Shown here: positions 1 through 64,000 of the stretch, in pieces
Layout of the letters: every line of letters starts with the position of its first letter
How positions within the stretch are numbered: position 1 is the stretch's first letter
Translations under genes and position numbers: made by a program
The notes under the pieces: model-generated
Databases searched by the model: none
What the model was told of the DNA's origin: nothing
The model's input: only the letters and a program-made list of their open reading frames with translations
Origin: Vampirovibrionales bacterium
GTDB taxonomy: Bacteria; Cyanobacteriota; Vampirovibrionia; Vampirovibrionales; JAJTHC01
Direction of reading: 5' to 3'
Length of the DNA stretch: 64,000 bases
NCBI GenBank assembly: GCA_044348005.1
Contig: JBIKTR010000004.1
Coordinates: 66,980 to 130,979, forward strand

Positions 1-155
1 GCAAAAACATTCACCACGTGTTAGATGTCAAAACGCTGGTGTTAGACTTACTTAAAAAGCAGACGCCTGAAGAACTGGAGCACGCATTTTGGCAACGCTT
101 GCCCGAATTAAGTGAAGACTGCATTAAAGGCTACTTCTTCATGACGCGGGGGTAA
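1..155 (+). CDS. 3' end of an unidentified CDS that ends ...GYFFMTRG* and continues upstream of the window
   Basis: Open frame runs off the window start; stop TAA at 153-155; no recognisable domain in 51 aa. Confidence 0.3.
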   Translation, partial: KNIHHVLDVKTLVLDLLKKQTPEELEHAFWQRLPELSEDCIKGYFFMTRG

Positions 156-175
156 AACTCGCTATTGTACACGCT

Positions 176-1105
176 TTACAACTGCACCAGCTGGCACCAG
201 TGACTGTAGGCGGGCACTTGGTTTCGCACGACTTTAAAATATAAGTCTTGAATTTGTTGAGAAAGCGCCCCCACTTCGCCTGTGCCAATGGGGCGGTGAT
301 CCACCTTGGTGACGCTGGCCACTTGTGCGCCTGTACCGCAGAAGAAGAGTTCGTCCGCCACGTAAAGTTCGGTGCGCTCTACGGCCCGTTCCACCACGCT
401 TAGGCCCAATTCTTGGCGCGCGATCTGAATAATTGTGTCACGCGTAATGCCTTCTAAAATGTTTTCCGTATTGGAAGGGGTGATGAGTTGGCCATTTCTG
501 ACCATAAACAAGTTCATGGCAGAACCTTCAGAAACCTTGCCTTGTTCAGTCAGCACAATGGCATCATCAAAACCAGCACGGCGGGCATCGGTGACGGCAA
601 GGGCCGTGTTCATGTAGGCGCCACCCGCTTTGGCACGGGGGGGAATGGCGTTGTCTCCGTTGCGGCGCCAGTTGGAAACGGTGACGTGCAAGCCCTTGTT
701 GGTGGGGATGTAGTCGCCCAAGGGTTGGGTGAAAATGCTTAGACTGGTGGGGTCTTTGTCGAGGCAGGGGCCTATGGAAAGGCCGTCTTTAAAAAGGGTG
801 GGGCGAATGTAGGTGTCGCCTTTATGCGCATTTTGACGAATCAACTCAGCCACAAGGTTCAGGCAATCTTCGAGCGTTTCTTCAATGTGCATGTGAAAAA
901 TGTTGGCATTGGCCAGTAGGCGTTCAAAGTGTTCTTTGGCCCTAAAAATGGCAATGGCGTTTTGCTCTTCAATCCAATAGCCACGAATCCCTTCGAAAAT
1001 CGAGGTGCCATACAACAACGAATGGTTACGAATGGACACGACGGCTTCGGCATTGGGGCGAATTTGACCGCGAAAATAAACATAAGCAGGCGTTGAAGCG
1101 TTCAT
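176..1105 (-). CDS. ilvE: Branched-chain amino acid aminotransferase
   Basis: 309 aa; fold IV PLP aminotransferase signature (YIRP, LTEQGKVSEGSAMNLF, EELFFCGTGAQV); ATG start. Confidence 0.9.
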   Translation of the reverse strand: MNASTPAYVYFRGQIRPNAEAVVSIRNHSLLYGTSIFEGIRGYWIEEQNAIAIFRAKEHFERLLANANIFHMHIEETLEDCLNLVAELIRQNAHKGDTYIRPTLFKDGLSIGPCLDKDPTSLSIFTQPLGDYIPTNKGLHVTVSNWRRNGDNAIPPRAKAGGAYMNTALAVTDARRAGFDDAIVLTEQGKVSEGSAMNLFMVRNGQLITPSNTENILEGITRDTIIQIARQELGLSVVERAVERTELYVADELFFCGTGAQVASVTKVDHRPIGTGEVGALSQQIQDLYFKVVRNQVPAYSHWCQLVQL

Positions 1106-1183
1106 GGAAACATCCTTTAATTAAGCGTAAAACAGGTGCAAAAACAGGTGAAAAAATGTTTTTTTCATTGTAGCGTAAAAAAA

Positions 1184-2197
1184 TCAAATAATCCATTCCC
1201 ACTGCGGAATGCCTTGAAAATAAAGCAAGGCGCTTAAATCATTGAACTGCACACAAACGCGACTTTGGGCTTGTACGGCTTTTTTGGCATGAAACGCCAC
1301 GCCCATGCCACTGGCTTGAAGCATGCGCAAATCATTCGCGCCGTCGCCCACGCACAGGGTGGATTCAAGGGGAAGCGACAGGCGTTTGCTGTAATAGACT
1401 AAGGCGTCGTGCTTGGCTTGTTGGCCTAAAATCGGGGGAATAACTTCGCCTGTAAAGACGCCGTCTGCTTCTTCAAGGCGGTTGGCTTGGTGGGCATCCA
1501 TGCGTAACTCATCGGCCACGGCTTGGGTAAAGGGGGTGAATCCGCCAGAAACCAGCACGCTAAAGGCGCCAAAATGCTTCATGGTTTGCACCAAGGTGTG
1601 GGCCCCCGCCATGCGAGAGGTCGTGCGTAAAACGTCTTGTACACATTCAACAGGCAGGCCTTTTAACAAGGCGACTCGCTCAATGAGCGCCTCTTCAAAA
1701 TTCAGCGTCCCGTTCATGGCGGCTTCGGTAATGCGAGCGACTTCGGCTTTTTTACCGACAAAATCCGCCAATTCATCAATGCATTCGCCTTCTAAAAAGG
1801 TGGAATCCATGTCGCTCATCAGCAACGCTTTTCGACGTGCAAAGGCATCATCCACAGGGTGAAGGCACCAATCGAGCTTGAAACCGTCTAGGGCGTCTTT
1901 AACGAGGGCGTGCATGCCAAAAAAGGCACAGGGTTCTTCGAGTTCTAGGGTAAAATCCCACGCCGATTGGTGTTCGGCTACCGCAGGGTGGTTTAAAGGC
2001 GTGAGTTGAGCCACGTGCAAGGGCATAAAATAATTCAAACCTTCCACCAACACAGGCACATTTTTCGCCCGAACGGATTCCCAGCGGTGGGTGGCGTGTT
2101 GATGCGGTTGCCAGCGTAAATCTTGGGCGGCTAAAACAACCGTAAGCACCCATGTTTTATAGGGTTTTTCCCAGTTGATGGGGGGGGCTTCATTCAT
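1184..2197 (-). CDS. serB: Phosphoserine phosphatase (HAD family) with N-terminal regulatory domain
   Basis: DMDSTFL (DxD nucleophile), VSGGF, GDGANDL HAD motifs; start chosen at MNEAPP (2197) giving an ATGA overlap with the upstream gene; ORF extends to 2248. Confidence 0.85.
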   Translation of the reverse strand: MNEAPPINWEKPYKTWVLTVVLAAQDLRWQPHQHATHRWESVRAKNVPVLVEGLNYFMPLHVAQLTPLNHPAVAEHQSAWDFTLELEEPCAFFGMHALVKDALDGFKLDWCLHPVDDAFARRKALLMSDMDSTFLEGECIDELADFVGKKAEVARITEAAMNGTLNFEEALIERVALLKGLPVECVQDVLRTTSRMAGAHTLVQTMKHFGAFSVLVSGGFTPFTQAVADELRMDAHQANRLEEADGVFTGEVIPPILGQQAKHDALVYYSKRLSLPLESTLCVGDGANDLRMLQASGMGVAFHAKKAVQAQSRVCVQFNDLSALLYFQGIPQWEWII

Positions 2198-2796
2198 GCC
2201 ATGGCATCCGAAAGGTTGTGGTGGTGGGCTTCTAAAATGGCGAGCCACGGTGTGCGCCCTTGCTGAACAATCGCGGCGTCCACGTCAAAACGCATACACC
2301 CAAAACACGGGGAATGGCAACACACTTTGTCTGTTTCAACGGAAAAGGCATCCACGGCTTCAGGGGTGAGCGCGAGCTGTTGATAAATATAAGCTTGAAG
2401 GGCCTCTTCACGTTCAGGCGTCCACGTTTGGCCTTCATGCAGTTCAACGGCCAATTTGACTTGGCTTTGCGCAATTTCACGAAATTCGTTGGGGGTGAGG
2501 GTGGGGAGCTTCACGTTGCGTTGGAAGTAACGCCCAAACCAAATTTGAGCAATACCGTAGTGTTGGAGTAAATCAGCGTCGTTCAAGCCCGCTTCTTCAA
2601 GAAAGCCTTGCCCTAAGGCGTAGGCAAGCGTGCCATCGGGATTGTAGGCGGTTTCAGTGGCGATGCGTCGTTCAAAATCACAGACGTGTTGGGCATAAGC
2701 GCTTTGAAGCTGAGGATCAGGGAAAGTCATGGGCGTCCTTTTTGCGTTTTTTGGGGGGAGTGATTCTATTGTATCGGAAGCAGAAGCGCTATTCAA
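2194..2796 (-). CDS. Hypothetical protein with C-terminal CCHSPCFGC cysteine cluster
   Basis: 200 aa ORF (start alternatively MTFPDP at 2730); stop overlaps the serB start (ATGA); no confident family assignment. Confidence 0.5.
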   Translation of the reverse strand: MNSASASDTIESLPPKNAKRTPMTFPDPQLQSAYAQHVCDFERRIATETAYNPDGTLAYALGQGFLEEAGLNDADLLQHYGIAQIWFGRYFQRNVKLPTLTPNEFREIAQSQVKLAVELHEGQTWTPEREEALQAYIYQQLALTPEAVDAFSVETDKVCCHSPCFGCMRFDVDAAIVQQGRTPWLAILEAHHHNLSDAMA

Positions 2797-2843
2797 GCGT
2801 GAAAGTTTTAGGGGTTGACAGAGCCCCCTCTTTTTTTACTATC

Positions 2844-2871
2844 TAAATGAAAGCCCTTGATGCTTTTCTCC
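2844..2871 (+). promoter_or_regulatory. Consensus-like sigma70 promoter (TTGACA-16/17-TACTAT) of paralog-family gene 2906
   Basis: TTGACA at 2844 and TACTAT at 2866; same module upstream of the 12939, 21204 and 22179 genes. Confidence 0.5.
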
Positions 2872-2905
2872 ACTTGTTTCCCTCATCCTTAAAAAAGGTC
2901 TTACT

Positions 2906-3610
2906 ATGATTTCTTCTCTCTCTCGTTTTGGCACGTCTTTGCCCGCTTATTCAACCAACCCTGCCTTTACTGCCACGACTGAGAACAGTAAAGCACTAGG
3001 GGTCTCTTCACGGGCTAACACCCAACGCCAAGGCTTTTCTATCTTTACATTCACTGGGATGATGATGGAAACTGATTTAAAACCCAATCAAGTTAGTTTT
3101 ACTCCTTCTCAAGTACAAGATAAACTAACGGATATATTTGATAGAAACCTTCCTCGAGATATTGTTCCTTATCTAAAGGAGCGCTTTGAAAGTGTCTTTC
3201 CCAACACGGCCGATCCACTGACTGTTCTCAAAGATTGGCTTGGGGGGAAAGGGCAGGATACACCGCCAATTACAAAAAAAACGCTTCGTGCCTACATTCA
3301 AGATTGTAAGTTTTATGCAAGGATGTTAGAACAAGCAGAAACCCCAGTTCAAACAAGAAAGACAGGAAAAAAACCGAGCTCAGCTAACAAAACAAAGTTA
3401 GATAAATGGGTAGAAAAAATGCGTGATAAAGAATGGAGTGAACTCCCTCTTACTACAACAGAACAGAGACGATGGGCTTCTTACAAGATTTGGCTTAAGC
3501 TAGAGCTACAACATAGAAACACGACAGATCAAAAACAAGCACGCGGGCAGTTATTTACAAACTTGATTCCTAAATTAAAAGCATTACTACCCCCTGTTCC
3601 AGCCAAGTAG
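2906..3610 (+). CDS. Hypothetical protein, member of a paralog family with shared N-terminal ~45 aa (..N.QRQGF motif) and a unique helical C-terminus
   Basis: N-terminus MISSLSRFGTSLPAY..ANTQRQGFS parallels the 21204 and 22179 proteins; AT-rich C-terminal body; ATG start. Confidence 0.6.
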   Translation: MISSLSRFGTSLPAYSTNPAFTATTENSKALGVSSRANTQRQGFSIFTFTGMMMETDLKPNQVSFTPSQVQDKLTDIFDRNLPRDIVPYLKERFESVFPNTADPLTVLKDWLGGKGQDTPPITKKTLRAYIQDCKFYARMLEQAETPVQTRKTGKKPSSANKTKLDKWVEKMRDKEWSELPLTTTEQRRWASYKIWLKLELQHRNTTDQKQARGQLFTNLIPKLKALLPPVPAK

Positions 3611-4096
3611 TTAGAAAAGAGCCCCCTCACCCCAACCCTCTCCCAGAGGGAGAGGGGGTAAAGCCAGCTTGCCGACGGCGCACTAAATGCGAGGCTTCCG
3701 AGACATTTTGCGCACGGCAGGAACGGAGCGAAAGCGAGAGGGGTGGGATAAACTCATTCACGAAGTGAATCTACTTCTTTAGGATGGAGAGGTTAGGAGA
3801 GGAAACCAACGGTTTTCTTTCCTAAGAGAAAAAGTCAGAGACTTTTTCGACGGGAGGGGGATTCTTAAGGGGGGCATACTGGGGGGAGGGAGGACGTAAC
3901 ACGTCCCTCCCCCCGCCGCCCCTTAAGCCGCTTTGGGGGTTTGGGGAGTCTTTGGCGGGACAAAGACCCCCAAGCACCAGCTCAAAAAGGGAACAAGAAA
4001 ACCCCCTCACCCCAACCCTCTCCCAAAGGGAGAGGGAGTAAAACGCCCTTTCGCAGAGTCTTCTATAATACAGAAAACTCCTAGGTTTAAAGGAAG
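3611..4096. repeat. Mosaic cluster of small palindromic repeats (families R1, R4, R5, R6)
   Basis: R1 hairpin ccctctccc-aga-gggagaggg at 3622-3663 and 4002-4044; 3661-3730 is the reverse complement of 12425-12511; 3735-3835 matches 20896-20996; 3884-3997 is near-identical to 25272-25398. Confidence 0.85.
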
Positions 4097-4189
4097 TTGT
4101 GTTGGGTCAGGCTTGGCATAGGGACGAAATTTTGCTACAGTGTTTTTATAGGTAAACAACCCAACCAAACGCCACAAAGGAAGCCCCCC

Positions 4190-4405
4190 ATGGGGAAATC
4201 ACGCACGAACCACGCCCATTTTCAAGACGACTACACCCTTCGCGCCAAAAAAACCAGCGAACCTTCTAAAAAATCCTTTCGCAACCTCACCAAGCAGTGG
4301 GAACTGCTCGTAGAAGACGACCTAGACGAATACAACAACGAAGAAGCCCCACCAAACTCGGGCGACTACTTCTTAGGTGAGCTAGACGCTTCAACATTGG
4401 ATTGA
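4190..4405 (+). CDS. Small acidic hypothetical protein (72 aa)
   Basis: ATG preceded by AAGGAAG; ORF from MGKSRTNHAHF; no known domain. Confidence 0.35.
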   Translation: MGKSRTNHAHFQDDYTLRAKKTSEPSKKSFRNLTKQWELLVEDDLDEYNNEEAPPNSGDYFLGELDASTLD

Positions 4406-4411
4406 ACCACA

Positions 4412-4648
4412 CTAGCCAATTAAGCCATCACCCAAGTCCACTTCACTGGACTTCATAATCAACGCTTGGTAAATGACTTTTTCGTCATTATAGCTATTAA
4501 GTTCCGTGCCAAAAGGATCTGACTTGCGACGTTCGCGTTGGCTGTCCATCAGGCGTTTGGCGAGTTCCGCAATTTGAAGCACCAGCTTATAGCGGTTGTC
4601 GACTTGTTCGTTTAAATCACTGGCGATATTGGTGTGCATGACGGACAT
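4412..4648 (-). CDS. rpoZ: DNA-directed RNA polymerase omega subunit-like protein
   Basis: NRYKLVLQIAELAKRL resembles the RpoZ core (NRY/F.LV...A.RAR); ORF extends to 4726, internal start at MSVMHT more likely. Confidence 0.55.
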   Translation of the reverse strand: MSVMHTNIASDLNEQVDNRYKLVLQIAELAKRLMDSQRERRKSDPFGTELNSYNDEKVIYQALIMKSSEVDLGDGLIG

Positions 4649-4744
4649 AGAAAAGAACTCCCTTCGATTTGTTGAGATACCTTTATAATCCCACAAACGC
4701 GAAGAATCGACAAGCTTTTTATTCACAAGTGCATGCGGGCTCCC

Positions 4745-5917
4745 TTAAGACGTGGCTTCAAGCATCACGGCGTTCATGGGGCCAAGCCCATAGGCCCGCA
4801 CTTGGTTTCGCCCACTTCGCTTGGATTCGTACAACCCAAGATCCGCTTCTTCAAATAAGGTGGTGGCATCGTGACGCCGTGGGTCAAATTGCGTCACCCC
4901 TGAACTAATCGTCATGCGCAAGGGTTTGCCTGCCGCCACAAAAATATGTTCCCCCACCAAGCGACGCAACCTGTCCAACAACGAAAGGGCTTCTAAGCAC
5001 CGTGTTTCCGGCAGAATCAAGGCAAACTCTTCCCCCCCGTAACGCGCCACCACATCCATGTCTCGCAGATTGTTTCGTAACACCCCTGCCAGTTCTACCA
5101 AAACGTCGTCGCCCGCTTTATGGCCGTAAACGTCGTTAATCTGTTTAAAGTGGTCAATGTCTAACATCGCCACTGAAAGAGGCGCCCCCGTGCGACGGCT
5201 TCGAGAAATTTCGCGTAACATCACGCTAGTAAGACTACGACGGTTCATCAATCCAGTCAGGTCGTCTTTACTGGCGGTGTCTTTTTCCATATTTAAGGCA
5301 CGGTTTAGGTTCAGAATATGATCTTCATAACGTTTAATGCACACAATAAGGTACACAAAGGCCAAGCTTTTCAGCAAGGCGCCACTGAAGTTGACCCAAA
5401 GGTTTTGCTTTAAAATCAGCGCATTGATGTGATGCACCGGCTGGGGTAAAAACAACGCCAGATTGATCAGAAATACCCCAAAACAAGCCCCCCACACCCA
5501 TTTGCGAGGCGACTGAATCAAAGGCAAATGCCCAAGCATCATTAAAATAGGCAAGCTGTACCACATTAAACTGGCATGATGCTGAGAAATCATGAGCCCT
5601 GAAAGCACTAAAACACTTAGGGGAAAGACGCTGTACAGCGACCATTTAAGCCACGCCCGCAAGGGAGGCATAAAAATAAAGACGGTATACAACACGGCAA
5701 TGGCGATCGTTAGTTCTTCGATTTGAAAGGTAAACGCGGTGCCAATGGTGGTGGCGCCCATGTGGTGGTTTTGTACGAGCATGCACATGACTTCATACAC
5801 GGCACTGAGCCAAGTCAAGCCTAAGAGTGGGTAAAGCTTTTGGCGATCCTTCAACACCAAAACATGCACCGCTTGGGTGAGTTTGTTGAACACGAAGGGC
5901 AGGGGGCGTTGTGGCAT
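4745..5917 (-). CDS. Membrane-anchored diguanylate cyclase (GGDEF domain)
   Basis: N-terminal multi-TM region then RYGGEEF active-site motif and DIDHFKQIND. Confidence 0.85.
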   Translation of the reverse strand: MPQRPLPFVFNKLTQAVHVLVLKDRQKLYPLLGLTWLSAVYEVMCMLVQNHHMGATTIGTAFTFQIEELTIAIAVLYTVFIFMPPLRAWLKWSLYSVFPLSVLVLSGLMISQHHASLMWYSLPILMMLGHLPLIQSPRKWVWGACFGVFLINLALFLPQPVHHINALILKQNLWVNFSGALLKSLAFVYLIVCIKRYEDHILNLNRALNMEKDTASKDDLTGLMNRRSLTSVMLREISRSRRTGAPLSVAMLDIDHFKQINDVYGHKAGDDVLVELAGVLRNNLRDMDVVARYGGEEFALILPETRCLEALSLLDRLRRLVGEHIFVAAGKPLRMTISSGVTQFDPRRHDATTLFEEADLGLYESKRSGRNQVRAYGLGPMNAVMLEATS

Positions 5918-5954
5918 GAGTTAAGCGCTCAATTGTTGTGTGAAAGGAAGGGGT

Positions 5955-6836
5955 TTACTTGTTTTCTAAGGTGGGGGGTGTGTTGAAGCCTTTAGGGAAG
6001 CTTTTTTCAAGCAATAAAATACGGCTTTGCGATTGCAACGCCAGTGCTGAGCCGGGATCCATTTGAATACAGCGTTCATAATACATCCACGCGCTTTGGG
6101 GTTGCTTGGCTTCATGGTAAAGCGTCGCGAGGTTAAAGAAGCTCGGCGGGTGTTTGGGATTGACCAACAAGGCGTTTTTATAGGCGTCAACTGCTTTTTC
6201 ATGCTGGCCCTGTTGTTGAAGAATCGTGCCTAAATTAAACCAGTGCCGTTCTGTTTCAGGGTACCATTGGGTCAAAGAAGTCAACAGCGCGAGGGCTTTT
6301 TCGCTTTGTGCCGATTCATGCAACGCCATGGCCCACCCCGCCACAGATGCTTCATGCCGTGGGCTTAACCCCACGGCTTTTTCAAAATAAGGCATGGCTT
6401 GCTTGGCGTGCGATTCGCTCAATTCAATATACCCTAAATTACTGTGGGCTTCCACCAAGTCAGGATTCAACTTAAGCGCCTGTTTAAAGGCTTTTTTCGC
6501 ATTTTGACGCAACCGGTACGATTCCCCGATGCTTTGGGTGCTGGTGCCTTGAGACGCGTGAAACAGCCGAACCCCTTCATTATAAATCACCACGGCTTCT
6601 TCTTTGGGCGCAAGCGTTGGGACGACTTCATTCGAGGGAGCCGGCTGGGTGAGTTTAGTGACTTTGGGCGCCTTTTTAGCAGGCGGCGTTGCTGTGACGC
6701 TTGATGCGGGTGTGGCGGGTGTGTGGGTTGGGGACGTTTGGGGACGCTTCACGCCCGCCTGCGCGGTGGGCAACGCCCAAGCCACGAAAAGCGCTAGAAC
6801 AAGTGCAAGGCAGAAGAAGGGACGAAGATTGAACAA
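5955..6836 (-). CDS. Secreted TPR-repeat protein with Pro/Thr-rich linker
   Basis: Signal peptide MFNLRPFFCLALVLALFVAWALPTAQA (TTG start, GAGGTG RBS); TPR-like helical repeats; G9 tract immediately upstream. Confidence 0.65.
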   Translation of the reverse strand: MFNLRPFFCLALVLALFVAWALPTAQAGVKRPQTSPTHTPATPASSVTATPPAKKAPKVTKLTQPAPSNEVVPTLAPKEEAVVIYNEGVRLFHASQGTSTQSIGESYRLRQNAKKAFKQALKLNPDLVEAHSNLGYIELSESHAKQAMPYFEKAVGLSPRHEASVAGWAMALHESAQSEKALALLTSLTQWYPETERHWFNLGTILQQQGQHEKAVDAYKNALLVNPKHPPSFFNLATLYHEAKQPQSAWMYYERCIQMDPGSALALQSQSRILLLEKSFPKGFNTPPTLENK

Positions 6837-6985
6837 GGCATCACCTCAAGGGGGGGGGTAAAGTCAGGCAGGGCAGGCACAAGTGGCCGTTACTAACTTT
6901 TAGTGTAGCATAGAATCCACAAACGCCATACACCTTAAGGTTAATTTTAGGTAAGGTTAATTTATAATTTCAACATAACGCAAAG

Positions 6986-7020
6986 AAGGTCTGCGTTCAT
7001 TGTTCTGAACGCAGACCTTC
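6986..7020 (-). terminator. Intrinsic terminator hairpin downstream of the 7051-7968 gene
   Basis: Perfect 15-bp stem gaaggtctgcgttca/tgaacgcagaccttc with a 4-nt loop. Confidence 0.55.
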
Positions 7021-7050
7021 CAGCCATTTGTGTGCGACAAATCCCCGTAG

Positions 7051-7968
7051 TTACAAGGTTTCACTACCCGAGGCTCCGACAACAGCGCCACCAGCAAATC
7101 CTACAGAACCCGCTGCTACGGTTGCTCTTAATGGGTGATCTATAATAGACTGTCTTAAGCGATCACCTGTTTCTTGAATGCTGTTTGCAGCCTGTGTGCC
7201 AGCGTTTCTGACTGACGAACCAGCACCTGCTACGGCTTGTCCGACTGTTTCGCTCGCTTTAGCGGTTGCTGTTCGGACGGCTTCTGCAGCCTCTCCTGCT
7301 TTTGCTCTAGCCTGTCTTGCTTGATTTCTTACGCCTGCTTGTGCTCTAGCAAACCAAGAAGGTGAAGCTGTGGAAGAGGCAACCGCATCTGTTAATGGGG
7401 TATTCGGATCAACTACGTGCGTATAATTGGCAAAACTAGATGGCCAACCTGAAGCTTTAGAAGATCTGTAGGGTTGTGGTTGTTGCAATGTAGTGGGCGT
7501 CAAATCACCGTCTAAATTTCTAGAATATCTGTAGAGTTGTGGTTTTCTAGCTTCGAATGCGGGGGATAATAATTTAACCTCTTGTGGCGGAGGGTGAAGG
7601 CCTCCAACCTCCGAAGTTATATCACGAACTGCCACTGGTTTTATAGATAAATCAACATGCGCAGCACTTTTAGGGGCGGGCAAGAGTTTCTGTCCGCTTG
7701 CAAATCGTAGAGTTGCAGGTGGTGGGAAAGGAGGTACTTGAGAAGTGTTAACAAGCTTACTAAAATCTGTGTCCTTTACGACTTTTACTATCCCCTTTCC
7801 TGCTACTTCTACTGTAGACTGTGCTGCGTTTGGCCCAAATCGTACACGGTGTAGCGCCTCTTCCGCAACTGACCTTACAGTTTTACCTACTGTGTTAAAT
7901 AAAAACATATTATTTCGTCCTTCCCTGTTGTTTGCTTGATTCCGTTCACTAAAGATTCGAACAACCAT
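7051..7968 (-). CDS. Hypothetical low-complexity Ala/Gln-rich protein
   Basis: 305 aa ORF; C-terminal ARQARAKAGEAAEAVRTATAKA helical repeats; no family recognised. Confidence 0.45.
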   Translation of the reverse strand: MVVRIFSERNQANNREGRNNMFLFNTVGKTVRSVAEEALHRVRFGPNAAQSTVEVAGKGIVKVVKDTDFSKLVNTSQVPPFPPPATLRFASGQKLLPAPKSAAHVDLSIKPVAVRDITSEVGGLHPPPQEVKLLSPAFEARKPQLYRYSRNLDGDLTPTTLQQPQPYRSSKASGWPSSFANYTHVVDPNTPLTDAVASSTASPSWFARAQAGVRNQARQARAKAGEAAEAVRTATAKASETVGQAVAGAGSSVRNAGTQAANSIQETGDRLRQSIIDHPLRATVAAGSVGFAGGAVVGASGSETL

Positions 7969-8075
7969 TCCTAGCCTATATGAATGGTGTTTCTTATTTT
8001 TTTAAGTCCTGGTTTGTTCTTACTAGCTTAAAAACAAAGTCGGTTCACTATTGTGCTAGTAAAATTAAAAAAGTT

Positions 8076-9257
8076 TCAAAAGTTGAGCGTTTCGGCGTAA
8101 CCCGCGAGTTCTACATAGGCCCTGCCTTGCACCGGCGTTTGGCCCCGCGTGCCTGTAACAAGGTTCGCCCCTTCCCAATAGCTTAACGCCCTTTGCTTAG
8201 AAAAATAGAGTTCCTGTTCAGCCAAGGCAGGCGTTACGCGTAAGTTCAGCTTTAGGGCAGGCACCTTTAGTTCCCACGCACTGGGGTAGTTTACCCCACT
8301 TTGCGCACTCTTCCACCGGTTCAACACCTTTAATTCAAGTTCTTTTGCGGTGAATCGAATCACTTGGCCCGTTTTGCTCACCCACGTGGCGCCACTTTGC
8401 GGAGAAATCCCGCCATTTTTTTCACGCATGAAGTACAGCATCAGTTCTTGCCCGTCGTCTAACTGAATGGCAAACCAGTCCCACCCCACTTGTGTTTTAC
8501 TTAATTGAGACGAGCCAAACTCGTGATCAAACCAACTGTTGCCTGTTACTTGAAACACACGATCCTTCAAACGGGCGTGGGGGTCTTTGAGCGTCACGTG
8601 GCCCGTGGTTGAAATGTGGGTAAAACTATAGTACATGGACGCACAACTGGCACAGCTCCCTTTTTTAGAATAGCCGTTTGACGTTCCGTGAAAGACCTTG
8701 TCCTTCTTGGGAACCAAGTGTAAATCAAGCGAAAAGTGGGTGTCCTGCACGCTTAAATCCCACCGAGGGAGAGCCTCTTTTGGGTGGGGCCGTTCTTTGA
8801 GGCTCAGGCTTTTGGCCATAAAGCGCCACGGTTCTACTTTAACAACGTCACGAAAGGGGTTTTGGCGTTCATAGGCCGTGCTATAATAAAAATGCTTACC
8901 GCTTAGATCGCTCAAGGCCACATGAACCATGTACAGCTGTTGAGGCTTCCACGCACTGGATCTTAGCGTCAAGCTTTGTACCGCAGTGGGGCGTGAAAGT
9001 CGAAACAAGGTGGCCTCATACCCAAAGTGATGCGGGGCTTGAAAGGGCTGCCAAGGCGTGGCCAAATGACCCGTGGTGTACCACCATTCATTGGCGTAAT
9101 CAGGGTGTTCACCCTGATCTTGCGGGAATTGCCAGCGGTAATTAGGTTTAGCGATTAAAAACGGCGTGGTTGAAGATCCGCTGGCGTGAGCGGGTGGGCC
9201 ATTCAGCGAAAGCACCGTTGCGACCACGGTTAATACGAGTAAAATCATCCGCCACAT
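8076..9257 (-). CDS. AttH/CrtC-like lipocalin-domain secreted protein (hydroxyneurosporene synthase family)
   Basis: Signal peptide MWRMILLVLTVVATVLS; motif WQFPQDQGEHPDYANEWWYTTGHL typical of AttH/CrtC; ORF extends to 9413. Confidence 0.7.
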   Translation of the reverse strand: MWRMILLVLTVVATVLSLNGPPAHASGSSTTPFLIAKPNYRWQFPQDQGEHPDYANEWWYTTGHLATPWQPFQAPHHFGYEATLFRLSRPTAVQSLTLRSSAWKPQQLYMVHVALSDLSGKHFYYSTAYERQNPFRDVVKVEPWRFMAKSLSLKERPHPKEALPRWDLSVQDTHFSLDLHLVPKKDKVFHGTSNGYSKKGSCASCASMYYSFTHISTTGHVTLKDPHARLKDRVFQVTGNSWFDHEFGSSQLSKTQVGWDWFAIQLDDGQELMLYFMREKNGGISPQSGATWVSKTGQVIRFTAKELELKVLNRWKSAQSGVNYPSAWELKVPALKLNLRVTPALAEQELYFSKQRALSYWEGANLVTGTRGQTPVQGRAYVELAGYAETLNF

Positions 9258-9289
9258 CGCGTCGTTTCCTTTTGTTTGCTTCTGCTTAT

Positions 9290-9620
9290 CCTGTAGTATT
9301 TTAAAGAGTTTTCCATACAGTAGGCTAGACAAGGAGCCTAGATTATTTTGTGAAGGAGTGTAGATAGACCTACATGACTGAACAAAATAATCGTAGCGAC
9401 AAAGTATAGACACTGTAGGGGAAATTATTTAAAACACTATAACATAAATCTACAGGGGAGTAGACCGAATCTTTGTTGTCGACGTATACTTAATTTTATA
9501 AGTTTACGAAGCTGTCTTTACTCCCTCTCCCTATGGGAGAGGGTTGGGGTGAGGGATTCGGGATGCCCTATTGGAGCTGGTGTTTCCCTCATCCTAGCAT
9601 AGCCCGCCATAGGCGAGGCG
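9290..9620. repeat. Intergenic repeat cluster (family C element plus inverted R1 element with GWGEGFGMPYWSW extension)
   Basis: 9519-9560 is the reverse complement of the R1 consensus; 9300-9420 shares acagtaggcta..ggagcctagatt and cgtagcgacaa with 39700-39830 and 54525-54650. Confidence 0.6.
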
Positions 9621-9698
9621 TGCGACCTAAGGGAGGAGGGACAAAGCAAAATAGACTTTCACAGAGCTGTTTATATCAAGAAATTACCAAACGCAAGG

Positions 9699-10859
9699 AT
9701 GCCCATGAATCAGTTTAAAGATGCGTCTATTGTTCTAACTGGCGGGGGTACGGGTGGTCACCTCTACCCAGCGCTTGCCGTGGCCGATGCCTTGGTGCGC
9801 GATTTCAGCTTCCCGCTAGAAAACATCACCTATATTGGCAATGAAGCCAGTTTAGAATCTCAAAAAGTGCCCACTAAAGGCATTCCCTTTCTTCCACTGG
9901 TCAGCCATGGCATGCCACGTTCCAAAAACCCGCTGGCTCTGCTGAAATGGGCGTTTGAAATGCTTAAAGCCACGGCTTTGGCCGCACGGTATTTAAAGGC
10001 CTTAAACGCCCAAGCCGTTCTAGGCACAGGGGGCTATGTGTCAGGCCCCGTGTTACTGGCGGCGTTTGCCTTAAAAATCCCTTTTGTGGTGCATGAAAGC
10101 GATGCCATCCCCGGACTCGTCAACCGATTGATGGCGCCCAAAGCCCGCGTCGTAACAGGTTCTTTTCCCGAAGTTCAAACCCGCCTAAAGCTCAAGCATG
10201 AACGCTTTCGGCTCACAGGGAACCCCGTCAATGAACGCATCGGCCAACTCAGTAAAGCAGACGCATTGACACAACTGGCGTATCTCCTGCCCCCAAACTG
10301 GAAAGAGTCTGACAAAATACTGCTGGTACTCGGCGGTTCGCAAGGGGCGTTAAGTCTGAATGAAGCCGTCTTTAATCAGGTAGAAGCGTTGATTGAGGCG
10401 GGCTATAAAATTGTGCATCAGTGTGGAAGCAAACATGTTCAGGGGTTGAAACAGGCGTTTCTTCAAAAATACGGCAGTGAAACCCCCTTTAATCAGGATT
10501 ATGTGTACCTGCCGTATATTGAAAACATGCCCGCGCTGTGGGCCTTGGCTGATGTGGCCCTATGCCGTGCGGGTTCCATGACGCTTTCAGAACTCTTTGC
10601 GTCTGAAACGCCCGCCATTTTGGTGCCTTACCCCTATGCGGCGCAAAATCACCAAGTCGCCAATGCCCGTGCAGTCGAAGCCCAAGGGGCTGCTCGTGTG
10701 GTGTTAGACGCCGAACTTAAGCGCGTTTCAATCGTTGAAGCGCTTAAGGCCCTTTGCCCCACGCAAGCCGACGCCTTAGCCATCAAGCAGGCGCTTAAAC
10801 AACTGGCCAAGCCCCACGCCACAAAAGCGATTGCGGAAATTTTACTTCAACTCTTATAG
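9699..10859 (+). CDS. murG: Undecaprenyldiphospho-muramoylpentapeptide beta-N-acetylglucosaminyltransferase
   Basis: LTGGGTGGHLYPALAVADAL N-terminal motif; GT28 C-terminal domain; ATG with AAGG RBS. Confidence 0.9.
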   Translation: MPMNQFKDASIVLTGGGTGGHLYPALAVADALVRDFSFPLENITYIGNEASLESQKVPTKGIPFLPLVSHGMPRSKNPLALLKWAFEMLKATALAARYLKALNAQAVLGTGGYVSGPVLLAAFALKIPFVVHESDAIPGLVNRLMAPKARVVTGSFPEVQTRLKLKHERFRLTGNPVNERIGQLSKADALTQLAYLLPPNWKESDKILLVLGGSQGALSLNEAVFNQVEALIEAGYKIVHQCGSKHVQGLKQAFLQKYGSETPFNQDYVYLPYIENMPALWALADVALCRAGSMTLSELFASETPAILVPYPYAAQNHQVANARAVEAQGAARVVLDAELKRVSIVEALKALCPTQADALAIKQALKQLAKPHATKAIAEILLQLL

Positions 10860-11025
10860 TTCATAAACAATTAAGAAATTACCCCTTGCATTATTTAAAT
10901 AAGTCGTTCATAATGGTGAAGATGGTTCTTTGAAATTTTCATATACATGTAATGACCCACCAAAAAAGGCAAGTGCTTACGAGGTTTAAACCCCTTTGGC
11001 ACGACGCTGTTTTTTAAAGACATGG

Positions 11026-11462
11026 GGTCGTTCTGGACTTGACAGGACGAATTCTTGTGACTGGGTTGCGCGTCGAGGACGCTTAATCCTCGTTAATCCT
11101 GAGCAAAACAATAAATGCAGAAACTCAAACTGCTCGCAACAATGTTGTTGCTTTTGCACGTCCAGTACGTGCAAAAATCGCTGCTTAATTCTTTTAAGTA
11201 GTAAACATTGCTTGTTCCCACACATGCTATCATGCTGCTAAGGTGGGCTTGCTAATTCGCATGACCATGCTGAAAGACTCATTGGCTCTTCAGTACAGCG
11301 TATGCGTCAATGCGTCCGAACACGGACGTAAAACGGGTTAAAGTTCGTGGTGAACTGGGGTACACAGCTACCACGAAACGAAACACTCTAAAGTTACCTA
11401 CACGCGTAGACGCCTGGAGGCAATCGTTTTGGACGAGGGTTCGATTCCCTCCGACTCCACCA
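11026..11462 (+). ncRNA. ssrA: Transfer-messenger RNA (ssrA)
   Basis: 5' GGGGUCGUUCUGGACUUGACAGGACG and 3' GGACGAGGGUUCGAUUCCCUCCGACUCCACCA (T-arm and acceptor with G3-U70); tag frame GCU CGC AAC AAU GUU GUU GCU UUU GCA CGU...GCU GCU UAA gives ARNNVVAFARPVRAKIAA, resembling cyanobacterial ANNIV.FAR..AA tags. Confidence 0.75.
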
Positions 11463-11753
11463 TTTTTTGTGGGTCGTTACATGGTATGGATGAATCAGAC
11501 GTGTTTGTTTTGACGATGCCCTGAATCTCCCGGTTTTTAGATTTTTTCCAAAACATCCTTTTTTGAAGAACGATTAAAGTTCCTATTTTAGTGTTTCTGC
11601 TGAAGATCTCTCGGTACTTGGTTGGTTAGTGATCAGATTTTCGGTTGACGTTTTGATTTTGAAAAACTTCCCGTTTTTTTGCGATAGTTCGCCAGTTGCA
11701 AAAAAATGTTTTACTCTGTTGGCGGAACTTATTTTGATTAGGAACTTTTGATT

Positions 11754-12131
11754 ATGAAATTATATGTGGGCAACGTGCCTTTTTCTGCGAACGATGATGA
11801 ATTGTTGGCGTTATTTGTAGACTGTGGCGAAGTGCAGTCTTGCCGCATCGTGATGGATCGTGAAACGGGCCGTTCTCGTGGATTCGCGTTTGTTGAAATG
11901 GACAACGACGAAGAAGCGAAAGTTGCCATTGAACGTTTAGATGGATTTGACATGAACGGTAAAGTCTTACGCGTCAACGAAGCACGTCCTCGTGAAGCGC
12001 GTCCAGTCGGCGGTGGCGGTGGCTATCGTGGCGGCGGCGGCGGCGGTGGCTATCGTGGCGGCGGCGGTGGCGGTGGACGCTCCGGTGGCGGCGGCTACGG
12101 CGGCGGCGGTGGTGGCGGTGGACGCTGGTAG
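11754..12131 (+). CDS. RRM-type glycine-rich RNA-binding protein
   Basis: RNP2 LYVGNV and RNP1 RGFAFVEM motifs; C-terminal GGGYRGGGGGG repeats; ~290 nt leader upstream. Confidence 0.85.
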   Translation: MKLYVGNVPFSANDDELLALFVDCGEVQSCRIVMDRETGRSRGFAFVEMDNDEEAKVAIERLDGFDMNGKVLRVNEARPREARPVGGGGGYRGGGGGGGYRGGGGGGGRSGGGGYGGGGGGGGRW

Positions 12132-12195
12132 TCCTCTACCCTCGTTTCATGGCTAAACCCGACAGACGTTTTGAATAATTTCATAGACGTTTTTC

Positions 12196-12232
12196 AACAG
12201 GTGGATTGAGTTTCAATCCACCTGTTTTGCAT
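12196..12232 (+). terminator. Intrinsic terminator after the RRM gene
   Basis: caggtggattga-gttt-caatccacctg stem followed by a TTTTG run. Confidence 0.6.
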
Positions 12233-12259
12233 GCATGGGGGCGGTTAAATCACAATTTG

Positions 12260-12850
12260 CTTCTGTTCCCTCTCCTGATTTTGGCTAGCTCCGTTTAACG
12301 CTGGTGCTTGGGTTTCTCGCTCCCTTTTTGAGCTGGTGCTGTCAGAGACCTTTGCTCGCACAAAGGTTCTCCGACACCTCTAAATGCGCTTAAGGGAGGG
12401 AGGGTCTTGGTCGCCCCCCTCCCTTAAGAATCCCACCCCTCTCGCTTTCGCTCCGTTCCTGCCGTCCGCAAAATGTCTCGGAAGCCTCGCATTTAGTGCG
12501 CCGTCGGCAAGTTTTTCAGAAACCAACTTGTTCACAATTTTAAAATGAAGTGTTGATTTTTGACTCGTTGCACCAGCCGACGTCCAAGCACTAAATCCGA
12601 GCGGGTGAGCGCACTGCGAATCCCCGAGCGATTTTGCGGACGTCCCAAAGGTGCAAGTGGAACAAGCGAAGAGGTTGAGATGGGGGGTGGATTTTTAAGG
12701 AGGGGGGAAGAGAAGGAGAGCCGCAACAACTTCCTTCTCTTCCCCCCTCCTTGAACCGCCTTTAGAGGTGTTGGAGACCTTTGGCGGAGCAAAGGTCTCT
12801 GACAACGACCAGCTATAAAAACAAACGAGAAACCCAAAATCAGGAGAGGG
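12260..12850. mobile_element. Composite MITE-like element bounded by imperfect ~100-bp terminal inverted repeats
   Basis: 12270-12400 is the reverse complement of 12730-12850 (ccctctcctgattttgg / ccaaaatcaggagaggg; tgtcagagacctttgctcgcacaaaggt / ggagcaaaggtctctgacaa); interior carries an R6 copy (reverse complement of 3661-3730) and a 50-bp perfect palindrome at 12694-12745. Confidence 0.65.
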
Positions 12851-12859
12851 CTAGGGGGG

Positions 12860-12888
12860 TTGACGGCGGTTTTTCTTTGCGTTACGAT
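12860..12888 (+). promoter_or_regulatory. Family promoter TTGACG-17-TACGAT upstream of the 12939 gene
   Basis: Aligned with TTGACA-17-TACTAT modules at 21112-21140 and 22086-22115. Confidence 0.5.
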
Positions 12889-12938
12889 TCAAACTAAAGC
12901 TCACCCGCTTTTCTCTATTTACGTCTCTCCTTCAACCG

Positions 12939-13478
12939 ATGAAAGGTGCTTTTCATGCGACTCTCGCCCTCTTACCCACGCCCCACGATGCCCTTGTCGA
13001 TGCCCCAGCCTGCGCTGACCCCCCCAATAGCAAAAGTATAGCGAATCAATCCCTCCACCAGCGCTCGGGGTTTAGTGCTGAGGAATGGCGATTTCTGAAT
13101 AGTCAATTGAGTGAAATAGCTGACCTACAATACCTTTCCAAAGACGACTTGTCTAAATCTATGATTGTTCAAGATCCTAAGGCTGTTTTCAATAGATTAC
13201 ACGAACTATTGATGCGTGGTAAATTATACATACATTGCTTAACAGAGGAAGGCTTTCTTACAAAACCACGACAGGAACAGTGGGATATAATTAACGCGTT
13301 TCATCAGGAAGAGAACATCAACCCGTCGATTTTAGCAAATAACGAAATAGATACTCCCTTGTTAATGTCACAAAGCGATAATGAAGGAGGGTTCTCTCAA
13401 GCAGAGATTAGACATTGGTGGGAAACGTTCGTAACAAGAGTAGAAGAAGTAATCAAAAACCTCACTCCCTCCCCATAG
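12939..13478 (+). CDS. Paralog-family member with recoded N-terminus (frameshift in C7 tract compensated by a new upstream ATG)
   Basis: The family-conserved ATGCGACT start is at 12955 but that frame stops at ~13040; an ACG-to-ATG change at 12939 opens a frame that rejoins the family frame after the ccccccc tract (13016-13022): NSKSIANQSLHQRSGF versus NNKSKVNNSTSALNQRQGF in the 22179 protein. Confidence 0.5.
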   Translation: MKGAFHATLALLPTPHDALVDAPACADPPNSKSIANQSLHQRSGFSAEEWRFLNSQLSEIADLQYLSKDDLSKSMIVQDPKAVFNRLHELLMRGKLYIHCLTEEGFLTKPRQEQWDIINAFHQEENINPSILANNEIDTPLLMSQSDNEGGFSQAEIRHWWETFVTRVEEVIKNLTPSP

Positions 13479-13508
13479 ACTAGCTAGGGTTTGTGCTACA
13501 ATACAGGC

Positions 13509-15698
13509 ATGGATGCCTTAGCTCTTACCCCCCTTCAACAACGATGCCAAACGTGGTCGCAACTCGCCCAAGCCCGAAATTGGTCCGCGCTTGACGCCCT
13601 TAATCAAGACACGATCAACACCCTTAAACAGGCGTGGCAAGGCCACGGCGTGCTTGCCACCCTACAATGGAACCCCCACCCCGGAGATCTGGCGGGCAAC
13701 GCGCAACTGGTGGAACAGGCCATGCAATTCGCCGAAGCCCTCGGCGCCGATGCCCTTGTGCTTCCAGAACAAACGCTCTTGGGCTACCCCTTGCGAGACA
13801 TGCTCTTGCGCTTTCCCAAGCTGGTGAAAGACAATGAATCGGCGCTACAGGCCTTGGCGTTAAAATCAGGCCACACGCGGGTTTTTGTGGGTTTTGCTGA
13901 GCGTCGTTACGACGCGGATGAAGGCTGGGGCCATTCCTGGGGCAAGCCGTATTACAACAGCGTGGCCATTTTAGGCGGGGGCGTCATTCAAGGCGTGGTG
14001 CGAAAAAGCCTGTTGCCGAATTACCATGAATTTGAAGATTCTCGGGTGTTTGAAGCCAGCGAAACCCCCGGCGTCCAGCGATGGGAACTCCCTCACCCCA
14101 ACCCTCTCCCAGAGGGAGAGGGAGTAAGACAGGGGGCTGTGGCCTTAGAACCCTCTCCCTCTGGGAGAGGGCAGGGTGAGGGTTTCGACCAGCTCGAGGG
14201 GGGGGAAGACCCTCATCCTAACCTTCTCCCAGAGGGAGAAGGAACAAAACCCCCTCACCCCAACCCTCTCCCAGAGGGAGAGGGAGTAAAAGACCCCCTC
14301 GACGCCTACGGCAACATCACCATTCACGGACGCAAGTTCGCCGTGACGGTGTGTGAAGACCTATGGGCGAACGAACCGAATCAACACCCGTGGTACAAGC
14401 AAAACGTCGTCGCCCCGCTCATGCAAGGGCATCCCGATGTGCTGGTGAACCTGTCGTCGTCGCCGTCTCGGGCGGGCAAGGAATACCGCAGGCAGTCGCT
14501 CTTGCGTTCGATTGCCACGCAGTACCGCACCCCCATTCTCTACGTCAACCAAGTCGGCGCGGTGGATGAACTCATCTTCGACGGAGGCTCTCGGTTGGTG
14601 GGGGCGCACGGCGAAATGCTCAGTCGTTCGCGCTTGTTTGAAACGCAGTTTAGCCTGCATCATCTGCAAAACACGGCCTTTCACACCCTTGAAGACTGGG
14701 TGCCTGATGTGGAACTTTCCCAACGAAGCCTGCCCAACGATGTGTTTGACCCCTACGATCCAAGCGATTTGCCGCGCACGTATGCCGCCCTGACCTGCGG
14801 GATTCGCGATTACTTCGACAAATGCGGATTCACGCGCGCGGTGTTGGGCCTTTCTGGCGGACTCGATTCCGCCGTCAATGCCGTGTTAGTGGCGGATGCC
14901 TTGGGGGCTGAAAACGTGCTAGCCTTTAGCTTTCCTTCTGAGCTCACGCCTGCTGACAATAAAGACGACGCCCTACAACTCGCCCAAAATCTTGGCATCG
15001 GCTGGGTGGAAATCCCTATTTCGGCGATGCAATCGGCGTTTTTAGAGGGCATTGACGCCGAACGCCAAACGCTAGAATCGTTGTGGGGCAAGCCGACTAG
15101 CGAAAGTTTTGCGAAAGACAACGTACAAGCCATGAGCCGTGCGACGCTGTTGAGACTCATTGGCAATGATTACCGCGCCCTGCCCATTGCCACCAGTGAC
15201 AAAAGCGAGTTTTACATGGGTTACGCCACCGTGAATGGGGATATGTCTGGGGCGTTGGCGCCGTTGGGCGATGTGTGCAAAACCAAGGTGCGCGCCTTGG
15301 CCCGCTGGATCAATCAACAGCGCGGGGGGGTGATACCGCAAGCCGTGGTGGAACGTCCTTCGGGGGCGGATTTGGCGGTGAATCCGCAAACAGGCCAACT
15401 GTTGACGGCCGAAGAAGCGTTGATGCCCTATGAAGTGATTGACGAGTTGATTTGGCGGATTGAAGCCCACCACCTAGATGCCGCCCGCCTAAGCACCCTG
15501 CTGTGGAGCTGGGAACGCACGCACGGTAGACTTGAACCCACGCAGAAGGCGGCGTGGGTGGGTAAGTTTTTTAGGCGCATGCAGGCCAGTGTGTTTAAGT
15601 GGTGGGTGGCCCCGCCGATGTTGCTGGTGGACGCCAACGGCACGCTGGCAAAATCGGCGTACCACCCCGTGATTACCGCAATGAAGACGCTATACTAG
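13509..15698 (+). CDS. nadE: Glutamine-dependent NAD+ synthetase (nitrilase domain plus NAD synthetase domain) carrying an in-frame 70-aa repeat insertion
   Basis: N-terminal CN-hydrolase region (VCEDLWA); C-terminal NadE (LGLSGGLDSAV P-loop-like SGGxDS); ATG at 13509, the ORF can extend to TTG 13491. Confidence 0.85.
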   Translation: MDALALTPLQQRCQTWSQLAQARNWSALDALNQDTINTLKQAWQGHGVLATLQWNPHPGDLAGNAQLVEQAMQFAEALGADALVLPEQTLLGYPLRDMLLRFPKLVKDNESALQALALKSGHTRVFVGFAERRYDADEGWGHSWGKPYYNSVAILGGGVIQGVVRKSLLPNYHEFEDSRVFEASETPGVQRWELPHPNPLPEGEGVRQGAVALEPSPSGRGQGEGFDQLEGGEDPHPNLLPEGEGTKPPHPNPLPEGEGVKDPLDAYGNITIHGRKFAVTVCEDLWANEPNQHPWYKQNVVAPLMQGHPDVLVNLSSSPSRAGKEYRRQSLLRSIATQYRTPILYVNQVGAVDELIFDGGSRLVGAHGEMLSRSRLFETQFSLHHLQNTAFHTLEDWVPDVELSQRSLPNDVFDPYDPSDLPRTYAALTCGIRDYFDKCGFTRAVLGLSGGLDSAVNAVLVADALGAENVLAFSFPSELTPADNKDDALQLAQNLGIGWVEIPISAMQSAFLEGIDAERQTLESLWGKPTSESFAKDNVQAMSRATLLRLIGNDYRALPIATSDKSEFYMGYATVNGDMSGALAPLGDVCKTKVRALARWINQQRGGVIPQAVVERPSGADLAVNPQTGQLLTAEEALMPYEVIDELIWRIEAHHLDAARLSTLLWSWERTHGRLEPTQKAAWVGKFFRRMQASVFKWWVAPPMLLVDANGTLAKSAYHPVITAMKTLY
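14086..14295 (+). repeat. Four palindromic repeat units inserted in frame within nadE
   Basis: R1 units at 14089-14136 and 14253-14295 and R2-like units at 14148-14196 and 14210-14250 translate as LPHPNPLPEGEGV...PSPSGRGQGEG...PHPNLLPEGEGT..PHPNPLPEGEGV between VQRWE and LDAYGNITIHG. Confidence 0.85.
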
Positions 15699-15717
15699 GG
15701 CATTTTTTGGGGGTTAT

Positions 15718-16008
15718 TTAGTTTTTTTGGGGGAAACACGGTCCTGTTCTAATCCAACCACCGTAGTCCTGTTTCAGCTTGTGGACATGATTATTCGCAG
15801 CTGGAATTGTATCAAATGGTTTAGTTTCATTTGAACCATTGTTACTAATGATAATTTTATTATTTTGGAGGCGTGCCTTTACTAATACATCGTTAACAGG
15901 AGTTAAGACTGAAGTGGGTGATGGCTGAACTCGTATTGGTCTTCTTGCAGTAAATAGGATTTCTGGTGTTTTAGTTAGTTGTACACCACATAATTGAATT
16001 AATCCCAT
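15718..16008 (-). CDS. Small hypothetical protein (~96 aa, two Cys), tandem paralog sharing its leader with 16116-16415
   Basis: Start MGLIQL placed 8 nt after the shared AAAGGAA; ORF runs up to 16107 through the homopolymer region; AT-rich. Confidence 0.4.
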   Translation of the reverse strand: MGLIQLCGVQLTKTPEILFTARRPIRVQPSPTSVLTPVNDVLVKARLQNNKIIISNNGSNETKPFDTIPAANNHVHKLKQDYGGWIRTGPCFPQKN

Positions 16009-16038
16009 AAAAATAGTTCCTTTCATTAGGAGAGTTAA

Positions 16039-16067
16039 GGGGGGGGTAAAAAGAGAGAGAGGGGGGG
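16039..16067. repeat. G8-(AG)4-G7 homopolymer/dinucleotide tract in the leader of the 15718 gene
   Basis: gggggggg taaaa agagagag ggggggg read directly. Confidence 0.9.
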
Positions 16068-16115
16068 CGTGTGGGTTGGTCAGGTGAGTGGCGCAAGCAC
16101 CACTCACCGTTGAAG

Positions 16116-16415
16116 CTAGTTAAGTAATTGCTCAAATGGTTGGTTTGTGCAAGAAGTAACTAGGTTATAACCTTGACCTGTTAGTTTATTGGCTTCCGTG
16201 TTCAAGAATCGTGCAGTAGCTTTCGTATCGCCAATGGTCTGAGTAGGAAGCCCATTTGAATAATGCACCCTGTGTGCTCCAGTACTGAACGTCGTTGTTA
16301 TTTCGATTGGGCGCTCACTACCTTTTTTGGCTACAATCTTATTGTACTGACCATTACCTGATTTATTTACACAAGCGCGGTTAAAGGTCTTTGGACCCGT
16401 TATAGTTCCTGCCAT
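16116..16415 (-). CDS. Small hypothetical protein (99 aa, two Cys), tandem paralog
   Basis: ATG 7 nt after AAAGGAA; leader ttaactctcctaatgaaaggaa identical to that of the 15718 gene and preceded by a 15-nt homopolymer. Confidence 0.45.
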   Translation of the reverse strand: MAGTITGPKTFNRACVNKSGNGQYNKIVAKKGSERPIEITTTFSTGAHRVHYSNGLPTQTIGDTKATARFLNTEANKLTGQGYNLVTSCTNQPFEQLLN

Positions 16416-16444
16416 ATTTAAATTCCTTTCATTAGGAGAGTTAA

Positions 16445-16459
16445 GGGGGGGGGGGGGGG
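16445..16459. repeat. 15-nt poly-G (poly-C on the coding strand) tract 29 nt upstream of the 16415 start codon
   Basis: Uninterrupted G15 directly abutting the conserved leader ttaactctcctaatgaaaggaa. Confidence 0.9.
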
Positions 16460-16639
16460 AGTAAATACAGAAGGTATTCTTCTGTGTCTTAATAAAAACA
16501 ATCTTTCCTTAAGAATTAACCCCCTTGTTACAATTGTTTACGTGGGGTTGTTCCCAAAAACCCCCCAACACCCTAAAAATAGTGGGGTTTAGGCACTGTT
16601 TTTATGTCGAAACCTTTGTCATACTGCAAGCGTAACCTT

Positions 16640-17175
16640 ATAGAACCCTCCCTCCTCCTAGCCTCCTCCCTTAGGGAGGAGGAACAAGAACCCCCTCACC
16701 CCAACCCTCTCCCAGAGGGAGAGGGAGTAAATACAGAACCCTCCCTCCACCTAACCTCCTCCCTAAGGGAGGAGGAACAGAACCCTCTCCCTAAGGGAGG
16801 AGGAACAAGAACCCTCTCCCTTAGGGAGCACGCCTCGCCGATGGCGGGCTACGCAGGGTGAGGGAAACGACCAGCTCCAGTGGGGAAGAGTCCCTCCTCC
16901 TAGCCTCCTCCCTTAGGGAGGAGGAACAAGAACCCTCTCCCTTAGGGAGAGGGCAGGGTGAGGGAAACGACCAGCTCCAGTCGGGAAGAGTCCCTCCTCC
17001 TAACCTTCTCCCAAAGGGAGGAGGAATAAGAACCCTCTCCCTTAGGGAGAGGGCAGGGTGAGGGAAACGACCAGCTCCAGTCGGGAAGAGTCCCTCCTCC
17101 TAGCCTCCTCCCTTAGGGAGGAGGAACAGAACCCCCTCACCCCAACCCTCTCCCAGAGGGAGAGGGGGTAAATAC
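16640..17175. repeat. BIME-like tandem mosaic array of hairpin units (families R1, R2, R3)
   Basis: About 11 units: R3 cctcctccc-tta-gggaggagg (LLLASSLREEEQ), R2 ccctctccc-tta-gggagagggcagggtgagggaaacgaccagctccag (three copies), and R1 at 16686-16730 and 17133-17175; irregular unit order with no unique spacers. Confidence 0.85.
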
Positions 17176-17207
17176 AGAACCTCAAAAAAGAAAGAGAGAC
17201 CCTGAAC

Positions 17208-19145
17208 ATGAACGCCCCCTATTCCCCCGATCAAAACCCCTACGTCCACCTTGCGAGCTTTTGCCGAACGGCCGTGTGGCAAGAAATGGATGCCATTAAC
17301 GAAGCGCTGCCCCCTGAAGCCCAGTTTTTGGCCCGCCTGCAAAGCCCCCCCGCCTGGGATGCCCGCCGCCAAGCCATCATTGAAAAACGCACCGCCCTTT
17401 ACGAACGCCTCAAGCAAGACGACGCGCTGGCCGAACTCATGCACCACGACTGCCGAAACAACATCCTGCTGTGGTTTCGCTACTTCGCGTGGACGTACGA
17501 CCCACGCCCCAACCCCTTTCAAAACGGCAATCGAAGCATTGGGCGCGTGCCCTTTGTGCTGTACCCCTTTCAAATGGAAGTCGTCTTGCGCTTGAATGAA
17601 GCCATTGAATTGGGGGAAGATTTACTGGTGGAAAAAAGCCGAGACATGGGCCTTTCTTGGTTAATTAGTTTGGTGTTTCAGTACCGCTGGTTGTTTCATT
17701 CAGGCCAGCAATTTTTGGTGGGCAGTCGTAAATACGGCCATGCAGACACGCGCGGCGATCTTTCCACGCTGATGGAAAAATGCCGTTTCAACCTGCGTGA
17801 ACAGCCCACCAATATGTTGCCTGCGGGCTTTGACTTTCGCAAGCACGATGTCGCCGGTCGTCTGCTGAATCCGCAAAATGGCAATACCATTATTGCTGAA
17901 GCCACTACGGAAAACTTTGCGCGGGGGGGGCGTTATTCCGCCGTATTGCTGGACGAATTTGCGTTTTGGATGTGGGATGATGGCGCCTATGCTGCGGCGG
18001 GTCAGTCCACGCTGTGTCGCTTGTTGGTGTCAACGCCCAACGGTCGAAAAAACCGCTTTGCCCTAGAACGCTTTTCAGGCCTTACCCCCGTGCTAACCGT
18101 GCATTGGAGCCTTCACCCTTTTAAGGACAAGGTGTGGTACACCGCACAGCAACGGCGCCTGTTGAAGCATGAAATCGCGCGAGAGCTGGATATTAGCTAC
18201 GAATACTGCAATCGAGATCGCGTGTTTGAAGAGTTTACCGCTCAACATGTGGCGCACGTGGCGTATAATCCGGATTTGGAGATTTTGCGTTCGTGGGATT
18301 TTGGGTACCATACGCCTGCGGTGTTGGCCTTACAGCGGGACGAATGGGGCCGTGTGGTGGTGTTGAAAGAATGGGTGGGCCAACGCGTGGTGCTCAAAAA
18401 CTTTGCCCAGCAGGTGAAAGACGACTGCGTGGCGATGTTTGGCCCCAATGCGCGCTTTCGCGATGTGTGTGACCCTGCGGGGCATCAGCATAACGACAAA
18501 TCTGAAAACACCAGTATTGAAGTGCTCAATCGCATGGGTATTCACCCTGTGGGCGTGCGATGTGGCGTGGTTGCTAGCATTGACAAGCTTCGCCACCTGA
18601 TGATTGAAGAGCGCGATGTGCCAGTGTCCCTCACCCCAGCCCTCTCCCAAAGGGAGAGGGAGCAAGGCGACCCTCACCCCAACCCTCTCCCAGAGGGAGA
18701 GGGGGTAAATACAGAACCCTCTCCCTTAGGGAGAGGGCTGGGTGAGGGACACGACCAGCTCCTGTGGGAACAAGGCATCCCTCCACCTAGCCTCCTCCCT
18801 AAGGGAGGAGGAACAAATGCCAGTGAAGAAGCCGTCTTCATGCGTGAAGGCCAGCACATGGTCAAATCCCCCGCCTTTTTGGTGGATGCTCAACATTGCC
18901 CCACGCTCATTGACGCCTTGCAAGGGGGGTATCGCTATGTGTCGAATGATTCGGAAGAACTGGCGCAGGAGCATCCCTTTGAAGATGTGGCGGATGCCTT
19001 GCGTTACGCCGTGTGGGAATTGGGCAAACTGCTGATGGATTCGTCTGATTGGGCGCGGGACTTGCGAAAGGAGCGGTATCAGAAGTGGGAAGCGTTGGAA
19101 AAGTTGCGTCGCTACAACCAGCGCCGTGGGCAGTGGTATGCCTAG
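17208..19145 (+). CDS. Phage terminase large subunit (Terminase_6-like) with in-frame repeat insertion
   Basis: KSRDMGLSWL P-loop variant (KSRQ.G.S type), VLLDEFAFW Walker B, C-terminal nuclease region WDFGYHTPAVLAL...DVCDPAG; no portal, capsid or small-subunit genes nearby. Confidence 0.75.
   Translation: MNAPYSPDQNPYVHLASFCRTAVWQEMDAINEALPPEAQFLARLQSPPAWDARRQAIIEKRTALYERLKQDDALAELMHHDCRNNILLWFRYFAWTYDPRPNPFQNGNRSIGRVPFVLYPFQMEVVLRLNEAIELGEDLLVEKSRDMGLSWLISLVFQYRWLFHSGQQFLVGSRKYGHADTRGDLSTLMEKCRFNLREQPTNMLPAGFDFRKHDVAGRLLNPQNGNTIIAEATTENFARGGRYSAVLLDEFAFWMWDDGAYAAAGQSTLCRLLVSTPNGRKNRFALERFSGLTPVLTVHWSLHPFKDKVWYTAQQRRLLKHEIARELDISYEYCNRDRVFEEFTAQHVAHVAYNPDLEILRSWDFGYHTPAVLALQRDEWGRVVVLKEWVGQRVVLKNFAQQVKDDCVAMFGPNARFRDVCDPAGHQHNDKSENTSIEVLNRMGIHPVGVRCGVVASIDKLRHLMIEERDVPVSLTPALSQREREQGDPHPNPLPEGEGVNTEPSPLGRGLGEGHDQLLWEQGIPPPSLLPKGGGTNASEEAVFMREGQHMVKSPAFLVDAQHCPTLIDALQGGYRYVSNDSEELAQEHPFEDVADALRYAVWELGKLLMDSSDWARDLRKERYQKWEALEKLRRYNQRRGQWYA
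18625..18822 (+). repeat. R1-R1-R2-R3 repeat units inserted in frame within the terminase gene
   Basis: Translate as SLTPALSQREREQGDPHPNPLPEGEGVNTEPSPLGRGLGEGHDQLLWEQGIPPPSLLPKGGGTNA, in the same orientation and frame type as the nadE insertion. Confidence 0.85.
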
Positions 19146-19149
19146 TCGG

Positions 19150-19503
19150 TTAAATTTCTTTGAGCCTGTAGAGCTTAAACACTTGAGACACGACTTGCCC
19201 TTGCGTCACCTGCAAACGGCTGGATTCCGCCTTAATGAAATTAACGACCTCCTCATCCACACGGAGCGTCAGGATTTTAGCCCCTGTTTTGGGCTTGCGT
19301 CCTGCTTTTTTCATGGGCTTAAACTTGCCCTGCAAAAAAGCTTCGTAAGAAGAGTCAAGCATCTCGTAAAACATTTCGTAAGCGTCTTCTCGTTTTTCTT
19401 CGACCCCTGCAATGTTAATACACAGGGGAGAGGTGACGATAAACGCGTGGTCTTCTTCGCTCCACTTGCAGGTGACACTGTTTTTGATGGCGTCTAAATC
19501 CAT
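19150..19503 (-). CDS. hicB: HicB-family antitoxin
   Basis: N-terminal HicB tadpole-like region (HAFIVTSPLCINIAGVEEKREDAYEMFYEMLD) plus C-terminal RKPKTGAKILTLRVDEE RHH-like tail; 1-nt overlap with hicA. Confidence 0.7.
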   Translation of the reverse strand: MDLDAIKNSVTCKWSEEDHAFIVTSPLCINIAGVEEKREDAYEMFYEMLDSSYEAFLQGKFKPMKKAGRKPKTGAKILTLRVDEEVVNFIKAESSRLQVTQGQVVSQVFKLYRLKEI

Positions 19504-19727
19504 TAGGCTTTTCCTTCTTGTTTAAGTAACTGTAAAAAAGTTTTGACGTAATGCGGTTTGATGTATCGTTTACGGCCTTTACTGTGAAAAATGGCGAAGT
19601 TCAAAAGGTTCACACCGTTTTCATCGGCGATGTAGTGGTGACTTTTACTTGGAAGAATCGTCCAGCCGGCTTGTTTAACCAGTTTTTCAAATTGACTCAA
19701 ATCCATGGGTTTATAATGAGACGGCAT
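19503..19727 (-). CDS. hicA: HicA-family mRNA interferase toxin
   Basis: LSQFEKLVKQAGWTILPSKSHHYI...HSKGRKRYIKPHYVKTFLQLLKQ matches the HicA/YcfA fold pattern; start uncertain (ATG 19727 with AGAAAGAG SD, 19706 or 19748 possible). Confidence 0.65.
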   Translation of the reverse strand: MPSHYKPMDLSQFEKLVKQAGWTILPSKSHHYIADENGVNLLNFAIFHSKGRKRYIKPHYVKTFLQLLKQEGKA

Positions 19728-19981
19728 GAGATCTCTTTCTTGGCACATTTTATAATTATATATTAGCGTAATACAAAATAAATTACAAGTGCTTTAAGCA
19801 AAAAAACTGGCGTTGGAAAAGTTGCGTCGCTACAACCAGCGCCGTGGGCAGTGGTATGCCTAGTCGGTTGCGGGCGATGCTTCCTGTTTGCTTTCTGTGC
19901 TAGCCCGCCCCCTCGACAAGTGCGTGAAAATAGGGTAGACTAGGGGCAGTTGTTGCGTTGTGTGTGGAAGGAAATGCCCCC

Positions 19982-20725
19982 ATGTTTAACTGGATTGAAT
20001 CCCACGGAAAAACGGCCTTGCTCACGGCGGTGCTGGCTTCTGTCATCATCGGCACCAGTATTTTGGCCGGTGGGCTGGTGAAATTTAAAGCCCTTGAACA
20101 GTCTAAGCTCGCCGTCACAGGGTATGCCGAAACCCTTGTCCAGTCGGACATTGCGGAATGGACACTTACTGTGAGTGCCTTTGATTCCAGCAAAGCGCAG
20201 GCCTACAAAAAACTCAATCACGATTTAGCCACCTTGAAAAACGTGCTCAACACCAACGGCATTCCCCCCAGCGATTTTAACGAAAATACCCTGTATGTCA
20301 CCACTCAGTACAAAAAAAACCTGAATGGTTATGACACCACTGAACTTGCGGGTTACACCCTGAGCAAGGCAGTGGTGGTGCGCACCACCAAGCTCGACGC
20401 CGTTCAATCCACCGCAAAAACGCTTGAACGCTTGGTGGGTAACGGCCTTGGGGTGGATGTCACTGCGCCACAATACCTGTTTAGCAAGCTCGATTCGCTG
20501 AAGCTGAACCTGATTGCCAAAGCCACCAAAAACGCCAAGGATCGCGCCACAACCATGGCCAAAGTCACAGGCAATGAAGTGGGTAGCCTGCTTAGCGCGA
20601 CTAGCGGAGTGTTTCAAATCACCCCGCCCAACAGCACGGATGTGAGCGATTACGGCCAGTACGACACCACCACGCGTCAAAAAAAGGTCACCAGTGTCGT
20701 CAACGTCACCTTTTCCATTCAGTAG
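19982..20725 (+). CDS. SIMPL-domain (DUF541/YggE-like) periplasmic protein
   Basis: N-terminal TM/signal, Thr/Val-rich beta-strand pattern and C-terminal VVNVTFSI typical of SIMPL; ORF extends to 19958. Confidence 0.7.
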   Translation: MFNWIESHGKTALLTAVLASVIIGTSILAGGLVKFKALEQSKLAVTGYAETLVQSDIAEWTLTVSAFDSSKAQAYKKLNHDLATLKNVLNTNGIPPSDFNENTLYVTTQYKKNLNGYDTTELAGYTLSKAVVVRTTKLDAVQSTAKTLERLVGNGLGVDVTAPQYLFSKLDSLKLNLIAKATKNAKDRATTMAKVTGNEVGSLLSATSGVFQITPPNSTDVSDYGQYDTTTRQKKVTSVVNVTFSIQ

Positions 20726-20859
20726 GGTGTTTTTTCAATACATCAAACACCGCATTTTTGTAAGGAAAAAAGTCTCTTTTTAAAATAGTTACGCTTAGGT
20801 GTTCAGAAATTTAAAAACAAATTGATATTTTAGCGAGAGTGTTTATTAGAGGATACAGA

Positions 20860-21110
20860 GAAAGTGGATTTACTCCCACTCCCTTAGGGAGAGGAAAACA
20901 AGCTTCTCATTCACGAAGTGAATCTTCACCTTTAGGAAGGAGAGGTTGGGAGAGGAAACCAACGGTTTTCTTTCCCAAGAGAAAAAGCTTGCTTTTTCGA
21001 CCATGGTGGGGTGAGGGATTTGGGATGTTCAGTTATAGCTGGTGTTTCCCTCCCTTAGGTCGCACGCCTCGCCTATGGCGTGCTCCCTAAGGGAGGAGGG
21101 AGAGCGAGGG
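20860..21110. repeat. Intergenic repeat cluster (R1 fragment, R4 copy, inverted R1 with GWGEGFGMF extension)
   Basis: 20896-20996 matches 3735-3835 (attcacgaagtgaat palindrome); 21005-21050 is the reverse complement of R1 plus the extension seen at 9560-9600 and 56040-56075. Confidence 0.6.
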
Positions 21111-21111
21111 G

Positions 21112-21140
21112 TTGACAGCCGTGTTTCTTTGCTTTACTAT
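21112..21140 (+). promoter_or_regulatory. Family promoter TTGACA-17-TACTAT with conserved ~65-nt 5' UTR
   Basis: Perfect -35 element, 17-bp spacer, TACTAT; UTR tcaagctaaagcacgatcgcttttatctacgacgccccctcatcctgacgaaag is 95% identical to 22118-22170. Confidence 0.6.
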
Positions 21141-21203
21141 TCAAGCTAAAGCACGATCGCTTTTATCTACGACGCCCCCTCATCCTGACGAAAGGTCTCT
21201 TCT

Positions 21204-21812
21204 ATGCGACTTCAGCTTTCTGCGTTAGCCGCCAGCCCGTTGAATCCCCAACAACAAGCCCCATTGACCCACAACAACAATAGTCTAGTCAAAAATACCC
21301 CGCCCGCTTTGGCCCAACGTCAGGGGTTGACGGAAGTTCTGGTTCAAGAGTTAGAACACCAATATACTCAAATAAGATTCAAATTAAGAAGTGTAGATGT
21401 TACCACTACTTTTGAAAAGTTTGCAAGATTAAGACAATTAGAAACACTCATTAATAAGGCTGAGTGTTTCATCAATTGTTTAAATCATCCTGAGTGGGCG
21501 ACTACAGACTGTGCTGGAAAGGTTAAGATCCTTAAGGATTTTGCAAGAGAATTAGGTCTATCTCGGACAATCAACGTAGCTACTTTTAAGACACATATTA
21601 CACACTCCAATAATAATGACTTGCCAAATAGAGCCTTGCGATCTGAATTGAATAGATTTAAAGAACGATTGAAAGCATATTTAGAAGGTGCGTTTAACAA
21701 TGAAGAAATACAGCGTTATTTAAAGCATGTACGTACAAAGAGTCGCATTCCTAGTGATAATGATCGTGAAATACATCCATGGCGTTATCCCAATCTATTG
21801 ATCCTAGCCTGA
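21204..21812 (+). CDS. Paralog-family protein (MRLQLSALAASPLNPQQQAP...AQRQGL N-terminus, unique AT-rich helical C-terminus)
   Basis: First ~45 codons alignable with the 22179, 2906 and 12939 genes; remainder unrelated. Confidence 0.6.
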   Translation: MRLQLSALAASPLNPQQQAPLTHNNNSLVKNTPPALAQRQGLTEVLVQELEHQYTQIRFKLRSVDVTTTFEKFARLRQLETLINKAECFINCLNHPEWATTDCAGKVKILKDFARELGLSRTINVATFKTHITHSNNNDLPNRALRSELNRFKERLKAYLEGAFNNEEIQRYLKHVRTKSRIPSDNDREIHPWRYPNLLILA

Positions 21813-21850
21813 TCAAAGCCTTTACCTGAGCTAGAAAATCCACAGGGCTG

Positions 21851-21905
21851 AAGTTAGCGCCTACGCCTCATGCTGTTCATAGAGCCGAAGGGTGTTTTGC
21901 AACAA
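21851..21905 (-). pseudogene. Duplicated fragment of the folD 3' end (encoding ..ATLLQNTLRLYEQHEG)
   Basis: cctcatgctgttcatagagccgaagggtgttttgcaacaaggtcgc is identical to 22780-22826 at the real folD terminus; diverges after ~55 bp. Confidence 0.6.
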
Positions 21906-22085
21906 GGTCGCCACGCCATAGCTTGCCACATATACCGCCTTTACCACAGATTCATCAAACATAAAAACGCCTTCTTTCTTTTTTGTGTGCTGTGGCTATT
22001 ATACCCCCATCCTGAAAAAGAAACCACTGCTGGCTCGCTTCCTGCCCCCGCTCCCTTTGGGAGAGGGTTGGGGTGAGGGGGAAGT

Positions 22086-22115
22086 GTTGACAGGGGGGAG
22101 GCTTTGCGATACTAT
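22086..22115 (+). promoter_or_regulatory. Family promoter TTGACA-17-TACTAT with conserved UTR
   Basis: Aligned with 21112-21140. Confidence 0.6.
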
Positions 22116-22178
22116 TCAAGCTAAAGCACGATCGCTTTTCTCTACGACGCCCCCTCATCCTGACGAAAGCTCTCTTCT

Positions 22179-22775
22179 ATGCGACTTCAACTCTCTTCGT
22201 TGCCTGCCCGCCCGATGAATACCCAACAACAAGCCCCATTTACCCCCACCAATAACAAAAGTAAAGTGAATAATTCTACCTCCGCTTTGAACCAGCGTCA
22301 GGGGTTTACAACGAAACTATTAGAAAAAATGATAGAGTCTTCAAACGCTTCACAAGGATTAATCGAGAAGATTAAAAATAGTCGTCCTGCTGATAAACAC
22401 AAGCAATTAGAAAAGTTAATAAAAACTATTGAGCAGGCTCACTATATTACAACTTCTTTAAGCGATCCGATCTGGTTAGCATTAGATGAATTTTCTAGTC
22501 TTTTAGCTATGAATAATCTTGATTCTCTAAGGCGTTTAGGTACAGCTTCTGGGCTAAAAACAGCACTTAGGTCTTTTAAACAAAGTAGACCTCGTCCAAC
22601 TGACGAAGTGATAACCCAGTTAGCAGAAGGTTTTTATGCTTTACGAAACTCGTTGGAAGCTTTTGTACTAGAACAGCAAAATGAAGCAAAATTAAAAAAA
22701 TATATACTTGGAAAAACAAGGTATGGATTATGGCATCCTCGTTATAAAACAACTAATGCCCCAGTCGACCTTTAG
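22179..22775 (+). CDS. Paralog-family protein (MRLQLSSLPARPMNTQQQAP...NQRQGF N-terminus, unique C-terminus)
   Basis: Shared promoter, UTR and N-terminus; stop lies 2 bp from the convergent folD stop. Confidence 0.6.
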   Translation: MRLQLSSLPARPMNTQQQAPFTPTNNKSKVNNSTSALNQRQGFTTKLLEKMIESSNASQGLIEKIKNSRPADKHKQLEKLIKTIEQAHYITTSLSDPIWLALDEFSSLLAMNNLDSLRRLGTASGLKTALRSFKQSRPRPTDEVITQLAEGFYALRNSLEAFVLEQQNEAKLKKYILGKTRYGLWHPRYKTTNAPVDL

Positions 22776-22777
22776 CC

Positions 22778-23650
22778 CTACCCCTCATGCTGTTCATAGA
22801 GCCGAAGGGTGTTTTGCAACAAGGTCGCAATGGTCATCGGGCCAACGCCTCCGGGTACAGGCGTCACCGCAGATGCCACCCCCCACATCGACGCCGCATC
22901 CGCATCGCCCACCAGCGTGCCGTTGGGCAAGCGGTTAATGCCTACATCCAAAACAACAGCACCTTGCTTGAGTTGCTCGCCCGTAAAGGCCTTGGGCATC
23001 CCCACCGCCAGCACCACAATATCCGCCTGCTTAAGGTAGTCCTCGATGTTTTTCGTGCGACTATGGCAAATCGTCACCGTCGCATGCGCCTGTAAAAGCA
23101 GTTGCGCCATGGGTTTGCCCACAATGTTGGAACGCCCCACAATCACCGCATGCAAACCAGCAATTTCAATCTTATAAAAATCCAGTAAGCTCATCATGCC
23201 CGCAGGGGTGCAAGGCAAGGCATAGGGGGTCAATCCCGCGGCCAAACGCCCCACATTAAAGGGATGAAACCCGTCGACATCTTTGCCAGGTGAAATCGAC
23301 TCCAACACGGCGGATTCATCCAAGTGCTTGGGCAGCGGCAACTGCACCAAAATGCCATCGACCGCCTCATCGTCATTCAGTTGTTGAATCGTGGCCAACA
23401 AAACGCCTTGAGCCACATCATCGGCAAGGGCGATAATTTCAGACTTCATGCCAAGGGCTTCAGCGGTTTGCTTCTTTTTTTTGACATACACGCTAGACGC
23501 GGGATCATGCCCCACTTGAATCACCACCAACTTCGGGAGCCGTTTTCCCGCGGTTTCTAAGGCCAAAACCGCCGTTTTAAGCGTGGCCAAAACGCTTTGG
23601 GCGCAAGCGTTGCCGTCAAGCTTTAGCGTGGTAAGCGGGGGCATCATCAT
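22778..23650 (-). CDS. folD: Bifunctional methylenetetrahydrofolate dehydrogenase/cyclohydrolase
   Basis: 290 aa; Rossmann GRSNIVGKPMAQLL; C-terminal PVPGGVGPMTIATLL. Confidence 0.9.
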   Translation of the reverse strand: MMMPPLTTLKLDGNACAQSVLATLKTAVLALETAGKRLPKLVVIQVGHDPASSVYVKKKKQTAEALGMKSEIIALADDVAQGVLLATIQQLNDDEAVDGILVQLPLPKHLDESAVLESISPGKDVDGFHPFNVGRLAAGLTPYALPCTPAGMMSLLDFYKIEIAGLHAVIVGRSNIVGKPMAQLLLQAHATVTICHSRTKNIEDYLKQADIVVLAVGMPKAFTGEQLKQGAVVLDVGINRLPNGTLVGDADAASMWGVASAVTPVPGGVGPMTIATLLQNTLRLYEQHEG

Positions 23651-23683
23651 AGAAAAGTCTCCTCGTGAAAAAAGGCGCTGGCT

Positions 23684-25078
23684 TTAGCTTAAGCGACACA
23701 CGGTTAAATCAATCGAAGAGGGGGGCGTCGGCGTGTGTACGCCTTCAAGGTGCGGATCCCCCAAAATGCCCGAATCTTCAGGCAAGTGGTCGTGCGTGTC
23801 GTTGGCGTCAAAGGTGTTCATTTTTTCATCGTCAAAAACGCCTTCCCACCGAGCCACCACGGCAGTGGCCACGCAATTTCCGACCAAATTAACAGACGTG
23901 CGTCCCATATCCAAGAAGTGATCAATCCCTAAAATAACGGCCACCCCTTCAATGGGCAGATTGTACAAGGTCAGTGTGCTCGCTAAAATCACCAAACTCG
24001 CGCGAGGCACGGCGGCCACCCCTTTAGACGTCAACATCAGCGTGGCCATAATGCTCAGCTGTTGCCACAAATCCAGCGGAATGTTGGCCATTTGCGCCAC
24101 AAACAAGGTCGCCAACGCCAAATACAGGGTAGAACCGTCTAAATTAAAGCTATAGCCCGTTGGCATGACAAAAGCCACAATATGCGTAGGCACGCCAAAA
24201 CGCTCCATCACGCTCATGGCTTTGGGCAACGCCGATTCACTATTGGCGGTGGAAAACGCAATCAAGAACGGTTCCTTAATGGCGGAAAACATCCGCGTAA
24301 AGGGGACTTTAATAATGGCACAAGCGCTTAACAACACAATGCCTACAAAAATAAACAACGCCAAGTACAGCGAACCCGCCAGCTTGCCATACGTCCACAA
24401 AATGTCCAACCCGTTGGAAGAAACCGCATAGGCAATCGCCGCCAGCACGCCCATCGGCGCAAAACTCATTACATAACCCACGAACTTAAACATAATTTCA
24501 CTCAAGCTTGAAAGCCCGCGCAAAATGGGCTTGCCTTTTTCACCCGCAGCCATAATCGCCAAGGCAAAAAACACGCTAAACACCACCATTTGAAGCACGT
24601 TGCCCGTTGCCATGGCGTCAAAAATGCTGGTGGGCACCATCCCCAAGACGCTGTCCATAAACGTGTGGTTCGCCACGGTGTGGGTATTACTCGTTATGGT
24701 TGCCAAATCGCTGAGGTTTTTGGCGTTCGCCTGAAGCACCACGCCCGCCCCCGGTTTCAACCAATTCGCCACGCCTAAGCCAATGGCGAGTGCAAGCGTT
24801 GTGGCAATTTCAAAGTACAAAATGGTTTTCAGCCCCAGCGATCCCACTTTTTTGGTGTCACCTGCCCCTGCGATGCCTACAATAAGCGAAGAAATCAGCA
24901 AGGGGGCAATCAGCATTTTAATCATGCGTAAGAAGAGATCCGACAAGGGTTTGAGTTTTACGCCTAGTTCAGGGGCATAAATCCCGAGCATGAGGCCCAC
25001 GGCAAGGCCTATCATAATTTGCGTGGTGAGCGACAGGGAAAAGGTGGGTTTTTGAGTGGTTGTAGGGGTTTGGGTCAT
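23684..25078 (-). CDS. Dicarboxylate/amino acid:cation symporter (GltP/DctA family)
   Basis: 464 aa multi-TM protein with conserved DAACS motifs (NMDGTALY-like SFNLDGSTLYLA, AGVP-like VAAVP); acidic C-terminal tail. Confidence 0.85.
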   Translation of the reverse strand: MTQTPTTTQKPTFSLSLTTQIMIGLAVGLMLGIYAPELGVKLKPLSDLFLRMIKMLIAPLLISSLIVGIAGAGDTKKVGSLGLKTILYFEIATTLALAIGLGVANWLKPGAGVVLQANAKNLSDLATITSNTHTVANHTFMDSVLGMVPTSIFDAMATGNVLQMVVFSVFFALAIMAAGEKGKPILRGLSSLSEIMFKFVGYVMSFAPMGVLAAIAYAVSSNGLDILWTYGKLAGSLYLALFIFVGIVLLSACAIIKVPFTRMFSAIKEPFLIAFSTANSESALPKAMSVMERFGVPTHIVAFVMPTGYSFNLDGSTLYLALATLFVAQMANIPLDLWQQLSIMATLMLTSKGVAAVPRASLVILASTLTLYNLPIEGVAVILGIDHFLDMGRTSVNLVGNCVATAVVARWEGVFDDEKMNTFDANDTHDHLPEDSGILGDPHLEGVHTPTPPSSIDLTVCRLS

Positions 25079-25189
25079 GGTGAAATCTCAAGGCTTATGT
25101 GATTAACTGAACTATCATAGCAGAAAAGTGCTAAAAGCTAAAACATTTCTAAAGAAATAAAGATGCCCCTGTTACAAAACCCCGTTTTG

Positions 25190-25450
25190 GGGTGAGGGGG
25201 CTTTCTCATTCCGTTTAACGCTGGTGCTGTCAGAGACCTTTGCTCGCACAAAGGTTCTCCGACACCTCTAAATGCGCTTAAGGGAGGGAGGGAGGACGTA
25301 ACACGTCCCTCCCCCCGCCGCCCCTTAAGCCGCTTTGGGGGTTTGGGGAGTCTTTGGCGGGACAAAGACCCCCAAGCACCAGCTCAAAAAGGGAACAAGA
25401 AAACCCCCTCACCCCAGCCCTCACCCAGAGGGAGAGGGAGCGAGAAAACC
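25190..25450. repeat. Intergenic mosaic repeat cluster (R5, R1 variant, TIR-like segment)
   Basis: 25205-25290 matches 12300-12400; 25272-25398 is near-identical to 3884-3997; R1 variant at 25406-25445. Confidence 0.75.
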
Positions 25451-25503
25451 CAAGCACCAGCTCAAAACGGAGCAAAGAAATCCAAAAATCAAGAAAGGGT
25501 GCG

Positions 25504-27408
25504 CTATTCTTCTAACAAAAACGAAACACTCGCCGTAAAATACCCTTCAGCATAAGACAACAGCAACGTCCCGTCCATGGCTTCGGTCAAGGCTTTGGCA
25601 ATAAATAACCCTAGCCCACTGCCACGACTACGACGCGTGAGGCCGGCGTCTAAACGGTGAAACTTTTCAAAAAGCTGTTTGAGTTGGGCTTCGCTGAGTT
25701 CTTCACTGGGGTTGGAAATATGCATGTAGAGCCGTTGCGCACGTTGTTCAAAGCACACGCGAATGGGGTCGCTTTCTTCAAGGCGATATTTGGCCGCGTT
25801 TTCAAGTAGGTTCACCAGCACTTGTTGCCAGCGGTCTTCATCCACAAAAAGCGTCCATTGTGCCAAGGCGTCGATGTTGGGGGGGTGAACGTCTAGGGCG
25901 TCTTGCACGGCTTCAGGGAGCAACGGCAACAGATGTTGCCAGAGGCTTTGAAGGGGTTGCGTTTCACAATACACACGCAGGCTATGATTTTCCAAATCGG
26001 GAATGACGAGTAAATCTTCCACCAAGCGATTGAGTCGCTTACACTGTTGCTTAATGGTGTGAAGCGATTGCACTTGTTGTTCTTCGCTTAGTGTGCTGCG
26101 ATGTTTAAGCAAGCGGTTGGTGTAGCCTTGAATGTTCATCAACGGCGTGCGAAGCTCGTGGCTGACGGTGTCAATTAACGTGGATTTTAACTCATCGAGC
26201 TTGGCCAGTTGCGTATTGGCTTCTTGAATCGTGGTGACTTGCTTTTCAAGCTGACGGCCCATGCGGTTGACTTCAGACGTTAAATAGCGAATTTCAAAGG
26301 GCGTCACCCAATTGATGATCAAGCGTATTTGCCGACCGTAATTGCCTTCCCCCATGGCCTTAATGCCCTTAATCAATTGGCGAAAGTTCCGCACAATGCC
26401 CAGCACATAGCCCAAGCCAATGAGGATGCTAATCAGTAAACTACCGCCAATGAGTCCGAAAATCTTGAGGCGCGCTTGCTTGAGAAAGTGTCGGTTCTGA
26501 TGCCAATCAGGCGACACGATCAACCACGTATTGAGTGGCTTGAGTTCCGCAAGAATATAATCTTTCCCCTCGTGACGAACGCCTTTCCAGCTTAATTCTT
26601 GGGTAAAAGGGTCTTTTAAAACAAGCTGACGTTCTTGGCGGAGCGCTTCTAAAACGGCTTGTGGGGGGGCTTTCGTTTCAAAAACAAGCTCACCCGATCG
26701 ATTTTCTTTAAGGTGTAAAATATCTAAACGACTTTCTGAACGACGTTCTACAAGGGTAGGCAAGGCCATCCACACGCCCGCCTTTTGCAGATGCACGAGA
26801 TCGTCTAAAATCGTATGCAGGCTGTTAAACGTGCGGACTTGTACCAACGCAAACCCTTGATTGAAAGGCAAACGGCTTTGCAACCACGCGGGTTCAAGTG
26901 TATTGCCTTGCCAAGCAGAAAGAAGTTGATACGCTTCTTGCGGTTTTGTTGAAGTTCCACACGCCCAGGTATTTAAGCCCTTGCGTTGATTCCTATTCGG
27001 CGGTACTTTGCTGGCCCATTGCAGAAGTTCTTGTGTTTTGGAGTTGCACACGCCCACGAACTGCAGATCGTCTTCAAAGCTCAATAAATGAGCCAAGCTC
27101 TGTTGATTTAAGCGTTTCGGGGTAAAGCGTCGTTCTTGAAAAAGACGCAACACACGTTGAGATTGTACCCTTTGAAAGGCCACTTCCTGCCAACTACTTT
27201 TAAGCGTCGCACGCAAGACGTCTTCTTCTGTGGCGGCGATTTGCTTGCGTAAGGCGCCGTCGTTAATGTCGTACAACCACACGCTTAGGCCCCCAAGCGG
27301 AATGGTGACAATCAACAAGACCAAAATAATAATCTGCTGATAAAAGCGAAAGCCCGTCGTCTTACGACGCAAGCCCCACGGCTTGGATTTCAAAAAAGCA
27401 AGTACCAT
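25504..27408 (-). CDS. Sensor histidine kinase (TM-HAMP-HisKA-HATPase)
   Basis: H-box SHELRTPL, N/G boxes LLENAAKY...GSGLGLFIAKAL. Confidence 0.85.
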   Translation of the reverse strand: MVLAFLKSKPWGLRRKTTGFRFYQQIIILVLLIVTIPLGGLSVWLYDINDGALRKQIAATEEDVLRATLKSSWQEVAFQRVQSQRVLRLFQERRFTPKRLNQQSLAHLLSFEDDLQFVGVCNSKTQELLQWASKVPPNRNQRKGLNTWACGTSTKPQEAYQLLSAWQGNTLEPAWLQSRLPFNQGFALVQVRTFNSLHTILDDLVHLQKAGVWMALPTLVERRSESRLDILHLKENRSGELVFETKAPPQAVLEALRQERQLVLKDPFTQELSWKGVRHEGKDYILAELKPLNTWLIVSPDWHQNRHFLKQARLKIFGLIGGSLLISILIGLGYVLGIVRNFRQLIKGIKAMGEGNYGRQIRLIINWVTPFEIRYLTSEVNRMGRQLEKQVTTIQEANTQLAKLDELKSTLIDTVSHELRTPLMNIQGYTNRLLKHRSTLSEEQQVQSLHTIKQQCKRLNRLVEDLLVIPDLENHSLRVYCETQPLQSLWQHLLPLLPEAVQDALDVHPPNIDALAQWTLFVDEDRWQQVLVNLLENAAKYRLEESDPIRVCFEQRAQRLYMHISNPSEELSEAQLKQLFEKFHRLDAGLTRRSRGSGLGLFIAKALTEAMDGTLLLSYAEGYFTASVSFLLEE

Positions 27409-28170
27409 TTAGTCCTGACTTTCTTCAATGTTTAAGCGGTAGCCCACGTTATTGACGGTTTGAATCAAGGTGGGGTGCTTGGCATCTAGCTCCACTTTTT
27501 GACGCAAGCCCCCGACATGCACACGCACCGTGCGCACGTCATCACTCGCGTCATAGCCCCAGACTTCTTGTAAGAGCGTCGACAAAGAAACGGCTTCATT
27601 GGCATGTTGCACCAAGCAATACAAAATCTCAAATTCGGTCGGCGTTAGCCGAATCATCTGCCCATGGCAAAACACTTCCAGTGACTTAGGCAATAGCCGT
27701 AAATCGCCAATGGCCAAGCGTTCTTGTGCGGTGGCTTCAGTACTTTGGGTGGGGCTTACGGGGGTTTTGCCTTGTAAATCCGCCAGCTTGCCTGAACGAC
27801 GGAATAAGGCGCGCATTCGCACCATGAGCTCTTGCAGTTCAAAGGGTTTGACGAGGTAATCGTCCGCCCCAGCGTGAAAGCCCTTGACTTTGTCTTCCAA
27901 CTGGCTTTTGGCGGTGAGCAAAATAATCGGCAAGCTTTCCCGATGCGTAAGCTCTCGCACATGCTTGCACAAGGCGTACCCGTCTAACTTGGGCATCATT
28001 ACATCGACCAAGGCAATATCCAGTGGGGTAGGGCCTTGCAGGAACTTGAGGGCATCCATGCCGTTTTTGGAGGTATGGACTTCAAAGCCCATGAGTTCAA
28101 AGTCCATTTGCAGGAGCGAAAGAATATCGGGATCATCATCCACAATCAATAAGCGAACGGGGCTTGCCAT
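27409..28170 (-). CDS. OmpR-family response regulator
   Basis: REC domain LLIVDDDPDI..D56-like..KPF; winged-helix C-terminus VRVHVGGLRQKV; directly upstream of the kinase. Confidence 0.9.
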   Translation of the reverse strand: MASPVRLLIVDDDPDILSLLQMDFELMGFEVHTSKNGMDALKFLQGPTPLDIALVDVMMPKLDGYALCKHVRELTHRESLPIILLTAKSQLEDKVKGFHAGADDYLVKPFELQELMVRMRALFRRSGKLADLQGKTPVSPTQSTEATAQERLAIGDLRLLPKSLEVFCHGQMIRLTPTEFEILYCLVQHANEAVSLSTLLQEVWGYDASDDVRTVRVHVGGLRQKVELDAKHPTLIQTVNNVGYRLNIEESQD

Positions 28171-28241
28171 AAACGTTTCCTTTGCACGCGTAGTTGCATC
28201 TGCCTGTATTTATTATAAACTGATGAAAGAAATTATGAAAG

Positions 28242-28676
28242 ATGAAGGATGCCACCTACTTGCCTGAATCACGACTTCACGCCTTACGAGGAGCCACCAC
28301 CCTACCCGAAGACACCGCTGAAGCCATGGACATTGAAGTGAGCCGTCTGCTAGAAGCCATGGTGTCTCAAAACCACATTAAACCTAGCGATATTGTCAGC
28401 GTACTATTTAGCTTGACGCCTGATTTGCATAGTGCTAGCCCAGCGAAAGTCGCTCGTCGCGCCTTGCCGTGGCAGGATGTTGCCCTTTTTTCCGGCCTAG
28501 AACCCGAGATTGAAGGCCAGCCCCCCAAGGCCGTTCGTGTGATGATTCACTTTTATAGCACCAAAACCCAAGCCCAACTCAAGCATGTGTACTTAAACGA
28601 AGCCCGCCACTTGCGCCCTGATCGCGTGGTGAATCCCTATTCGTATGCAGGCTCTGCGCTTGGGTTGATGCCTTAA
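28242..28676 (+). CDS. aroH: AroH-type chorismate mutase
   Basis: LRGATT...TPDLHSASPAK..VRVM pattern matches B. subtilis-type AroH. Confidence 0.8.
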   Translation: MKDATYLPESRLHALRGATTLPEDTAEAMDIEVSRLLEAMVSQNHIKPSDIVSVLFSLTPDLHSASPAKVARRALPWQDVALFSGLEPEIEGQPPKAVRVMIHFYSTKTQAQLKHVYLNEARHLRPDRVVNPYSYAGSALGLMP

Positions 28677-30598
28677 TACTTCGTCATCAAAGGACGTGGG
28701 GGCGTGAGCGTGAAGCTGTAGTAGTCGTCCGCAAAACGCTTCCACACGGCCACACAATACGCACTGCCCAACCCCTTTAACGGCACATTCTGCGGATGCC
28801 CCAGCCAAATCGTCGCCACAAAATCCCGCGTATAGCCTGAAAACCAAATGTCTCGGGTTTGATCGGTCGTGCCTGTTTTGCCCGCTACATCCCGATTGTG
28901 GAGTCGCGCTTTTTGGCCCGTGCCAGAATCGACCACCGTCTTTAACGCCGCATTGATCATCGCCACAGAACGCGCGTCCAAGTGACGCTTGGGCGCTTGC
29001 ACCTTTCGAAAAATCTCTTTACCGCTGGGGTCTTGAATCCGCAAAATGGCTTGAGGCGTTCGGTACATTCCCCCACGCGCAAAGGTGCTATAAGCGTTGG
29101 CCAGTTCCAACACGGAAACGCCTGAAGCCCCCAGTAAGCTCGCGAAATTAGGCGCAATGTCCGATTGAATCCCGGCCAAGCGAGCCGTTTCAATAATGGC
29201 CTTCAAACCCACCATTTGCCCCACCTGCACGGTTGTGGTGTTTCGGCTTTGCGCCAAGGCTTGGCGAATGTTCATACGGCCTTTAAAAACGCCGTCGTAA
29301 TTCTTGGGCTTCCAATAGCCATAGCCTGTATTAAACGAAATGGGTTTGTCGTAAATCGTGGAATCGGGCGAGATTTTACCGAGTCGAAAGCCAGTTAAAT
29401 ACACAAACGGCTTAAACGTAGACCCCGGTGAACGCCGAGCCATGGTGGCATTGTTAAATTGCGAATGATTAAAGTCTTTGCCCCCGACCATGCCGAGAAT
29501 CTGGTCTTCATCCACATTTAAAACAATCATCGCCCCTTCTTTCAGGTTTGATGAGGGCGGAGCCTTTTCAAACGCCACCTTCATCGACGCTTCTGCCGCC
29601 GACTGCGCGCGTTGATCCAGCGTGGTTGTAACCATCAACCCCCCTCGCCGAACGACGTCTTCACCAAAGGCGTCAATCATTTCTTGTCTTACATGGTTCA
29701 CAAAAAACGGGTAGCGATACTGCGTTTTAATACGATCGTAAAGCAAGGGTTCGCTTAGGGCTTGTTCGTGCTGTTCTGGGGTAATAAAGCCGTGGTCTTC
29801 CATGGCATTCAATACCAGTAACTGTCGTTCTTTTGCCGCTTGGGGAAAGACATAAGGGTTCAGCCCTTCAGGGGCTTTTAACAGGCCCGCCATTAAAGCA
29901 GCTTGCGCCAAACTTAATTCTTCCGCCGGTTTATTGAAGTATCGTTTGGCGGCTTTTTCAGCGCCATAGGCTTGATTGCCCCAATACACCACGTTTAAAT
30001 AAAGTTCTAAGATTTTGTCTTTACTATACAATTTTTCAATCCGTGTGGCGAGCAGGGCTTCAGCCAGTTTTCGCCCTAAGGAACGTTCTGAAGACAAGTA
30101 GAGATTCTTAATCAACTGCTGAGTTATGGTGGAACCGCCTTGCACTTCACCGCCTTTTATATTGCTGATGATGGCGCGCAAGGTGCCTTTACTGTCTACC
30201 CCTTGGTGATGATAAAAGCGGTTGTCTTCAATGGCCATAATCGCGCGAGGCAGGTAGGGAGAAATATGCGCAAGGTTTTTCACGGTACGGTCTTCATCGC
30301 CACTAATGTTGGCAATCAGCGTTCCGTTTCGATCCAAAATCTGCGTCGATTCTGACGGGTGCCATTCATCCAACAGGCTCAAATTCGGGAGCTTTTTAAG
30401 GCTATTTGAAATAACAAAGCCCAAGTTCACACTCACTAAAAACAGCACCATAATCATAATGCCCATGCCCCCCATCATCACAAAAAGCCCCCATCGGTTT
30501 TGCGTGACTTCTTGCTTCATCGGCACATCAACCGGCAGTTCCTGCGTGTAGGGCGAAACGGCATTATTAGACTGGTACGAAGGCTCTTCAGTATTCAC
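28673..30598 (-). CDS. Class A penicillin-binding protein (transglycosylase plus transpeptidase)
   Basis: GT51 motifs (EDNRFYHHQGVD, RKLAEALLATRIE); transpeptidase STFK, SRN, KTGT. Confidence 0.9.
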   Translation of the reverse strand: MNTEEPSYQSNNAVSPYTQELPVDVPMKQEVTQNRWGLFVMMGGMGIMIMVLFLVSVNLGFVISNSLKKLPNLSLLDEWHPSESTQILDRNGTLIANISGDEDRTVKNLAHISPYLPRAIMAIEDNRFYHHQGVDSKGTLRAIISNIKGGEVQGGSTITQQLIKNLYLSSERSLGRKLAEALLATRIEKLYSKDKILELYLNVVYWGNQAYGAEKAAKRYFNKPAEELSLAQAALMAGLLKAPEGLNPYVFPQAAKERQLLVLNAMEDHGFITPEQHEQALSEPLLYDRIKTQYRYPFFVNHVRQEMIDAFGEDVVRRGGLMVTTTLDQRAQSAAEASMKVAFEKAPPSSNLKEGAMIVLNVDEDQILGMVGGKDFNHSQFNNATMARRSPGSTFKPFVYLTGFRLGKISPDSTIYDKPISFNTGYGYWKPKNYDGVFKGRMNIRQALAQSRNTTTVQVGQMVGLKAIIETARLAGIQSDIAPNFASLLGASGVSVLELANAYSTFARGGMYRTPQAILRIQDPSGKEIFRKVQAPKRHLDARSVAMINAALKTVVDSGTGQKARLHNRDVAGKTGTTDQTRDIWFSGYTRDFVATIWLGHPQNVPLKGLGSAYCVAVWKRFADDYYSFTLTPPRPLMTKY

Positions 30599-30602
30599 GG
30601 GA

Positions 30603-31421
30603 CTATCCTAAGCTGATGTGTTCAGGGAGTTGGATAATTTCAAAAATAGGTTCGACGCTCAAGCATTGACCGCTTTCCGCTTCGATCACAAAGCGTACGG
30701 CGTTAATCTGAATCTGCGGACTTTTGGCCACTTCCATTTTCACCCAGCCGAGTTCAGTCATGCGTCGTTGAGCTGCCAAGGGTTCCATGCCAATCACGCT
30801 TTCATAGGTGCCGTTCATCCCAGCATCGGTGATGAAGCCCGTGCGCTCATGCAAAATGCGAGCATCGTTGGTTTGCACATGGGTATGCGTGCCGACTACG
30901 GCGGACGCTCCCAATTGCGACGCATAACGCGCCAAGGCGCCTTTTTCGGCGGTGGCTTCGGCGTGAATGTCCACAAACACAATCGGGGTAACGTTTAAGA
31001 GCTGGGGCAATTCGGCGTCTAACACTTCCCAAGGCGAGTTGTAATTCGCCATAAAGACCTGCCCCAACACGTTTAGAACCCCCACCTTCTGGCCCTCAAC
31101 ATCCACAATACGGGCGCCTCGCCCCGGCACATGACGCCCTGCGATGTTGGCGGGTCTCACCAGGCGTTCGGCGTTGTTCATAAACTCGAACGATTCTTTG
31201 CGATCGAAGGTGTGATTGCCCCCTGTGAGGGCATGAAAACCGTGACCGATCATGTCTTGGTAATGTTTTTCAGAAGTGCCAGCGCCATGGGTGATATTTT
31301 CGGCATTGGCAATGAGCATATCAGGCTTGCGTTTGAGGTGATGTTCCAAAAAATAGTAGACGCCTTCACGCCCCGGTTTACCGATCACGTCTCCGAAAAA
31401 GAGGATTTCAAATGTAGACAT
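30603..31421 (-). CDS. YmdB-like metallophosphoesterase (TIGR00282)
   Basis: ILFFGDVIGKPGR and GNHTFD calcineurin-like motifs; start set at MSTFEIL (ORF extends to 31535); 5 bp upstream of the PBP gene. Confidence 0.75.
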   Translation of the reverse strand: MSTFEILFFGDVIGKPGREGVYYFLEHHLKRKPDMLIANAENITHGAGTSEKHYQDMIGHGFHALTGGNHTFDRKESFEFMNNAERLVRPANIAGRHVPGRGARIVDVEGQKVGVLNVLGQVFMANYNSPWEVLDAELPQLLNVTPIVFVDIHAEATAEKGALARYASQLGASAVVGTHTHVQTNDARILHERTGFITDAGMNGTYESVIGMEPLAAQRRMTELGWVKMEVAKSPQIQINAVRFVIEAESGQCLSVEPIFEIIQLPEHISLG

Positions 31422-31571
31422 CCACGACTCACTTTCTATAGCTTTCTTAGGATTATCCCTTAAACAGGCGTTTACTTCAAGTGGGTGTGTGAGCTCTTTT
31501 CCAGAGCGGAGCCTTTGTGCTAGAATAAGGGGCATACATGGGCGAATGACGCCACAAACAAGAAGGAAATA

Positions 31572-32735
31572 ATGGCAATGACCAGCTATACAACGCTAGA
31601 GGTGGAAAACTTCAAGGGCATCCGTAAGATGAAACTTGAGGGCTTGGGCATGGTGAATGTGTTTGTGGGGGGCAACAACGTCGGCAAGACCTCCGTTTTG
31701 CAGGCGTTGAATATACATTTTAATAACTCTCAAAATAGACATAATGAGGTTGTGGAAAATTTGAAAGGTCATTTTTACGATGGTGTATTAACCCATTTAA
31801 TTGACGAATTAAATCCTGTTAATAATTTTTATAAGACTCTTACGGATAATGTAAAAATACAGATTGAGACGGATTTAGACTGTAGCTTCATAAGTGCGAG
31901 ATTCGATTCAAGCAGTGCAAGCCCTAGTATTGAAATAGAACCATCAATCGAGTTGTCTTATTCCCAAAAAGGAGTATTATGTAACACTCATAGAACTCCA
32001 TCAATAATCACGATCTTAGTAGATAGTTTGGAAGAAATAAAAACAAGAAAAGTTAGTAATATACTCGAAGTTTATCGTAACTTTAATAAACAATCTCATT
32101 ATATTGGAAGCAAAGCTGATGTTACAAAATTTTCAGAACATCTGTTTCAAACTTATATTGAAAATAAGCAAAAGAACAAGGTTATTACTTTATTGCAAAA
32201 ATCAATTCAACCTAACCTTATTGATATCGTGTATGCACCTGCAAGTAAGCTACTATGTGAGTTGAGTGATTATCCTAAGATGATTCCCTTAGACGTCATG
32301 GGTGACGGTTTTGTTAAGCTGTTGGGTTTGGCTTGTCTAATAGGTATACCTAAAAATATTTTCCTTGTTGACGAACTTGAAAACGGGTTTCATTACAGCG
32401 TCCAAGAAGACATGTGGCGGATGATCCTCACCGCGGCGAAAGAAGACGGTACGCAGTTCTTCTTCACCACCCACAGCTACGAGGTGCTGGAATCGTTGAA
32501 CGCCATGACGCAGAAAATCACCGCTGAATGGGAACAAGAAAAAGCTGAAGGCTATCAAGACGGCAAACTCCTTGTCGGTGAAAACAAAACGCCTATGGAA
32601 CCTGTCTGTGTGTTTGAACTTGAAAAAAGTACAGATGATGTGGTGACATACAAAAGATTTGCAGGAAAATCTTTAAATGGGGCAATAAAGCGTCACATGG
32701 AATTAAGAGGGAAAGGTGCAAATGCTCATGGCTAA
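31572..32735 (+). CDS. AAA15/ABC-type ATPase of a predicted two-gene defence module (AriA/OLD-ATPase-like)
   Basis: Walker A GGNNVGKTS, signature-like MGDGFVKLL, Walker B IFLVDELENGFH, H-loop FFTTHS; AT-rich (~35% GC); 3' end overlaps the next gene by 20 nt. Confidence 0.75.
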   Translation: MAMTSYTTLEVENFKGIRKMKLEGLGMVNVFVGGNNVGKTSVLQALNIHFNNSQNRHNEVVENLKGHFYDGVLTHLIDELNPVNNFYKTLTDNVKIQIETDLDCSFISARFDSSSASPSIEIEPSIELSYSQKGVLCNTHRTPSIITILVDSLEEIKTRKVSNILEVYRNFNKQSHYIGSKADVTKFSEHLFQTYIENKQKNKVITLLQKSIQPNLIDIVYAPASKLLCELSDYPKMIPLDVMGDGFVKLLGLACLIGIPKNIFLVDELENGFHYSVQEDMWRMILTAAKEDGTQFFFTTHSYEVLESLNAMTQKITAEWEQEKAEGYQDGKLLVGENKTPMEPVCVFELEKSTDDVVTYKRFAGKSLNGAIKRHMELRGKGANAHG

Positions 32736-33555
32736 TCCTTCCGTTTTAATCATTGTCGAAGGTGAGACAGATAAAGAATGTATCCGTAAAATTTTCGACT
32801 TCAATAAAGAAGACGCTGAAATCCACGCTTTATCTGACTATATACCGTTTGACGAAAACTTGTGTCAATACGAACATACAGGTGGATTCAACCATTTAAA
32901 AGACACTTTGGAAAAACGATTGCTTAGTGACATACTGCCACTTCTTGATGCGGAATGTCTTAAAGCGATTGTTTTAATTGTAGACGGCGATAATGAACCT
33001 ATCTCTAAGCGTCTTCAAGATATTCAAAAGGCTTTTAGTTCCATAAAAGAATTCCAAGAGACAGGACTTATCCCTGATTTTACAGAAAAAGACTGTAATT
33101 CTTTTAGACCTTTAACGATACAGACAAACTCCAAAAAATATCCTTTAGAATTTGGAATCTATATTTTTCAGGATTCAACATATCAAGATTTGGAATCTTT
33201 TTTATTCGCTACAGCAAAAACAAAGAAGCCTACACATCATAAGATCGTGGCTAAGTTTAGAGAAACGTTAAAAAAAGAACTCGTTGATTCAGAGGGGCAG
33301 TATATTGGTCCGAAATATAAAAACGCAGAAGGTAAACATAACGGTTCTTTAAATAAAGCCATTTACCAGATTTATTTACATACCCAACAAGAGCTAGATG
33401 GCTATAGGCGTAATATAGATAAACGACTCGACAAATTTTTTGATTTTTCATTTACAGGGATTGATCAAACCTCACCCATGTGGAACATAAAGAATTGCTA
33501 TGAAGACTTGAAACGCATCATAAATCAAGACGTTACGGCAAAAGAGAGTCCTTAA
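32716..33555 (+). CDS. Standalone TOPRIM-like protein (DUF4435/RloB-like; AriB-like nuclease partner)
   Basis: LIIVEGETDK (TOPRIM Glu) and LIVDGDNEP (DxD) motifs; translationally coupled to the upstream ATPase; AT-rich. Confidence 0.6.
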   Translation: MQMLMANPSVLIIVEGETDKECIRKIFDFNKEDAEIHALSDYIPFDENLCQYEHTGGFNHLKDTLEKRLLSDILPLLDAECLKAIVLIVDGDNEPISKRLQDIQKAFSSIKEFQETGLIPDFTEKDCNSFRPLTIQTNSKKYPLEFGIYIFQDSTYQDLESFLFATAKTKKPTHHKIVAKFRETLKKELVDSEGQYIGPKYKNAEGKHNGSLNKAIYQIYLHTQQELDGYRRNIDKRLDKFFDFSFTGIDQTSPMWNIKNCYEDLKRIINQDVTAKESP

Positions 33556-33640
33556 AGCGTCCCAATAATCGAGGGGTTTAGGCATTCGGCAGGGCGTTGA
33601 AAAGGCGTCATCCTGAAAAAGTAGTAGGCTAGCTTCCTAT

Positions 33641-33668
33641 CCCCCCCTCCTAAAATCAGGAGGGGGGG
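33641..33668 (+). terminator. Hairpin cccccctcct-aaaatc-aggagggggg downstream of the ATPase/TOPRIM pair
   Basis: 10-bp GC-rich perfect stem 85 nt after the stop. Confidence 0.4.
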
Positions 33669-33700
33669 ACAAGAACAATAATCGTGCTATACTCAAGGGT

Positions 33701-35563
33701 ATGCAAACACTCATCCAACACTTTGAAAAACAGTGGGCGAAAGTCCTCGTCTACCTGTCGATATTCGGCTTGCTTCTGCACGGCGTTTTCATCTTCGCCT
33801 CCCCAACCCACGCCCAAATCCCCCTCATCGCCCTGCTTTGGGTCGGTGCCGTCCCGCTGACGATAGAAGCCCTCATCAAGCTCTACCAAAAAGACTTCGG
33901 GGCGGATCTGCTCGCTGTTCTCGCCATGCTCACCAGCCTAGTCATGCACGAATACCTCGCAGGCGGACTCATCGTGCTGATGCTCGCAGGCGGTCAAAGC
34001 TTGGAACAATACGCCCTTAAAAAAGCGTCTTCGGTGCTTGAAGCGCTGGCTAAACGCATGCCCAATACGGCGCATCGTCAAGAAGGGGGCGAGATTGTGG
34101 AAGTCCCCCTCGACGACATCAAAGTCGGGGATTTACTAGTGATTTTCCCCCACGAAACCGCCCCCGTCGACGGCATCGTGCGTGAAGGCAACGGCACCAT
34201 GGATGAATCCTACCTCACAGGCGAACCCTATCAGGTTTCCAAAGCACCAGGCTCTTCGATTTTGTCGGGAGCGATTAACGGCAACGCCGTTTTGGTGATC
34301 GAAGCGGAAAGGCCTGTGGCCGATTCTCGTTACGCCACGATTATGCAAGTCATGCAAGACGCCGAAGCCAAACGTCCCAACCTTCGACGTTTAGGCGATC
34401 AAATCGGGGCCATTTTCACGCCAATTGCGTTAGCAATTGCCCTTGTCGCATGGGGCTTAACAGGCGATGCCACACGCTTTTTGTCCGTTTTGATGATTGC
34501 CACGCCCTGCCCCTTGCTCATTGCGATTCCCATTACCATTATTAGTGCGATTTCTCTGGCTGCCAAGCACGGCATCATCATCCGAGACCCTGGCATTCTC
34601 GAGCGTTTACCGACCTGTCGCACCGCCATTTTCGACAAAACAGGCACGCTCACTTATGGTAAACCGACTTTAACCGAAATCATCCCCAGTACGCCTTTTA
34701 CTCGCCGAGAACTGCTGCAAGCGGCGGGCAGTTTGGAGCGTTATTCTAAGCATCCGCTAGCCAACGCCTTGATTGAAGCCGCCACCGAAGAGCATTTGGT
34801 GTTGCCTCAAGCCAGCGAAGTGTCTGAAAAACCGGGGCAAGGGTTATTTGGCGTCATTAACGGCAGGGGCTGGCATATCACGAGTCGCCAAAAAATTGGC
34901 CAAAACTGGTCGCAGTTGCTCCCACAATTGCCTCAAAGCACCGTGGGTTTGGAGTGCATCTTGCTTTGTAATAACCAACTGGCTGGCGTTTTTCGTTTGC
35001 GGGATGAGGCACGCTCCGAAGGCAAGTCTTTTATCGGGCATTTGGCACCAGCGCATCAGTTGAACAAGGTCATCTTGCTTTCAGGGGACAGAGCCTCTGA
35101 AGTGGCGTATTTGGCGGATGTCTTGGGGATTGAAGAGACCTTTGCCGAACAGTCTCCCGAACAAAAGGTGGATATTGTTCGAAAAGAAACGGCGTTGGCC
35201 CCCACCTTGTTTATGGGCGACGGCATCAATGATGCGCCCGCCTTAGCCACAGCCACGGTGGGCTTGGCCTTTGGTCAACAAAACAATGTGACCAGTGAAG
35301 CGGCGGGGGCGGTTATTTTAGAAAACACCTTACACAAGGTGGATGAACTCTTACACATTAGTTTGTCGCTACGAAGTATTGCGTTGCAAAGTGCGGTGGG
35401 TGGAATGGTGTTAAGTGTGGTGGGTATGGCACTCGCGGCGATGGGGTACATCTCGCCTGTGCAGGGGGCGTTGGCTCAAGAAGCGATTGATATTTTAGCC
35501 ATTGCCAATGCCTTGCGTCTGGCGTGGCAACCGAATATCGCGACAGACATGCACAGTCATTAA
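33701..35563 (+). CDS. P-type ATPase, probably P1B heavy-metal transporter lacking an N-terminal metal-binding domain
   Basis: DKTGTLT phosphorylation site, GDGINDAPAL hinge, TGEP, and a PCP-type motif (ATPCPLL) in the TM helix. Confidence 0.8.
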   Translation: MQTLIQHFEKQWAKVLVYLSIFGLLLHGVFIFASPTHAQIPLIALLWVGAVPLTIEALIKLYQKDFGADLLAVLAMLTSLVMHEYLAGGLIVLMLAGGQSLEQYALKKASSVLEALAKRMPNTAHRQEGGEIVEVPLDDIKVGDLLVIFPHETAPVDGIVREGNGTMDESYLTGEPYQVSKAPGSSILSGAINGNAVLVIEAERPVADSRYATIMQVMQDAEAKRPNLRRLGDQIGAIFTPIALAIALVAWGLTGDATRFLSVLMIATPCPLLIAIPITIISAISLAAKHGIIIRDPGILERLPTCRTAIFDKTGTLTYGKPTLTEIIPSTPFTRRELLQAAGSLERYSKHPLANALIEAATEEHLVLPQASEVSEKPGQGLFGVINGRGWHITSRQKIGQNWSQLLPQLPQSTVGLECILLCNNQLAGVFRLRDEARSEGKSFIGHLAPAHQLNKVILLSGDRASEVAYLADVLGIEETFAEQSPEQKVDIVRKETALAPTLFMGDGINDAPALATATVGLAFGQQNNVTSEAAGAVILENTLHKVDELLHISLSLRSIALQSAVGGMVLSVVGMALAAMGYISPVQGALAQEAIDILAIANALRLAWQPNIATDMHSH

Positions 35564-35698
35564 CGTATTTTTTGAAAAAAGTATTGACAAATTGTATCTA
35601 GTTTGTCATAATCAGTATACATACCTTACCTGGTCGGTAAGGCGGCCTAGTTGGAAACTCTAGGCCTCTTTTATTTTTTGGATGTTTTGGGGATCGTG

Positions 35699-36367
35699 AT
35701 GAAGCGGGTTCATGTGTTTATTGATGGCTTTAATATGTACCATGCTTTAGAAGAATACCGTAGACATACAGGTGAAAATCTTAAATGGTTGAATTATAGA
35801 AGCCTTATGGAAAGTTTCGCTTCATCTGAAGAAATAGTAACAAGCATACACTTTTTTACTGCGATTGATGAGAAGCGTCCCGACGATGTCATTCAACGAC
35901 ACCATAATTATATTGGGGCTTTAAAAACTCAAAACATCGAAGTATATCGAGGGGTTTTTAAGCACCGCAAGCAAACTTGCAAGTCCTGCCACGCTTCATG
36001 GGAAAAAGCTGAAGAAAAAGAAACTGACGTTCGTATCGCCTGTAAAATTTTAGAATTTGCGATGAAAGACTTCTTTGATGAGTTTTGGCTCGTTTCGGGG
36101 GATAGTGATTTTGTGCCTGTTATTCAATCTTTTAAATCCCTTTTTCCTCACAAATCCATTAAGGTCATTATTCCCCCAAAATATAACCGAAATGGTCAAT
36201 ACGGTAATCCCTATGCGGCTAAAACATTCGCTAAAAGTAAAAAAAGCCAAGCAGAAACGCATCAGTTGGGATTTAGAGCATGCTCTAAGCACCCTTTGGC
36301 GGATGAACTCATCAACCCCAAAGGACGACGCTTTACAAATCCGTATCTCCAAAATAGTAGCCCATAA
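35699..36367 (+). CDS. NYN-domain (LabA/DUF88-like) protein
   Basis: VHVFIDGFNMYH and LVSGDSDFVPV NYN catalytic motifs; AT-rich; TTGACA-17-CATAAT promoter at 35594-35622; ORF extends to 35651. Confidence 0.7.
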   Translation: MKRVHVFIDGFNMYHALEEYRRHTGENLKWLNYRSLMESFASSEEIVTSIHFFTAIDEKRPDDVIQRHHNYIGALKTQNIEVYRGVFKHRKQTCKSCHASWEKAEEKETDVRIACKILEFAMKDFFDEFWLVSGDSDFVPVIQSFKSLFPHKSIKVIIPPKYNRNGQYGNPYAAKTFAKSKKSQAETHQLGFRACSKHPLADELINPKGRRFTNPYLQNSSP

Positions 36368-36368
36368 T

Positions 36369-36986
36369 ATGCCCACCCTTTCGACGTTTTTAGAACACGA
36401 ACACTACCAGCTTACCCAAACCACGACCCCCTTTGAAGTCGCTCGGCTCAACGAAGCGCAACGCATTACGCTTGAACGTCTTGGTTCTGAACAAGCTCGG
36501 CATCACGCCTTGTTAGGTGTTCAGTTAAAAAATAGTGTTTCTGGTCTTTCATACCCCGCACGACAGGTGAGCCTTTCTCATAGCGAAAATGTCGCCGTGA
36601 TGGCCATTCATCAGGATTCGTCACAATGCGTTGGTGTGGATATTGAAGCGGTGCATCGGGGGATTCACCCTCGCCTTCGCGCACGGTTGACGCCGTCTTT
36701 CGCCGAAGCCCAGCGTGTTGAAAAACTGCCTTCACTCGGCTTGTGGTGCGTGAAAGAAGCCTTGTGGAAAGCGTGGGAACATAATCACCAAGGCCTGATT
36801 AAGGCCGTGAACATTCGCCACGTTGTTGAACAGCCCCCCCAAACACAAGCGTCACAAGGTTTGTTATTTGAAGGTCAAGCCCAAGCCCCATGTGGCCAGC
36901 CGTTGCAATGGCACTTGTATGAAATAGATTCGCTTGGACCAAAGGCTCACGCCTTTTATGTGGCGGTGGCCTTTGGCTTGCCGTAA
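36369..36986 (+). CDS. 4'-phosphopantetheinyl transferase (Sfp/EntD type)
   Basis: GVDIE and WCVKEALWKA motifs; start placed at the ATG directly after the NYN stop (ORF 36075 overlaps the NYN gene out of frame). Confidence 0.7.
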   Translation: MPTLSTFLEHEHYQLTQTTTPFEVARLNEAQRITLERLGSEQARHHALLGVQLKNSVSGLSYPARQVSLSHSENVAVMAIHQDSSQCVGVDIEAVHRGIHPRLRARLTPSFAEAQRVEKLPSLGLWCVKEALWKAWEHNHQGLIKAVNIRHVVEQPPQTQASQGLLFEGQAQAPCGQPLQWHLYEIDSLGPKAHAFYVAVAFGLP

Positions 36987-37687
36987 GGCAGTAAATGGGA
37001 ACGAATCCAATAATGCAACGCGTATAAAAGCGGGGTAATACCCAGCGCCACGACTAACTTGACTTCATAATTAGAACGGCCAATTAAGAAAATTTCCTGC
37101 CACGAAAGTGTACCCGCAAAGGCAATACTGGTTACAATAAAGGAGTCAAACCCTTGGGAAATAAGCGTTGAACCCGTCGCCCTTAGCCCAATGAATCGAT
37201 TGCCCGTCCATTGTTTGAATAAGGAAAAAATGGTGATGTCCAGAAATTGAGAAAATAAGTACGCCGTTAAAGACGCCACAATCATACCCGTAAAGTTGTT
37301 GGCCACTTGATGAAACGCCACCGCAGAAATCGGCGAATGGGGGGTGATTGGCAAGGTTTCTAAAAAACGAAACACCCCGTAAAAGCCTAGAGCCACCGCA
37401 AAGCCAAGCCAAGTCACTCGTTTGGCGCCTGCGTTACCGTAAAATTCGTTCAACAAATCCGTGAGCAAAAACGTCACAGGAAAGGTAATAATCCCCGCTG
37501 AAATGAGGCGTTCGCCCAACAACGGCAGATGCAACGGAATCAACACCGCCCCCGTGAGGTTGGCCACAATGAGTGAGGTACAAAACACCACGGACATCAA
37601 GGTAAACAAGGTGCCTTGTGCATTGACGCCTTCAATTTCAGGCAAAATCCACTGCTTTAAGGTGTGTAACTGGCGTAAGGCATTCAT
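36956..37687 (-). CDS. Queuosine-precursor transporter family (YhhQ/DUF165) membrane protein
   Basis: Six or more TM segments and the conserved LTDLLNEFYG motif. Confidence 0.65.
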   Translation of the reverse strand: MNALRQLHTLKQWILPEIEGVNAQGTLFTLMSVVFCTSLIVANLTGAVLIPLHLPLLGERLISAGIITFPVTFLLTDLLNEFYGNAGAKRVTWLGFAVALGFYGVFRFLETLPITPHSPISAVAFHQVANNFTGMIVASLTAYLFSQFLDITIFSLFKQWTGNRFIGLRATGSTLISQGFDSFIVTSIAFAGTLSWQEIFLIGRSNYEVKLVVALGITPLLYALHYWIRSHLLPYGKPKATAT

Positions 37688-37757
37688 GCGTTTTAAAACA
37701 GACTTTCATCATACTATATATATAAGGTATAATATCATAAAAGGAGCAAATAAAGCT

Positions 37758-38351
37758 ATGGTAAAACGCATCGGCATTACAGGCGCAATAGGGACGGGCA
37801 AAAGTACCGTAGGGCGTTTATTGGAAGCCCAAGGCTACCCCGTGATTGATGCCGATGAGGTGGTGCATCAGGCGTTGGCAGAAAATACGGCCGTTCATCA
37901 CGCCTTGCGCGAGCAGATGGGCAATGAACTCTTTGATCAGCGCACAGGTCAACCATCTCGACCCGCATTGGCGAAGCGAATTTTTCAAAACGACACAGAT
38001 AAATTGTTTTTAGAACGTCTTCTTCACCCGATTGTGCGTCAAGAAATTGAGCGCTTTTTTACGCAGTATCAAGCCAAAGACTTGGCGTTTGCCTTGGTGC
38101 CCCTATTATTTGAAAGCGGATTAGAGCCGTTTTATGATGAAGTGTGGTGTGTGGCTTGTTCCCCTGCAATCCAAGTAAGCCGATTAAAAGTAAACCGCGG
38201 TATGACGGATGAGCAAATCCAAGCACGACTGAGCAATCAGTGGGCGTTGGACGAAAAAATCAAGCGTTCTGATCGCGTGTTATGGAACGACGGTTCACTT
38301 CAAGCCCTACAAACGCAGGTAGAACAAGCCCTTTCGAACACTATAAAGTAA
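37758..38351 (+). CDS. coaE: Dephospho-CoA kinase
   Basis: IGITGAIGTGKST P-loop; AAGGAG RBS; ORF N-terminal extension from 37461 rejected. Confidence 0.85.
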   Translation: MVKRIGITGAIGTGKSTVGRLLEAQGYPVIDADEVVHQALAENTAVHHALREQMGNELFDQRTGQPSRPALAKRIFQNDTDKLFLERLLHPIVRQEIERFFTQYQAKDLAFALVPLLFESGLEPFYDEVWCVACSPAIQVSRLKVNRGMTDEQIQARLSNQWALDEKIKRSDRVLWNDGSLQALQTQVEQALSNTIK

Positions 38352-38372
38352 AAGTCGTGGTTCTAGCGAATG

Positions 38373-39326
38373 CTAGGGAGACATCGCATCACAGGCCGTC
38401 CACAAATCCTTAAACAGCGGAGACGACAAATAACGTTCCCCATTGGAACACTGAATGGTGACAATCAGTTGGCCGTTTGATTCAGGACGCTTGGCCACTT
38501 CAAGGGCGGCCCACACATTGGCCCCAGAAGAAATGCCCGACATCATGCCTTCTTTTAAGGCCAAGTCTTTCGCCACCGTCATGGCGGTTTCAGAAGAAAC
38601 GGGGATGATTTCATCAATGACGTGGGGGTCTAAAATACTCGGCACAAAACCTGCCCCGATGCCTTGAATCAGATGAGGGCCAGCAACTTGCCCACTCAAA
38701 ACGGCACTTTCAGCCGGTTCAACCGCAATGATTTTAATGTGAGGGTTTTGTTCCTTCAAAAAACGCCCAACCCCTGTAATGGTCCCCCCTGTGCCCACCC
38801 CCGCAATAAAGACATCCACCTTGCCTTGGGTGCTTTGCCAAATTTCAGGGGCGGTGGTTTTATAATGAATTGCTGAATTGGCGGGGTTGCCGAATTGATC
38901 CAACAAATAGGCATTGGGAGTCGATTCAACAAGGGTTTGGGCATATTCACAGGCGCCCTTCATGCCGAGAGAAGCAGGGGTGAGTTGGACATCCGCACCA
39001 TAGGCTTTTAAAATCACCCGACGTTCCATGGAACAGTTTTCAGGCATCACAATAATGAGCCGATACCCTTTGACCGCGGCTACCATGGCAAGGGCAATAC
39101 CGCTATTGCCACTGGTGGGTTCAACCAACACACTTTGGCTGGGGTGAATCAGGCCTTTGGCTTCGGCCTCTTCAATCAAGTACAGGCCGACACGATCCTT
39201 AATGCTACCCCCTGGGAGTCGGGATTCTTGTTTGACGGCGATTTGAGCGTGCAGGCCTTGGCTCAGCGCGTTGAGCAAGACCAAGGGGGTATCTTTAATG
39301 GTTTGGGTAATACAGTCCACCAACAT
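38373..39326 (-). CDS. cysK: Cysteine synthase (O-acetylserine sulfhydrylase)
   Basis: PLP-lysine region GGSIKDR, SGNSGIALAMVAA, GTGGT loop. Confidence 0.85.
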   Translation of the reverse strand: MLVDCITQTIKDTPLVLLNALSQGLHAQIAVKQESRLPGGSIKDRVGLYLIEEAEAKGLIHPSQSVLVEPTSGNSGIALAMVAAVKGYRLIIVMPENCSMERRVILKAYGADVQLTPASLGMKGACEYAQTLVESTPNAYLLDQFGNPANSAIHYKTTAPEIWQSTQGKVDVFIAGVGTGGTITGVGRFLKEQNPHIKIIAVEPAESAVLSGQVAGPHLIQGIGAGFVPSILDPHVIDEIIPVSSETAMTVAKDLALKEGMMSGISSGANVWAALEVAKRPESNGQLIVTIQCSNGERYLSSPLFKDLWTACDAMSP

Positions 39327-39407
39327 GCGGGGGGGTGTTCCTTTTAATGAAGAACTAGAGACTTTACAGTATAGCAAAAGTATAGCAAAAAAGTCTGGGA
39401 ATCTCTC

Positions 39408-39450
39408 TAAAAAAGAAAAACCGCTGGTTTTCTTAAAACACCCAGCGGCA
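39408..39450 (-). terminator. Intrinsic terminator downstream of the aminotransferase/repeat region
   Basis: ccgctgg/ccagcgg stem with the minus-strand T-run tttttcttttttag. Confidence 0.45.
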
Positions 39451-39639
39451 AACCCAATTTGACCAGAATAAAAGTAAAAAGCGTCAGACTCCTGTACAGT
39501 GGAGCAACTGGCTTTGTAAATCTATCTTAATAAAATAAAAACAGGCAGAAATAATGCCCAATCGTTACAATGTGCAATGTTTGTTTCAACACATCACTTA
39601 GGTGGTGTCGACATTTATAGTGTCGAGGGTATAGAGAAA

Positions 39640-39835
39640 AAGCGAAGGTATTTTAAATGACGTGAAAAAATGACTAAATTGAGCCTTCTATAGGGTTCGA
39701 AAGATAAAATAGGCGATGAGGCTATTCTAGGAGCCTAGATTTTTTTGTGCGGGCGTGTACACAGACGACCATAACCAAACAAAAAAATCGCAGCGACAAC
39801 GAAGAGACCATAGACCGTTTTATCTCGCGAACACG
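39640..39835. repeat. Family C dispersed repeat
   Basis: ggctattctaggagcctaga and cgcagcgacaacgaagagaccatagaccgttttatc shared (inverted) with 54525-54650, and partly with 9300-9420 and 56070-56110. Confidence 0.55.
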
Positions 39836-39837
39836 AC

Positions 39838-41010
39838 CTAACTTAGGCGACGAATGGCCTCTTCTAAGGTGGCAATTTCTTTAGCAAAACAAATTCGCAC
39901 AAACCCACTTCGAGGCGCTTGAACAAACGTACACCCCGGCACAACGGAAATCCCGGCCGTGTGAATAAGTTCTTTGGCCCAGCGCCATTCATCGTCCACC
40001 CCGAGCGTTTTTTTCAAATCAAGCCAAATATAATAGGCCCCTTCTGGCAAATAGGCCTGCGCCTGTTCAGCAGAAATGCCGAACGCCTGTACGACTTGCA
40101 AGGCCACACGACGTTTTTCGGCATAGGTGGCTTGAACTTCCGCTTGCAAAGTGGGGGTATACGCGTTCAAGGCTTCAGCAGCCACCAATTGAAAGAAGGT
40201 GTTGGTGCCTGCGGTGCTTAAGTCATGTAAGCTTCTAAAGGCGTGTGTGAATTCAGCAGGGCCCACCGCCCAACCGACTCGCCAACCTGTTGCGCTAATG
40301 AGTTTTGAACACGAACCAAGCGTCACGGTTCGTTCCGCCATGCCTGCCATGCGAGCCAACGGCGTAAAGGTGCGCCCGTCGTAAAGGAGCTGATCGTACA
40401 CTTCATCCGTCAAACACCACAAATTGTGTTGAATCGCTACATCGGCCAGGGCGTGCAGTTCGGCGTCCGTCAACACCCGCCCCGTTGGATTGTTCGGATT
40501 GTTGATCAAGATCGCCTTAGTGTTTGGGGTAATAAGGGCGTCTAAAACTTCTGCTTCAATGCGAAAATCAGGCGCTTTTAAGGGGTAAAAAACGGGAATG
40601 GCCCCTAAGCTTTTGACTAAATCATGATACGGTTCATAAAAGGGTTCAAAAACAAGGACTTCATCGCCCGCGTTGACGAACGCTTTTAAGGCCAAATACA
40701 ACGCTTCTGTGGCGCCACAGGTAATGGTGACTTCACGTTCAGCGTCGTAATGTAGACCATAAAAACGCTGGTAATACGACGCCACCGCTTCACGCGTTTG
40801 ACGGGCGCCCCAGGTGTTACGCAGCTGGTGAAGATCTTTGCCTTGTGCCAAGACGTCTTCATAAGCGGCTAACACCCAAGGGGGGGGATCGTAATCAGGC
40901 AAGCCTTCGGCCAAATTAAGCGCCTGTTTTTCCACCGCCAAACGAGACATTTCACAGATTAACGATTCCTGCACCCCTTGCGTGATGCGAGACAATGGCG
41001 GAATCCACAT
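39838..41010 (-). CDS. Class I/II PLP-dependent aminotransferase
   Basis: 390 aa; NPTG, SKLISATGWRVGW (Lys-PLP region); start overlaps the mraY stop (TAATG). Confidence 0.8.
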   Translation of the reverse strand: MWIPPLSRITQGVQESLICEMSRLAVEKQALNLAEGLPDYDPPPWVLAAYEDVLAQGKDLHQLRNTWGARQTREAVASYYQRFYGLHYDAEREVTITCGATEALYLALKAFVNAGDEVLVFEPFYEPYHDLVKSLGAIPVFYPLKAPDFRIEAEVLDALITPNTKAILINNPNNPTGRVLTDAELHALADVAIQHNLWCLTDEVYDQLLYDGRTFTPLARMAGMAERTVTLGSCSKLISATGWRVGWAVGPAEFTHAFRSLHDLSTAGTNTFFQLVAAEALNAYTPTLQAEVQATYAEKRRVALQVVQAFGISAEQAQAYLPEGAYYIWLDLKKTLGVDDEWRWAKELIHTAGISVVPGCTFVQAPRSGFVRICFAKEIATLEEAIRRLS

Positions 41011-42083
41011 TAGTGTAAGACCCCGTTAAATCGCTGTAAATACAAGGTCAACATGCACAATAGGCCATGAAACAAAACAAACGCATTGACCACGTGAGTT
41101 TCATGCCAACCACAGAGTTCAAAATGGTGATGAAAGGGGGCCATTTTAAAGAAGCGTTTTTTCCAGAGTTGAAAGCCCACAATTTGAATCAGCACACTGA
41201 GTGCTTCAAGCGTAAAAATGCCCGCGCTCAGCAGTAACCACGCATCTTGATGGGTCATTAGGCCCACTGTGGCGATCAATCCGCCCAGCGCAAGGCTCCC
41301 AGAATCTCCCATAAACACGCGGGCGGGAAATTTGTTGTATACCAAAAAAGCAATTAAACAAGGAAGAATTAACACACACAATAATAAAGAAGGAAAATAG
41401 GTTTGCGCGTGAGCTTGGGTGATTAAAAACAAGGCAAAGGCATAAAAGGTAAGCGCAGTGGTGCTTCCTGCCAAGCTGTCAAGGCCATCCGTTAAGTTGA
41501 CGGCGTTAGACAAGGCCGTAACAGCAAAGGTGGCGTACAATATATATTGCCACGCTTCTAAACGAAGCACGTGATGAAACACATGCACGTGGGTGTCGCC
41601 CACCACAAACACCATAATCAGCCCCAAAATGATGCCAATCCCCGCTTGTACAACGAGTTTGGTTCTGGCACCAAGGCCTTTGTTGTGTTGTTTAAGCACT
41701 TTAGCAAGGTCGTCCCACATGCCTAGGCCCATAAGGCTCAAGCATATGACGAGTGGGGTGTAAAAATAGGGCGACGGTAAAATATGTTCGGCTTGTTTGA
41801 CAGCTTGCATGACCCCCGCCATGATTAAGGACACCAGAACCCACAAGGTAATTAAGAAAATGCCTCCGCCTGTTGGGGTGCCTTGTTTAGACTGGTGCGA
41901 ATCGGGGCCTTCTTCACGAATAAATTGTTGCACACGCAGTGATTTAAGGAAGTTAATGAACAACGGAAAACCAATCAAACCTAAGCCAAAGGCAATCAAC
42001 ACAGCGGGTAAAATAAAAATGAGTTGCGATTTAAGTAAAGGAACCAAGTGGGCTTGTTGAATGAGTTCTATAAAAGTATTCAT
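41010..42083 (-). CDS. mraY: Phospho-N-acetylmuramoyl-pentapeptide transferase
   Basis: 10-TM protein with MraY motifs (NAVNLTDGLDSLA, VFMGDSGSLALG); ATGA overlap with murF. Confidence 0.9.
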   Translation of the reverse strand: MNTFIELIQQAHLVPLLKSQLIFILPAVLIAFGLGLIGFPLFINFLKSLRVQQFIREEGPDSHQSKQGTPTGGGIFLITLWVLVSLIMAGVMQAVKQAEHILPSPYFYTPLVICLSLMGLGMWDDLAKVLKQHNKGLGARTKLVVQAGIGIILGLIMVFVVGDTHVHVFHHVLRLEAWQYILYATFAVTALSNAVNLTDGLDSLAGSTTALTFYAFALFLITQAHAQTYFPSLLLCVLILPCLIAFLVYNKFPARVFMGDSGSLALGGLIATVGLMTHQDAWLLLSAGIFTLEALSVLIQIVGFQLWKKRFFKMAPFHHHFELCGWHETHVVNAFVLFHGLLCMLTLYLQRFNGVLH

Positions 42084-43537
42084 AAAGCGAAATGCCCCCA
42101 TTCGGATGCGGTGTATGGATATGATTCTAAGAAGGGGATTACCCGTTCAAGGGCATGAAAACGACTGCCTTTTAAGAAGTAGGCGATGGGCGTTTTGTGG
42201 CCTACTTTGTGACCTAATTTGTGGCCTAAGGTATTTATACAGTCGACTTTAAAGGACTCAAGGGCGTGTAAAAAGTCTTCTGTTGTGGGGTAAATCACGG
42301 TGTTTTCGTTCAAGGAAAGGCCCTGCCATTCTTCACCGACAAGCACCACGCCTTGCACGCCTTCAGCAGTAGCAGCGACTTGATACACGTCTGCATGATA
42401 GGTCAAAGACGCTTGGCCCAATTCTTTCATACTCCCTAGAATCAGGATTCGCGCGGGGTGATCTTCTAGTGAAGTAGCGAAAAACGCGTTTAAGCTGGCG
42501 TTCATACTAGCGGGGTTGGCGTTATAGGCATCGTTAATCAGGGTATTGCTGTTGGGCAGTTCAAGACGCTCAAAGCGTCCGCTTTGAGAGGTAAAGGATG
42601 CCAAAGCATCCGCGACGGCTTGGGTGGAAAGGCCAAGCACTTTGGCGATTTTAATCACCCCCAAAAGGTTCGACACCTGATGTTGCCCCGGTAATGGGGA
42701 ATGAAACGCCACCCCTTCAACGCTAAAGCGAAAGGTGCCATCGGGCAACGCGACCATGTTTTCAGCGTCTTTTATATCGTAACGCCAGTGGGTCAAATGG
42801 GCCAAGGAAAGTTCAGCCAGTCGGGCTTCAAGGTAGGGGTCGTTACCGTTTGAAACCAACGTACTTTTTAGGCCTTCAACCAATTCGCACTTGGCGATGG
42901 CCGTATTTTCTAGCGTGCCGAGCAATTCAAGGTGGGCAGGCCCAATGTTAATCAATAGCCCAATATCGGGTTCGGCCATCAGGCTCAAGCGTCTAATTTG
43001 ACCTAGGCCTCGCATGCCCATTTCAACAATCGCGATTTCGGTGTCTTTTTCAAGGGCCAAAAGCGTTTGAGCCACCCCAATATCGTTATTACAATTCCCC
43101 TGCGTGGCTTGTGTGGGGCGACTTTGCTTAAAAACGTGAAAGAGATATTCTTTTAAAGTGCTTTTGCCTGAACTGCCTGTTAAGCCAATCACAGTGGCCA
43201 AAGAGCGTCTGCGGTGAAAGCGAGCCAGTACTTGAAGGGCCTCTAGGGTGTCTTTCACCAACAGGAGTGTGAGATTCTTTAAGGCGTGAGATTGATTGAA
43301 ATGGCTGTTGTAATACCGTTCTTCACAAAACGCCACTAACACGCCCGAATCAGCCACGGACGCCAAATAATCATGCCCGTCAAAACGTTCGCCCACCAAC
43401 GGTAAAAAAAGGTCGTGCGCCTTTAGGTGACGAGAATCCGTACTAATGGAAAAGCATACACTAGAATCGGGCGGTCCATGAAGTACGCGGGCTTGTGTGG
43501 CTTGCACCAATTCAGCGAAGCTAAAAGTCGCTGTCAT
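42080..43537 (-). CDS. murF: UDP-N-acetylmuramoyl-tripeptide--D-alanyl-D-alanine ligase
   Basis: Mur ligase P-loop GLTGSSGKST and central/C-terminal Mur domains. Confidence 0.85.
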   Translation of the reverse strand: MTATFSFAELVQATQARVLHGPPDSSVCFSISTDSRHLKAHDLFLPLVGERFDGHDYLASVADSGVLVAFCEERYYNSHFNQSHALKNLTLLLVKDTLEALQVLARFHRRRSLATVIGLTGSSGKSTLKEYLFHVFKQSRPTQATQGNCNNDIGVAQTLLALEKDTEIAIVEMGMRGLGQIRRLSLMAEPDIGLLINIGPAHLELLGTLENTAIAKCELVEGLKSTLVSNGNDPYLEARLAELSLAHLTHWRYDIKDAENMVALPDGTFRFSVEGVAFHSPLPGQHQVSNLLGVIKIAKVLGLSTQAVADALASFTSQSGRFERLELPNSNTLINDAYNANPASMNASLNAFFATSLEDHPARILILGSMKELGQASLTYHADVYQVAATAEGVQGVVLVGEEWQGLSLNENTVIYPTTEDFLHALESFKVDCINTLGHKLGHKVGHKTPIAYFLKGSRFHALERVIPFLESYPYTASEWGHFAL

Positions 43538-43552
43538 AGGATTATCCCCCCC

Positions 43553-43768
43553 CTAAAATAGCTTCTGCTGAACGGGTTCAGCTTCAAATAAATCCCCGAC
43601 GGCACAATCTAAAATATCACACAATCTGTCCATATTTTCGTAGTTGGGTTGGGTACGACCGCTGGCCCATGAATAAATGGTTTGTTGAGGCAACCCCATT
43701 TCTTTGGCCAATTTATAGAGGCTCCAGGCTTTACGTTCGCGAGCGACATCTTTAAGCTTAATTTTCAT
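43553..43768 (-). CDS. XRE-family helix-turn-helix transcriptional regulator
   Basis: LYKLAKEMGLPQQTIYSWASGRTQP HTH; start set at MKIKLK (ORF extends to 43918). Confidence 0.6.
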   Translation of the reverse strand: MKIKLKDVARERKAWSLYKLAKEMGLPQQTIYSWASGRTQPNYENMDRLCDILDCAVGDLFEAEPVQQKLF

Positions 43769-44024
43769 AGGGAACCCTCTAAATACTTCAAATGCTTGTT
43801 GAGTCAACATACTAAACAGTATACGGCCTATACAAAAAAGCATCAAGTCTTTTTTCTTGACTGCTGTCCCAGCCCCTAAGAATCCCCTGTGTGAATGAAC
43901 TTGATCCTTATCGATCAACCAAAGAAGGGAGATGACACAAGGGCCAACACGAAAGCGCTACAGCAAGTCCTTATAATAAAAAGTGTGTACCCCTAACGGT
44001 TTCCCTAATTATTGAGGTGTCTAA

Positions 44025-47000
44025 ATGTTTAGCCCATTTGTTAATCCACTTTTGTGTAAAAAAACGGCTCAAACCCTAGGTGCCGTGTTAGGTGTTACCG
44101 CATTATTGGTGGGGGGATTCGAACACGCTTTGGCCGCGTCAAGCCTTCCAGCTTCGGCTCAATCGGGGGTTAGGCTTTATAATCGAGGGTTGGTGGCTCA
44201 GTCTTTAAAGGTATTTAGATCCACCGTCAAACGAAACCCCACCAATGCCTTGGCCTACACGTGGCTAGGTAAAGCCTATAAAAAACAAGGGGGGCAAACC
44301 AATCAGGCTTTAGCGATTCAAGCCTTTGAAACCGCCTTGGAACTGGATCCCACAGAAGCTACAGCCCTAAAAGAACTGGCGGAACTGTATAGTTGGGATC
44401 CAAACAAGCGCGCCGAAGCCACCCGTTTGCTACAACAGTACGTAAGTCTAAAACCGCAGGATTACAGTGCTGAAAAACAACTGGCCATGCTATACATATG
44501 GCAAGGGCTTTATGAAAAAGCCACCCCCTATGTAGAACATGTTCAAGCCTACTACCCCAAGGATGCTCCGTTTTTAACGGCTTATGCGCAATACCTGACT
44601 TATACAGGGCGCCCTTACGAAGCCGTCGAATTGTATGAAGGCCCCCTTAAGGCGCATTCCGCCAATGCTGGTGTGAATCTGCGTCAGGCTTATGTGGCGG
44701 CGTTGGTGAAAAGTGGGCAAACCGCGCAGGCCCGCACGATCTATCGCCAAATGCTTTCGGCGTCTGAAGTCAATGGCCGCTTGGATGACACCGTTTTAAA
44801 TGCCTTAGCCGGCATGGCTTATGAACTAGGGGACTTTGAAGAAGCCCTTTCCATAGACAAAGAACTGCTTCATTCCACTAAAGTAGACGCCGTTCAAATC
44901 ACCTTTCGCATGGCGCGTTCCTACCAGCACTTGGGGCATTATGAAAAAGCCTTGACGTTGTTTGGGGAATTGCACCATCAAGGCCGTTTAAACACGAATG
45001 AAAAAATTGAATACGCCGATGTATTGACTGAAGCAAGGGCCAAAGGCGTCACGGGTGTGGATCCCTCTCATATTGAAGAGATCTTTCATGAAGCCCTAAA
45101 AACCACGAACGACAAAGTGGGCCTTTCTTTAAGACTGGCACGCTTGTATGCCACTCAAGCGGATGAATCCGCCAATGCGGTGAACTACTTTATTTATGCC
45201 GCTGAACGAGATGCCACCGGCAAAGCCAAAACGGAACTCATTGACTTTTTAAAATCGTTGGCCGAAAATCCGGCCGCCAATGTGCAAGAAGCTTATTCTA
45301 AAGCTTTGCACAGTTTCCCGAACGATCCTGAACTCACGGGTGTTTACGCGGAATATCTTTCGTGGAATGAAGCCACGCGCCCCCAAGCCTTAGAACAATT
45401 TTTAAAGCTGGCCCAAACCCAGCCCAAGGTTTCTAAAGCCTATGCTGAAAAAGTGGAACAAACGTTGGTGTGGCACCAAGCCAAACGCGAATACGTCACG
45501 TGGTACGAACTATTGGGCCAAGCCTACCCCACGATTCACGCCCACAAGCTCGCCTTGGCGCGTGCTTACTGGCAAGACAAATCTGCCACCCCTAATGTTG
45601 AAAAGGCCTATAGCCTTTACAATGAATTAATGCCCCTTTACGGTAAGGATCCTAAATTTGTCAATGAATTTGCAGGTTTGTTAAGCCAAAGCCCTGACAA
45701 AAAAATGAAGGCGCGTGGCCTTGCGCTGGTGGAAGGCTTATATCTTCAAAATCCTACCGACTTGGGTTTAACGCTTGCGTACGCCAAGCAGTTAAGTTAT
45801 TCTGGCAAGCAAAGCCACGCCATTAAATTGTTTGACAAAGTGTTGAGTCATTCTCCCCAATCCCGAGATGCGTTGGTAGGTAAAGCGAATGCTTATTTGT
45901 GGAATAGTGAAAATTATAAAGCCATTAAACTTCTCAACCAAGCGCGTCAAACCTACCCGCATGATTCAGAAATACTTCATTCACTAGCAGAAGCATATAA
46001 GGCCATTGGCCGTTATGACAAAGCCTTGGCGATTATGAAAGAAAGTAAGCAGATTCAGCCTGTGACCCCGTCATCCATAAGCGATGCATTTCTTGAAACA
46101 AAGGGGGCTGAATCCAACCAAGGGTTCATGGATGCTTTAAAGCCAGAATCCGAGGCGTCTAATTTATCATCCAATACATCTACGCTACGGCAGCCTGGTA
46201 GAAATAAAATTGTGGACTTTGAGTCCACCGAAGCCTACCCCCTTATTGTATGGGAAGACGCCGCAAGTGACGTGCTTCCACAAACACAACGCACGACTCA
46301 TCCCACCCCTCTAATCCCCCAACCCCTTGGCATGGATGAAACATTCGCCACCTTGCATCGTTTGCAACAACAGTCTTCTCAACAATTAGAACGCTTGCAT
46401 ACCAAAGTCAACGTCCTTAGCGATATGGCCCCAGGGCAGGCAGAAGTCACTGGCGTTCGTTTGAATAAACCAGATCAATCAGCCTTTGCTTCGGGTTTTC
46501 ATACGGCGCTTTCGAATCAATCCCATGTTCAAGATCTGGCCACCTATGGTGTGTTAGGGGAACTAAACGCTCAGGAAGACGTTGAACTAGGCATGGGGCA
46601 AACCATTATTTCAGACGAAGACCCCGCCGTGGGCAACTATGTCGGCGGAAGAGGCGACCTCTTTCAGCTCGACAAACTAACGGATTTAAATCGTGATATT
46701 AAAGAAGCCATGCGTCCGACCTTTCGTACAGGCTTTTTGTACACCTCTCAAGACGGTGAAGACACCACCAACAAGTTACGCCATTGGATTGTACCAAACC
46801 AAATTAGCTTTAACCTAACCCCCAATGTGCGCATGCGGGCAGGCTATGCCGTTCGAAACCTCATGATTCCCGCCATTCGGGACTACAACTTGAATCCTCG
46901 TAGCACGATGGCGCATCAGTACAGTTTAGGCACGAGCTTTGCCCTTACGGACAAATTAAGCTTCGACGGCGATGCTTCACTTGAAAATTATACCCAAAGT

Positions 47001-47810
47001 AGTAGCGTCAACGTCAACTATCAAGCGCGTTTAAAGTACAGTTTGAATGACCGCGTCAAGTTCCAAATGGGTTCACGGCGTTCACCGCTTGAAACCAGTT
47101 TCTTGTCATACGCAGGGTTCACGCCTAAAAATGGTAGTTTGGCGGGGGAATTGATCGGTCAGGTGCGTGAAACCACTCTTTTTGCGGAAGCAAACGTGGT
47201 GCCCTGGAAAAATTGGGACTTAAACATGGCCTATGAATTTGGGCTAGTCAATGGTAAAAATGTTCAACGTAACACGAAAAACCAAGTGTATGCCAGTCTT
47301 GGTTACAACTGGCAGTATGCTAAAAATCATGCCGTTCGCTTGGCGTATGAATCCCTGTTCTTTGGCTATGCCAAAAATGCGACACTGGGCTATTATAACC
47401 AGTTTACCACCTTGCCTCAGTTGGTTTCAGCGCAAGCCCCGCTTGAAGCAACACCTAAGGGATACATTCTAGGCGGGTACTTTTCGCCAGATACCTTTTT
47501 CTTAAACGATTTACGCCTTGATTTTAGAGGCAGTTGCTTAAACAAGTTCATTGAATACAAGTTAGGTGGAAGTATCGGGGTACAGACTCAAAACCCTGGG
47601 ATTCCAGGGCAGGCTAATGCCACCGGTGCGGCTTATTCAGGCAACAGTCAACTCACCTTTAACCTCAATGAAGCCGTTTCCCTTTACGGCGTGGTGGACT
47701 ACTTAGACACGGGCGGGGTATTTTCTCGCTGGCGTTTAGGTGGGGGGTTGATTTACCGCCCAGCTATTCGAGGCATGATGCCCGTGATCGGTTCAAAAAT
47801 CGACGACTAA
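44025..47810 (+). CDS. Large TPR-repeat outer-membrane protein with C-terminal beta-rich (porin-like) domain, BcsC/PgaA-like architecture
   Basis: Signal peptide; ~700 aa of TPR helices; Ser/Gln-rich linker; ~450 aa of Y/G/N-rich alternating strands; no partner synthase genes nearby. Confidence 0.65.
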   Translation: MFSPFVNPLLCKKTAQTLGAVLGVTALLVGGFEHALAASSLPASAQSGVRLYNRGLVAQSLKVFRSTVKRNPTNALAYTWLGKAYKKQGGQTNQALAIQAFETALELDPTEATALKELAELYSWDPNKRAEATRLLQQYVSLKPQDYSAEKQLAMLYIWQGLYEKATPYVEHVQAYYPKDAPFLTAYAQYLTYTGRPYEAVELYEGPLKAHSANAGVNLRQAYVAALVKSGQTAQARTIYRQMLSASEVNGRLDDTVLNALAGMAYELGDFEEALSIDKELLHSTKVDAVQITFRMARSYQHLGHYEKALTLFGELHHQGRLNTNEKIEYADVLTEARAKGVTGVDPSHIEEIFHEALKTTNDKVGLSLRLARLYATQADESANAVNYFIYAAERDATGKAKTELIDFLKSLAENPAANVQEAYSKALHSFPNDPELTGVYAEYLSWNEATRPQALEQFLKLAQTQPKVSKAYAEKVEQTLVWHQAKREYVTWYELLGQAYPTIHAHKLALARAYWQDKSATPNVEKAYSLYNELMPLYGKDPKFVNEFAGLLSQSPDKKMKARGLALVEGLYLQNPTDLGLTLAYAKQLSYSGKQSHAIKLFDKVLSHSPQSRDALVGKANAYLWNSENYKAIKLLNQARQTYPHDSEILHSLAEAYKAIGRYDKALAIMKESKQIQPVTPSSISDAFLETKGAESNQGFMDALKPESEASNLSSNTSTLRQPGRNKIVDFESTEAYPLIVWEDAASDVLPQTQRTTHPTPLIPQPLGMDETFATLHRLQQQSSQQLERLHTKVNVLSDMAPGQAEVTGVRLNKPDQSAFASGFHTALSNQSHVQDLATYGVLGELNAQEDVELGMGQTIISDEDPAVGNYVGGRGDLFQLDKLTDLNRDIKEAMRPTFRTGFLYTSQDGEDTTNKLRHWIVPNQISFNLTPNVRMRAGYAVRNLMIPAIRDYNLNPRSTMAHQYSLGTSFALTDKLSFDGDASLENYTQSSSVNVNYQARLKYSLNDRVKFQMGSRRSPLETSFLSYAGFTPKNGSLAGELIGQVRETTLFAEANVVPWKNWDLNMAYEFGLVNGKNVQRNTKNQVYASLGYNWQYAKNHAVRLAYESLFFGYAKNATLGYYNQFTTLPQLVSAQAPLEATPKGYILGGYFSPDTFFLNDLRLDFRGSCLNKFIEYKLGGSIGVQTQNPGIPGQANATGAAYSGNSQLTFNLNEAVSLYGVVDYLDTGGVFSRWRLGGGLIYRPAIRGMMPVIGSKIDD

Positions 47811-47811
47811 A

Positions 47812-47850
47812 CCAATTTAAGGGAAGGAATACACCTTCCCTTTTTAGCTT
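47812..47850 (+). terminator. Intrinsic terminator after the TPR-OMP gene
   Basis: aagggaagg-aatacac-cttccctt stem followed by TTTT. Confidence 0.55.
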
Positions 47851-48125
47851 TATTGATTTAGCATAGCGAGGATACAGAGAAAGTCGGTTGTTTTTGGTAA
47901 AATAAGGGTATAACCATTAAATGGGCATAATCCGCAAGTGGTGAAAGCGTGGGCTATTACGGCAGGGGCAGGATCCATTTTCTGCTTCAATGAAGCCGTG
48001 GCCTTGGTGGGTTCCTTGTATTCGTCGATTACGCGCTCTCTCCACTTGGGGCATCGTCAGGATCACGAAATGAGGCTTTCGCAGAGCTTTCTATAGTAAT
48101 TTAGGGCAAAGAAACAAAAAATGGA

Positions 48126-49823
48126 CTAAAGGCCTGCGTTTACTGTAGAACGAGGCGTTGCATCAGACGTTTGCAGGGCATCCTGCTCAAAGCCATTTCG
48201 ATCAAAAATAGGCATCCATAACGTAAACACTGAACCACGTTGTTCTTGGCTTTCAAGTGTAATACCCCCCCCGTGTTGATGCATAATTTGTTGAGCCAAG
48301 TAAAGGCCCAAACCACTTCCACTATTTCGTTTACGTCGGGTTCCTTGTGAAAAACGTTGAAACAAATGGGCTTGATCTTCTAGGGGGATCCCTTGGCCGT
48401 TGTCTCTAATGTCAATGCTTAACCAGCCCAACCATGCTTCAGGCGGGGTTAAGTCGTCTTCTGAAAAGCCTCGCCAAGGGGTTGAAGTGCTCGGCTTGAG
48501 TTGGACAGAGACGTCTACCTGCGTGCCTTCAGGCGTATGTTTAAGGGCATTGCCGATTAAATTCGTTAAAACGCGCTTAATTTCCAAAACATCGCCAAAC
48601 AGCAAATGAGTTTCGCTTAAAGGGCTGGGCAAGAACGTTAAGGCGTGCTGACGCTCTTCGGCCAAGGGAGCCAACGTTTCAACCACTTGCTCAATGGCAT
48701 GTAACAGGTTGAACTCTTGTAACACAAGCGTTTGACGACCAGATTCATAACGGTAGACGTCCAACAACGTGTTGACGAGATTTAACAAATCCTGGTGATT
48801 TTCACTCATCACGTGAAGCATGTCCAACTGTTGGGCGGTGGGCGGACCAAACTTACCTTGTCTAAAAAAGTCGTAAAATTGAAGAGTCGACTGCAAAGGC
48901 GTGCGTAAATCATGGGTCAGGGTGGCCACAAAGTCTTGCCTTAATTCATCTAATTTTCGACGTTGCGTCACATCTCGAAAAACCCACAAACTACGCCCTT
49001 CTGCATGAGGCAATTCGCTGCCGAGGGCTTCAATAGGGCGTTGACTCTGTTGCATACGCGTTTCTAAGTAATAGGGTTCTTGCTTTTCAAACGCGTGCCT
49101 AGCTTCTTCTATCCGTAAATTGGCCACCCATTGCATGACGGGTGTTTCTTTCAACACAGGTGCTTTTTTATCTTGCGCTTGCTTCACCCATTTTTTAAAA
49201 ACAGGGTTGCATAGTTCCACACAACCCGTGCGGTCTAACACAACAATGGCATCGGCACTATGATTGAAAATGGCTTCAAGCTCTGCTTTGGCTTCTTCAA
49301 GCGATTCGGTGCGTTTGGCCACGGTTTCTTCAAGAACCAGATTATAATTTTTTAGGGTGGAATTGAGTTTATTGACTTTTTTTAGGGTGTTTTCAAGGCC
49401 TCTAACCAAGCGCTGACGTTCAAGGGCTTGTTCAATAGTGGCTTGAAGTTGGGCGTTGTCCCACGGTTTTTCAAGGTAACGATAAATACCCACTTCGTTA
49501 ATGGCAGCAATGGCATTTTCTTTGTCTGCATAACCCGTCAGTAAAATCGTTTCAACATTGGGCAATTTGGCCTTCACTTGTTTTAAAAACTCAATCCCCG
49601 TTAATGGAGGCATGTTAAAATCGCTGACCACCACATCAGGACGAATACTTTCAAGCGCAGCAAGGGCGTCAAGGGGGTTATTATGACTCACAATGTCATG
49701 CGGGGTTTCAAGCATTAGGTAGCTTTCAATGCTTGAAGTTACGATGTGTTCATCGTCCACCAGTAAAATTTTGGCCGATTGTTGACGCAATTGCACTAAC
49801 ATTTCTTCAATGTTAAGACTCAT
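48126..49823 (-). CDS. Hybrid signalling protein: N-terminal receiver, PAS, HisKA, HATPase
   Basis: REC (LLVDDE...SDFNMP...KPW); H-box LTHDLRTPL; G-box GSGLGLYLAQQI. Confidence 0.85.
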   Translation of the reverse strand: MSLNIEEMLVQLRQQSAKILLVDDEHIVTSSIESYLMLETPHDIVSHNNPLDALAALESIRPDVVVSDFNMPPLTGIEFLKQVKAKLPNVETILLTGYADKENAIAAINEVGIYRYLEKPWDNAQLQATIEQALERQRLVRGLENTLKKVNKLNSTLKNYNLVLEETVAKRTESLEEAKAELEAIFNHSADAIVVLDRTGCVELCNPVFKKWVKQAQDKKAPVLKETPVMQWVANLRIEEARHAFEKQEPYYLETRMQQSQRPIEALGSELPHAEGRSLWVFRDVTQRRKLDELRQDFVATLTHDLRTPLQSTLQFYDFFRQGKFGPPTAQQLDMLHVMSENHQDLLNLVNTLLDVYRYESGRQTLVLQEFNLLHAIEQVVETLAPLAEERQHALTFLPSPLSETHLLFGDVLEIKRVLTNLIGNALKHTPEGTQVDVSVQLKPSTSTPWRGFSEDDLTPPEAWLGWLSIDIRDNGQGIPLEDQAHLFQRFSQGTRRKRNSGSGLGLYLAQQIMHQHGGGITLESQEQRGSVFTLWMPIFDRNGFEQDALQTSDATPRSTVNAGL

Positions 49824-49996
49824 AAAAACCTCGTTTGAGTGGGTGGCCTAAAAGGAACCCGACTTGCATAAGAACTATTGAGTAGTTTAACAAGTTTTTA
49901 CAAATATGGCAAAAATCTAGTCCATGTCACATCCACAAATGACTTTTATGCTAGATTAAAAGGATGACTGTATAGAAAAACGGAGACTTCCCCATC

Positions 49997-50809
49997 ATGT
50001 TTTTTTTAGAAACCCTTGACACGCCGAGTCAAAAAGCCTTACAAGACTTAACCAAAGACTTTGACCCCCAAAAACCAACCCTACTCGTTTACAGTGGGCC
50101 TTCAGGCGTAGGGAAAGGGGTGCTGCGTAACGCCCTTTACACGGGCCACAGTGATTACGGCAAGGGCTATAAAGGCGTGCCGTGGCAACACTTTCAAGCG
50201 ACTGTTTCCGCCACAACTCGCCCCGCCAGGTCTTGTGAAACAGAAGGGGTGGACTATTATTTTTTAAATAGCGAACGTTTTAATCAAAAGCTAAAAACGG
50301 ACGACTTTCTTGAATGGAAGGCTTCAGGTTCTGGAGACCTGTACGGTACCCTTAAAAGTGAAATAGATCGTATTGCTCAACTGGGTTTATTGCCTGTTTT
50401 AGAAATTGAAACAGAAGGCAAGAAAGAAATCGACAAACTGAAGTCTATGTACAATGTGTTGAGTCTATTTATTTTACCCCCTGCTCAGGAAGATCTGATA
50501 CTCAAACAAGAACTTTCTGCTCAGGTGGGTATTATGCTTTCAGAACAACCCACCCTAAAGCGTTTACTTCAAGCCCTTAATACCCCTGAACTTTCAGCCC
50601 AACTAACAACGCTCTACAGTCGCTTGAATCATCGCAGTACTGAAAACAAGGCCAAACGTTTTTTACGATTAACAAAAGCCGTTGAAGAACTCAAAGAAGC
50701 CCCCCATTACGATGTCGTCCTCGTCAATGACACCTTAAAGGAAGCCGTTCCTAAAGTGCAAGCCGTGTTTGAAGCCGTGTATAACGGCAGTCACCTACAC
50801 AACCACTAA
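49997..50809 (+). CDS. gmk: Guanylate kinase with N-terminal extension and internal insertion
   Basis: P-loop SGPSGVGKG; TTRPAR...EGVDYYF; 270 aa versus ~200 typical. Confidence 0.7.
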   Translation: MFFLETLDTPSQKALQDLTKDFDPQKPTLLVYSGPSGVGKGVLRNALYTGHSDYGKGYKGVPWQHFQATVSATTRPARSCETEGVDYYFLNSERFNQKLKTDDFLEWKASGSGDLYGTLKSEIDRIAQLGLLPVLEIETEGKKEIDKLKSMYNVLSLFILPPAQEDLILKQELSAQVGIMLSEQPTLKRLLQALNTPELSAQLTTLYSRLNHRSTENKAKRFLRLTKAVEELKEAPHYDVVLVNDTLKEAVPKVQAVFEAVYNGSHLHNH

Positions 50810-52557
50810 AACGACGCATTTCTAGCTTGGCGAAGTCGGGGTTTGCGTGGTTTGCGAGGGGGCTTTGGGCAGGCGTTTGGTAAAATAGCCTTCGGCAATT
50901 GTGCCATCGATTCTTGAAGAGACACCAGCGTGATGGCCTCTTCGGCCCGAATTAAAGGGGCTTCATCTAGTCGATCGTCGCCAGATTTGATCCATCGAAT
51001 GGCCTTGGCTTCGAGTTGGTAAGGCTGGCTTGGCGTGGGTGAAGACGTCAGTTGCTGGGAAATACTGATAAAATTTTGGCGTTCCAATTGTTCTAAATAA
51101 AGGGAAATTCGAAACGCCCCTTCTTGCTTAAAGCTTCCAAAACTAGGCAAGCCTTGCACCCATTCACGCACGCCCATAGGAACAGGGGCTAAATCCCCAC
51201 ACAACACCCCCATCACCGTGTCAGGCAAGGCCTTTTCCTTTAATCGATGAATCACCGAAAAGGCATGCTTCATCAATAACGCCGATTCATGATAAACAGC
51301 AGGACGCGTTTGGCAGACGTCGCAACCCGTGCAGCGCTTGCTTTTGAGCGTCTGCCCAAAGTGATCCAAAATCAATTGATGTCGACATGTTGCACTGTCG
51401 GTATACATCAGCATATTCCATAGGCGCTGGGTGGATTCCCCATTTTTTTGGAGTAGATTCGTCCAACTGCGTTCGTCGCTAGAGCGTTTGAATAAATAAC
51501 ACGTGGCTGGTAGGCCGTCGCGTCCTGCTCGGCCGGCTTCTTGCACATAACCTTCTAGCGATTGAGGCATGCTGGCATGAATCACAAAGCGAATATCCGC
51601 GCGATCAATCCCCATGCCAAAGGCCGTGGTGGCCACCATAATGTTTACTTTACCTTGCATAAAGGCGTCTTGGTTTTGACTGCGTAAGGCATCAGGCAAA
51701 CCCGCGTGGTAGGCCTTGGCATTAAAGCCATTGACTTGCAAAGCCAGGGCCATGTCTTCTACATCTTTACGGCTTAGGCAGTATATAATGCCAGCTTGTT
51801 CTTTACGCCCTTGAAGAATGGGCAAGACCTGATCTTGTAAGAATTCTGCCAAACGCCCAGAACGTTGAAGCACCTTATACGCGAGGTTGGCTCTAAACAT
51901 GGACGATTGAAACCGTTTGGGGGTATTGAGTTTAAGGCTGGTTTCAATGTCTTGCACCACGGGACGAGGGGCGGTGGCCGTAAAGGCGTGAATCGCTAAA
52001 TGCGGAAAGGTTTCACGCAAGCCCCCTAGTTTTTGATAATCAGGGCGAAACTGATGCCCCCATTGGCTAATGCAGTGGGCTTCATCAATCGCGATGTAGG
52101 CCAACTGCCCATGCTGTTTTAGGGCCATTATAAATGAAGGGTTGGCCATTTTTTCAGGAGACACATAAAGCAGTTGCAGATCACCGTTTTGATATCGCGA
52201 AAAAGTGTCTCGACGCTCTTCAAGCGATTGCGACGAATTGAGGCAACCCACGCTAAACCCTTTTTGCTGGGCTTGTTGCACTTGATCTTCCATTAAAGCA
52301 ATTAACGGACTAATAATAAGAGCCGTACGTTTTGGAAAAAAGAGAATGGGCAATTGAAAGCAAAGGGATTTTCCGCCCCCTGTAGGAAAGAGGGTAACGC
52401 TGTCTTGCCGCGTGAGCACGGCTTCAATGCTTTCAAGCTGTAAGGCTCTAAAATCGTCATAGCCCCAGTGGTGCTGAAGCGCCTTGAGCAAATCGCCCCG
52501 ATGAATAGAAAGGGAGGCGGGAGTGGTATGATTCAACGCATCGAGTAATGCCGACAA
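50806..52557 (-). CDS. recQ: ATP-dependent DNA helicase RecQ
   Basis: Helicase motif I TGGGKSL, DEAH box (IDEAHCISQWGHQFRPDY), RecQ zinc-binding CRHQ...CDVC. Confidence 0.9.
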   Translation of the reverse strand: MSALLDALNHTTPASLSIHRGDLLKALQHHWGYDDFRALQLESIEAVLTRQDSVTLFPTGGGKSLCFQLPILFFPKRTALIISPLIALMEDQVQQAQQKGFSVGCLNSSQSLEERRDTFSRYQNGDLQLLYVSPEKMANPSFIMALKQHGQLAYIAIDEAHCISQWGHQFRPDYQKLGGLRETFPHLAIHAFTATAPRPVVQDIETSLKLNTPKRFQSSMFRANLAYKVLQRSGRLAEFLQDQVLPILQGRKEQAGIIYCLSRKDVEDMALALQVNGFNAKAYHAGLPDALRSQNQDAFMQGKVNIMVATTAFGMGIDRADIRFVIHASMPQSLEGYVQEAGRAGRDGLPATCYLFKRSSDERSWTNLLQKNGESTQRLWNMLMYTDSATCRHQLILDHFGQTLKSKRCTGCDVCQTRPAVYHESALLMKHAFSVIHRLKEKALPDTVMGVLCGDLAPVPMGVREWVQGLPSFGSFKQEGAFRISLYLEQLERQNFISISQQLTSSPTPSQPYQLEAKAIRWIKSGDDRLDEAPLIRAEEAITLVSLQESMAQLPKAILPNACPKPPRKPRKPRLRQARNASF

Positions 52558-52567
52558 GGGAAAGTGT

Positions 52568-52628
52568 CCTTCTTTAGTGTGTGCGTTAAGTGTGAACCTT
52601 AAGTGTGAACCTTAAGTGCCGAACCTTA
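52568..52628. repeat. Tandem 13-bp repeat (gaaccttaagtgt, ~4.5 copies) in the recQ upstream region
   Basis: cgttaagtgt gaaccttaagtgt gaaccttaagtgcc gaaccttaagtgt read directly. Confidence 0.8.
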
Positions 52629-52780
52629 AGTGTAGCACAAGCGATAAAAATAAGGGAATGGCCAAGAAAACGTCTTTTTTCGGGCAAACCTAAAACGTGA
52701 CGTTGTAAAAAAGGTAAAAGCATGCTAGACTGATTCCTGTGTTTATGTTTCCTCAAGTCATGCGATAGGAAGTCTTCACC

Positions 52781-53128
52781 ATGGCGATGTATAAAAAGCT
52801 CCTGCCTTTGCTTAATCGTTTTGTGTATTTGAGACAAGGCTACTTTAACCGCTATTACGAAGGCAAGCTCCTTGAAGTCACCCCAGACACCCTTACCATT
52901 CAAGCCTATGACGAGCAAGGTCGTCCTGAAGCGGAATGGGTCATTACGCTGTCTACCATCACCGAATTTATGGTGGGCGATCGGGATTTAGACGAGTTAA
53001 ACATCAAGGTGTGCTTGGCTAAAACCGTTGAACAAGCCGAACTCAATGATTCTGCTGAAGCGTATGCGTCTTACGAGCGAATGAAGCAGTCGGTGACGTC
53101 AAACACGGGCCACCCTGAAGGCTTTTAA
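52781..53128 (+). CDS. Hypothetical protein (115 aa)
   Basis: ATG with AGGAAG RBS; precedes the neuB-like gene by 12 bp; no domain recognised. Confidence 0.4.
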   Translation: MAMYKKLLPLLNRFVYLRQGYFNRYYEGKLLEVTPDTLTIQAYDEQGRPEAEWVITLSTITEFMVGDRDLDELNIKVCLAKTVEQAELNDSAEAYASYERMKQSVTSNTGHPEGF

Positions 53129-53140
53129 AGGGACTTTTTC

Positions 53141-54217
53141 ATGTTTTCCTTTAGCGCACTTACTCAAGCCCAAGTCTATATCATTGCTGAAGCGGGGGTC
53201 AATCACGACGGTTCGCTTGAAAAAGCCCTTGCTTTGGTGGATGCCGCCATTTACGCCCAAGCCAACGCCGTCAAATTCCAACTGTTTAATCCGTATGAAC
53301 TTGCCACGGCTTCCGCGCACAAGGCGGACTACCAACTTGCAAATGAAGCTTCGCCAGAAGGGGATGAATCCCAACAAGCCATGCTTGAACGCTTATGGCT
53401 GAATGCTGAAGCGTTGAAAAAAGTGCAAGCCTACGCCCATAGTAAAGGGATTGATTTTTTATGTTCGCCCTTTGATGCAGAGAGTGCCAACGCCCTTGTC
53501 GAACGTTTTCAACTCCCTTTTGTAAAACTAGGCAGTGGGGAATTGACGAATTTTCCATTATTAAAACGACTGGCCCTAAAAGGGGTTCCGCTCTTACTTT
53601 CTACAGGCATGGCAAACCTGAAGGATGTTCAACGCACCCACGAGTTCTTGGCCCCCTTTTACGGGTTTCGCTTTAGTGATGCCGTCGCTTTTATGCATTG
53701 CACCAGTCAATACCCTGCGGATCTTGAAACATTGAACCTAAAAGCCTTACGCACCCTTCAAGACGCCTTTTCAGGCCACGTGATTGGCTATTCGGATCAC
53801 TCCCTTTCCGTGACCGAAGTTCCCGCTACCGCCGTGGGCTTAGGGGCCAGAATTTATGAAAAACACCTCACCCTTGACGCTTCAGCCAAAACGGGGCCAG
53901 ATCACCAAGCATCCCTTGAACCTCAAGCGTTTAAACACTTGGTGAAAACCATTCGCAACGCCGAACTCACGCTAGGAAACGGAATTAAAGAAGCCCACGC
54001 CTGCGAAAGAAACACGTCTGAAGTGGCGCGTAAAAGCCTTGTGCTGAATGTGGATGTCCCCGCAGGCACCGTGCTTGAAGAAGCGCATCTCACCACCAAG
54101 CGCCCCGGAACGGGGCTTTGTGCGTCTCGCTATTATGACGTATTAGGTCAACGCACCAAGTACGCCTTAAGCGCCGACACCGTGCTACAGGCCGACATGT
54201 TGGAAGACGACGCCTAA
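53141..54217 (+). CDS. N-acetylneuraminate (nonulosonic acid) synthase family protein
   Basis: NeuB N-terminal TIM barrel (IIAEAGVNHDGSLEKA, KFQ) and C-terminal SAF domain. Confidence 0.85.
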   Translation: MFSFSALTQAQVYIIAEAGVNHDGSLEKALALVDAAIYAQANAVKFQLFNPYELATASAHKADYQLANEASPEGDESQQAMLERLWLNAEALKKVQAYAHSKGIDFLCSPFDAESANALVERFQLPFVKLGSGELTNFPLLKRLALKGVPLLLSTGMANLKDVQRTHEFLAPFYGFRFSDAVAFMHCTSQYPADLETLNLKALRTLQDAFSGHVIGYSDHSLSVTEVPATAVGLGARIYEKHLTLDASAKTGPDHQASLEPQAFKHLVKTIRNAELTLGNGIKEAHACERNTSEVARKSLVLNVDVPAGTVLEEAHLTTKRPGTGLCASRYYDVLGQRTKYALSADTVLQADMLEDDA

Positions 54218-54522
54218 TGCCTACTTACGGCTATGTGTGTAGCAACTTGGCGTGCTTACATACGTTTAGCATCCACCGCTTAGCCCGTGAAAGTCATTTA
54301 ATCACCTTCTGCCCCCAGTGCCACGCCTTGGCCGAACGAGACCCCAACGATTATAAACGCATTCGTTTAAAGCGCCTTCGTGCTTCTTTGCCTCAAGAAG
54401 CGTTTGAAACGTCGCCACAAAGCCCTGAACACGTACATGGTGAAAACTGTTCTTGCGCCTTAAATAAGGATTGGCACGCCTACGTCAAGCTTCGATTGGC
54501 AGAAGATTCTCCTGATATATAG
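54217..54522 (+). CDS. FmdB-like zinc-ribbon protein
   Basis: MPTYGYVCSNLAC...FCPQCH two-CxxC pattern with Y.Y.C N-terminus; start overlaps the previous stop. Confidence 0.5.
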   Translation: MPTYGYVCSNLACLHTFSIHRLARESHLITFCPQCHALAERDPNDYKRIRLKRLRASLPQEAFETSPQSPEHVHGENCSCALNKDWHAYVKLRLAEDSPDI

Positions 54523-54524
54523 TA

Positions 54525-54740
54525 TCCGATAGATAAAACGGTCTGTGGTCTCTTCGTTGTCGCTACGATTCTCGATGTGCTTATGGTCGTCTTTGTAGAC
54601 TTCACACATCTGCGAGTCTAGGCTCCTAGAATAGCCTACTGTACGAAAAACTCTAAACTTGGCTATATACCCATTAAACGATATAAAATACTATTTGCGT
54701 GAAAGGGGCTTTTCAGTTAGGATGGTAAAACCTAAAAAAA
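54525..54740. repeat. Family C dispersed repeat (inverted relative to 39640-39835)
   Basis: gataaaacggtctgtggtctcttcgttgtcgctacga and ctaggctcctagaatagcc are reverse complements of motifs at 39700-39830. Confidence 0.55.
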
Positions 54741-54759
54741 GTATGGAGAAGACCGTTCA

Positions 54760-55980
54760 ATGTTTAACGATCCCGCAGAAATCAATGAAGTTGGTGTGGT
54801 TCATTACCCTGATTTAGACCATCACGTCCGTATATTTGACACCACCTTAAGAGACGGCGAACAATCGGCAGGGGCATCTTTACACCCTTATGAAAAATTA
54901 CAAATTGCCAAAAATCTTGAAAAATTGCGGGTGGACATCATTGAAGCGGGCTTTCCAGCCTCTTCAGAACAAGACTTTAATTCTGTTCGTGAAATTGCGG
55001 CCACCATTGAGTATTCAACCGTTGCTGGCTTGGCTCGGTGTAAACAATCAGACATTCAAGCCGTCTGGGATGCTGTAAAAATCGCCAAAAAACCTCGCAT
55101 CCACACGTTTATTGCGACCTCTGACATTCACATTGAAGCCAAATTCAACAAAACCCGTGAAGAAGTGTTGAATATGGCTGTTGAACACGTAAGGTTTGCC
55201 AAAAGTTTGTGTAACGACATTGAGTTTAGTGCCGAAGACGCAGGGCGAACGGATCCTGAATACTTATATGCCGTGCTTGAAGCCGTCATTGAAGCAGGCG
55301 CTACAACAGTCAACATACCTGACACCGTGGGCTATACCTTGCCGAATGAGTTTGGTCGTTTAATTTATAACATACGTCATCGTGTTTCTAACATCAACCA
55401 AGCCGTGATTGCCACGCATTGCCATAATGATTTAGGCTTAGCCGTTGCCAATAGCCTAATGGGCGTTATGAATGGGGCGAGACAAGTGGAATGTACGATC
55501 AACGGCATTGGTGAACGGGCGGGTAATGCGGCGATGGAAGAAGTTGTGATGGCCTTGCATGTGCGTCGAGATGTGATGCAAGGCATCCATACGACGGTTA
55601 ATCCGTTGTATTTTTACGAAACCAGTCGCATGGTGAGTGAAATGACCAGTATTGCGGTTCAGCCGAACAAGGCGATTGTTGGACGCAATGCCTTTGCCCA
55701 TGAAAGTGGCATTCATCAAGATGGCTTTCTCAAAAGTAGTCAAACCTACGAAATTATGGAACCTGAAATGGTGGGTGTGGCCGCCACAGATTTACCCCTG
55801 GGGCCACGTTCAGGGCGTGCCGCCTTACGGATGCGTCTTCATGCCTTGGGGTATGATTTAACCCCCCAAGAACTTCAGGCCTTGTTCCCCATTTTTAAGC
55901 GCGTGGCAGACGAAAAAAAACGCGTTGAAAATGAAGAGCTTCAAGCCATACATTCAGAATGGTTGTCGCTTAAGGTTTAA
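54760..55980 (+). CDS. 2-isopropylmalate/homocitrate/citramalate synthase family (HMGL-like) enzyme lacking the LeuA C-terminal regulatory domain
   Basis: [12 protein letters not shown] and HCHNDLGLA catalytic motifs; 406 aa. Confidence 0.8.
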
Positions 55981-55989
55981 TATAGAAGC

Positions 55990-56115
55990 CTCTAAAAAAG
56001 TGGCTTTACTCCCTCTCCCTCTGGGAGAGGGTTGGGGTGAGGGATACGGGATGCCCCGTCAGAGCTGGTGTCCCTCCTCGCGACAACAAAGAGAACATAG
56101 ACCATTTTATCTTTC
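55990..56115. repeat. Inverted R1 element with GWGEGYGMPRQSW extension plus a family C fragment
   Basis: 55996-56045 is the reverse complement of R1; 56070-56110 cgcgacaacaaagagaacatagaccattttatc resembles 39790-39826. Confidence 0.7.
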
Positions 56116-56120
56116 GAACA

Positions 56121-57269
56121 CTATAAAAGTGAAAATAATAAGCCAATCATCCCTAAAGTCACCACCACACTCGTGCCGCCATAACTAATTAAAGGCAACG
56201 TAACCCCTGTGACAGGAAATAAACCTATGGCGACACAGATATTGATGAGCGCTTGTACGACGAGCATCCACGTCAAAGCAAAGGCCAACAACTGCTTAAA
56301 GGGTGTTTCTGCACTGCGGCTAATGTTAAAACCACGAAGCGCCAACCAGCCGTAAAAACTAAGCGTCACCATCGCCCCTAAAAACCCCAGTTCATCGCAA
56401 ATAATGGCAAAAATAAAATCGGTATGTTGAAAGGGCAAGTAAAATAATTTTTGCACAGAATTGCCGTAGCCTGTTCCAAGCAAGCCCCCACTGGAAATGG
56501 CGTAAAAGCTCTGAATAATGTTATAGCCCACATCCTGCGGATCGTTCCACGGATTGAGCCAGCCTTCAATGCGTCGCCATTGATAAGGGGTGTGCTTAAT
56601 TTTTTCAAAAAGCAGCCAAAAGCCCAAGGGAAGCCCCCCCACATAGAACCAAGTCGGTGCACCTGCCATAAAAGTCACGCCTAAAAAAGCTGAACTTAAC
56701 AGGAGTGTTATACTTAAGTTGGGTTGCTTAAAAATTAACCCTATAATGGCCAAACACATCACGCTTGCCGTTACCACGCGTTCTAAGCGTCGATGCGATT
56801 GATCGCTGAATGCCCACGCCAGCAATAAGGCGACCGCTGGTTTGGCGAGTTCAGAGGTTTGAAAGCGAATAGGACCAATGCTGAGCCATCGTTCCGAGCC
56901 ATTGGCTGTGTCTCCCACCCATTGCGTTAAAAGAAGTAGCCCTAAAGTGACCCAAGCAAACACCCAGACCCTTTGCTTGAGTCGTGCTTCTTTAAATCCC
57001 GCTAAAATCCACATTAACAAAAAACCAACCACCATAAAAAGGGCCTGTCTCAACACAAAATACAGCTTAGAATCGTTTAGTTCTGCTCCATAATGGGCTG
57101 AAGCACTAAATAAAACCAGCAATCCAAAGACGCATAAGGCCACTGTCACCCAAAAAAGTTGGGGATCTGTTTGAAAGGGTTCGTAAAAGCCCTGCCAAGC
57201 ATCCTTCAAAAAGGGAAGAAGTCCTTTATGAGTACGTGTGTGTGTTCTGATTAGTGGGCTATTCATCAC
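56121..57269 (-). CDS. ftsW: SEDS-family peptidoglycan glycosyltransferase (FtsW/RodA)
   Basis: 10-TM SEDS protein; ATGA overlap with the upstream murD. Confidence 0.8.
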   Translation of the reverse strand: MMNSPLIRTHTRTHKGLLPFLKDAWQGFYEPFQTDPQLFWVTVALCVFGLLVLFSASAHYGAELNDSKLYFVLRQALFMVVGFLLMWILAGFKEARLKQRVWVFAWVTLGLLLLTQWVGDTANGSERWLSIGPIRFQTSELAKPAVALLLAWAFSDQSHRRLERVVTASVMCLAIIGLIFKQPNLSITLLLSSAFLGVTFMAGAPTWFYVGGLPLGFWLLFEKIKHTPYQWRRIEGWLNPWNDPQDVGYNIIQSFYAISSGGLLGTGYGNSVQKLFYLPFQHTDFIFAIICDELGFLGAMVTLSFYGWLALRGFNISRSAETPFKQLLAFALTWMLVVQALINICVAIGLFPVTGVTLPLISYGGTSVVVTLGMIGLLFSLL

Positions 57270-58831
57270 GCAAGTTCCTTAAAAAAGTCTGCCACAACGG
57301 ATTCAAAAAAACGGCCTCGTTCTTCAAAATCCTTAAAGGCGTCTTGGCTGGCACAGGCGGGCGCCAGTAAAACAGGGTAAGTCGGATGCAATTGTTGAAG
57401 CGTCAAGGCTTTTATTGTGGCGTCTTCCAAGCTTTTTACCACAGAAAAAGGCTTGTTGTAGCCCGCGTGTTTAAGGGCGTCGAAAAACTCAGGGGCATCT
57501 TGACCAAAACAGAACACGCACGCGGTGCGTTCTTGGCATAATTTGGCCCAATCTTGTAAGGGGGTGTGCTTTGAAAGTCCACCCACCAGTAGGATGGCCG
57601 GCGTCTGAAGTGGGATGCACCCCAAGGCAGACATACTCGCTTCGGGATTCGTGGCCTTAGAATCGTTAATCACCACATAAGGGGCAGGCACCGCCAAACG
57701 CTGAAAGCGATGAGCCAACCCTTGAAAAGCACCCAAGGCGTGCGAAAGCGAATGGGCACGGGCGGGGGTGAGTGGGCTTTTTTCAATGAAGGCATCCCAC
57801 AAAATGGCGCCTAGAGCCAGTAGCATATTTTGGGTATGATGCCCCCCCGTTTCAGGGTAAGCCTGTCGCCGAAGCTCAAGTGAATTAAAGTCACGCAAAG
57901 GGGCCAAAGCATCTTGAAAGGCTTTAGGAATGTAGAGTTCAATGACGTCGTGTTTATTCACAAATAATTGAGGAACGTCTAAAACTTCTAAAGCATGGGG
58001 ACGCGTATGAATGCCTATGGTCTTTAAAGGGTTACGTTGATTTTGCCATTGCATGGCAATGGGGTCATCCAAATTTAAAACGGCGTATTCACAGGCGTAA
58101 TCGCCAATAAACAAGCGAGCTTTTGCTTCGACATAGGCTTGCCAACTGCCGTGCCAGCTTAAATGGTCAGGCGTCAAGTTACTAAACACACCAATTTTCT
58201 GCGTCACGTGGGTCGAATAATACAATTGATAAGAACTTAATTCCGCGACAATTTGCACAGGGGTTTGACTCTGCAACGATTCAATCACCACATCTGAAAT
58301 CGCATGGCCGATGTTACCACAAGCAACCGAATTCACCTGTGGATTTAAGCCCTTTAAAAGGTGCGAAATTAAGCTTGTAATGGTACTTTTGCCGTTGGTG
58401 CCCGTTACACTAATCCACCCGCGCACGTGTTTGGGTTGATTGAGACAAGCCCAGTCCGGTTCAGAAAGAAGGGTAAAGCCTTTTGCTTTTAAGGACTTGA
58501 CTAAATCTGAATGAGGGGGAATGCCGGGGGAAAGCACCACCACTTCGGCATGATGCAGTAACGAATCGTTTGAGCCGATTTCAAGATGCACTTGATCAGA
58601 CAACTGAGCCAAGGTGGCATCCTGCAAGCGGGCTTGAGGATTAGAATCGCTTAAAAGAATCGAAGAACACCCAAGTGCTACTGCTAAGCGTGCCGCGGCT
58701 TGCCCAGAAGTCGAAATGCCCACAATGGACAAGGATTCTGGCACGCAAAAGGCCTGAAGCGGACTCTCTTCCACTTGAAAGAGCTGGCTTTGCTCTTGCC
58801 TATCTTCAGGATTCACTTCAAGACCTTGCAT
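57266..58831 (-). CDS. murD: UDP-N-acetylmuramoylalanine--D-glutamate ligase
   Basis: SIVGISTSGQAAARL N-terminal Rossmann, GTNGKST P-loop, Mur ligase C-terminus; ~35 aa N-terminal extension. Confidence 0.85.
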   Translation of the reverse strand: MQGLEVNPEDRQEQSQLFQVEESPLQAFCVPESLSIVGISTSGQAAARLAVALGCSSILLSDSNPQARLQDATLAQLSDQVHLEIGSNDSLLHHAEVVVLSPGIPPHSDLVKSLKAKGFTLLSEPDWACLNQPKHVRGWISVTGTNGKSTITSLISHLLKGLNPQVNSVACGNIGHAISDVVIESLQSQTPVQIVAELSSYQLYYSTHVTQKIGVFSNLTPDHLSWHGSWQAYVEAKARLFIGDYACEYAVLNLDDPIAMQWQNQRNPLKTIGIHTRPHALEVLDVPQLFVNKHDVIELYIPKAFQDALAPLRDFNSLELRRQAYPETGGHHTQNMLLALGAILWDAFIEKSPLTPARAHSLSHALGAFQGLAHRFQRLAVPAPYVVINDSKATNPEASMSALGCIPLQTPAILLVGGLSKHTPLQDWAKLCQERTACVFCFGQDAPEFFDALKHAGYNKPFSVVKSLEDATIKALTLQQLHPTYPVLLAPACASQDAFKDFEERGRFFESVVADFFKELA

Positions 58832-58862
58832 CAGGGGGCGTCCTTTTAAGTCACTTACATGC

Positions 58863-61361
58863 TTATTCGCTTTGGGGTTTGACGACGATATTCACCAACT
58901 TATTAGGAACCACAATGACTTTGACGATCGTCATGCCTTCAAGAAACTTTTGCACCGCTGGGGAAGCTTTGGCCAATGTTTCAAGGGTGTCTTTATGCGT
59001 GTCTAACGCCACAGAAACTTTGTCTCGCAATTTACCATTGACTTGAAAGACCACCGTGACTTCATCCGCCACCAGTGCTTCTTGAAGGGCCACACACCAT
59101 GATTGATGATGAATACTGCCTTCACCGCCAAGCTTGTGCCATAATTCTTCACTAAAATGGGGCGTAATCGGGGCAGAGAGCTTTAAAAATGTTTCCACCG
59201 CATGGGTAAAAACGGCATCTTTGGGTGATTGAGGCGTGTATTTAGCAAAAACATGGGCAAAGGCTCGTAATTTGGCCATAATCGTGTTGAATTGAAACCC
59301 TTCATCTAAGTCTTGGGTAACGCCTACAATCGCCTTATTGCTTTCTTGAAACAAGTGGCGTGCGGGCCCTTCTAAACTACTGTACGCAGGGACTTCTAGG
59401 CTAAAATCAACGGCGTGCTGATGCGTGACAATGCTTTGCCACACACGACGCAAAAACTTGTAACAGCCTTCTACCGCCGAATCTTTCCAATCAAAATCGG
59501 CCGCAGGAGGAGAATCACTCAAAATAAAGAATCGGGCGGCATCGGCGCCATAGTCTTTAATAATTTCAACAGGCGAAACAATGTTACCCTTAGATTTAGA
59601 CATTTTCGAACCGTCTTTAAGTACCATGCCTTGGGTCAACAGGTTTTTAAACGGCTCATCAAAATTAATCAATCCCCCACGATGCAAGGCTTTGGTAAAA
59701 AATCTTGAATACAACAGGTGTAAAATGGCATGTTCAACGCCACCCACGTATTGATCCACAGGCAACCACTGATTCACCAAATCCGAATCAAAAATCGCAC
59801 GCTCATTGTGCGGATCCACATAACGCAAATAGTACCAACTGGAACAAACGAAGGTGTCCATGGTGTCCGTTTCACGCTTGGCAGGCTTGCCACAGGTGGG
59901 GCAAGGCACATTGAGCCACGCGTCATGCTTCGCCAAAGGCGAGCCTCCTGCTCCGCTAAAGGCCACATCTTCGGGTAACACGACAGGTAGATCCGCTTCA
60001 GGCACAGGCACCACTCCACATTCTTTGCAATGAATCATGGGAATAGGCGCCCCCCAATAACGTTGACGAGACACCAACCAATCCCGCAAACGATACTGCA
60101 CCTTTTTAGACGCAACCCCTTCTCGCACCCCTTTTTCAACAATGGCGTGTTTCGCTTCATGTGAAGCAAGTCCATTGAAGGTGTCCGAATTGATGAGTAC
60201 CCCTTCTTCCGTAAACGCGTGCAAAAGTTCACTCGACTCCTTGCCCTTCGCACGAACCACTTCAACCATTCCTAAGTCAAATTTTGTGGCAAACGCAAAA
60301 TCTCGATCATCATGGGCAGGTACCGCCATCACGGCGCCTGTGCCGTATTCCATCAGTACATAATCGCTCACCCAAATCGGGATGTTTTGCTGTGTGTACG
60401 GATTTACGGCAAACGCGCCTGTAAAAACGCCCGTTTTTTCTCGAGTCAGCGAACTGCGTTCAATGTCTGACAAATTTTTAACCGAAGCCTGATACGCACG
60501 AACCGCGTCACGTTGTTCAGGCGTCACGATTCGTTCAAGCAAGGGGTGTTCAGGCGCAAGCGTACAAAACGTTACCCCGTAAATGGTGTCTGGTCGAGTG
60601 GTGAAAATGGTAAAGGCTTCTTCGGTGCCTGAAATTTTAAAGGTAATGTTGGCACCAATAGAACGATCAATCCAGTTGGCTTGCATGGATTTCACCCGAT
60701 CAGGCCAGCCCTCAAGTTGAGCAATCCCATCAAGTAACTCATCCGCATAGGCGGTGATTTTAAAGAACCATTGGCTCATGTTGCGTTTTTCAACCACCGC
60801 CCCACTTCGCCAGCTTTTTCCGTCAATGACTTGTTCATTGGCCAACACCGTTTGATCAATAGGGTCCCAGTTGACAGGGGCTTCTTTTTTATAGGCCAAG
60901 CCTTGTTTGTACAAAAACAAGAAAATCCATTGCGTCCACTTATAATAATCTTCACGGCACGTATAGATTTCGCGGTTCCAGTCGTACATCAAGCCCAGCG
61001 AGTTTAGTTCCTTCTGCATATTCGCAATGTTGTCAAAGGTCCAGCCTTTGGGAGGCACCCCGTGTTGAATGGCGGCATTTTCAGCAGGCAGGCCGAAGCT
61101 GTCCCACCCCATGGGGTGAAGCACATTATAGCCTTGCATCTTCTTATAGCGAGCAATGACATCCGTAATGGCGTAATTACGCACATGCCCCATGTGGAGC
61201 TTGCCCGAAGGATAGGGAAACATGGAAAGCACATAGTATTTGGGCTTGCTGGAGTCGTGAATGTTGGTGTCGTGTTGTTTTTGGGTGGCCCAGTGGTGTT
61301 GCCATTTGGGCTCTATTTGACTTGGGGCGTAGAAATCTAGTTGTAAAATATCGTCTAGCAT
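58863..61361 (-). CDS. leuS: Leucyl-tRNA synthetase
   Basis: HMGHVRNY (HIGH) and KMSKSKGN motifs; CP1 editing domain; start at MLDDIL with GGAG RBS (ORF extends to 61394). Confidence 0.9.
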   Translation of the reverse strand: MLDDILQLDFYAPSQIEPKWQHHWATQKQHDTNIHDSSKPKYYVLSMFPYPSGKLHMGHVRNYAITDVIARYKKMQGYNVLHPMGWDSFGLPAENAAIQHGVPPKGWTFDNIANMQKELNSLGLMYDWNREIYTCREDYYKWTQWIFLFLYKQGLAYKKEAPVNWDPIDQTVLANEQVIDGKSWRSGAVVEKRNMSQWFFKITAYADELLDGIAQLEGWPDRVKSMQANWIDRSIGANITFKISGTEEAFTIFTTRPDTIYGVTFCTLAPEHPLLERIVTPEQRDAVRAYQASVKNLSDIERSSLTREKTGVFTGAFAVNPYTQQNIPIWVSDYVLMEYGTGAVMAVPAHDDRDFAFATKFDLGMVEVVRAKGKESSELLHAFTEEGVLINSDTFNGLASHEAKHAIVEKGVREGVASKKVQYRLRDWLVSRQRYWGAPIPMIHCKECGVVPVPEADLPVVLPEDVAFSGAGGSPLAKHDAWLNVPCPTCGKPAKRETDTMDTFVCSSWYYLRYVDPHNERAIFDSDLVNQWLPVDQYVGGVEHAILHLLYSRFFTKALHRGGLINFDEPFKNLLTQGMVLKDGSKMSKSKGNIVSPVEIIKDYGADAARFFILSDSPPAADFDWKDSAVEGCYKFLRRVWQSIVTHQHAVDFSLEVPAYSSLEGPARHLFQESNKAIVGVTQDLDEGFQFNTIMAKLRAFAHVFAKYTPQSPKDAVFTHAVETFLKLSAPITPHFSEELWHKLGGEGSIHHQSWCVALQEALVADEVTVVFQVNGKLRDKVSVALDTHKDTLETLAKASPAVQKFLEGMTIVKVIVVPNKLVNIVVKPQSE

Positions 61362-61462
61362 GGGGGAAGCTCCGCATTGATTAAACCACTCCATTATCCC
61401 ACAGTTTACAAAAGTTCACAAGCAAAGGGGGTGAATCTATTGGGCTAATCGAAGTTCACCTA

Positions 61463-62353
61463 CTACGGCACCATTTTTTCTAACTTATATTCTAAAATAT
61501 CGGTGGCACCCGCTTTTACGAGTTCAGGGATCAACACATGGACTTGCATGGCAGGCACAGCCACTTTAACCGCAAAGCCTTCATGATTGTACAAATCACT
61601 CACCGTGGGGGAGTTCATGGAATGGCCCGCCAGTAAGGCAATCACGCCGTCAAAAGCCGTCGTACTCACGTTCATTTCTAGTAACACGCGTTGTGTGGCC
61701 CGTAAGGTCGCTTCCATCAGCATTTTCATTTCTTCGATTTTTTGACGCTTGGCCGGATCGTTCATGGCTTGTTTGCTCGCTATAAAGCGAGTCGTCGACG
61801 TGGTAATAACATCCACAATCGCCAAACGGTTCATACGAAGCGTGGTGCCTGTGGCGGTATTGTCTACAATAATATCGGCATCTTCAGGCGGAAACGCTTC
61901 TGTTGCGCCATAACTTTGTAAGTAAACCGCGTTTAGGGCGTGCTTTTTGATGAAGTCTTCAGTGCATCGCTTATATTCGCTGGCCACCACGATTTGACGG
62001 CTCTTATTTTCAAAAGGATTTTCTTCGCTATTGAGTAAGTCTTCAGGAATAGCCGCGACAATTTGAACGGGGTCGTATCCCAAATCAAGCACAGTGACGA
62101 CATCGGCTTGATGTTCATAAATCCAATCTCCCCCTGTAAAGCCACAATCATGACGCCCCAGTTCCACTAAAGCAGGAATATTTTGGGCTTTCATGATTTT
62201 CGCTTCTATGTAGGCATCACTACATTGTGGGCGGTAGCTCCGGCTGGTGGACTTGAACTTCACCCCAATGTTACCCAGCAAGGCCAGTACTTTTTCTTGA
62301 ATACGGCCTTTGGGTAAAACCAGTTTTAGGGTAGGCGTTTGTTCAGTGGTCAT
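61463..62353 (-). CDS. hisG: ATP phosphoribosyltransferase, long form
   Basis: LVLPKGRIQEKVLALL and DCGFTGGDWIYE motifs; C-terminal regulatory domain present; start at MTTEQT. Confidence 0.8.
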   Translation of the reverse strand: MTTEQTPTLKLVLPKGRIQEKVLALLGNIGVKFKSTSRSYRPQCSDAYIEAKIMKAQNIPALVELGRHDCGFTGGDWIYEHQADVVTVLDLGYDPVQIVAAIPEDLLNSEENPFENKSRQIVVASEYKRCTEDFIKKHALNAVYLQSYGATEAFPPEDADIIVDNTATGTTLRMNRLAIVDVITTSTTRFIASKQAMNDPAKRQKIEEMKMLMEATLRATQRVLLEMNVSTTAFDGVIALLAGHSMNSPTVSDLYNHEGFAVKVAVPAMQVHVLIPELVKAGATDILEYKLEKMVP

Positions 62354-62452
62354 GGTGAATATCCTTTTTTTAAGCTTTTTAAGAATGCACGTTATTATTA
62401 AAACACAAGCAAAGGGTTCTTTCAAAGTCTGGGGTGGAAGGTTAAACTGAAC

Positions 62453-64000
62453 TTACAACGACACCATCAAATCGTCCCCAGAACGATGAAGTTTGGCATA
62501 CGCCCCATTTTGCGCTAACAAGCTTTGATGAGTCCCTGTTTCCACAATCTCCCCGTGATTCATCACCGCAATGAGATCACAATGTTGAATCGTACTGAGT
62601 CGATGGGCAATCACAATCACCGTTCTTTCACGCATTAAAACGTCAATGGCTTGCTGGACCATGCGTTCGCTTTCGTTGTCTAGCGCTGAAGTGGCTTCAT
62701 CTAAAACCAAAATAGGGGCATTGCGAAGTAAGGCACGCGCAATAGCGAGACGTTGGCGCTGCCCGCCTGAAAGTAAAACCCCCCGCTCTCCTAAAACGGT
62801 GTCTAAACCATTGGGCAACTGGTTTTCAACCATGTCTAACAAATAAGCATTGGCCAAGGCTTGCTTCAATTCGTCTTCTGTTGCGGAAGGTTTAATCAGC
62901 AGTAAATTGTCTCGCAACGTGCCGTGAAAAATGAAATTGTCTTGAAACACGGCACTAACTAGATGCCTGAACGCCGTTTCTTCAATGTCATGGATGGGGG
63001 TTCCATCAATGAATATAGCCCCTTCGCTTGGGTCGTACAAGCGAAGCAGTAAGTGAGCCAGCGTCGATTTTCCACTGCCTGATCCTCCCACAAAAGCGAC
63101 ACTTTGGCCTTTTTGAATGGTCAGGTTAAGATGCTTTAAAACCCAAGGCAAATGGGGGCGGTACCGAAAAGAAAGATCTTTAATTTCAATCGCCTTTTGT
63201 AAGTGAGTGGTGTGAACCTGACCCACAGGGGTTGCTTCAATGGGCCTGTCTATTCGAGCAAACACGCGTTCTAAGGCAATAAACGCCAAATAAAATTGTG
63301 TGGAAGAGTTACCTAAGCTTTTAATAGGTGTGTAAAGCAAAATAAGCGATGTAATAAATGCCGCAAATCCACCCGCTGAAAGGGTGCCGTCTTGAATGAG
63401 AATGGAACCATAATACAACACAAGCCCAATGCCTAAGCCTGCAATACTGTGCATCAAAGGCGTTAAAATCCCCGAAATTTGAGCCATACGGATGCTGAAC
63501 TTTCGCACCACTTTCAAAGAGGCTTTGAGCATGTCTAGTTGATGCAACTGAAGCTGAAAGAGCTTAATGACTCGGTTTCCTTGCAAGGCTTCAATGTAAG
63601 GAATGGTTAAATACGTGTTGGCATTAAGGCTTTGTTCACTGACGCGTTTTAGGTATTTGCGAGAAAAGCTAATGGGAATGACAATCGTTCCTAAAACGCC
63701 CAAAGCAATAAACGCCAGATGCGGAGACAACCCCAGTAACGTTAAGGCCAACCCTGCCACACTAAAAAAGCGAATCGTGGAGGTTTTTAAAATATCGGTC
63801 AAACCAGCTGTGGCGGTATCGGAATCTCCACAAAAGTGTGAAATCACTTCTCCGCTTGAAGAGCCGTCGTACCAAGTGGCTTCATAGTTAAGTAGTTTTG
63901 CAAACAAATCTTGCTTGAGTCGCTGGTTTATATCCACCCGCACAATAGAATTGGCCACATTAGACGTATAGTTAAACACCCCCTGAACAATCGTAAAAAG
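62453..64000 (-). CDS. ABC exporter ATP-binding/permease fusion (MsbA-like), 5' end beyond the window
   Basis: Walker A GGSGSGKST, signature LSGGQRQR, Walker B ILVLDEATSALD; TM region continues to the window edge. Confidence 0.8.
   Translation of the reverse strand, partial: LFTIVQGVFNYTSNVANSIVRVDINQRLKQDLFAKLLNYEATWYDGSSSGEVISHFCGDSDTATAGLTDILKTSTIRFFSVAGLALTLLGLSPHLAFIALGVLGTIVIPISFSRKYLKRVSEQSLNANTYLTIPYIEALQGNRVIKLFQLQLHQLDMLKASLKVVRKFSIRMAQISGILTPLMHSIAGLGIGLVLYYGSILIQDGTLSAGGFAAFITSLILLYTPIKSLGNSSTQFYLAFIALERVFARIDRPIEATPVGQVHTTHLQKAIEIKDLSFRYRPHLPWVLKHLNLTIQKGQSVAFVGGSGSGKSTLAHLLLRLYDPSEGAIFIDGTPIHDIEETAFRHLVSAVFQDNFIFHGTLRDNLLLIKPSATEDELKQALANAYLLDMVENQLPNGLDTVLGERGVLLSGGQRQRLAIARALLRNAPILVLDEATSALDNESERMVQQAIDVLMRERTVIVIAHRLSTIQHCDLIAVMNHGEIVETGTHQSLLAQNGAYAKLHRSGDDLMVSL

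Follow-up and report, generated by a model that had tools for sequence, protein, structure and literature searches.

Background

In polymorphic toxins a short junction motif is followed by the variable toxin part (CdiA-CT after VENN, Rhs-CT after PxxxxDPxGL), and the DNA of the motif is the crossover point for C-terminal cassettes. These toxins are very large secreted proteins with toxin domains and an immunity gene. In type IV pilins and pseudopilins the 5' end and N-terminus are conserved, and the C-terminal part is hypervariable, under positive selection and exchanged horizontally. Paralogues of the Borrelia burgdorferi erp family (ospE/ospF/elp, the 'upstream homology box' genes) have in common their promoter/operator, their leader polypeptide and the first mature residues and are diverse in the rest, and their ORFs recombine frequently within and between strains (PMC10016077). 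In the terminal reassortment of type III effectors, a promoter, a 5' UTR and a disordered N-terminal signal are reused on different C-terminal parts; tolerance of such signals to frameshifts is discussed in a preprint (bioRxiv 10.1101/2023.04.10.536236). The contingency loci of Neisseria, Haemophilus and Campylobacter carry a homopolymer tract in the 5' coding region, and changes in its length switch the frame on or off.

To our knowledge, the Vampirovibrionales are the sole predatory branch of the cyanobacterial lineage. Almost all of them are uncultured, and we know of no proteins that they use on prey. Their cultured relative, the alga-killing Vampirovibrio chlorellavorus, lives by obligate predation and has a T4SS, a flagellum and type IV pili, and no injectisome is known from the Melainabacteria, only the flagellum of V. 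chlorellavorus (PMC4451040).

Here we analyse a family with four members in one window, by which we mean the whole 64-kb stretch of DNA under study. The family proteins have 150-250 residues and consist of two parts with separate evolutionary histories, a shared N-terminal peptide (the N-module) and a C-terminal body. They were compared with 16 related loci, which carry L-numbers (L003, L005, L008, L010, L011 and L013-L016 are named below). Major features of the four members are summarized in Table 1.

Table 1. Features of the four family members in the window
Feature	Position	Strand	Remarks
Member 1 promoter, type B	2815..2842	+	TTGACA 2815-2820, 16-nt spacer, TACTAT 2837-2842; pattern match
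Member 1 leader-profile match	2801-2904		E 6e-24
Member 1 leader, ~63 nt	2843..2905	+	palindrome/hairpin AAAGC-N7-GCTTT 2850-2866
Member 1 N-module, type B	2906..3037	+	MISSLSRFGTSLPAYSTNPAFTATTENSKALGVSSRANTQRQGF
Member 1 body, type B1	3038..3610	+	AT-rich, predicted helical, low model confidence
Member 2 promoter, type D	12860..12888	+	TTGACG, 17-nt spacer, TACGAT; pattern match
Member 2 leader-profile match	12846-12960		E 3e-29
Member 2	12955..13478	+	family ATG 12955; stop 13476-13478 reached in frame of ATG 12939
Member 2 poly-C tract (C7)	13019..13025	+	TPP codons of module, out of frame; sequence comparison
Member 3 promoter, type A	21112..21140	+	TTGACA, 17-nt spacer, TACTAT; leader profile E 7e-35
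Member 3 leader-profile match	21098-21209		
Member 3	21204..21812	+	N-module 21204-21329 (MRLQLSALAASPLNPQQQAPLTHNNNSLVKNTPPALAQRQGL), then predicted helical body
Member 4 promoter, type A	22087..22115	+	TTGACA, 17-nt spacer, TACTAT
Member 4 leader-profile match	22073-22184		
Member 4	22179..22775	+	N-module 22179-22307 (MRLQLSSLPARPMNTQQQAPFTPTNNKSKVNNSTSALNQRQGF); gene convergent with folD

Promoter and leader

An earlier note on this DNA had proposed that four genes, placed at 2906, 12939, 21204 and 22179, are preceded by one promoter of the TTGACA-16/17-TAC(T/G)AT type and a common leader. This is borne out, with a leader of ~63 nt and with the second gene restarted at 12955. The hexamers and spacers that it gave are present at all four promoters, including the TTGACG/TACGAT variant of member 2, and the leaders of members 3 and 4, described as ~95% identical, show 2 differences in ~63 positions. 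A profile of the four promoter and leader copies, run against the window with nhmmer, matches only these four places (E 6e-24 to 7e-35; the next match has E 5.8), and a degenerate promoter/leader pattern has 4 matches in the window versus 0 in 100 shuffles. Every copy of the leader, 4/4 in the window and all in the 16 related loci, stands before the N-module of a family gene, so it is not, as it might have been, an intergenic repeat found ahead of unrelated genes; the module is restricted to the family.

The leader carries an invariant palindrome, AAAGC-N6/7-GCTTT, at about +1 to +17, the predicted transcription start being ~7 nt past TACTAT. In member 1 it is accompanied by a pyrimidine-rich tract, and AAAGG stands 8-9 nt upstream of the ATG. 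From the -10 element to the ATG, the window and L013 are ~93% identical (5 differences in ~72 nt) although the neighbouring FolD genes have diverged to dS 0.56, so the leader DNA is itself constrained.

The N-module

The N-module comprises ~44 codons and specifies an S/T/N/Q/P-rich, basic peptide ending QR[QS]G[FL]. It carries a net charge of +3 to +5, contains 0-1 acidic residues and 49-60% STNQP, and lacks any hydrophobic segment; in all subtypes it ends G-[FLVI]. In the AF2 model, residues 1-40 have pLDDT < 50 and are followed by a confident helical body; the module is thus predicted to be disordered. Members 3 and 4 clearly have one N-terminal module in common, as the earlier note had it. 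Its extension to all four genes has to be narrowed: the ORF at 12939 is in the wrong frame, and member 1 represents a distinct subtype (MISSLSRFG...NTQRQGFS) which has in common with the others only the motif frame M..(L)S, FT, N.SK and QRQGF. Within its own subtype, the N-module of member 1 is 91-95% identical in amino acids to those of three relatives compared by codon (dS 0.06-0.12), and the bodies are 23-53% identical.

The junction motif is under selection at the protein level, since QRQGF is kept through differing synonymous codons: type A uses CAG CGT CAG GGG TTT and type B CAA CGC CAA GGC TTT, with four synonymous differences in five codons. Omega of the N-module is 0.35-0.5 in the diverged pairs (gene 22179 vs L013, gene 22179 vs L014, and L013 vs L014), and the module takes in-frame indels of 12-42 nt.

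Judged by Pfam/NCBIfam searches and composition, the N-module does not belong among the Sec, Tat, lipoprotein or prepilin signals, having no hydrophobic stretch and no RR motif. Types A and B contain no Cys, so they have no lipobox. The composition (disordered, STNQP-rich, acid-poor) fits type III substrates, by a criterion that is weak and non-specific.

The bodies

The bodies had been described as completely different and unrelated. At the sequence level only member 1 fits this description: its body has no detectable similarity to type-A bodies in BLASTP and hhalign comparisons; nor do these tools detect anything between the type-A superfamily and the kin of member 1. Members 3 and 4 have diverged, distantly homologous bodies: that of the 22179 type matches the P0006 type (BLASTP 3e-15, hhalign 5.7e-13), which in turn matches that of 21204 (BLASTP 3e-10, hhalign 2.4e-8). 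Similarity of the type-A superfamily to the kin of member 2 is borderline (hhalign E 1.3e-4, probability 53%). The proposed plan of a conserved expression module with variable bodies therefore stands as far as promoter, leader and ~44 codons are concerned, and 'unrelated' is wrong for the tandem pair.

The bodies are AT-rich, as stated before, with 35-39% GC versus 48-60% in the N-modules and 48% in the window, and helices are predicted in them. That of member 4 is modelled by AF2 as an all-alpha domain of three long helices. In structure comparison the body fold resembles only generic helical bundles; the model of gene 2906 (pLDDT 51) is too poor for fold comparison.

Extent of the family and gene neighbourhood

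Sequence searches of Pfam and NCBIfam (E <= 0.01, four window proteins), PHROG, PADLOC and PDB gave no match for any member. Only 23 representative clusters were found among 1.84 billion representative proteins. To judge from these searches, this family of small, predicted helical proteins is undescribed, as had been suspected. Two members, P0051 and P0052, are truncated to 70-73 aa. A profile of the N-module alone returned two truncated members from a set of 5.8 billion proteins and is not usable as a census. The range of the family appears to be limited to Vampirovibrionales metagenome genomes, a label taken from MAG record titles, with locus L003 labelled Gammaproteobacteria. Neither the leader DNA pattern nor the family alignment matched metagenome contigs, in a collection evidently without these samples; as a control, the leader pattern does match the window and the fetched related loci.

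Each member stands singly in a housekeeping neighbourhood and outside defence islands; the genes downstream are folD, nadE, one for an SDF transporter and one with a GGDEF domain. No toxin domain, immunity gene, chaperone or secretion apparatus adjoins any member, and the 64-kb window encodes no secretion apparatus.

Recombination and selection

Cassette shuffling, which had been suggested from the arrangement of the genes, receives direct support from comparison of the window with L013 and with L010. Between the window and L013, the 22179 gene has a body dS of 0.06 and an N-module dS of 0.44, and FolD next to it has the dS of 0.56 given above. A body so recent on a module and a neighbour so old supports exchange of the body by recombination. 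The breakpoint maps to about 22285-22295, immediately 5' of the QRQGFT codons. In L010 the whole member 4 gene is replaced by a different family member between flanks that are ~100% identical. The paralogues L008a and L008b, from one genome, have an N-module dS of 0.03 and saturated bodies, which indicates gene conversion of the module. The family genes are thus mosaics.

Omega of the bodies is 1.1-2.0, with 1.8-2.0 in the 22179 orthologues, and about 0.8-1.1 in several pairs; for comparison, that of the neighbour FolD is 0.01-0.17. Member 3 differs from its counterpart in the L010 strain by ~30 point differences over the whole CDS plus two in-frame indels. None of the differences in the body is synonymous (21204 vs L010a, dS 0.00, dN 0.06), the N-module holds at most one point difference, and the upstream flanks are 97-100% identical. 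With dN/dS about 1 or more between strains, the bodies probably diversify under positive selection. A diversity-generating retroelement was rejected as the source: the differences between 21204 and L010 involve all bases, are mostly transversions and are not adenine-specific. Pfam scans of 29 of the larger ORFs of the window found no RT.

The poly-C tract of member 2

The start at 12939 proved to be a framing artefact. The ATG that aligns with those of the other members is at 12955, and ATG 12939 falls within what is the Shine-Dalgarno region in the consensus leader. Read from ATG 12955, the frame opens with MRLSPSYPRPTMPLSMPQPALTPP and then meets a stop; beyond the C7 run, the remaining module, NSKSIANQSLHQRSGFS, and the body are found in the -1 frame. 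One added C yields an intact family protein of 174 aa. Its N-module is separated from that of P0050, an intact relative, by about four changes, namely three substitutions and an indel of one residue.

The D-type locus, which lies upstream of nadE, is polymorphic in tract length: its orthologue in L015 is in frame with C8, and that in L016 has C7 plus an extra C upstream which restores the frame. At the same tract position, type-A genes have C8 in frame (L010, L011) or C9 out of frame (L005, L008), and in some family members the C tract is interrupted. In D-type genes, one stretch of DNA is read in either of two frames depending on the strain (P0045 vs P0050). Out-of-frame products recur on several independent contigs, which makes random sequencing error unlikely; the exact in-frame ("ON") versions of the two out-of-frame genes are absent from the protein collection. 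ORFs of 120-190 codons remain open in DNA of 35-39% GC, even 3' of the frameshifts.

The tract in the module would gain or lose bases, which leaves copies with C8 in frame and copies with C7 or C9 out of frame. Like contingency loci, the family has a 5' coding homopolymer with frame-switching length variants at an orthologous locus. Unlike them, its tracts are short (7-9) and in some members interrupted, and their lengths were compared between strains, that is, between assemblies and not within a population. The behaviour of the tract looks like contingency-locus switching, or at least like a recurrent on/off mutational hot spot.

Comparison with described systems

The closest analogue is the erp family, by analogy and not by homology. 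As in erp, a shared promoter/operator and leader peptide are placed on diverse, recombining bodies. In erp the leader acts as a lipoprotein signal peptide, whereas the N-module is without hydrophobic core or lipobox; and erp genes occupy one allelic site on cp32 prophage plasmids, whereas the present family is chromosomal and has no sequence homology to them.

The likeness to polymorphic toxins lies in the conserved N-terminal part with exchanged C-terminal cassettes and in QRQG[FL], which holds the junction position. The family proteins are far from very large at 150-250 residues, however; their genes are not followed by an immunity ORF, and none of their bodies has a Pfam domain. Type III effectors are resembled in the reuse of promoter, 5' UTR and disordered N-terminus on different C-terminal parts, in the S/T/N/Q/P-rich, acid-poor composition, and in one lineage that tolerates a frameshifted stretch inside the module. 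The sequence of type III signals is not conserved, while that of the N-module is.

With type IV pilins the family has in common the conserved 5' end and N-terminus and the hypervariable, positively selected and exchanged remainder. Prepilin leaders such as ...QRG|FTLIE also resemble the junction QRQG|F[TS], which has Gly at -1 and a Phe/Met/Leu-type residue at +1, and the B2 subtype reads G|FCLVEL. Glu+5 occurs only in B2 and is absent from most members, and the N-module of ~43 residues is far longer than a typical prepilin leader. A prepilin reading of QRQG|FT was rejected, there being no hydrophobic helix of ~20 residues (Kyte-Doolittle 19-residue mean <= 0.14 in the first 70-75 residues of the four proteins) and no match of any of the four to N_methyl (Pfam) or TIGR02532. 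A RiPP precursor with a Nif11/NHLP-type leader was likewise rejected, as there is no Pfam/NCBIfam match and a single Gly at the junction; the putative "core" would be a predicted helical domain of 120-190 residues.

Interpretation

We tentatively favour, at a little under even confidence, a lineage-restricted Vampirovibrionales family in which a shared expression and targeting/processing module is placed on diversifying cargo. Its first part, the near-consensus sigma-70-type promoter, the ~63-nt leader and the ~44 codons, would act as a common expression unit. At the protein level the N-module may also be a common address, as an export/loading signal and/or as a leader cleaved at the G|F junction. 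The second part would be the AT-rich all-alpha body, diversifying under positive selection and exchanged between paralogues and strains by homologous recombination anchored in the module and the flanking genes. The products may be exported or delivered, for example to prey, with the N-module as the signal. The predatory life and the apparatus of V. chlorellavorus count in favour of this explanation. A more specific version, in which the N-module is the recognition/cleavage signal of an undescribed export or delivery route in predatory Melainabacteria and the family is prey-directed effector cargo, diversifying in an arms race, reshuffled at the junction and switched member by member through poly-C slippage, is unlikely. 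Against the favoured explanation count an N-module that fits no known signal class, a body fold that fits only generic helical bundles, and the lack of linked secretion, toxin or immunity genes. Values of dN/dS near 1 and the frameshifted and truncated copies (P0051, P0052) are also expected of a decaying family.

The window also has a defence pair (AbiLi/PDC-M38-like) and a terminase-like gene. They make phage pressure plausible. The family might instead consist of co-regulated intracellular proteins, with promoter, palindrome and leader as a regulon signature that includes the operator of one repressor, an N-module acting as a partner-binding or degron peptide, and bodies in an intracellular arms race, for instance with phage or mobile elements. 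The invariant inverted repeat extends over the predicted transcription start, where operators typically sit, signal peptide and linked secretion genes are lacking, and hypervariability at the strain level is typical of defence loci. Yet no member matches PADLOC or PHROG, the genes lie outside defence islands, and a predicted disordered, basic, acid-poor N-terminus with a strictly conserved G-[FL] junction resembles a targeting or processing peptide more closely than it does a degron. On balance we consider an intracellular role rather unlikely.

Quite improbable is a decaying or selfish duplicated family, under relaxed constraint and pseudogenised at a slippery homopolymer, with the 5' module kept by conversion and recent duplication. 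It would account for omega of about 0.8-1.1 in several pairs, the out-of-frame copies in the window, L005 and L008, the 70-73-aa members and the N-module dS of 0.03 between paralogues of one genome. It would not account for omega clearly > 1 with dS 0 (21204 vs L010a) or at 1.8-2.0 (22179 orthologues), for long ORFs staying open in AT-rich DNA, for a domain that AF2 models as confidently helical, for the second indel that restores the frame in L016, or for a leader and a QRQGF, the latter in different codons, conserved across genomes with FolD dS ~0.5.

A role of the conserved 5' region chiefly at the RNA level, for example as a structured leader, a riboregulator or an sRNA target reaching into the first 130 nt of the CDS, with the peptide incidental, is very improbable: the conservation of the leader at the nucleotide level, the low N-module dS in several pairs and the two reading frames of D-type DNA (P0045 vs P0050) would suit it, but RNAalifold detects no covarying pair in the leader and nothing beyond a hairpin of 5 bp, individual sequences do not fold more stably than their shuffled versions (z -0.8 to +1.5), the leader has no match in Rfam, QRQGF is kept via synonymous changes, and the N-module takes in-frame indels.

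On the favoured explanation of a shared module on diversifying cargo, the family joins three hallmarks of host- or prey-interaction genes, namely positive selection, cassette exchange and homopolymer on/off variants, and the exchange occurs between strains that are otherwise identical. Promoter/leader, N-terminal peptide and junction motif together provide a sequence handle for candidate interaction proteins in any Vampirovibrionales genome. If the N-module is an export or processing signal, it defines a new signal class; if it is not, the family still offers a clean case from nature of erp-like modular evolution, here on a chromosome. The contigs come from freshwater metagenome samples, among them JGI 3300042515, 3300042288, 3300042434 and 3300042470, and these could show the dynamics directly if they form a time series.

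A REP-like repeat lies near some of the promoters. It was rejected as part of the module because it recurs genome-wide; the window has 12 copies, one of which (22059-22080) is directly upstream of the member 4 promoter.

A shared promoter, leader and N-terminal module

The four ORFs are as the earlier note described them, and its core observation, a promoter and leader common to all four, is upheld by profile and pattern searches of the window. Searched with a profile of these upstream regions, the 64-kb window yields exactly four copies (E 6e-24 to 7e-35; next match E 5.8), and a degenerate promoter-leader pattern recovers the same four sites, with no occurrence in 100 shuffles. Each copy contains a promoter (TTGACA/G, a spacer of 16-17 nt and TAC(T/G)AT), an invariant inverted repeat, AAAGC-N6/7-GCTTT, a few bases 3' of the -10 hexamer, and a leader with a pyrimidine-rich stretch and AAAGG placed 8-9 nt 5' of the ATG. 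The leaders of the tandem genes 21204 and 22179 differ at 2 of ~63 positions. Between the window and the related locus L013, the leader is ~93% identical (5 differences over ~72 nt, from -10 to ATG) although the adjacent FolD gene has a dS of 0.56, indicating that the leader is under sequence constraint. No RNA structure is supported in the leader except a small palindromic hairpin.

The N-terminal module occurs as type A (MRLQLSALGARPMNTQQQAPFTPPNNKSKVNNSTSALAQRQG[LF]T; 21204 and 22179), type B (MI[SP]SLSRFGASLPAYSTNPAFTATTENSKALGVSSRANTQRQGF[SC]; 2906), type C (MITTMTPV...FTPPNTKSIA...ALQQRQG[LF]) and type D (MRLSPSSPRPTMPLSMPQPALTPPNNKSIANQS.LHQRSGF; kin of 12939), with a common core of [FL]TPPNNKS followed by QR[QS]G[FL]. 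It is predicted to be disordered (pLDDT <50 over residues 1-40). The peptide is basic, with a charge of +3 to +5 and at most one acidic residue, and S, T, N, Q and P make up 49-60% of it. It also lacks any hydrophobic segment, which rules out a Sec, Tat, lipoprotein or prepilin signal. The QRQG|FT junction looks prepilin-like, but it comes without a hydrophobic helix or an HMM match. An element acting at the RNA level is one alternative explanation of the shared 5' part; the QRQGF motif itself is written with different synonymous codons in type A (CAG CGT CAG GGG TTT) and type B (CAA CGC CAA GGC TTT), so that selection on it acts on the protein.

Bodies and their exchange

The bodies had been described as unrelated, which fails once the module is removed, several body types then being homologous by BLASTP and hhalign. 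Bodies of the 22179 type match those of the type of P0006, another family protein (BLASTP 3e-15 over 144 residues, hhalign 5.7e-13), which in turn match 21204 (3e-10 and 2.4e-8). When the type-A superfamily is merged, it matches type-C bodies at 3.9e-10, has a borderline match to 12939-kin bodies at 1.3e-4 (probability 53%), and has no detectable similarity to 2906-kin bodies. Judged by eye, a central a-Y-F-x-x-C-L-x-D-P-x-W motif recurs in most body groups. AF2 models 22179 (pLDDT 72.7) as an all-alpha domain of three long helices that resembles generic bundles only; its model of 2906 is too poor for use.

The idea of a module with shuffled cargo holds. Between paralogs within one genome, the dS of the module ranges from 0.03 (genes L008a/b) to 0.40 (21204/22179) and the bodies are saturated. 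For 22179 against L013, dS is 0.06 in the body and 0.44 in the module, and identity rises sharply to ~99% at ~22290, immediately 5' of the QRQGFT codons. Together with the FolD value, this shows that the body cassette moved between diverged genomes recently. Against L010, the flanks are ~100% identical and the entire 22179 gene, from ~22060 to 22775, is swapped for a different member. Along the CDS, 21204 and its L010 allele are set apart by two in-frame indels and ~30 substitutions, mostly transversions and not adenine-specific; the body has zero synonymous changes (dS 0.00, dN 0.06) and the module at most one. Among 22179 orthologs, omega is 1.1-2.0 in the body versus 0.01-0.17 in FolD.

At the C-terminus, many bodies carry a short K/R cluster (PKKRVRKKRP, RKRIRGG, KRRRRMG, RKKKKNG; e.g., P0048, P0006, P0029, P0030), and in some an aromatic/Pro motif comes after it (YPWYRTY, HPWRYPN). 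This ending could act as a C-terminal signal of the T4SS type, as a tail that binds nucleic acids or as an NLS-like element.

Frameshifts at a poly-C tract

Gene 12939, as first framed, is an artefact of a frameshifted member whose family-aligned ATG is at 12955. Reading from this ATG gives MRLSPSYPRPTMPLSMPQPALTPP and then a stop; the rest of the module and the entire body lie in the -1 frame past a C7 run, and adding one C yields an intact family protein of 174 residues. The ortholog in L015, upstream of nadE, is in frame with C8 (P0050). In L016, where the same gene was recovered, C7 is combined with one additional C, located 45 nt upstream in a small run of Cs, which restores the frame (P0045) and leaves 15 codons translated in the other frame between the two indels. 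At the same position, type-A genes carry C8 in frame (L010, L011) or C9 out of frame (L005, L008), the latter with 150 codons still open past the tract; there is also an intact ortholog, P0048. Out-of-frame products on several independent contigs make random sequencing error unlikely. Some copies are inactivated at a slippery tract within the module. A decaying family is an alternative reading.

Distribution and genomic surroundings

The family is real, undescribed and lineage-restricted. Among 1.84 billion representative proteins, a full-length profile of the family picks out no more than 23 clusters at E <= 0.001, and no member matches Pfam, NCBIfam, PHROGs, PADLOC or any PDB sequence. Genome records with members are titled Vampirovibrionales MAGs, except one bin labelled Gammaproteobacteria; one homologue carries the Vampirovibrionales name at NCBI, and JGI freshwater metagenomes contain contigs identical or near-identical to the window. 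The flanking genes are ordinary chromosomal ones (aminotransferase IV, HAD hydrolase, GGDEF protein, murG, tmRNA, nadE, folD, dicarboxylate symporter, two-component system, PBP, leuS). Family genes concentrate where the folD-SDF block begins or ends and where synteny is otherwise broken, and which member is present depends on the strain.

A further divergent member (MQLLPSIDGPSLYPPKTQ...AFLQRQGFTEE...) in L006 and L014 retains the QRQGFT junction and has no match to the leader profile upstream, so the family is wider than a leader-based count. Some strains have a gene of 269-279 aa between folD and the family gene, with no match in PHROGs, PADLOC or the precomputed Pfam column. In L013, a ~95-nt piece of the window-type folD 3' end lies behind the family gene, on the far side of this gene, an arrangement that points to an insertion or to a recombination tract brought in from elsewhere.

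Possible function

The anatomy is that of a shared expression unit and an N-terminal peptide with a junction selected at the protein level, fused to diversifying, recombining helical bodies. Read most economically, the module would be a common address, as an export or loading signal and/or a cleavable leader, and the bodies would interact with a co-evolving outside partner. An intracellular regulon is another possible reading. None of the members has an apparatus, a toxin domain or an immunity gene linked to it. Among described systems, the nearest in kind is the erp family of Borrelia, in which many recombining bodies stand under one promoter, operator, leader and localisation sequence (PMC10016077). 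The two are alike in a shared 5' part on recombining bodies, but have no homology and differ in signal type. The cultured relative V. chlorellavorus lives as an obligate predator of algae and has a T4SS, a flagellum and type IV pili (PMC4451040), which makes prey-directed proteins plausible without naming a pathway.

Other features of the window

Coordinates of the family-related and other features (window positions unless a locus is named)
Feature	Position	Strand	Remarks
Promoter-leader copies	2801-2904, 12846-12960, 21098-21209, 22073-22184		profile matches
C7 tract of 12955	13019-13025		out of frame
P0048	L010 4001-4549
Divergent member	L006 278-856; L014 2626-3240
269-279-aa gene	L006 1681-2511; L013 868-1677; L014 4139-4978	-
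REP-like copies 1-6	3623-3644, 4003-4024, 9535-9556, 14089-14110, 14251-14272, 16692-16713
REP-like copies 7-12	17133-17154, 18627-18648, 18670-18691, 22059-22080, 25405-25426, 56023-56044
tmRNA gene	11024-11462	+	Rfam RF00023, 134 bits
Terminase-like ORF	17208-19145	+	645 aa; phage terminase large subunit families, phrog_2 E 1.5e-16
Two small overlapping ORFs	19150-19748	-	weak matches to antitoxin (BrnA-like) and toxin (HicA-like) families, E ~0.002-0.01
Two-gene defence candidate	31572-33555	+	AbiLi / PDC-M38A-like AAA ATPase (E 8e-44), then DUF3226 / PDC-M38B-like protein
ABC exporter	62453-64000	-	ABC_membrane + ABC_tran; cut by window end, N-terminus (where the C39 peptidase domain of a leader-cleaving exporter would show) absent

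The terminase-like ORF has no Pfam match and no other recognisable phage genes around it; it could be what remains of a prophage, or a terminase that has been domesticated. The two small ORFs may form a toxin-antitoxin pair. GC content reaches its minimum in the window where the defence candidate sits (40% at 32001-34000). A REP-like repeat, GGGAGAGGGTTGGGGTGAGGGG, has 12 copies in the window versus 0 expected by chance and often adjoins its own complement, forming a hairpin. Two copies lie within the 735-aa nadE ORF and two within the terminase-like ORF; others flank family genes.

Follow-up and report, generated by a model that had tools for sequence, protein, structure and literature searches.

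Gene A lies on the forward strand at 12939..13478 of the window, that is, of the whole 64-kb stretch of DNA analysed here, and it encodes 179 amino acids when read from its upstream start codon, ATG1 (the coordinates include the stop codon). Two paralogs are found on the same strand, B (21204..21812, 202 aa) and C (22179..22775, 198 aa), and in both of them the ATG common to the family is in frame. Common to the three genes are the promoter, the 5' UTR and some 45 codons of N-terminal coding sequence, beyond which they diverge into AT-rich bodies. The body of gene A (13074..13475, forward strand) appears in the composition profile as an AT-rich segment with 36-43% GC, and it is fast-evolving and predicted to be helical: in an AlphaFold2 model built on the family alignment, residues 1-41 of the gene A product are disordered (pLDDT <50), and the body forms six helices with pLDDT values of mostly 70-93.

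A consensus scan placed a putative sigma-70-like promoter, TTGACG-17 nt-TACGAT, at 12860..12888 on the forward strand. The boxes before B are TTGACA (21112-21117) and TACTAT (21135-21140), those before C lie at 22087-22092 and 22110-22115, and the same boxes are found at all related loci, the shared family promoter being TTGAC[AG]-17 nt-TAC[GT]AT. Near the 5' end of the UTR, RNA folding predicts a small hairpin (12896..12911, forward strand) consisting of an AAAGC stem, a 6-nt loop and GCTTT, a candidate element of which the stem is invariant and the loop variable among the paralogs; the UTR as a whole folds no more stably than shuffled sequence (z -0.71). The window contains three copies of the pattern CTTTGCNNTACNATTNAANCTAAAGC, which was taken from promoter and UTR, versus zero expected occurrences, so that the shared leader is not a chance resemblance. 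A search of 12500-13600 against Rfam yielded nothing in the leader. The conserved leader end, NSKSIANQSLHQRSGF (13026..13073, forward strand), contains the residues QR[QS]G, which are invariant across the family in protein alignments, and its DNA is almost identical in all alleles with an A-type leader (A, L004, L005, L008, L010 and L015). A prepilin-like cleavage motif between G and F at QRQGFT was considered and rejected, since no hydrophobic segment follows.

The gene family and its loci

Searches of Pfam, NCBIfam and PADLOC gave no match for the family, and a Foldseek search against the PDB returned nothing at an E-value of <=0.001 (best 1.8). At the 90% identity level, profile searches recovered 21 clusters, and at the 50% level 42 representatives; the proteins all have 95-241 aa, and the full-length ones carry the leader …TPPN[NT]KS…QR[QS]GF. 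Every family locus that could be placed belongs to the Vampirovibrionales or is syntenic with the present genome. A scan of GTDB genomes with the leader pattern yielded two true loci, both in one Vampirovibrionales MAG from Lake Mendota (JBIKNF01) that is syntenic at both loci and has flanks 94-95% identical to the window, in addition to two chance hits. The same scan of metagenome contigs gave 0 hits, and a looser leader pattern matched 120 loci on such contigs, with 0 family members among them.

In the window and in L004, L005, L008, L010 and L015, the gene lies between an RRM-protein gene and nadE, and at this RRM-[gene]-nadE locus the flanks are 94-99% identical and the bodies share 25-72% protein identity. 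The divergence of the bodies behind a near-identical leader is, to judge from these alignments, a case of allelic replacement or diversifying selection at a fixed locus. More distant Vampirovibrionales (L011, 780-4480, and L138), a MAG among them, carry tandem arrays of at least five family paralogs with another start, MIPT[TL]xRY…, and there the shared CGACTCTC stands in the other frame relative to the MRLSPS start, namely the window's ATG1 frame; this difference suggests that further compensated frame changes have occurred within the first 8 codons.

Other features of the window

A long near-perfect hairpin repeat is present upstream of gene A (12686-12763), with similar copies elsewhere in the window; miRNA-type Rfam hits on it were discarded as spurious. 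In a strain that is 99% identical (L001:1-2350), flagellin and ferrochelatase genes lie upstream of gene A and replace the RRM-protein region of the window, and this difference is, as the alignment indicates, a rearrangement breakpoint adjoining repeats at about 12300-12450. GC-rich repeat units of about 40 nt, which translate as PHPNPLPEGEGV or SPLGRGQGEG, are scattered through the window (3622-4043; 9517-9598; 14086-14289, inside nadE; 16650-17172; 18628-18817, inside ORF 17208..19145; 25214-25440; 56005-56044), and at least two long ORFs contain them as in-frame insertions. A related MAG is devoid of about 120 nt of these repeats in nadE (the L008 alignment jumps from 14127 to 14248), and thus the repeat copy number in an essential gene differs between strains.

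A G15 homopolymer (16445-16459) precedes, on the minus strand, the ATG of the small ORF 16116..16415(-) by about 30 nt; the ORF has no Pfam match. The run is G15 in L001 and L002 and G11 at the syntenic site of a related MAG (L008:6970), and it could be a variable run in a promoter or 5' UTR. A copy of about 58 nt of the folD end lies between B and C (21854-21911, compared with 22772-22828), and the tandem pair originated when a unit containing the 3' end of folD was duplicated. In related strains the B/C site contains one gene (L009, L014, L016) or a different pair (L017). Preliminary assignments of 17208..19145 as a terminase and of 19150..19748 as HicAB were abandoned for want of Pfam support.

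Reading frames of gene A

The family start codon of gene A, ATG2 (ATGCGACT), opens a frame of only 28 codons (12955..13041, forward strand), MRLSPSYPRPTMPLSMPQPALTPPIAKV, which is closed by TAG at 13039-13041, and the third frame of the leader is closed by TGA at 13016-13018. ATG1 (12939..12941, forward strand) is in the -1 frame relative to the family start and is the sole start in frame with the body when the poly-C run of the leader has its present length of seven; translation from it would yield a product with the peptide MKGAFHATLALLPTPHDALVDAPACADPPNSK. The initial annotation had seen correctly that the ATG at 12955 is out of frame with the conserved QRSGF region and that the frame opened at 12939 rejoins the family frame at the C run. 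Of the two starts, only the one at 12939 is in frame with NSKS…QRSGF.

Measured from ATG2 to GGGGTT (the GF codons of QRxGF), gene A spans 112 nt, paralog C 122 nt and paralog B 119 nt. The shortening of 10 nt that had been proposed relative to the paralogs thus holds for C, the deficit versus B being 7 nt, and both values equal -1 modulo 3. The difference is made up of 1 nt at the C run and 9 nt downstream of it. At the leader site where gene A has GATGAAAGG, B and C have GACGAAAGG. The truncated ATG2 frame of gene A is homologous to the intact N-termini of L015, of L138 and of the L011 paralogs. With translation from ATG1, the product would have an acidic N-terminus, MKGAFHATLALLPTPHDALVDAPACADPP, instead of the basic MRLSPSYPRPTMPLSMPQPALTPP; the recoded N-terminus had been postulated correctly, and it comprises about 29 residues (M1-P29) rather than 28.

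Length variation of the poly-C run

Near its 5' end the ORF contains an uninterrupted simple repeat, a C7 homopolymer at 13019..13025 (forward strand), in codons 27-29 of 179, for which the in-frame length would be C8. C7 runs as such are not rare, as about 20 runs of C or G with a length of at least 7 are present in the 64-kb window. The tract had been named as the likely slip site, and comparison with orthologs supports this role, although its position is 13019-13025 and not 13016-13022. Allele L015 stems from the same RRM-[gene]-nadE locus in another sample, and its flanks match the window at 97-98.7% identity. Between ATG2 and the end of the run, a stretch of 71 nt, it differs from gene A by two substitutions and one extra C (C8), and it contains a single ORF of 166 aa that is open from ATG2 and reads MRLSPSSPRPTMPLSMPQPALTPPNNKSIANQ… and MRLSPSSPRPTMPLSMPQPALTPPNNKSIANQSPLHQRSGF…. 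Consequently, C8 restores the family frame, as had been predicted, and C9, the second length that had been proposed, does not.

The frame status of ATG2 was determined from the distance between ATG2 and AAT(AAC) for the 12 distinct alleles for which DNA was available. ATG2 is in frame in seven of them: in B, which has no homopolymer (…GACCCAC AAC AAC), in C, in which the run is interrupted (C5ACC; CCCCCACC at 22243-22250), in L014 and L015 (both C8), in L010 (no run), and, by way of a compensating slip, in L004 (C7) and L008 (C5TTC). It is out of frame in the other five, namely A, L005 and L016 (all C7), L009 (C9) and L017 (C10), and each of these has an uninterrupted run with a length other than 8. 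L138, like C, has an interrupted run (C5ACC). The C locus by itself has C8 (L014), C7 (L016), C9 (L009) and C10 (L017) in other samples. The slip in gene A is thus not unique; it is one instance of a polymorphism of the run across the family, which the initial annotation had missed. L016 and L009 are alleles of one gene, 92% identical, that lie one base on either side of C8, and the sister alleles L005 and L010 are 1 nt apart at the run. The bodies of the out-of-frame alleles have remained open (179 aa in A, 185 aa in L005, 153 aa in L016, 158 aa in L017 and about 150 codons in L009).

The direction of the change can be read from several alleles. L015 is open from ATG2, L138 reads …TTPQLALTPTNNKS in the family frame, in the L011 paralogs the shared CAGCCTGCGCT codes for QPAL, as it does in the ATG2 frame of gene A, and L005 and L010 differ at the run; together they indicate that the ATG2 frame is ancestral up to the run and that gene A has undergone a contraction from C8 to C7. 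In L004, the closest relative first found (72% amino acid identity to A), ATG2 is in frame despite C7, and codons 7-8 contain one C more than in A. An indel of gene A at 12973/12974, which the comparison with L004 had suggested, was dropped, since L015, L005/L010, L138 and L011 place the change at the run. The same four comparisons imply that the extra C of L004 and L008 is a secondary compensating insertion, a slip from C4 to C5 at codons 7-8 that re-joins ATG2 to the body and leaves 17 codons in the "new" frame of gene A. This compensating slip indicates selection to keep the body translated.

It should be noted that each allele has been found with one run length. At the level of consensus sequences and in a protein homology search, the A allele is C7 in all assemblies and no allele has more than one length, nor was the same body found with two run lengths in any allele; rapid reversible switching is therefore not shown. 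The suggestion of a phase-variable switch nevertheless gains weight from the existence of C7 to C10 alleles and from the intact bodies of the out-of-frame ones, and it is limited by the single run length per allele in the consensus sequences.

The C7 run of gene A has been recovered repeatedly. The identical 179-aa product is present in at least four independent metagenome assemblies (JGI 3300042515, 3300042288 and 3300059473 and Logan SRR27428159), and the three DNAs that were read (L001-L003) are 99-100% identical to the window and all C7. A homology search of a collection of 5.8 billion clusters revealed no gene A allele with another N-terminus, and neither a C8 nor a C9 form of the A allele turned up among about 15 billion proteins.

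Distribution of ATG1 and the choice of the start codon

ATG1 is present in all six A-type leaders, including that of the in-frame C8 allele L015, and in none of the six B/C-type leaders (B, C, L009, L014, L016 and L017), which have ACG at this position. In four of the A-type leaders, L015 (C8), L004, L008 and L010, it is not in frame with the body and starts an overlapping ORF of just 24-30 codons. The upstream ATG had been regarded as newly created and paired with the frameshift; its presence also in alleles where it is out of frame shows instead that it is a standing feature of the leader subtype, not a response to the frameshift. The conservation of ATG1 where it is useless may simply reflect the near-identity of the leaders rather than selection. 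In A and L005, the two A-type C7 alleles that show no compensating slip, ATG1 is in frame and opens a full-length ORF, so that starts are found in two frames, each of which is joined to the body at some run length, ATG1 at C7 (A, L005) and ATG2 at C8 (L015). The out-of-frame C-type alleles L009, L016 and L017 have no alternative ATG, and automated calls begin them at GTG or TTG codons immediately upstream of QRQGF; the out-of-frame state can thus exist without rescue.

No purine-rich ribosome-binding motif was found upstream of ATG1, in contrast to ATG2, which is preceded at a distance of 6 nt by the Shine-Dalgarno-like motif AAAGGTG (12942..12948, forward strand). About half of the long ORFs in the window have AAAGG(A) 7-8 nt before the ATG, and as the other half are devoid of it, initiation without a Shine-Dalgarno motif is normal here. 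In C, L004, L008 and L014 the motif is degraded (AAAGC or AAAAG), showing that the family can do without AAAGG; these four alleles certainly start at ATG2, yet it lacks a GG-containing Shine-Dalgarno motif. Gene A would most likely be expressed from ATG1 in this strain.

Public gene calls start family members at three different codons. P0005, P0012, P0019, P0020 and P0030, when compared with their own DNA (L013, L015), have differing starts on the same DNA, with C being called from M13 in JGI 3300042515 and L015 from M16, and it follows that database N-termini of the family are unreliable, a caveat that extends to its automated annotation in general.

Discussion

The frames, the polymorphism of the run, the distribution of ATG1 and the intact bodies are direct observations. 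The reading that we favor, with a rough probability of 0.55, is that a slippage-prone tract lies in a disordered leader and that two start codons keep two of the three phases of the tract productive. Gene A is one allele of a hypervariable locus between the RRM-protein gene and nadE, and it follows the plan of the family, that is, a disordered leader of about 40 aa that is rich in Pro, Gln, Asn and Thr and ends with QR[QS]GF, behind which lies a helical body of about 130 aa. The poly-C run in the leader would be a hot spot of replication slippage, presumably caused by slipped-strand mispairing. With C8, ATG2 (12955) is connected with the body; with the C7 of the window allele (-1), ATG2 gives only a 28-aa peptide, and ATG1, 16 nt upstream in the -1 frame, would be used to produce the full-length protein, the new 29-residue N-terminus of which should still be disordered. 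Since residues 1-41 are predicted to be disordered, such recoding would plausibly be tolerated. As a standing feature that was not made for the occasion, ATG1 would thereby render two of the three run phases productive. Any adaptive switching would be a further inference from these observations.

The strongest competitor, which we regard as possible but rather doubtful, is that gene A is simply in an OFF phase, or null: at C7, ribosomes would start at 12955 and stop after 28 amino acids, ATG1 would be incidental, and the slip would be recent or reversible. As ATG2 has an ideally spaced AAAGGTG and ATG1 has no such motif, ATG2 could indeed take most of the initiation and give the 28-aa peptide alone. 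Moreover, ATG1 occurs also where it is unable to serve, and the bodies of L009 (C9), L016 (C7) and L017 (C10) are intact although these alleles are out of frame without another ATG, which indicates that OFF states are common in the family. On the other hand, the A allele is C7 in every assembly and has no C8 version in the protein collection, and L004 and L008, which have C7 in common with gene A, compensated it instead of reverting. A start that lacks a GG-containing Shine-Dalgarno motif is nothing unusual here, as shown by about half of the genes in the window and also by C, L004, L008 and L014. The body, moreover, has a dN/dS above 1 with neither stops nor indels.

Recoding during expression would be another way to join the family start to the body. 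Starting from 12955, a -1 shift on C_CCC_CCA (13019-13025) or slippage of RNA polymerase would yield MRLSPSYPRPTMPLSMPQPALTPP-NSKS… plus the body. The run does fit the formal X_XXY_YYZ pattern in the ATG2 frame, the trans-frame product would equal the ancestral protein of L015, and the out-of-frame C-type alleles have no other route to expression. However, all-C heptamers are generally poor -1 shift sites, and slippage of RNA polymerase is known chiefly from A/T runs of at least 9. Of the features of programmed -1 frameshifting, the heptamer is formally present, whereas neither a downstream structure (the 88 nt after the run form no stable one, z +0.79 versus shuffles) nor a conserved out-of-frame layout was found, L015 being in frame and L004 and L008 being compensated at the DNA level. 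In addition, C7 and C9 alleles would need shifts in opposite directions, and we consider this explanation improbable.

A similarly low probability applies to the proposal that the slip has permanently inactivated the gene and that the open frame from 12939 of a decaying pseudogene is due to chance. The family frame is broken, and the 28 codons from 12939 to the run are GC- and C-rich, so that an open frame there is unsurprising; the same frame is open to the run in L015 as well. The AT-rich body is a different matter: between A and L004, the 72%-identical allele, 62 substitutions in 134 codons have introduced 0 stops and 0 indels, and dN is 0.196 and dS is 0.086, giving a dN/dS of 2.3 rather than about 1, a value that comes from a small sample and is suggestive in arguing against neutral decay. 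L005 (185 aa), another allele that has this layout, is intact as well, and the promoter and leader are unchanged; the pseudogene alternative of the initial annotation finds little footing here. Lastly, although homopolymers are error-prone on some platforms, a sequencing or assembly error that conceals a true C8 run is very unlikely and essentially excluded, because the exact 179-aa product has been obtained in at least four independent assemblies (three JGI samples and Logan SRR27428159), L001-L003 are all C7, the diverged alleles L004, L005 and L016 have C7 too, and the compensating slip of L004 and L008 makes sense only with a real C7.

The layout of a slippery run preceded by starts in two frames has a close counterpart in licA of Haemophilus influenzae, in which initiation codons in two of the three frames lie upstream of a slippery repeat and two phases are productive and one is not (PMC2212159). 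In both cases a slip-prone repeat is located just inside the 5' end of the ORF and starts exist in two of three frames, here ATG1 for C7 and ATG2 for C8. The differences are that licA has a (CAAT)n repeat and the present family a mononucleotide C run of 7-10; that clonal switching and the use of both starts have been demonstrated for licA, whereas here they would be predictions; and that licA encodes a choline kinase of a mucosal pathogen, as opposed to an orphan helical protein of uncultured environmental Vampirovibrionales. A 7C run that switches reversibly has been described in glpK of Mycobacterium tuberculosis (10.1101/717272; on homopolymer contingency loci see also PMC1891110 and PMC2831843). 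The 7C run of glpK and the poly-G/C runs of Bordetella pertussis and Campylobacter/Neisseria resemble the present case in that a short coding run gains or loses a base and the rest of the gene stays intact. Loci of the glpK type are ON/OFF systems with a single start, whereas here the second start may turn one OFF phase into an ON phase with an alternative N-terminus; also unlike these loci, one lineage (L004/L008) has fixed the slip by a compensating slip, with no reversion.

The vsp/vlp genes of Mycoplasma are multi-copy genes with a near-identical promoter, 5' UTR and N-terminus and divergent bodies, and a homopolymer controls their expression. The family described here is similar in that a conserved 5' region is joined to highly divergent bodies; it differs in that the conserved N-terminus of vsp/vlp is a lipoprotein signal peptide, with the homopolymer located in the promoter, whereas the present leader lacks a hydrophobic signal and carries the homopolymer within its coding sequence. 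Gene A shows the features of a contingency locus that can be recognized in a sequence, namely a repeat near the 5' end of the ORF, length differences among close alleles that change the frame, intact bodies despite a lost frame, and starts in two frames; it is a candidate and has yet to be regarded as a phase-variable gene. Such loci have been described chiefly in host-adapted pathogens. The Vampirovibrionales lineage is a sister group of Cyanobacteria, and its described member preys on algae; a literature search for phase variation in Vampirovibrio retrieved nothing relevant.

A more far-reaching version, which is speculative and on balance unlikely, would see the A-type leader as a frame-tolerant two-start switch in which the transition between C8 and C7 exchanges a basic for an acidic leader and vice versa, with the QR[QS]GF leader acting as a targeting or export signal. 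The gene would then not be switched off by the change, and the switch would belong to a multi-copy orphan family under positive selection in a Vampirovibrionales bacterium with a predatory or parasitic way of life. If true, such a switch would vary the targeting of the protein rather than its presence, and it would be the first contingency-locus system described in this lineage.

The natural alleles would record three outcomes of one and the same slip, in that the frame was rescued by a spare start codon, mended by a further, compensating slip, or left without rescue, and the family would exemplify the tolerance of disordered N-termini towards frame changes. Its multi-copy nature, the allelic replacement at fixed loci and the dN/dS above 1 would be signs of an arms-race function. 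The logic of contingency loci would thus be found to operate in an uncultured freshwater lineage of the Vampirovibrionales.

Follow-up and report, generated by a model that had tools for sequence, protein, structure and literature searches.

The repeat family closest to the elements studied here is BoxC/PIT/TMECO, a triplex-motif family known since the 1990s and described from more than 260 genomes, including those of cyanobacteria (Holder et al. 2015, PMC4666352). Its units, about 34–40 nt long, are defined by two pyrimidine-rich blocks and one purine-rich block of 9 nt each, joined by 1–6-nt loops, and these blocks formed an intrastrand triplex in vitro (CD, NMR). In Escherichia coli K-12, 23 units per 4.6 Mb occupy 18 loci; they are reported to be always intergenic, with no mobile-element association and no partner gene, and their inverted pairs always combine a type A with a type B unit, while no stable triplex is seen in vivo and close relatives differ strongly at their hypervariable TM loci (Holder et al. 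2015, PMC4666352). The Rickettsia palindromic elements (RPEs) are in-frame palindromic selfish repeats of about 100–150 bp, specific to Rickettsia, that lie at fold-compatible positions in functional, often essential genes, with intergenic copies as well and a conserved peptide for each family (Ogata et al. 2000, 2002). Intragenic ERIC, BOX, cyanobacterial MITE and 'Cod-2' repeats (Delihas 2007, 2011; Croucher 2011; Wolk 2010; Cozzuto 2008) are different, lineage-restricted families, none of them linked to the DUF559 proteins discussed below.

Here we describe a 64,000-nt stretch of a Vampirovibrionales genome (GenBank assembly GCA_044348005.1, contig JBIKTR010000004.1; hereafter the window), in which, on the reading that we consider probable, four BoxC/PIT/TMECO units are read through within a loop of a functional nadE and the units are satellites of an element centred on DUF559. 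A preliminary description of the same sequence had reported a 210-nt array of four hairpin units in frame in nadE at 14086–14295; the ORF indeed reads straight through, a profile scan finds four units and the length stands, but the codon-aligned segment begins 4 nt earlier (Table 1). Across it the uninterrupted ORF (mechanically called at 13491..15698, plus strand, from a TTG start at 13491) translates as ...GVQRWE-LPHPNPLPEGEGVRQGAVALEPSPSGRGQGEGFDQLEGGEDPHPNLLPEGEGTKPPHPNPLPEGEGVK-DPLDAYGNITIHG..., with a left peptide junction of VQRWE-LPHPNPLPEGEG and a right one of EGEGVK-DPLDAYG. We infer that the array is translated as part of NadE, to which it would add about 60–66 residues of Pro/Gly/Glu-rich peptide.

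Table 1. Coordinates of nadE, terL and the repeat units in the window (strand "." where none applies).
Feature	Position	Strand	Details or evidence
nadE, glutamine-dependent NAD+ synthetase	13509..15698	+	ATG 13509 'MDAL...'; Pfam, NCBIfam
Repeat array in nadE, 70 codons (ORF codons 198-267)	14082..14291	+	between conserved VQR and DPLD
Unit 1, type A, CCCTCACCCC-AA-CCCTCTCCC-AGA-GGGAGAGGG	14086..14127	+	nhmmer E 2.8e-13
Unit 2, type B, shorter spacer, ...GGGCAGGGTGAGGG	14145..14185	-	nhmmer E 1.2e-11
A+/B- inverted doublet (units 1+2)	14086..14190	.	ssDNA fold
Unit 3, variant A' (CCCTCATCCTAACCTTCTCCCAGAGGGAGAAGG)	14207..14247	+	nhmmer E 1.6e-12
Unit 4, type A	14249..14290	+	profile scan
Terminase large subunit homolog (terL)	17208..19145	+	phrog_2 E 1.5e-16, residues 48-617
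Four-unit in-frame array in terL (A+, A+, B-, type 2+)	18627..18817	+	profile scan
Intergenic array, 11 units, two sub-types, upstream of terL	16649..17172	.	profile scan
Two intergenic type A units, 3623-3662 and 4001-4042	3623..4042	+	core + profile scans
Solitary intergenic unit	9517..9558	-	profile scan
Partial intergenic unit	20869..20894	-	profile scan
Solitary intergenic unit	22045..22079	-	profile scan
Solitary intergenic unit	25403..25442	+	profile scan
Solitary intergenic unit	56005..56044	-	profile scan

The units measure 35–42 nt and share a plan of three 9-nt blocks, CCCTCACCC / CCCTCTCCC / GGGAGAGGG, combining a 9-bp hairpin with a third strand-like block. Unit 1 of the nadE array folds as such a hairpin (-10 kcal/mol, z -2.6), and unit 2, inverted relative to it and similar to the E. 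coli TMECO type B, forms with it a long near-perfect hairpin, in which the difference in spacer between A and B leaves a small internal loop; as ssDNA the doublet folds at -41.4 kcal/mol (z -7.3), which 0 of 200 shuffles equalled. The variant A' of unit 3 recurs at the equal array position in two relatives (P0002 and L019), and unit 4 joins DPLD exactly as the single unit of a third (L001) does. Block for block, the three 9-nt sequences match E. coli TMECO types A and B exactly, with 3-nt loops: on the reverse strand the window unit reads CCCTCTCCC-TCT-GGGAGAGGG-TTG-GGGTGAGGG, and TMECO no. 17 reads CCCTCTCCC-TGA-GGGAGAGGG-TTA-GGGTGAGGG. The blocks are likewise identical to the triplex-forming ones, hairpin folding being what was computed here, and A and B spacer types and an inverted A+B doublet are present in units 1 and 2. 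By these sequence matches the units are members of the BoxC/PIT/TMECO family and not a new repeat family. No Rfam family covers them at gathering thresholds.

As in other BoxC/PIT/TMECO genomes, the units are dispersed, multi-copy and conserved within the genome. Their 20-nt core, CCTCTCCCAGAGGGAGAGGG, has 32 matches at 18 sites in the window when up to 3 mismatches are allowed, against 0.00 expected by chance (100 dinucleotide-preserving shuffles), and the profile scan finds about 26 units of two sub-types, a density of about 0.4 per kb that sets the window apart from the described family and that, like all our unit counts, comes from short-read MAG assemblies, in which repeats can collapse. 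Intergenic copies are among them, as first reported. No RAYT/Y1_Tnp or other transposase was detected among the 30 window ORFs scanned.

The host gene gives every appearance of being intact. Its product carries only CN_hydrolase and NAD_synthase domains (Pfam), matches NAD+ synthase in NCBIfam and retrieves about 4700 homologs; the catalytic residues E93, K172 and C288 are invariant (alignment A1), and dN/dS outside the insert is 0.09–0.20 against 10 relatives. Since the catalytic residues are intact and dN/dS is this low, nadE with its insert is, at the level of sequence, a functional gene under purifying selection, and not the pseudogene that the preliminary description had allowed for. A predicted model of the 729-residue protein (pLDDT 86.6, pTM 0.88) has a TM-score of about 0.8 to the solved structures 3n05, 4f4h and 5kha. 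The insert lies in the glutaminase (nitrilase-fold) domain, between the catalytic Lys and Cys in primary sequence, and pLDDT below 50 is confined to residues 198–259, the sole long low-confidence coil of the model. PDB alignments break at the insert, with flanks there only about 4–10 residues apart, and in 63 unit-free homologs the same loop consists of 14–49 unconserved residues. The insert occupies a naturally hypervariable loop that is predicted to be disordered, and the model and the variability of the loop together would place it on the protein surface. No intein Hint domain was found in the protein (Pfam) and no group I or II intron in the window (Rfam, gathering thresholds), where the sole Rfam match is a tmRNA. 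A terminator or promoter role for the units inside nadE was considered and rejected, there being no consensus sites.

Among relatives the nadE site is polymorphic, holding a remnant or one, two or four units in differing reading frames. Two sister clades carry units there and outgroups do not; outgroup orthologs have unrelated short native loops at this position, so the insert is lineage-specific, as anticipated in the preliminary description. The left junction (...CGNTGGGAA up to the insert) and the right junction (GACCCC directly after it) are common to both clades. Comparison of the alleles shows that colonisation of the loop dates from the common ancestor of these two sister Vampirovibrionales clades, and that the array has since been turned over through recombination or deletion at the level of units. 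Neither a target-site duplication nor a precise empty site could be reconstructed at nadE from the relatives compared, because the ancestral loop has diverged. Relative to the literature that we searched, the polymorphism of this site is new.

Window copies of the repeat also differ from the described BoxC/PIT/TMECO copies in that not all are intergenic: about 8 of the 26 lie in frame within genes, four of them in nadE and four in terL, a gene whose identity is also backed by tblastn to phage TerL and by alignment A4. The first terL unit is read in frame 1, with the unit's TAA replaced by CAA. This array is missing from distant TerL relatives, numbers two units in a 97% identical relative (P0241) and has another arrangement in the TerL of L007. 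Further in-frame units occur in viral contigs, in lysozyme, Mu-F, portal, S49 peptidase and recombinase genes. In-frame genic copies, including the second array in terL, are new relative to the searched literature. An enlarged guanylate kinase gene in the window (49997-50809), examined as a third genic insert, was rejected, its extra segments not being repeat units.

In three sister nadE alleles (P0002, P0005/L019 and L007), a whole ORF for a YcjD-like DUF559 nuclease of the Vsr/PD-(D/E)XK fold lies in frame at the insert site, with direct copies of the unit array on either side. P0002 and P0005 contain the domains PF04480, PF00795 and PF02540 only. The cassette DUF559 aligns with the solved structure 3HRL at E 5e-23 (VELDGSQH to VEADGGQH), carries the E-x-D-G-x-Q-H motif of the family and matches PRK09767 in NCBIfam; the L007 copy has a decayed motif, ELDKGSRG. 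This cassette at the exact nadE site is not visible from the window sequence, and the 64-kb window has no DUF559 gene of its own. Free-standing DUF559 genes of the same subfamily in other phyla are arranged as [A+ B-] - DUF559 - [A+ B-], and their stop codon directly adjoins a unit; they were found in Pseudomonadota, at Acinetobacter-like loci and in E. coli K-12, where a unit remnant sits at the stop codon of ycjD and TMECO no. 9 follows some 170 nt further downstream. Bracketing of DUF559 genes, ycjD among them, is a further departure from BoxC/PIT/TMECO as described. Flanking by units was seen at the DNA level in L021, L022, L024, L025, L028 and L030, and at 10 of 11 loci the gene between the units is DUF559. 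The flanking doublet in L007 and L021 is the same A+/B- doublet as nadE units 1+2, and inverted A+/B- pairs also occur in L025 and L028. The junctions of DUF559 with its units hold constant across phyla, the end of the B- unit lying 6–48 nt ahead of the start codon and the beginning of the A+ unit about -12 to +7 nt from the stop codon. Of the best 120 DUF559 homologs 18 are extended, and every one of these has a unit-encoded peptide at its end. Between Cyanobacteriota and Pseudomonadota the unit is about 90% conserved, against about 50–60% for the DUF559 protein, and in L029 a variant DUF559 is paired with variant units. These sequence patterns suggest that DUF559 and the units may be a co-transferred, co-evolving module.

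From unit to DUF559 the relationship is weak, with DUF559 found at 1 of 120 viral loci selected for units (L044) and at 1 of 18 E. coli loci. A metagenome scan for DUF559 by alignment, run with overly specific back-translated patterns, returned a single distant locus, L020, which has 38% identity and lacks units. The association runs in one direction only and is equally compatible with DUF559 as a later coloniser of arrays already in place. No publication linking DUF559 or YcjD with BoxC, PIT, REP or palindromic repeats was found in our search, which most subscription journals lay outside, and no biochemical activity of YcjD/DUF559 is reported in the literature searched; relative to that literature the link to the units is new.

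To account for this association, we propose that the units are non-autonomous satellites of a selfish element centred on DUF559, by analogy with REPINs and their RAYT transposase or with a homing endonuclease and its target. DUF559 supplied in trans would nick or cleave at units, with repair from other copies to follow, and such cleavage and repair could drive both the spread of units and the observed hypervariability. The nadE array of the window would then be the DUF559-less remainder left by recombination between flanking arrays. REP/REPIN–RAYT systems resemble ours in their short GC-rich hairpin units, inverted doublets and many copies, all seen here, and in having hundreds of satellites per single protein gene, that gene itself unit-bracketed, with a genome-specific homogenised variant. 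They differ in that the gene bracketed here is not a Y1 HUH transposase but a PD-(D/E)XK/Vsr-fold DUF559, mobilisation by which is our proposal, and in that our units have a third block and no GTAG/CGTC tag. With Vsr-like EDxHD homing endonucleases (I-Bth0305I, PDB 3r3p) and inteins, the nadE alleles share a conserved essential gene that houses a small nuclease ORF of the Vsr/DUF559 clade, presence/absence polymorphism between near relatives and, in L007, a decayed nuclease; unlike these, they have no intron or intein signatures, the ORF is read through as part of NadE, and repeat arrays, not exon homology, flank DUF559. More tentatively, and with slightly less than even confidence, we suggest that BoxC/PIT/TM repeats at large could be the non-autonomous partners of YcjD-like DUF559 proteins, in a cross-phylum selfish system based on a Vsr-fold PD-(D/E)XK nuclease, also present in phages, that inserts in frame and can graft its nuclease domain into the essential NadE without destroying it.

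The strongest alternative, which we judge rather unlikely, is that DUF559 is a passenger: the units would be old and self-sufficient, spread by host recombination, replication slippage or structure-induced breaks, as in the proposal of Holder et al., DUF559, an independent selfish gene, would insert into unit arrays much as IS1397 targets BIMEs, and the nadE array would be independent of it. Most units do lie far from any DUF559, E. coli has 23 units to one ycjD, and the window lacks the gene; moreover, unit-unit recombination with identical junctions is enough to explain the differences between allele arrays, and the E. coli TM loci are hypervariable with no enzyme implicated. A passenger, however, does not readily account for junctions with the units that are fixed across phyla, for units better conserved between phyla than the protein they surround, or for the variant units that accompany the variant DUF559 of L029. 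An assembly artefact, in which repeats were misjoined, or a decaying nadE backed by another copy, is hardly credible: the window and its relatives appear to be MAG or metagenome contigs, in which repeats assemble poorly, yet units occur at exactly this site, always in frame, in at least 8 independent assemblies from different studies, and the substitution rates and catalytic residues are those of a working enzyme.

Two further readings concern the encoded peptide. The preliminary description proposed a peptide-encoding mobile repeat, itself selected to be stop-free as proposed for RPEs, and was correct that two of the three forward frames of the main unit type are open, as are two of the three reverse frames; the units found within ORFs, in the window and in viral contigs, also fit this proposal. 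The four open frames of six, however, compare with a mean of 4.4 in shuffles of the same composition, and the other types have fewer than their shuffles (type B, 3 vs 4.2; type 2, 2 vs 3.9), so that intrinsic stop-codon avoidance by the units was rejected. The 524-nt intergenic array, moreover, has 4–9 stop codons in each of the six frames, and in viral contigs up to 39% of units lie within ORFs against 74% of random positions, a depletion. Nor is one peptide kept, since the unit is read in differing frames in L001, L002 and TerL, the frames encoding PHPNPLPEGEG, LTPALSLRER or PSPSGRGQGEG, and at the nadE site itself L002 uses frame 1, which required a TAA to CAA change in the unit tail. What is conserved is the DNA unit and not the peptide that it encodes, and we regard a stop-free, peptide-encoding repeat as improbable. 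The nadE array is open in exactly one of six frames, that of the host, because selection on the host gene has removed out-of-frame and stop-bearing variants. The analogy with RPEs drawn in the same description survives as one of tolerated in-frame selfish DNA at a structurally permissive site, which the nadE insert occupies, but not as one of a conserved peptide; by description, too, the units here, at about 40 nt, cross-phylum, in variable arrays and in several frames, stand apart from RPEs. That the insert is instead an adaptive low-complexity linker evolved by the host, serving for example NadE oligomerisation or regulation, is very improbable. Its retention in frame in several lineages and the purifying selection on the gene are what such a linker would lead one to expect, but the DNA is identical to repeats dispersed between genes and to repeats of other phyla, close relatives differ in the peptide according to frame, number of units and orientation, L005, 90% identical to L007, has almost nothing at the site, and the insert is without structure in the model.

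Through these observations the notion of 'selfish DNA inside proteins', in its classical form a peculiarity of Rickettsia, takes in a repeat family found in hundreds of bacterial genomes and in phages, which supplies many natural experiments on protein loops that tolerate 15–250 extra residues. The observations also point to a candidate partner protein for the BoxC/PIT repeats and to a candidate function for DUF559/YcjD, neither of which has so far been explained. If the partner reading is true, it would end about 30 years of BoxC/PIT/TM as an orphan repeat family, and E. coli K-12, with its single ycjD and its BoxC units, makes it testable by standard genetics and biochemistry. Annotation is affected as well: pipelines routinely extend ORFs through units or split host genes around DUF559 cassettes, as at metH in L024, and many 'hypothetical protein' calls would be put right once the module is recognised.

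Pfam assigns the nadE product two domains of a glutamine-dependent NAD+ synthetase (CN_hydrolase at residues 55-187 and NAD_synthase at 432-661), NCBIfam NAD+ synthase models agree on its identity, and the ORF reading, the count of a 20-nt unit core (18 sites in the window versus 0.00 expected from shuffled sequences) and a profile scan (~26 units of two sub-types in the window) together confirm the in-frame repeat units within it. The preliminary description of these units, at 14086-14295, was right in all but its boundaries, the codon-aligned edges sitting 4 nt further left; its interpretation is partly supported. No Rfam family matched the units, and a full-text search on the core sequence pointed to the paper of Holder et al. 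(2015; PMC4666352), in which the E. coli triplex-motif unit TMECO type A is CCCTCTCCC-TGA-GGGAGAGGG-TTA-GGGTGAGGG; the window unit reads CCCTCTCCC-TCT-GGGAGAGGG-TTG-GGGTGAGGG on the opposite strand, with identical sequence in all three blocks. The other unit type in the window is similar to TMECO type B. Judged from sequence, the units are BoxC / PIT / "G/C-rich intrastrand triplex motif" repeats, and thus not a new family. BoxC/PIT/TMECO loci are hypervariable and the function of the repeats is not known (Holder et al. 2015). In E. coli K-12 the units are described as always intergenic and without mobile-element association (PMC4666352), whereas family members in the window are also genic and in frame. 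Small repeats fused in frame to ORFs are already known from Rickettsia palindromic elements, ERIC, BOX, cyanobacterial MITEs and Cod-2; the nadE insertion adds a case from a new lineage to this established type of event, and involves an established repeat family.

Residues E93, K172 and C288, which we take from established nitrilase-fold knowledge to be the Glu-Lys-Cys triad, are invariant in our NadE alignment (A1), and dN/dS outside the insert is 0.09-0.20 between the window nadE and ten relatives. The NadE ColabFold model (mean pLDDT 86.6, pTM 0.88) superposes well on solved NadE structures (target-normalised TM-score ~0.8), and its sole long stretch of pLDDT <50, residues 198-259, corresponds to the insert and is predicted to be coil. 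Sequence alignments with 4f4h and 5kha break at the insert, where the crystal structures have only ~4-10 residues, and the loop at this site comprises 14-49 unconserved residues in 63 unit-free homologs and 84 in the window NadE. Mapped against NadE structures, as the preliminary description had proposed, the insert is predicted to occupy a loop, and the crystal-structure gap, the variable loop of unit-free homologs and the low-pLDDT coil all point to a naturally permissive site, flanked by the strand that follows the catalytic Lys and the hairpin that leads up to the catalytic Cys. No intron or intein signature was found by Pfam on the NadE protein or Rfam on the window, nor any terminator-like signal within nadE.

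The suggestion that the repeat itself has been selected for stop-free frames fared less well. The main unit is indeed open in four of six frames, but the mean number of open frames is 4.4 for same-composition shuffles and 3.5 for random 39-mers drawn from the window, giving no sign of stop avoidance, and we reject the idea that avoidance of stops shaped the unit. Of the six frames of the whole 210-nt nadE array, only that of nadE is open, and the probability that a same-composition shuffle is open in a given frame is ~0.12. The open frame of the nadE array is a footprint of host-gene selection.

Close relatives of the window nadE, itself from a Vampirovibrionales (Melainabacteria) genome, fall into two sister clades (the window with L001, L002 and L003, at 85-92% amino-acid identity; L004, L005, L007 and L019, at 84-90%), and units or remnants occupy the nadE site in every member of both. 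The outgroups L006 and L008/L009 (65-71% identity) carry native loops unrelated to the units, in keeping with the expectation that the insert is lineage-specific. Because the left (...CGNTGGGAA|) and right (|GACCCC) junctions are common to both clades, the sequences favour a single, ancient colonisation. The two junctions of the single L001 unit equal the outer junctions of the window's four-unit array, as expected if recombination between units expands and contracts arrays, and the frame change in L002 results from 1-nt and 2-nt length differences flanking the unit, whose tail TAA has become CAA. Together, the results show in-frame arrays in permissive loops, turnover at the level of units, and host-gene selection that keeps the frame open. 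The L003 contig (JBEISK010000038.1) is labelled as a "Gammaproteobacteria bacterium" MAG; its NadE is 89% identical to that of the window and groups with Vampirovibrionales, and the contig is probably mis-binned.

Three sister-lineage nadE alleles (P0002; P0005, which is L019; and L007) carry a complete ORF for DUF559 (PF04480, a YcjD-like putative nuclease) in frame exactly at the insert site, between direct copies of the unit array. The domain is closely homologous to PDB 3HRL; its E-x-D-G-x-Q-H motif is kept in L019 and P0002, and motif and start codon have decayed in L007. Since DUF559 identity between alleles (67-77%) is below that of the host NadE (82-85%), vertical descent under relaxed constraint, then repeated loss, would fit. 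The 120 closest DUF559 homologs are mostly free-standing ~122-aa proteins of Acinetobacter, Cellvibrio and other Pseudomonadota, and among these all 18 with extended ends have unit-encoded peptide there. At the DNA level, a B- unit ends 6-48 nt before the DUF559 start codon (L022, L025, L028, L030) and the stop codon is adjoined or overlapped by an A+ unit (L021, L022, L025, L030), even in 37-43% GC DNA; DUF559 cassettes have fixed gene-unit junctions, across phyla and at the nadE site. In L024 (1056-4133), a cassette with unit-encoded ends lies between the S-methyl_trans/Pterin_bind and B12-binding parts of an apparent methionine synthase (metH), split by the gene caller into overlapping ORFs; metH may thus be a further example of a core gene entered at an interdomain linker. 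Another cassette, with at least eight units, lies inside a type I restriction-modification locus (L025/L026, 1-5100) between hsdM and two hsdS-like genes, and its extended DUF559 ORF bears the JGI name "type I restriction enzyme M protein". The sole DUF559 gene of E. coli K-12, ycjD, carries a BoxC remnant that covers its stop codon (the protein ends ...RRSPSP), and TMECO no. 9, a full unit, lies ~170 nt downstream, adjoining fabI; by our own arithmetic, with 18 TMECO loci in 4.6 Mb, the chance of such proximity is ~0.003. BoxC was first noticed in the sequence of envM (= fabI).

Units also lie within other genes. Distant relatives of the window's terminase large subunit homolog (TerL) have nothing at its array site, a 97% identical TerL (P0241) has two in-frame units there, and the L007 TerL array is arranged differently yet in frame. 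An unusual B-unit variant with an extra hairpin-loop segment (peptide EPSPLGSTPRRWRATQGEG) occurs in both the P0242 TerL array and the P0002 nadE array, which hints at exchange or co-amplification between loci. An exact-pattern scan found units in >120 viral or proviral contigs, where 39% lie in long open frames versus 74% of random positions, and so units are depleted in ORFs, though far from absent. In IMG/VR contigs, where Pfam verified genuine host genes, the domain match of a phage lysozyme and that of a Mu-F-like head protein each contain an in-frame unit, and units also lie in linker or terminal regions of an S49 peptidase, a serine recombinase and a portal protein, in the last in frame and C-terminal to its domain.

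We propose that a selfish element centred on DUF559 has the units as its satellites, and that the window nadE array is what would remain after recombination between two flanking arrays deleted the nuclease gene. DUF559 would act in trans, nicking or cutting at units and possibly recognising the A/B doublet hairpin (-41.4 kcal/mol, z -7.3, with a small internal loop at the point where A and B spacers are opposed), and repair from other unit copies would then spread and reshuffle units. The main alternative makes DUF559 a secondary coloniser of pre-existing unit arrays. From the units, the link to DUF559 is weak, with a unit-flanked DUF559 in one of 120 unit-selected viral loci (L044), a picture in which satellites would be abundant and nuclease genes scarce, as in REP/RAYT systems. 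Secondary colonisation is the less likely reading, because the DUF559-unit junctions are conserved, the unit is strongly conserved across phyla relative to the DUF559 protein, and L029 pairs a diverged DUF559 gene with diverged units (three-block, with CCCCC/GGGGG stems), which may reflect co-evolution of nuclease and repeat. The L029 locus (275-1983) has Imm11 immunity-like genes interspersed in alternation with two DUF559 genes, of which one is a fragment. No link between DUF559/YcjD and BoxC-type repeats was found in the literature, which was incompletely searchable; the genic habit of the family and its DUF559 linkage, including a nuclease domain in frame in relatives' NadE, appear unreported, and both are testable in E. 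coli.

Coordinates and layouts of the features described (unit types A and B differ in spacer, and A' is a variant of A; + and - give orientation)
Feature	Location	Strand	Details
tmRNA gene	11024-11462		Rfam RF00023, 134 bits
nadE ORF	13491..15698	+	uninterrupted through flagged segment; likely start ATG 13509
nadE inserted array	14082-14291	+	70 codons, GVQR to DPLDAYG (both conserved); four ~40-nt units
nadE unit 1	14086-14127	+	profile scan
nadE unit 2	14145-14185	-	profile scan
nadE unit 3	14207-14247	+	profile scan
nadE unit 4	14249-14290	+	profile scan
Intergenic array	16649-17172		524 nt; 4-9 stops in each frame
terL homolog	17208..19145		phrog_2 matches flank in-frame array on both sides
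terL in-frame array	18627-18817		four units; profile scan
nadE site, L001			one unit
nadE site, L002			L001's unit, same orientation, other frame: PLTPALSLRERGQ in place of PHPNPLPEGEGVK
nadE site, L003			remnant
nadE site, L005			possible remnant
nadE site, P0006			two units (window: four)
Cassette, L019			[A+ A+ A'+ B-]-DUF559-[A+ A+ A'+ B-]
Cassette, L007			[A+ B-]-DUF559-[A+ B-]
Cassette, L021			[A+ B-]-DUF559-[A+ B-] (DNA level)
ycjD locus, L027	NC_000913.3 1351205-1351760		E. coli K-12; DUF559 and BoxC remnant
Viral lysozyme	L061 1033-1653		in-frame unit
Viral Mu-F-like protein	L130 3615-4970		in-frame unit
Viral portal protein	L042 4726-6813		in-frame unit

Two different Vampirovibrionales genomes (the window and L007, 4564-6462) have a terL homolog ~1.5 kb downstream of nadE. 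Many Melainabacteria MAGs hold relatives at 45-50% identity, and because the ORFs beside terL gave no phage matches the gene may be an orphan terminase that is conserved and possibly domesticated, not a recent prophage. A perfect 60-nt direct repeat (19092-19151 and 19810-19869), its first copy spanning the terL stop codon, brackets a 658-nt segment with an ORF (19126-19497, 124 aa) for which no family match was found; either an insertion that left a long duplication or an error of assembly could account for this arrangement. The guanylate kinase ORF (49997-50809, 270 aa) has a Pfam match split by lineage-specific extra segments, which we considered as repeat units and rejected, as they are not units. 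After the tmRNA gene, 11748-12131 encodes, as read by eye, an apparent small RRM-type RNA-binding protein with a long Gly/Arg-rich tail.

Follow-up and report, generated by a model that had tools for sequence, protein, structure and literature searches.

In Mycoplasma hyorhinis the vlp genes are tandem variable lipoprotein genes that have a conserved 5' region with a poly-A tract between the -35 and -10 elements. In Neisseria meningitidis promoter tracts precede opc (poly-C) and porA (poly-G), both single outer-membrane protein genes of a host-restricted pathogen for which switching was measured. To our knowledge homopolymer contingency loci have been described nearly exclusively in host-adapted pathogens; the Vampirovibrionales, which are the subject here, are relatives of an algal predator. 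In Bordetella the length variation of a C-stretch in the promoters of fim2, fim3 and fimX changes transcription, with changes of a single C included (PMC1891110). This stretch ranges from C7 to C22, and the fim genes of B. parapertussis exhibit interrupted tracts, namely C6TC3 and C9TC8 (PMC1891110). For Neisseria in general, SSR phase variation is the subject of PMC5084427.

Here, we describe a genuine small-protein locus from an unexpected lineage; it is hypervariable, and its promoter-proximal tracts are prone to slippage. It was analysed within a stretch of 64 kb of a Vampirovibrionales genome (the window). As in SSR contingency loci, a hypermutable repeat (a homopolymer of about eight or more) is present by each of the two genes (C15 and C8, respectively). 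In the literature on Vampirovibrio and Melainabacteria no report of phase variation or of such a locus was found. The locus and its surroundings comprise the following features.

16116-16415, minus strand: small gene A, an open reading frame of 99 aa with ATG start, Cys15 and Cys89; first cassette of the array
15718-16008 (15718-16026 from the leader ATG), minus strand: small gene B, an open reading frame of 96 aa with Cys7 and Cys91; second cassette, convergent with nadE
16423-16444, minus strand: copy A of the 22-nt leader TTAACTCTCCTAATGAAAGGAA, with the Shine-Dalgarno-like motif AAGGAA and the start of a mini-ORF
16017-16038, minus strand: copy B of the 22-nt leader TTAACTCTCCTAATGAAAGGAA, identical with copy A, its ATG in frame with gene B
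16445-16459, minus strand: poly-C tract of unit A (C15), the sole homopolymer longer than 9 in the 64 kb
16039-16067, minus strand: pyrimidine module of unit B, composed of C7 (16061-16067), (TC)4 (16053-16060), T5A (16047-16052) and C8 (16039-16046)
16083-16108, minus strand: GC-rich hairpin GGTGAGTGGTGCTTGCGCCACTCACC located 3' of gene A, fold z = -3.35, without adjacent U-run, kept in the related contig L004
16460-16626 (about 165 nt), minus strand: conserved non-coding region 5' of the first cassette with palindromes and a candidate promoter, ending exactly at the poly-C
16641-17207: cluster of palindromic repeat units
17208-19145, divergent to the array: stand-alone gene resembling a terminase large subunit (TerL-like; PHROG 2, E = 1.5e-16)

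The array is situated between the conserved terminase-like gene and nadE, the stop codon of which lies 19 nt from the end of gene B in convergent orientation. The other neighbours, i.e. genes for a murG-like protein, an RRM protein, folD, a GGDEF protein, a histidine kinase, a SIMPL protein and the glutamine-dependent NAD synthetase nadE itself, are ordinary chromosomal genes. The first-pass annotation of this DNA had described two proteins of about 97 aa with two cysteines each behind an identical leader bearing the Shine-Dalgarno motif. Both are present on the minus strand, and each contains exactly two cysteines, one close to either terminus. Gene B would encode 102 aa if the in-frame leader ATG (16024-16026) serves as start. 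In gene A the leader ATG opens a mini-ORF of four codons (MKGI, 16418-16432) that stops 2 nt 5' of the real start. The motif AAGGAA is found 8-9 nt 5' of the ATG in both genes. A search for further leader copies had been proposed for the genome; the window contains TTAACTCTCCTAATGAAAGGAA exactly twice, compared with 0.01 copies expected by chance; the upstream identity of A and B extends over 30 nt, i.e. C8 plus the 22-nt leader. The two tracts were correctly located as well: C15 at 16445-16459 and C8-T-A5-(CT)4-C7 at 16039-16067, the latter formula being written in plus-strand order, so the lengths at the two loci indeed differ (C15 versus C8). Runs of seven to nine C or G are fairly common in the window and lie largely in coding sequence. 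The sequence TTTACNCCCCCC has three copies in the window versus 0.02 expected, the third one at 6851-6862, and the motif TTTA-C9-TT also precedes an unrelated gene. Palindromes in the region 16460-16626 comprise ACAATTGT, CTTAAG and ACAGAAG-N5-CTTCTGT (16467-16485). The gene bodies are AT-rich as had been noted, with a GC content of 0.42 in gene A and 0.37 in gene B (GC3 of 0.35 and 0.25, respectively) compared with 0.58 in nadE.

Among species-representative genomes the relatives of nadE are almost all labelled as Vampirovibrionales or Melainabacteria MAGs, and the closest ones are Lake Mendota bins with 78-80% identity. The exact A and B proteins are present in JGI metagenome contigs that apparently stem from the same Lake Mendota series. 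In the closest lineages one to three small genes are arrayed on the minus strand between the TerL-like gene and nadE; in the more distant relatives L008-L013 the array is absent. The arrays of the relatives are composed as follows.

L005, L029 and L030: g0 (111 aa), g1 (86 aa) and g2 (94 aa)
L007: a g0-like gene and an orthologue of g1 (88 aa)
L006: gA (123 aa) and gB (126 aa)
L039-L041: a g2-like gene
L042 and L043: a variant of window gene B with 94% identity

As the locus is syntenic and ancestral in this clade of freshwater Vampirovibrionales, the foreign origin that had been suggested for it is weakened. The order of the inter-gene module is stop codon, GC hairpin, 15-25 nt, C5-8 (TC)3-4 (or TCCC), T5A, poly-C, TTA, A-rich leader, AGGAA and ATG, with an optional C plus one other base between T5A and poly-C. 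The leader has 16-17 nt and ends with AGGAA; six units have 17 nt between the end of the tract and AGGA, and one unit has 16 nt. This module is found in at least six lineages with invariant CTCTC/CTCCC-TTTTTA at its 5' side and invariant TTA at its 3' side, and the box (C)n(TC)nT5A together with poly-C precedes the two genes of the window and one to three genes in each relative. At the site of the hairpin the relatives have another hairpin in the same place. The region of about 165 nt before the first gene hardly varies among the window, L004, L029 and L006, lineages in which nadE has reached a dS of 0.30-0.60. It stops precisely at TATTTA(C/T)(T) followed by poly-C, and the leader and gene beyond the tract vary by lineage. 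Since the A-type and B-type leaders of L029 differ, the identical leader of A and B is the result of a homogenisation specific to the lineage of the window. An exact search for the leader in genome, viral and metagenome collections, which evidently do not include the source samples, gave no match. A degenerate pattern of the module retrieved six loci from the metagenome collection, apparently low-complexity chance matches, none of them with the leader or the AGGAA-ATG layout.

Tract length is the main difference between otherwise near-identical homologous modules. The A-type tract reads C15 both in the window and in L001, an independent contig; it is C9 in L004 and C7 in L029 and L033, and in L006 it is interrupted (ATCCCCCCTACC). 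B-type units have C8 in the window and L001, C9 in the B variant of L042/L043 and C12 in L006. The tract of g1 is C11 in L029/L030 (and in L005) and C7 in the orthologue of L007; that of g2 is C8, with C9 in the g2-like gene of L039 and L041. The comparison of the A-type units of the window and L004 is most instructive: 59 of 61 upstream bases and all 22 leader bases are identical, there is one change in the downstream hairpin region, and the tracts differ by six C. All four orthologous comparisons between alleles reveal different lengths. Among replicate assemblies of one allele none of 13 differs, where tract lengths are those of the assembly consensus that would mask minority states. These replicates comprise the C8 allele of g2 in eight samples (JGI, ENA and Logan) and two each of the C7, C9, C9, C11 and C15 alleles. 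L029 and L030 have SNPs in the module and yet C11 in both. Look-ups via the TerL-like protein and nadE yielded no further assemblies of the C15 tract. Being constant within alleles and different between them, tract lengths thus change on the time scale of allele divergence. The first-pass annotation had proposed a phase-variable locus and had named invariance of tract length as an observation that would speak against it. The conserved promoter-proximal module and the length differences between alleles favour that proposal, and the identical consensus length within alleles counts against it. Invariance was encountered in the replicates (0 of 13 different), yet alleles and lineages range from C7 to C15.

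Cassettes are also lost. In L033 the g1 cassette is missing and g2 follows directly after g0, the junction being of g0-type on the left and of g2-type on the right. The crossover lies inside a hairpin segment of 31 nt that is common to both modules, and therefore g1 was deleted by recombination between direct repeats. No recombinase was found near the locus (none within about 6 kb), no reverse transcriptase domain was found among the scanned neighbours, and the 64-kb window contains no template copy of the body of gene A or B. A diversity-generating retroelement was considered and rejected, as neither an RT domain in the neighbours nor a second copy of a gene body in the window was detected. 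An integron was rejected in the same way: There is no intI or other recombinase, the hairpins are devoid of an attC core, and the sole GTT motif, GTTAAGG, fails the consensus GTTRRRY.

The small proteins A and B are ORFans as judged from sequence. A search in an index of 5.8 billion proteins returned only A and B themselves and the 94%-identical variant of B, and none of the small proteins has a match in Pfam, PHROG, PADLOC or NCBIfam. In an exhaustive HMMER scan P0005 (103 aa) emerged as the single true homologue of A (E = 5e-13); its identity amounts to 47-53%, varying with the alignment used, and both cysteines are kept. Gene A and the gene of P0005 are separated by three indels (18, 3 and 21 nt), all of them in frame. 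The open frames, the in-frame indels and the conserved pair of cysteines speak for real proteins subject to diversifying selection or allele exchange and against non-coding DNA. Searching with a profile led to the g1 and g2 families. The variant P0002 of B (L042/L043) differs at the 3' end of the leader and in the first six codons, is near-identical in the rest of the body and follows C9. An N-terminal plus a C-terminal cysteine occurs in six of the eight small proteins collected at first and in two g2-like ones found later, and across cassettes the protein size varies between 86 and 126 aa. A weak C-terminal motif QGYxxxxxC is common to the A-type and the L005 g1-type proteins and not shared by B (hhalign E = 0.026). 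A and B had been regarded as paralogs, a relationship for which no homology was detected (BLASTP E = 1.3, profile scores within the range of shuffled sequences); they share just the cysteine pair and the overall size. In the gene of L007 an in-frame C9/(GGTAAT)3 occurs within the coding sequence.

The genes evolve fast. Pairwise dN/dS values (Nei-Gojobori) of four orthologous pairs are 1.7, 4.3, 1.4 and 1.1, and the pooled pN/pS is 1.63 (Fisher p = 0.04 versus neutrality) compared with 0.18-0.20 for nadE. Between the window and L004 the gene body has a dS of 0.20 and a dN of 0.35, with both flanks being diverged by about 3%. Structure prediction, which had been recommended for both proteins, gave a fold for A: The confidence of AF2 rises from pLDDT 36 with the single sequence to 71 with a family alignment of eight sequences. 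The model suggests a meander of three strands followed by a short strand, a long helix and a last strand, i.e. beta3-(beta)-alpha-beta. A known relative did not emerge from this model, as Foldseek against PDB and BFVD found no match below E = 0.04, and the papain-like top matches (AvrPphB, Josephin) are insignificant. A WGR domain, suggested by the C-terminal helix-GY motif, was discarded since Pfam gave no match and BFVD listed a WGR protein no higher than rank 45 (E = 0.68).

The position of the tract relative to the promoter can be approached from both types of unit. The tract lies 30-33 nt before the ATG, i.e. outside of the ORF. Directly 5' of each tract TTTAC(N) resembles a -35 element in four of six positions, and 7-10 nt past the tract TAATGA, CCTAAT or TAAAAA is found, with no hexamer consistent across units. 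The implied promoter spacers would be 17-19 nt in window B, the B variant and L004, 25 nt in window A and 10-25 nt overall. In the A-type unit only one sigma70-like pair is kept throughout the four lineages, namely AAGACA (16485-16490) with 17 nt to TATTTA (16462-16467), the latter being TATATT in L029. A scan for promoter consensus did not call this pair because its -10 element has no final T. In the best reading of the sequence this candidate promoter would place the A-type tract at or after the transcription start (about +2 onward), outside of the spacer. B-type modules possess, in our reading, neither a -35 element nor the -11 A in TTTTTA. Their C/U-rich stretch is predicted to be single-stranded directly 3' of a strong hairpin, as expected for a region of intercistronic processing and ribosome loading. 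The hairpins were ruled out as intrinsic terminators because of the missing adjacent U-run. A riboswitch or sRNA in the upstream region was dropped, as no significant fold was obtained (z = -1.0). With a permissive threshold, Rfam matches were limited to miRNA-like ones on the palindromic repeats that stayed sub-threshold, and none lay at the module.

Tentatively, we suggest that the slippage-prone poly-C tunes the expression of its cassette in a contingency-like manner; this is the most likely reading, with a probability that falls somewhat short of even. A cassette would consist of the pyrimidine-rich control module, an ORFan protein (mostly with a cysteine pair) and a GC hairpin, and cassettes could be gained and lost via recombination between the repeated modules. 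The tract, prone to slipped-strand mispairing, would set the expression of its own cassette by its length in a heritable and yet mutable way. In the internal B-type modules tract length might alter promoter geometry, similar to what is described for the C-stretch of Bordetella fim and the poly-A tract of Mycoplasma vlp. In the first, A-type unit it might alter the transcription start or the 5' end of the UTR. The C15 before gene A would then represent an extreme state, probably of low expression or off, and the C8 before B the common one. This reading is favoured because the module is kept in at least six lineages and its length varies while the flanks hold; because C15 is unique, TTTACNCCCCCC is in excess and the conserved region of about 165 nt ends at the tract; and because real fast-evolving genes, cassette polymorphism and an analogue in Bordetella fim come together. 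It is weakened by the constant length within alleles and the lack of a consistent -10 element past the tract, by the A-type sigma70-like pair upstream of the tract and the option of a single operon with a passive tract, and by small proteins that match nothing in any family or structure database searched. We infer that tract length would affect expression and may switch on ecological time scales; phase variation of the array is plausible. The array could even be a combinatorial contingency system, in which diversifying mini-proteins with a cysteine pair, each equipped with its own poly-C switch and reshuffled by module recombination, would vary the interaction with prey, phage or kin, a further step that we regard as unlikely.

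Several observations can also be accommodated by a tract that has no function in switching, which seems quite possible though rather doubtful. The genes would form one operon transcribed from the upstream promoter, and slippage would let the poly-C drift in length while expression changes little or not at all and no phase variation arises. The hairpin would stabilise the RNA, and the unstructured C/U stretch would act as a standby site before the Shine-Dalgarno motif. Such a role agrees with the stable length within alleles across eight samples, with B-type modules that have neither a -35/-10 pair nor the -11 A in TTTTTA and with a C/U region that is predicted to be unpaired directly 3' of a strong hairpin. 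A role in translation initiation fits the constant distance of 16-17 nt between tract end and AGGA, and runs of C7-C9 are common in this genome, genes included. Nevertheless, neutral runs usually decay, and here many lineages retain a long, uninterrupted run (up to C15) in an unchanged position. Moreover, drift leaves open why TTTA(C) on the 5' side and TT(A) on the 3' side of the tract do not vary where the rest differs, why TTTA-C9-TT stands also before an unrelated gene, and why no other character of the module varies as much as length.

That the module is mainly a junction for recombination or cassette exchange, at which gene bodies are replaced behind an unchanging control region and length variation is a by-product of repair, is improbable. 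The single mapped crossover lies in the hairpin repeat, outside of the tract, even though the A-type conservation stops exactly at the tract and the gene body differs far more between the window and L004 (dS 0.20, dN 0.35) than the flanks (about 3%). Exchange would also account for the B variant with its swapped leader 3' end and N-terminus, for the cassette deletion in L033 and for leaders of A and B that are homogenised in the lineage of the window only. Against this, no integrase or recombinase gene is present within about 6 kb, no attC-like core is found (GTTAAGG fails GTTRRRY), the gene bodies have no template copy in the window, and ordinary homologous recombination between repeats suffices for the deletion. 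Hardly credible is an artefact, i.e. chance frames in an AT-rich spacer with a long C-run arising from assembly or sequencing. It could explain a pN/pS near or above 1, the lack of a database family and the fact that several contigs break near the modules, but these breaks are explained by the 30-nt and hairpin repeats. The frames remain uninterrupted at an amino-acid divergence of 47%, the three indels all have lengths divisible by 3, the cysteine pair is conserved and the confidence of AF2 increases with the family alignment. In addition, the same tracts are found in independent JGI, ENA, Logan and NCBI assemblies.

The array marks a compact, fast-evolving protein family, with prey, phages or competitors as possible targets. 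If the combinatorial system holds true, it would be the first SSR phase variation in Cyanobacteriota/Melainabacteria and in a free-living lake bacterium. Likewise, a poly-C module in front of positively selected ORFans would extend the contingency strategy to environmental and possibly predatory bacteria. If the tract turns out to be functionally neutral, the site remains a clean example of a hotspot of hypervariable cassettes flanked by two highly conserved genes. Time-series metagenomes of the Lake Mendota type hold these strains and thus make the hypothesis directly testable at read level.

With integron arrays the locus has in common that small, mostly ORFan genes stand in a line with the same orientation behind a single conserved promoter region, that the cassette content differs between strains and that structured repeats lie between genes. 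It differs by having neither an integrase nor attC cores, and homologous recombination between direct repeats accounts for the loss of cassettes. As in Neisseria opc and porA, a C/G tract with lengths of 8-15 is located just upstream of the signals for transcription or translation start of a gene under diversifying selection; in contrast, the genes here are cytoplasmic-looking small ORFans arranged as an array of cassettes, and within an allele the consensus length does not change. With the vlp genes of M. hyorhinis it shares tandem divergent small genes, near-identical 5' control and leader regions fused to different bodies, one homopolymer per gene that makes independent toggling possible and an array size that varies by strain. 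Here, however, the tract is poly-C, a lipoprotein signal peptide is missing and internal coding repeats are restricted to the gene of L007. Moreover, the vlp tract lies in the promoter spacer, whereas its placement here is ambiguous. From Bordetella fim the locus is set apart by its host, an environmental Melainabacterium, by non-fimbrial proteins that match no Pfam or NCBIfam family and by the fact that no BvgA-like activator or defined -10 element is known. In layout, and as an analogy in layout only, it resembles fim2, fim3, fimX and fimN: A conserved box and a variable poly-C precede several genes (C7-C22 there and C7-C15 here), and in both systems some lineages, here L006, carry interrupted tracts.

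Loss of an entire cassette can be followed at strain level in the small-gene array, i.e. the minus-strand cassettes of small ORFan genes located between a terminase-large-subunit-like (TerL-like) gene and the NAD synthetase gene nadE. Comparison of two contigs of relatives (L033 639-751 versus L029 2383-2886) reveals the deletion of one complete cassette (gene g1) in L033, with the crossover lying within a 31-nt hairpin segment that is common to adjacent modules. In a further contig of only 1058 nt (L004, 470-1058) the sequence changes directly past the conserved hairpin to an LssY_C-domain gene of about 65% GC. Possible explanations are a chimeric contig or another context of the cassette in that organism.

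The features of the window considered here are the following.

2180-2187, minus strand: C8 run in the overlap of two minus-strand ORFs in different frames (2194-2796 and 1184-2248, the latter with a HAD hydrolase domain)
6850-6858, minus strand: third TTTA-C9-TT tract
16445-16459, minus strand: C15 tract ahead of the first cassette gene
16460-16626: 165-nt non-coding region with two copies of the direct repeat AACCCCAC and the palindromes ACAATTGT, CTTAAG and ACAGAAG-N5-CTTCTGT
16641-17207: cluster of short palindromic repeat units, some as 100-nt tandem copies, of the forms CCCTCTCCC-NNN-GGGAGAGGG, CCTCCTCCC-TTA-GGGAGGAGG and others alike
17208-19145: TerL-like gene

Between lineages the region 16460-16626 is more conserved than the synonymous sites of nadE. 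It probably represents a regulatory region with multiple operators; Rfam yielded no match, and no significant fold was predicted.

The motif TTTACNCCCCCC occurs three times in the window versus 0.02 expected occurrences. The tract at 6850-6858 is followed by a GAGG Shine-Dalgarno motif 2 nt downstream, and 13 nt downstream a gene for a TPR protein (5955-6836) begins with TTG as start codon; the encoded protein has a signal-peptide-like N-terminus. The C8 run at the ORF overlap could represent a homopolymer frameshift, either genuine or due to an assembly error. Among the relatives, L011 has no small-gene array, and the interval between TerL-like gene and nadE is occupied by a 168-aa minus-strand ORF carrying a C11 tract (4419-4429) inside its first 17 codons, a possible coding-frame homopolymer switch. 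Simple repeats vary inside cassette genes too, since the g1 orthologue of L007 contains an in-frame C9 run (PPP, 8249-8257) and (GGTAAT)3 (NGNGNG, 8222-8239), both of which are missing in its L005 orthologue.

The TerL-like gene stands alone, with no other phage genes nearby, and is transcribed divergently from the conserved control region of the array. It is syntenic in relatives (L029 1-1053; L011 from about 4650 onward), with an N-terminus that is near-identical there, whereas the small-gene array next to it differs wholly. In some relatives paralogues of 221-253 aa are found between array and nadE (L006 8094-10332, plus strand; L011 about 2770-3430). They have a near-perfect promoter (TTGACA-N16/17-TATTCT) and a conserved N-terminus (...SMAYKAA.PP.QR.GA.L) joined to unrelated bodies.

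One variant of the palindromic units starts with GGTTCTGTATTTAC(T/C)CCCTCTCCC (16727-16738, 17168-17179 and 18705-18716). Up to 16 nt of this variant, namely TTCTGTATTTACTCCC, which is matched exactly in the 16727 copy, recur in the conserved sequence that flanks the C15 tract on its 5' side (16461-16472), and this similarity suggests a historical link between repeat element and tract region. Palindromic units are also found as in-frame inserts coding for PHPNPLPEGEGV-like peptides in conserved genes, i.e. in nadE (about 14100-14320; shorter in L006) and in the TerL-like gene (about 18620-18830). By analogy, such in-frame insertion of palindromic repeats into conserved genes recalls the Rickettsia palindromic elements.
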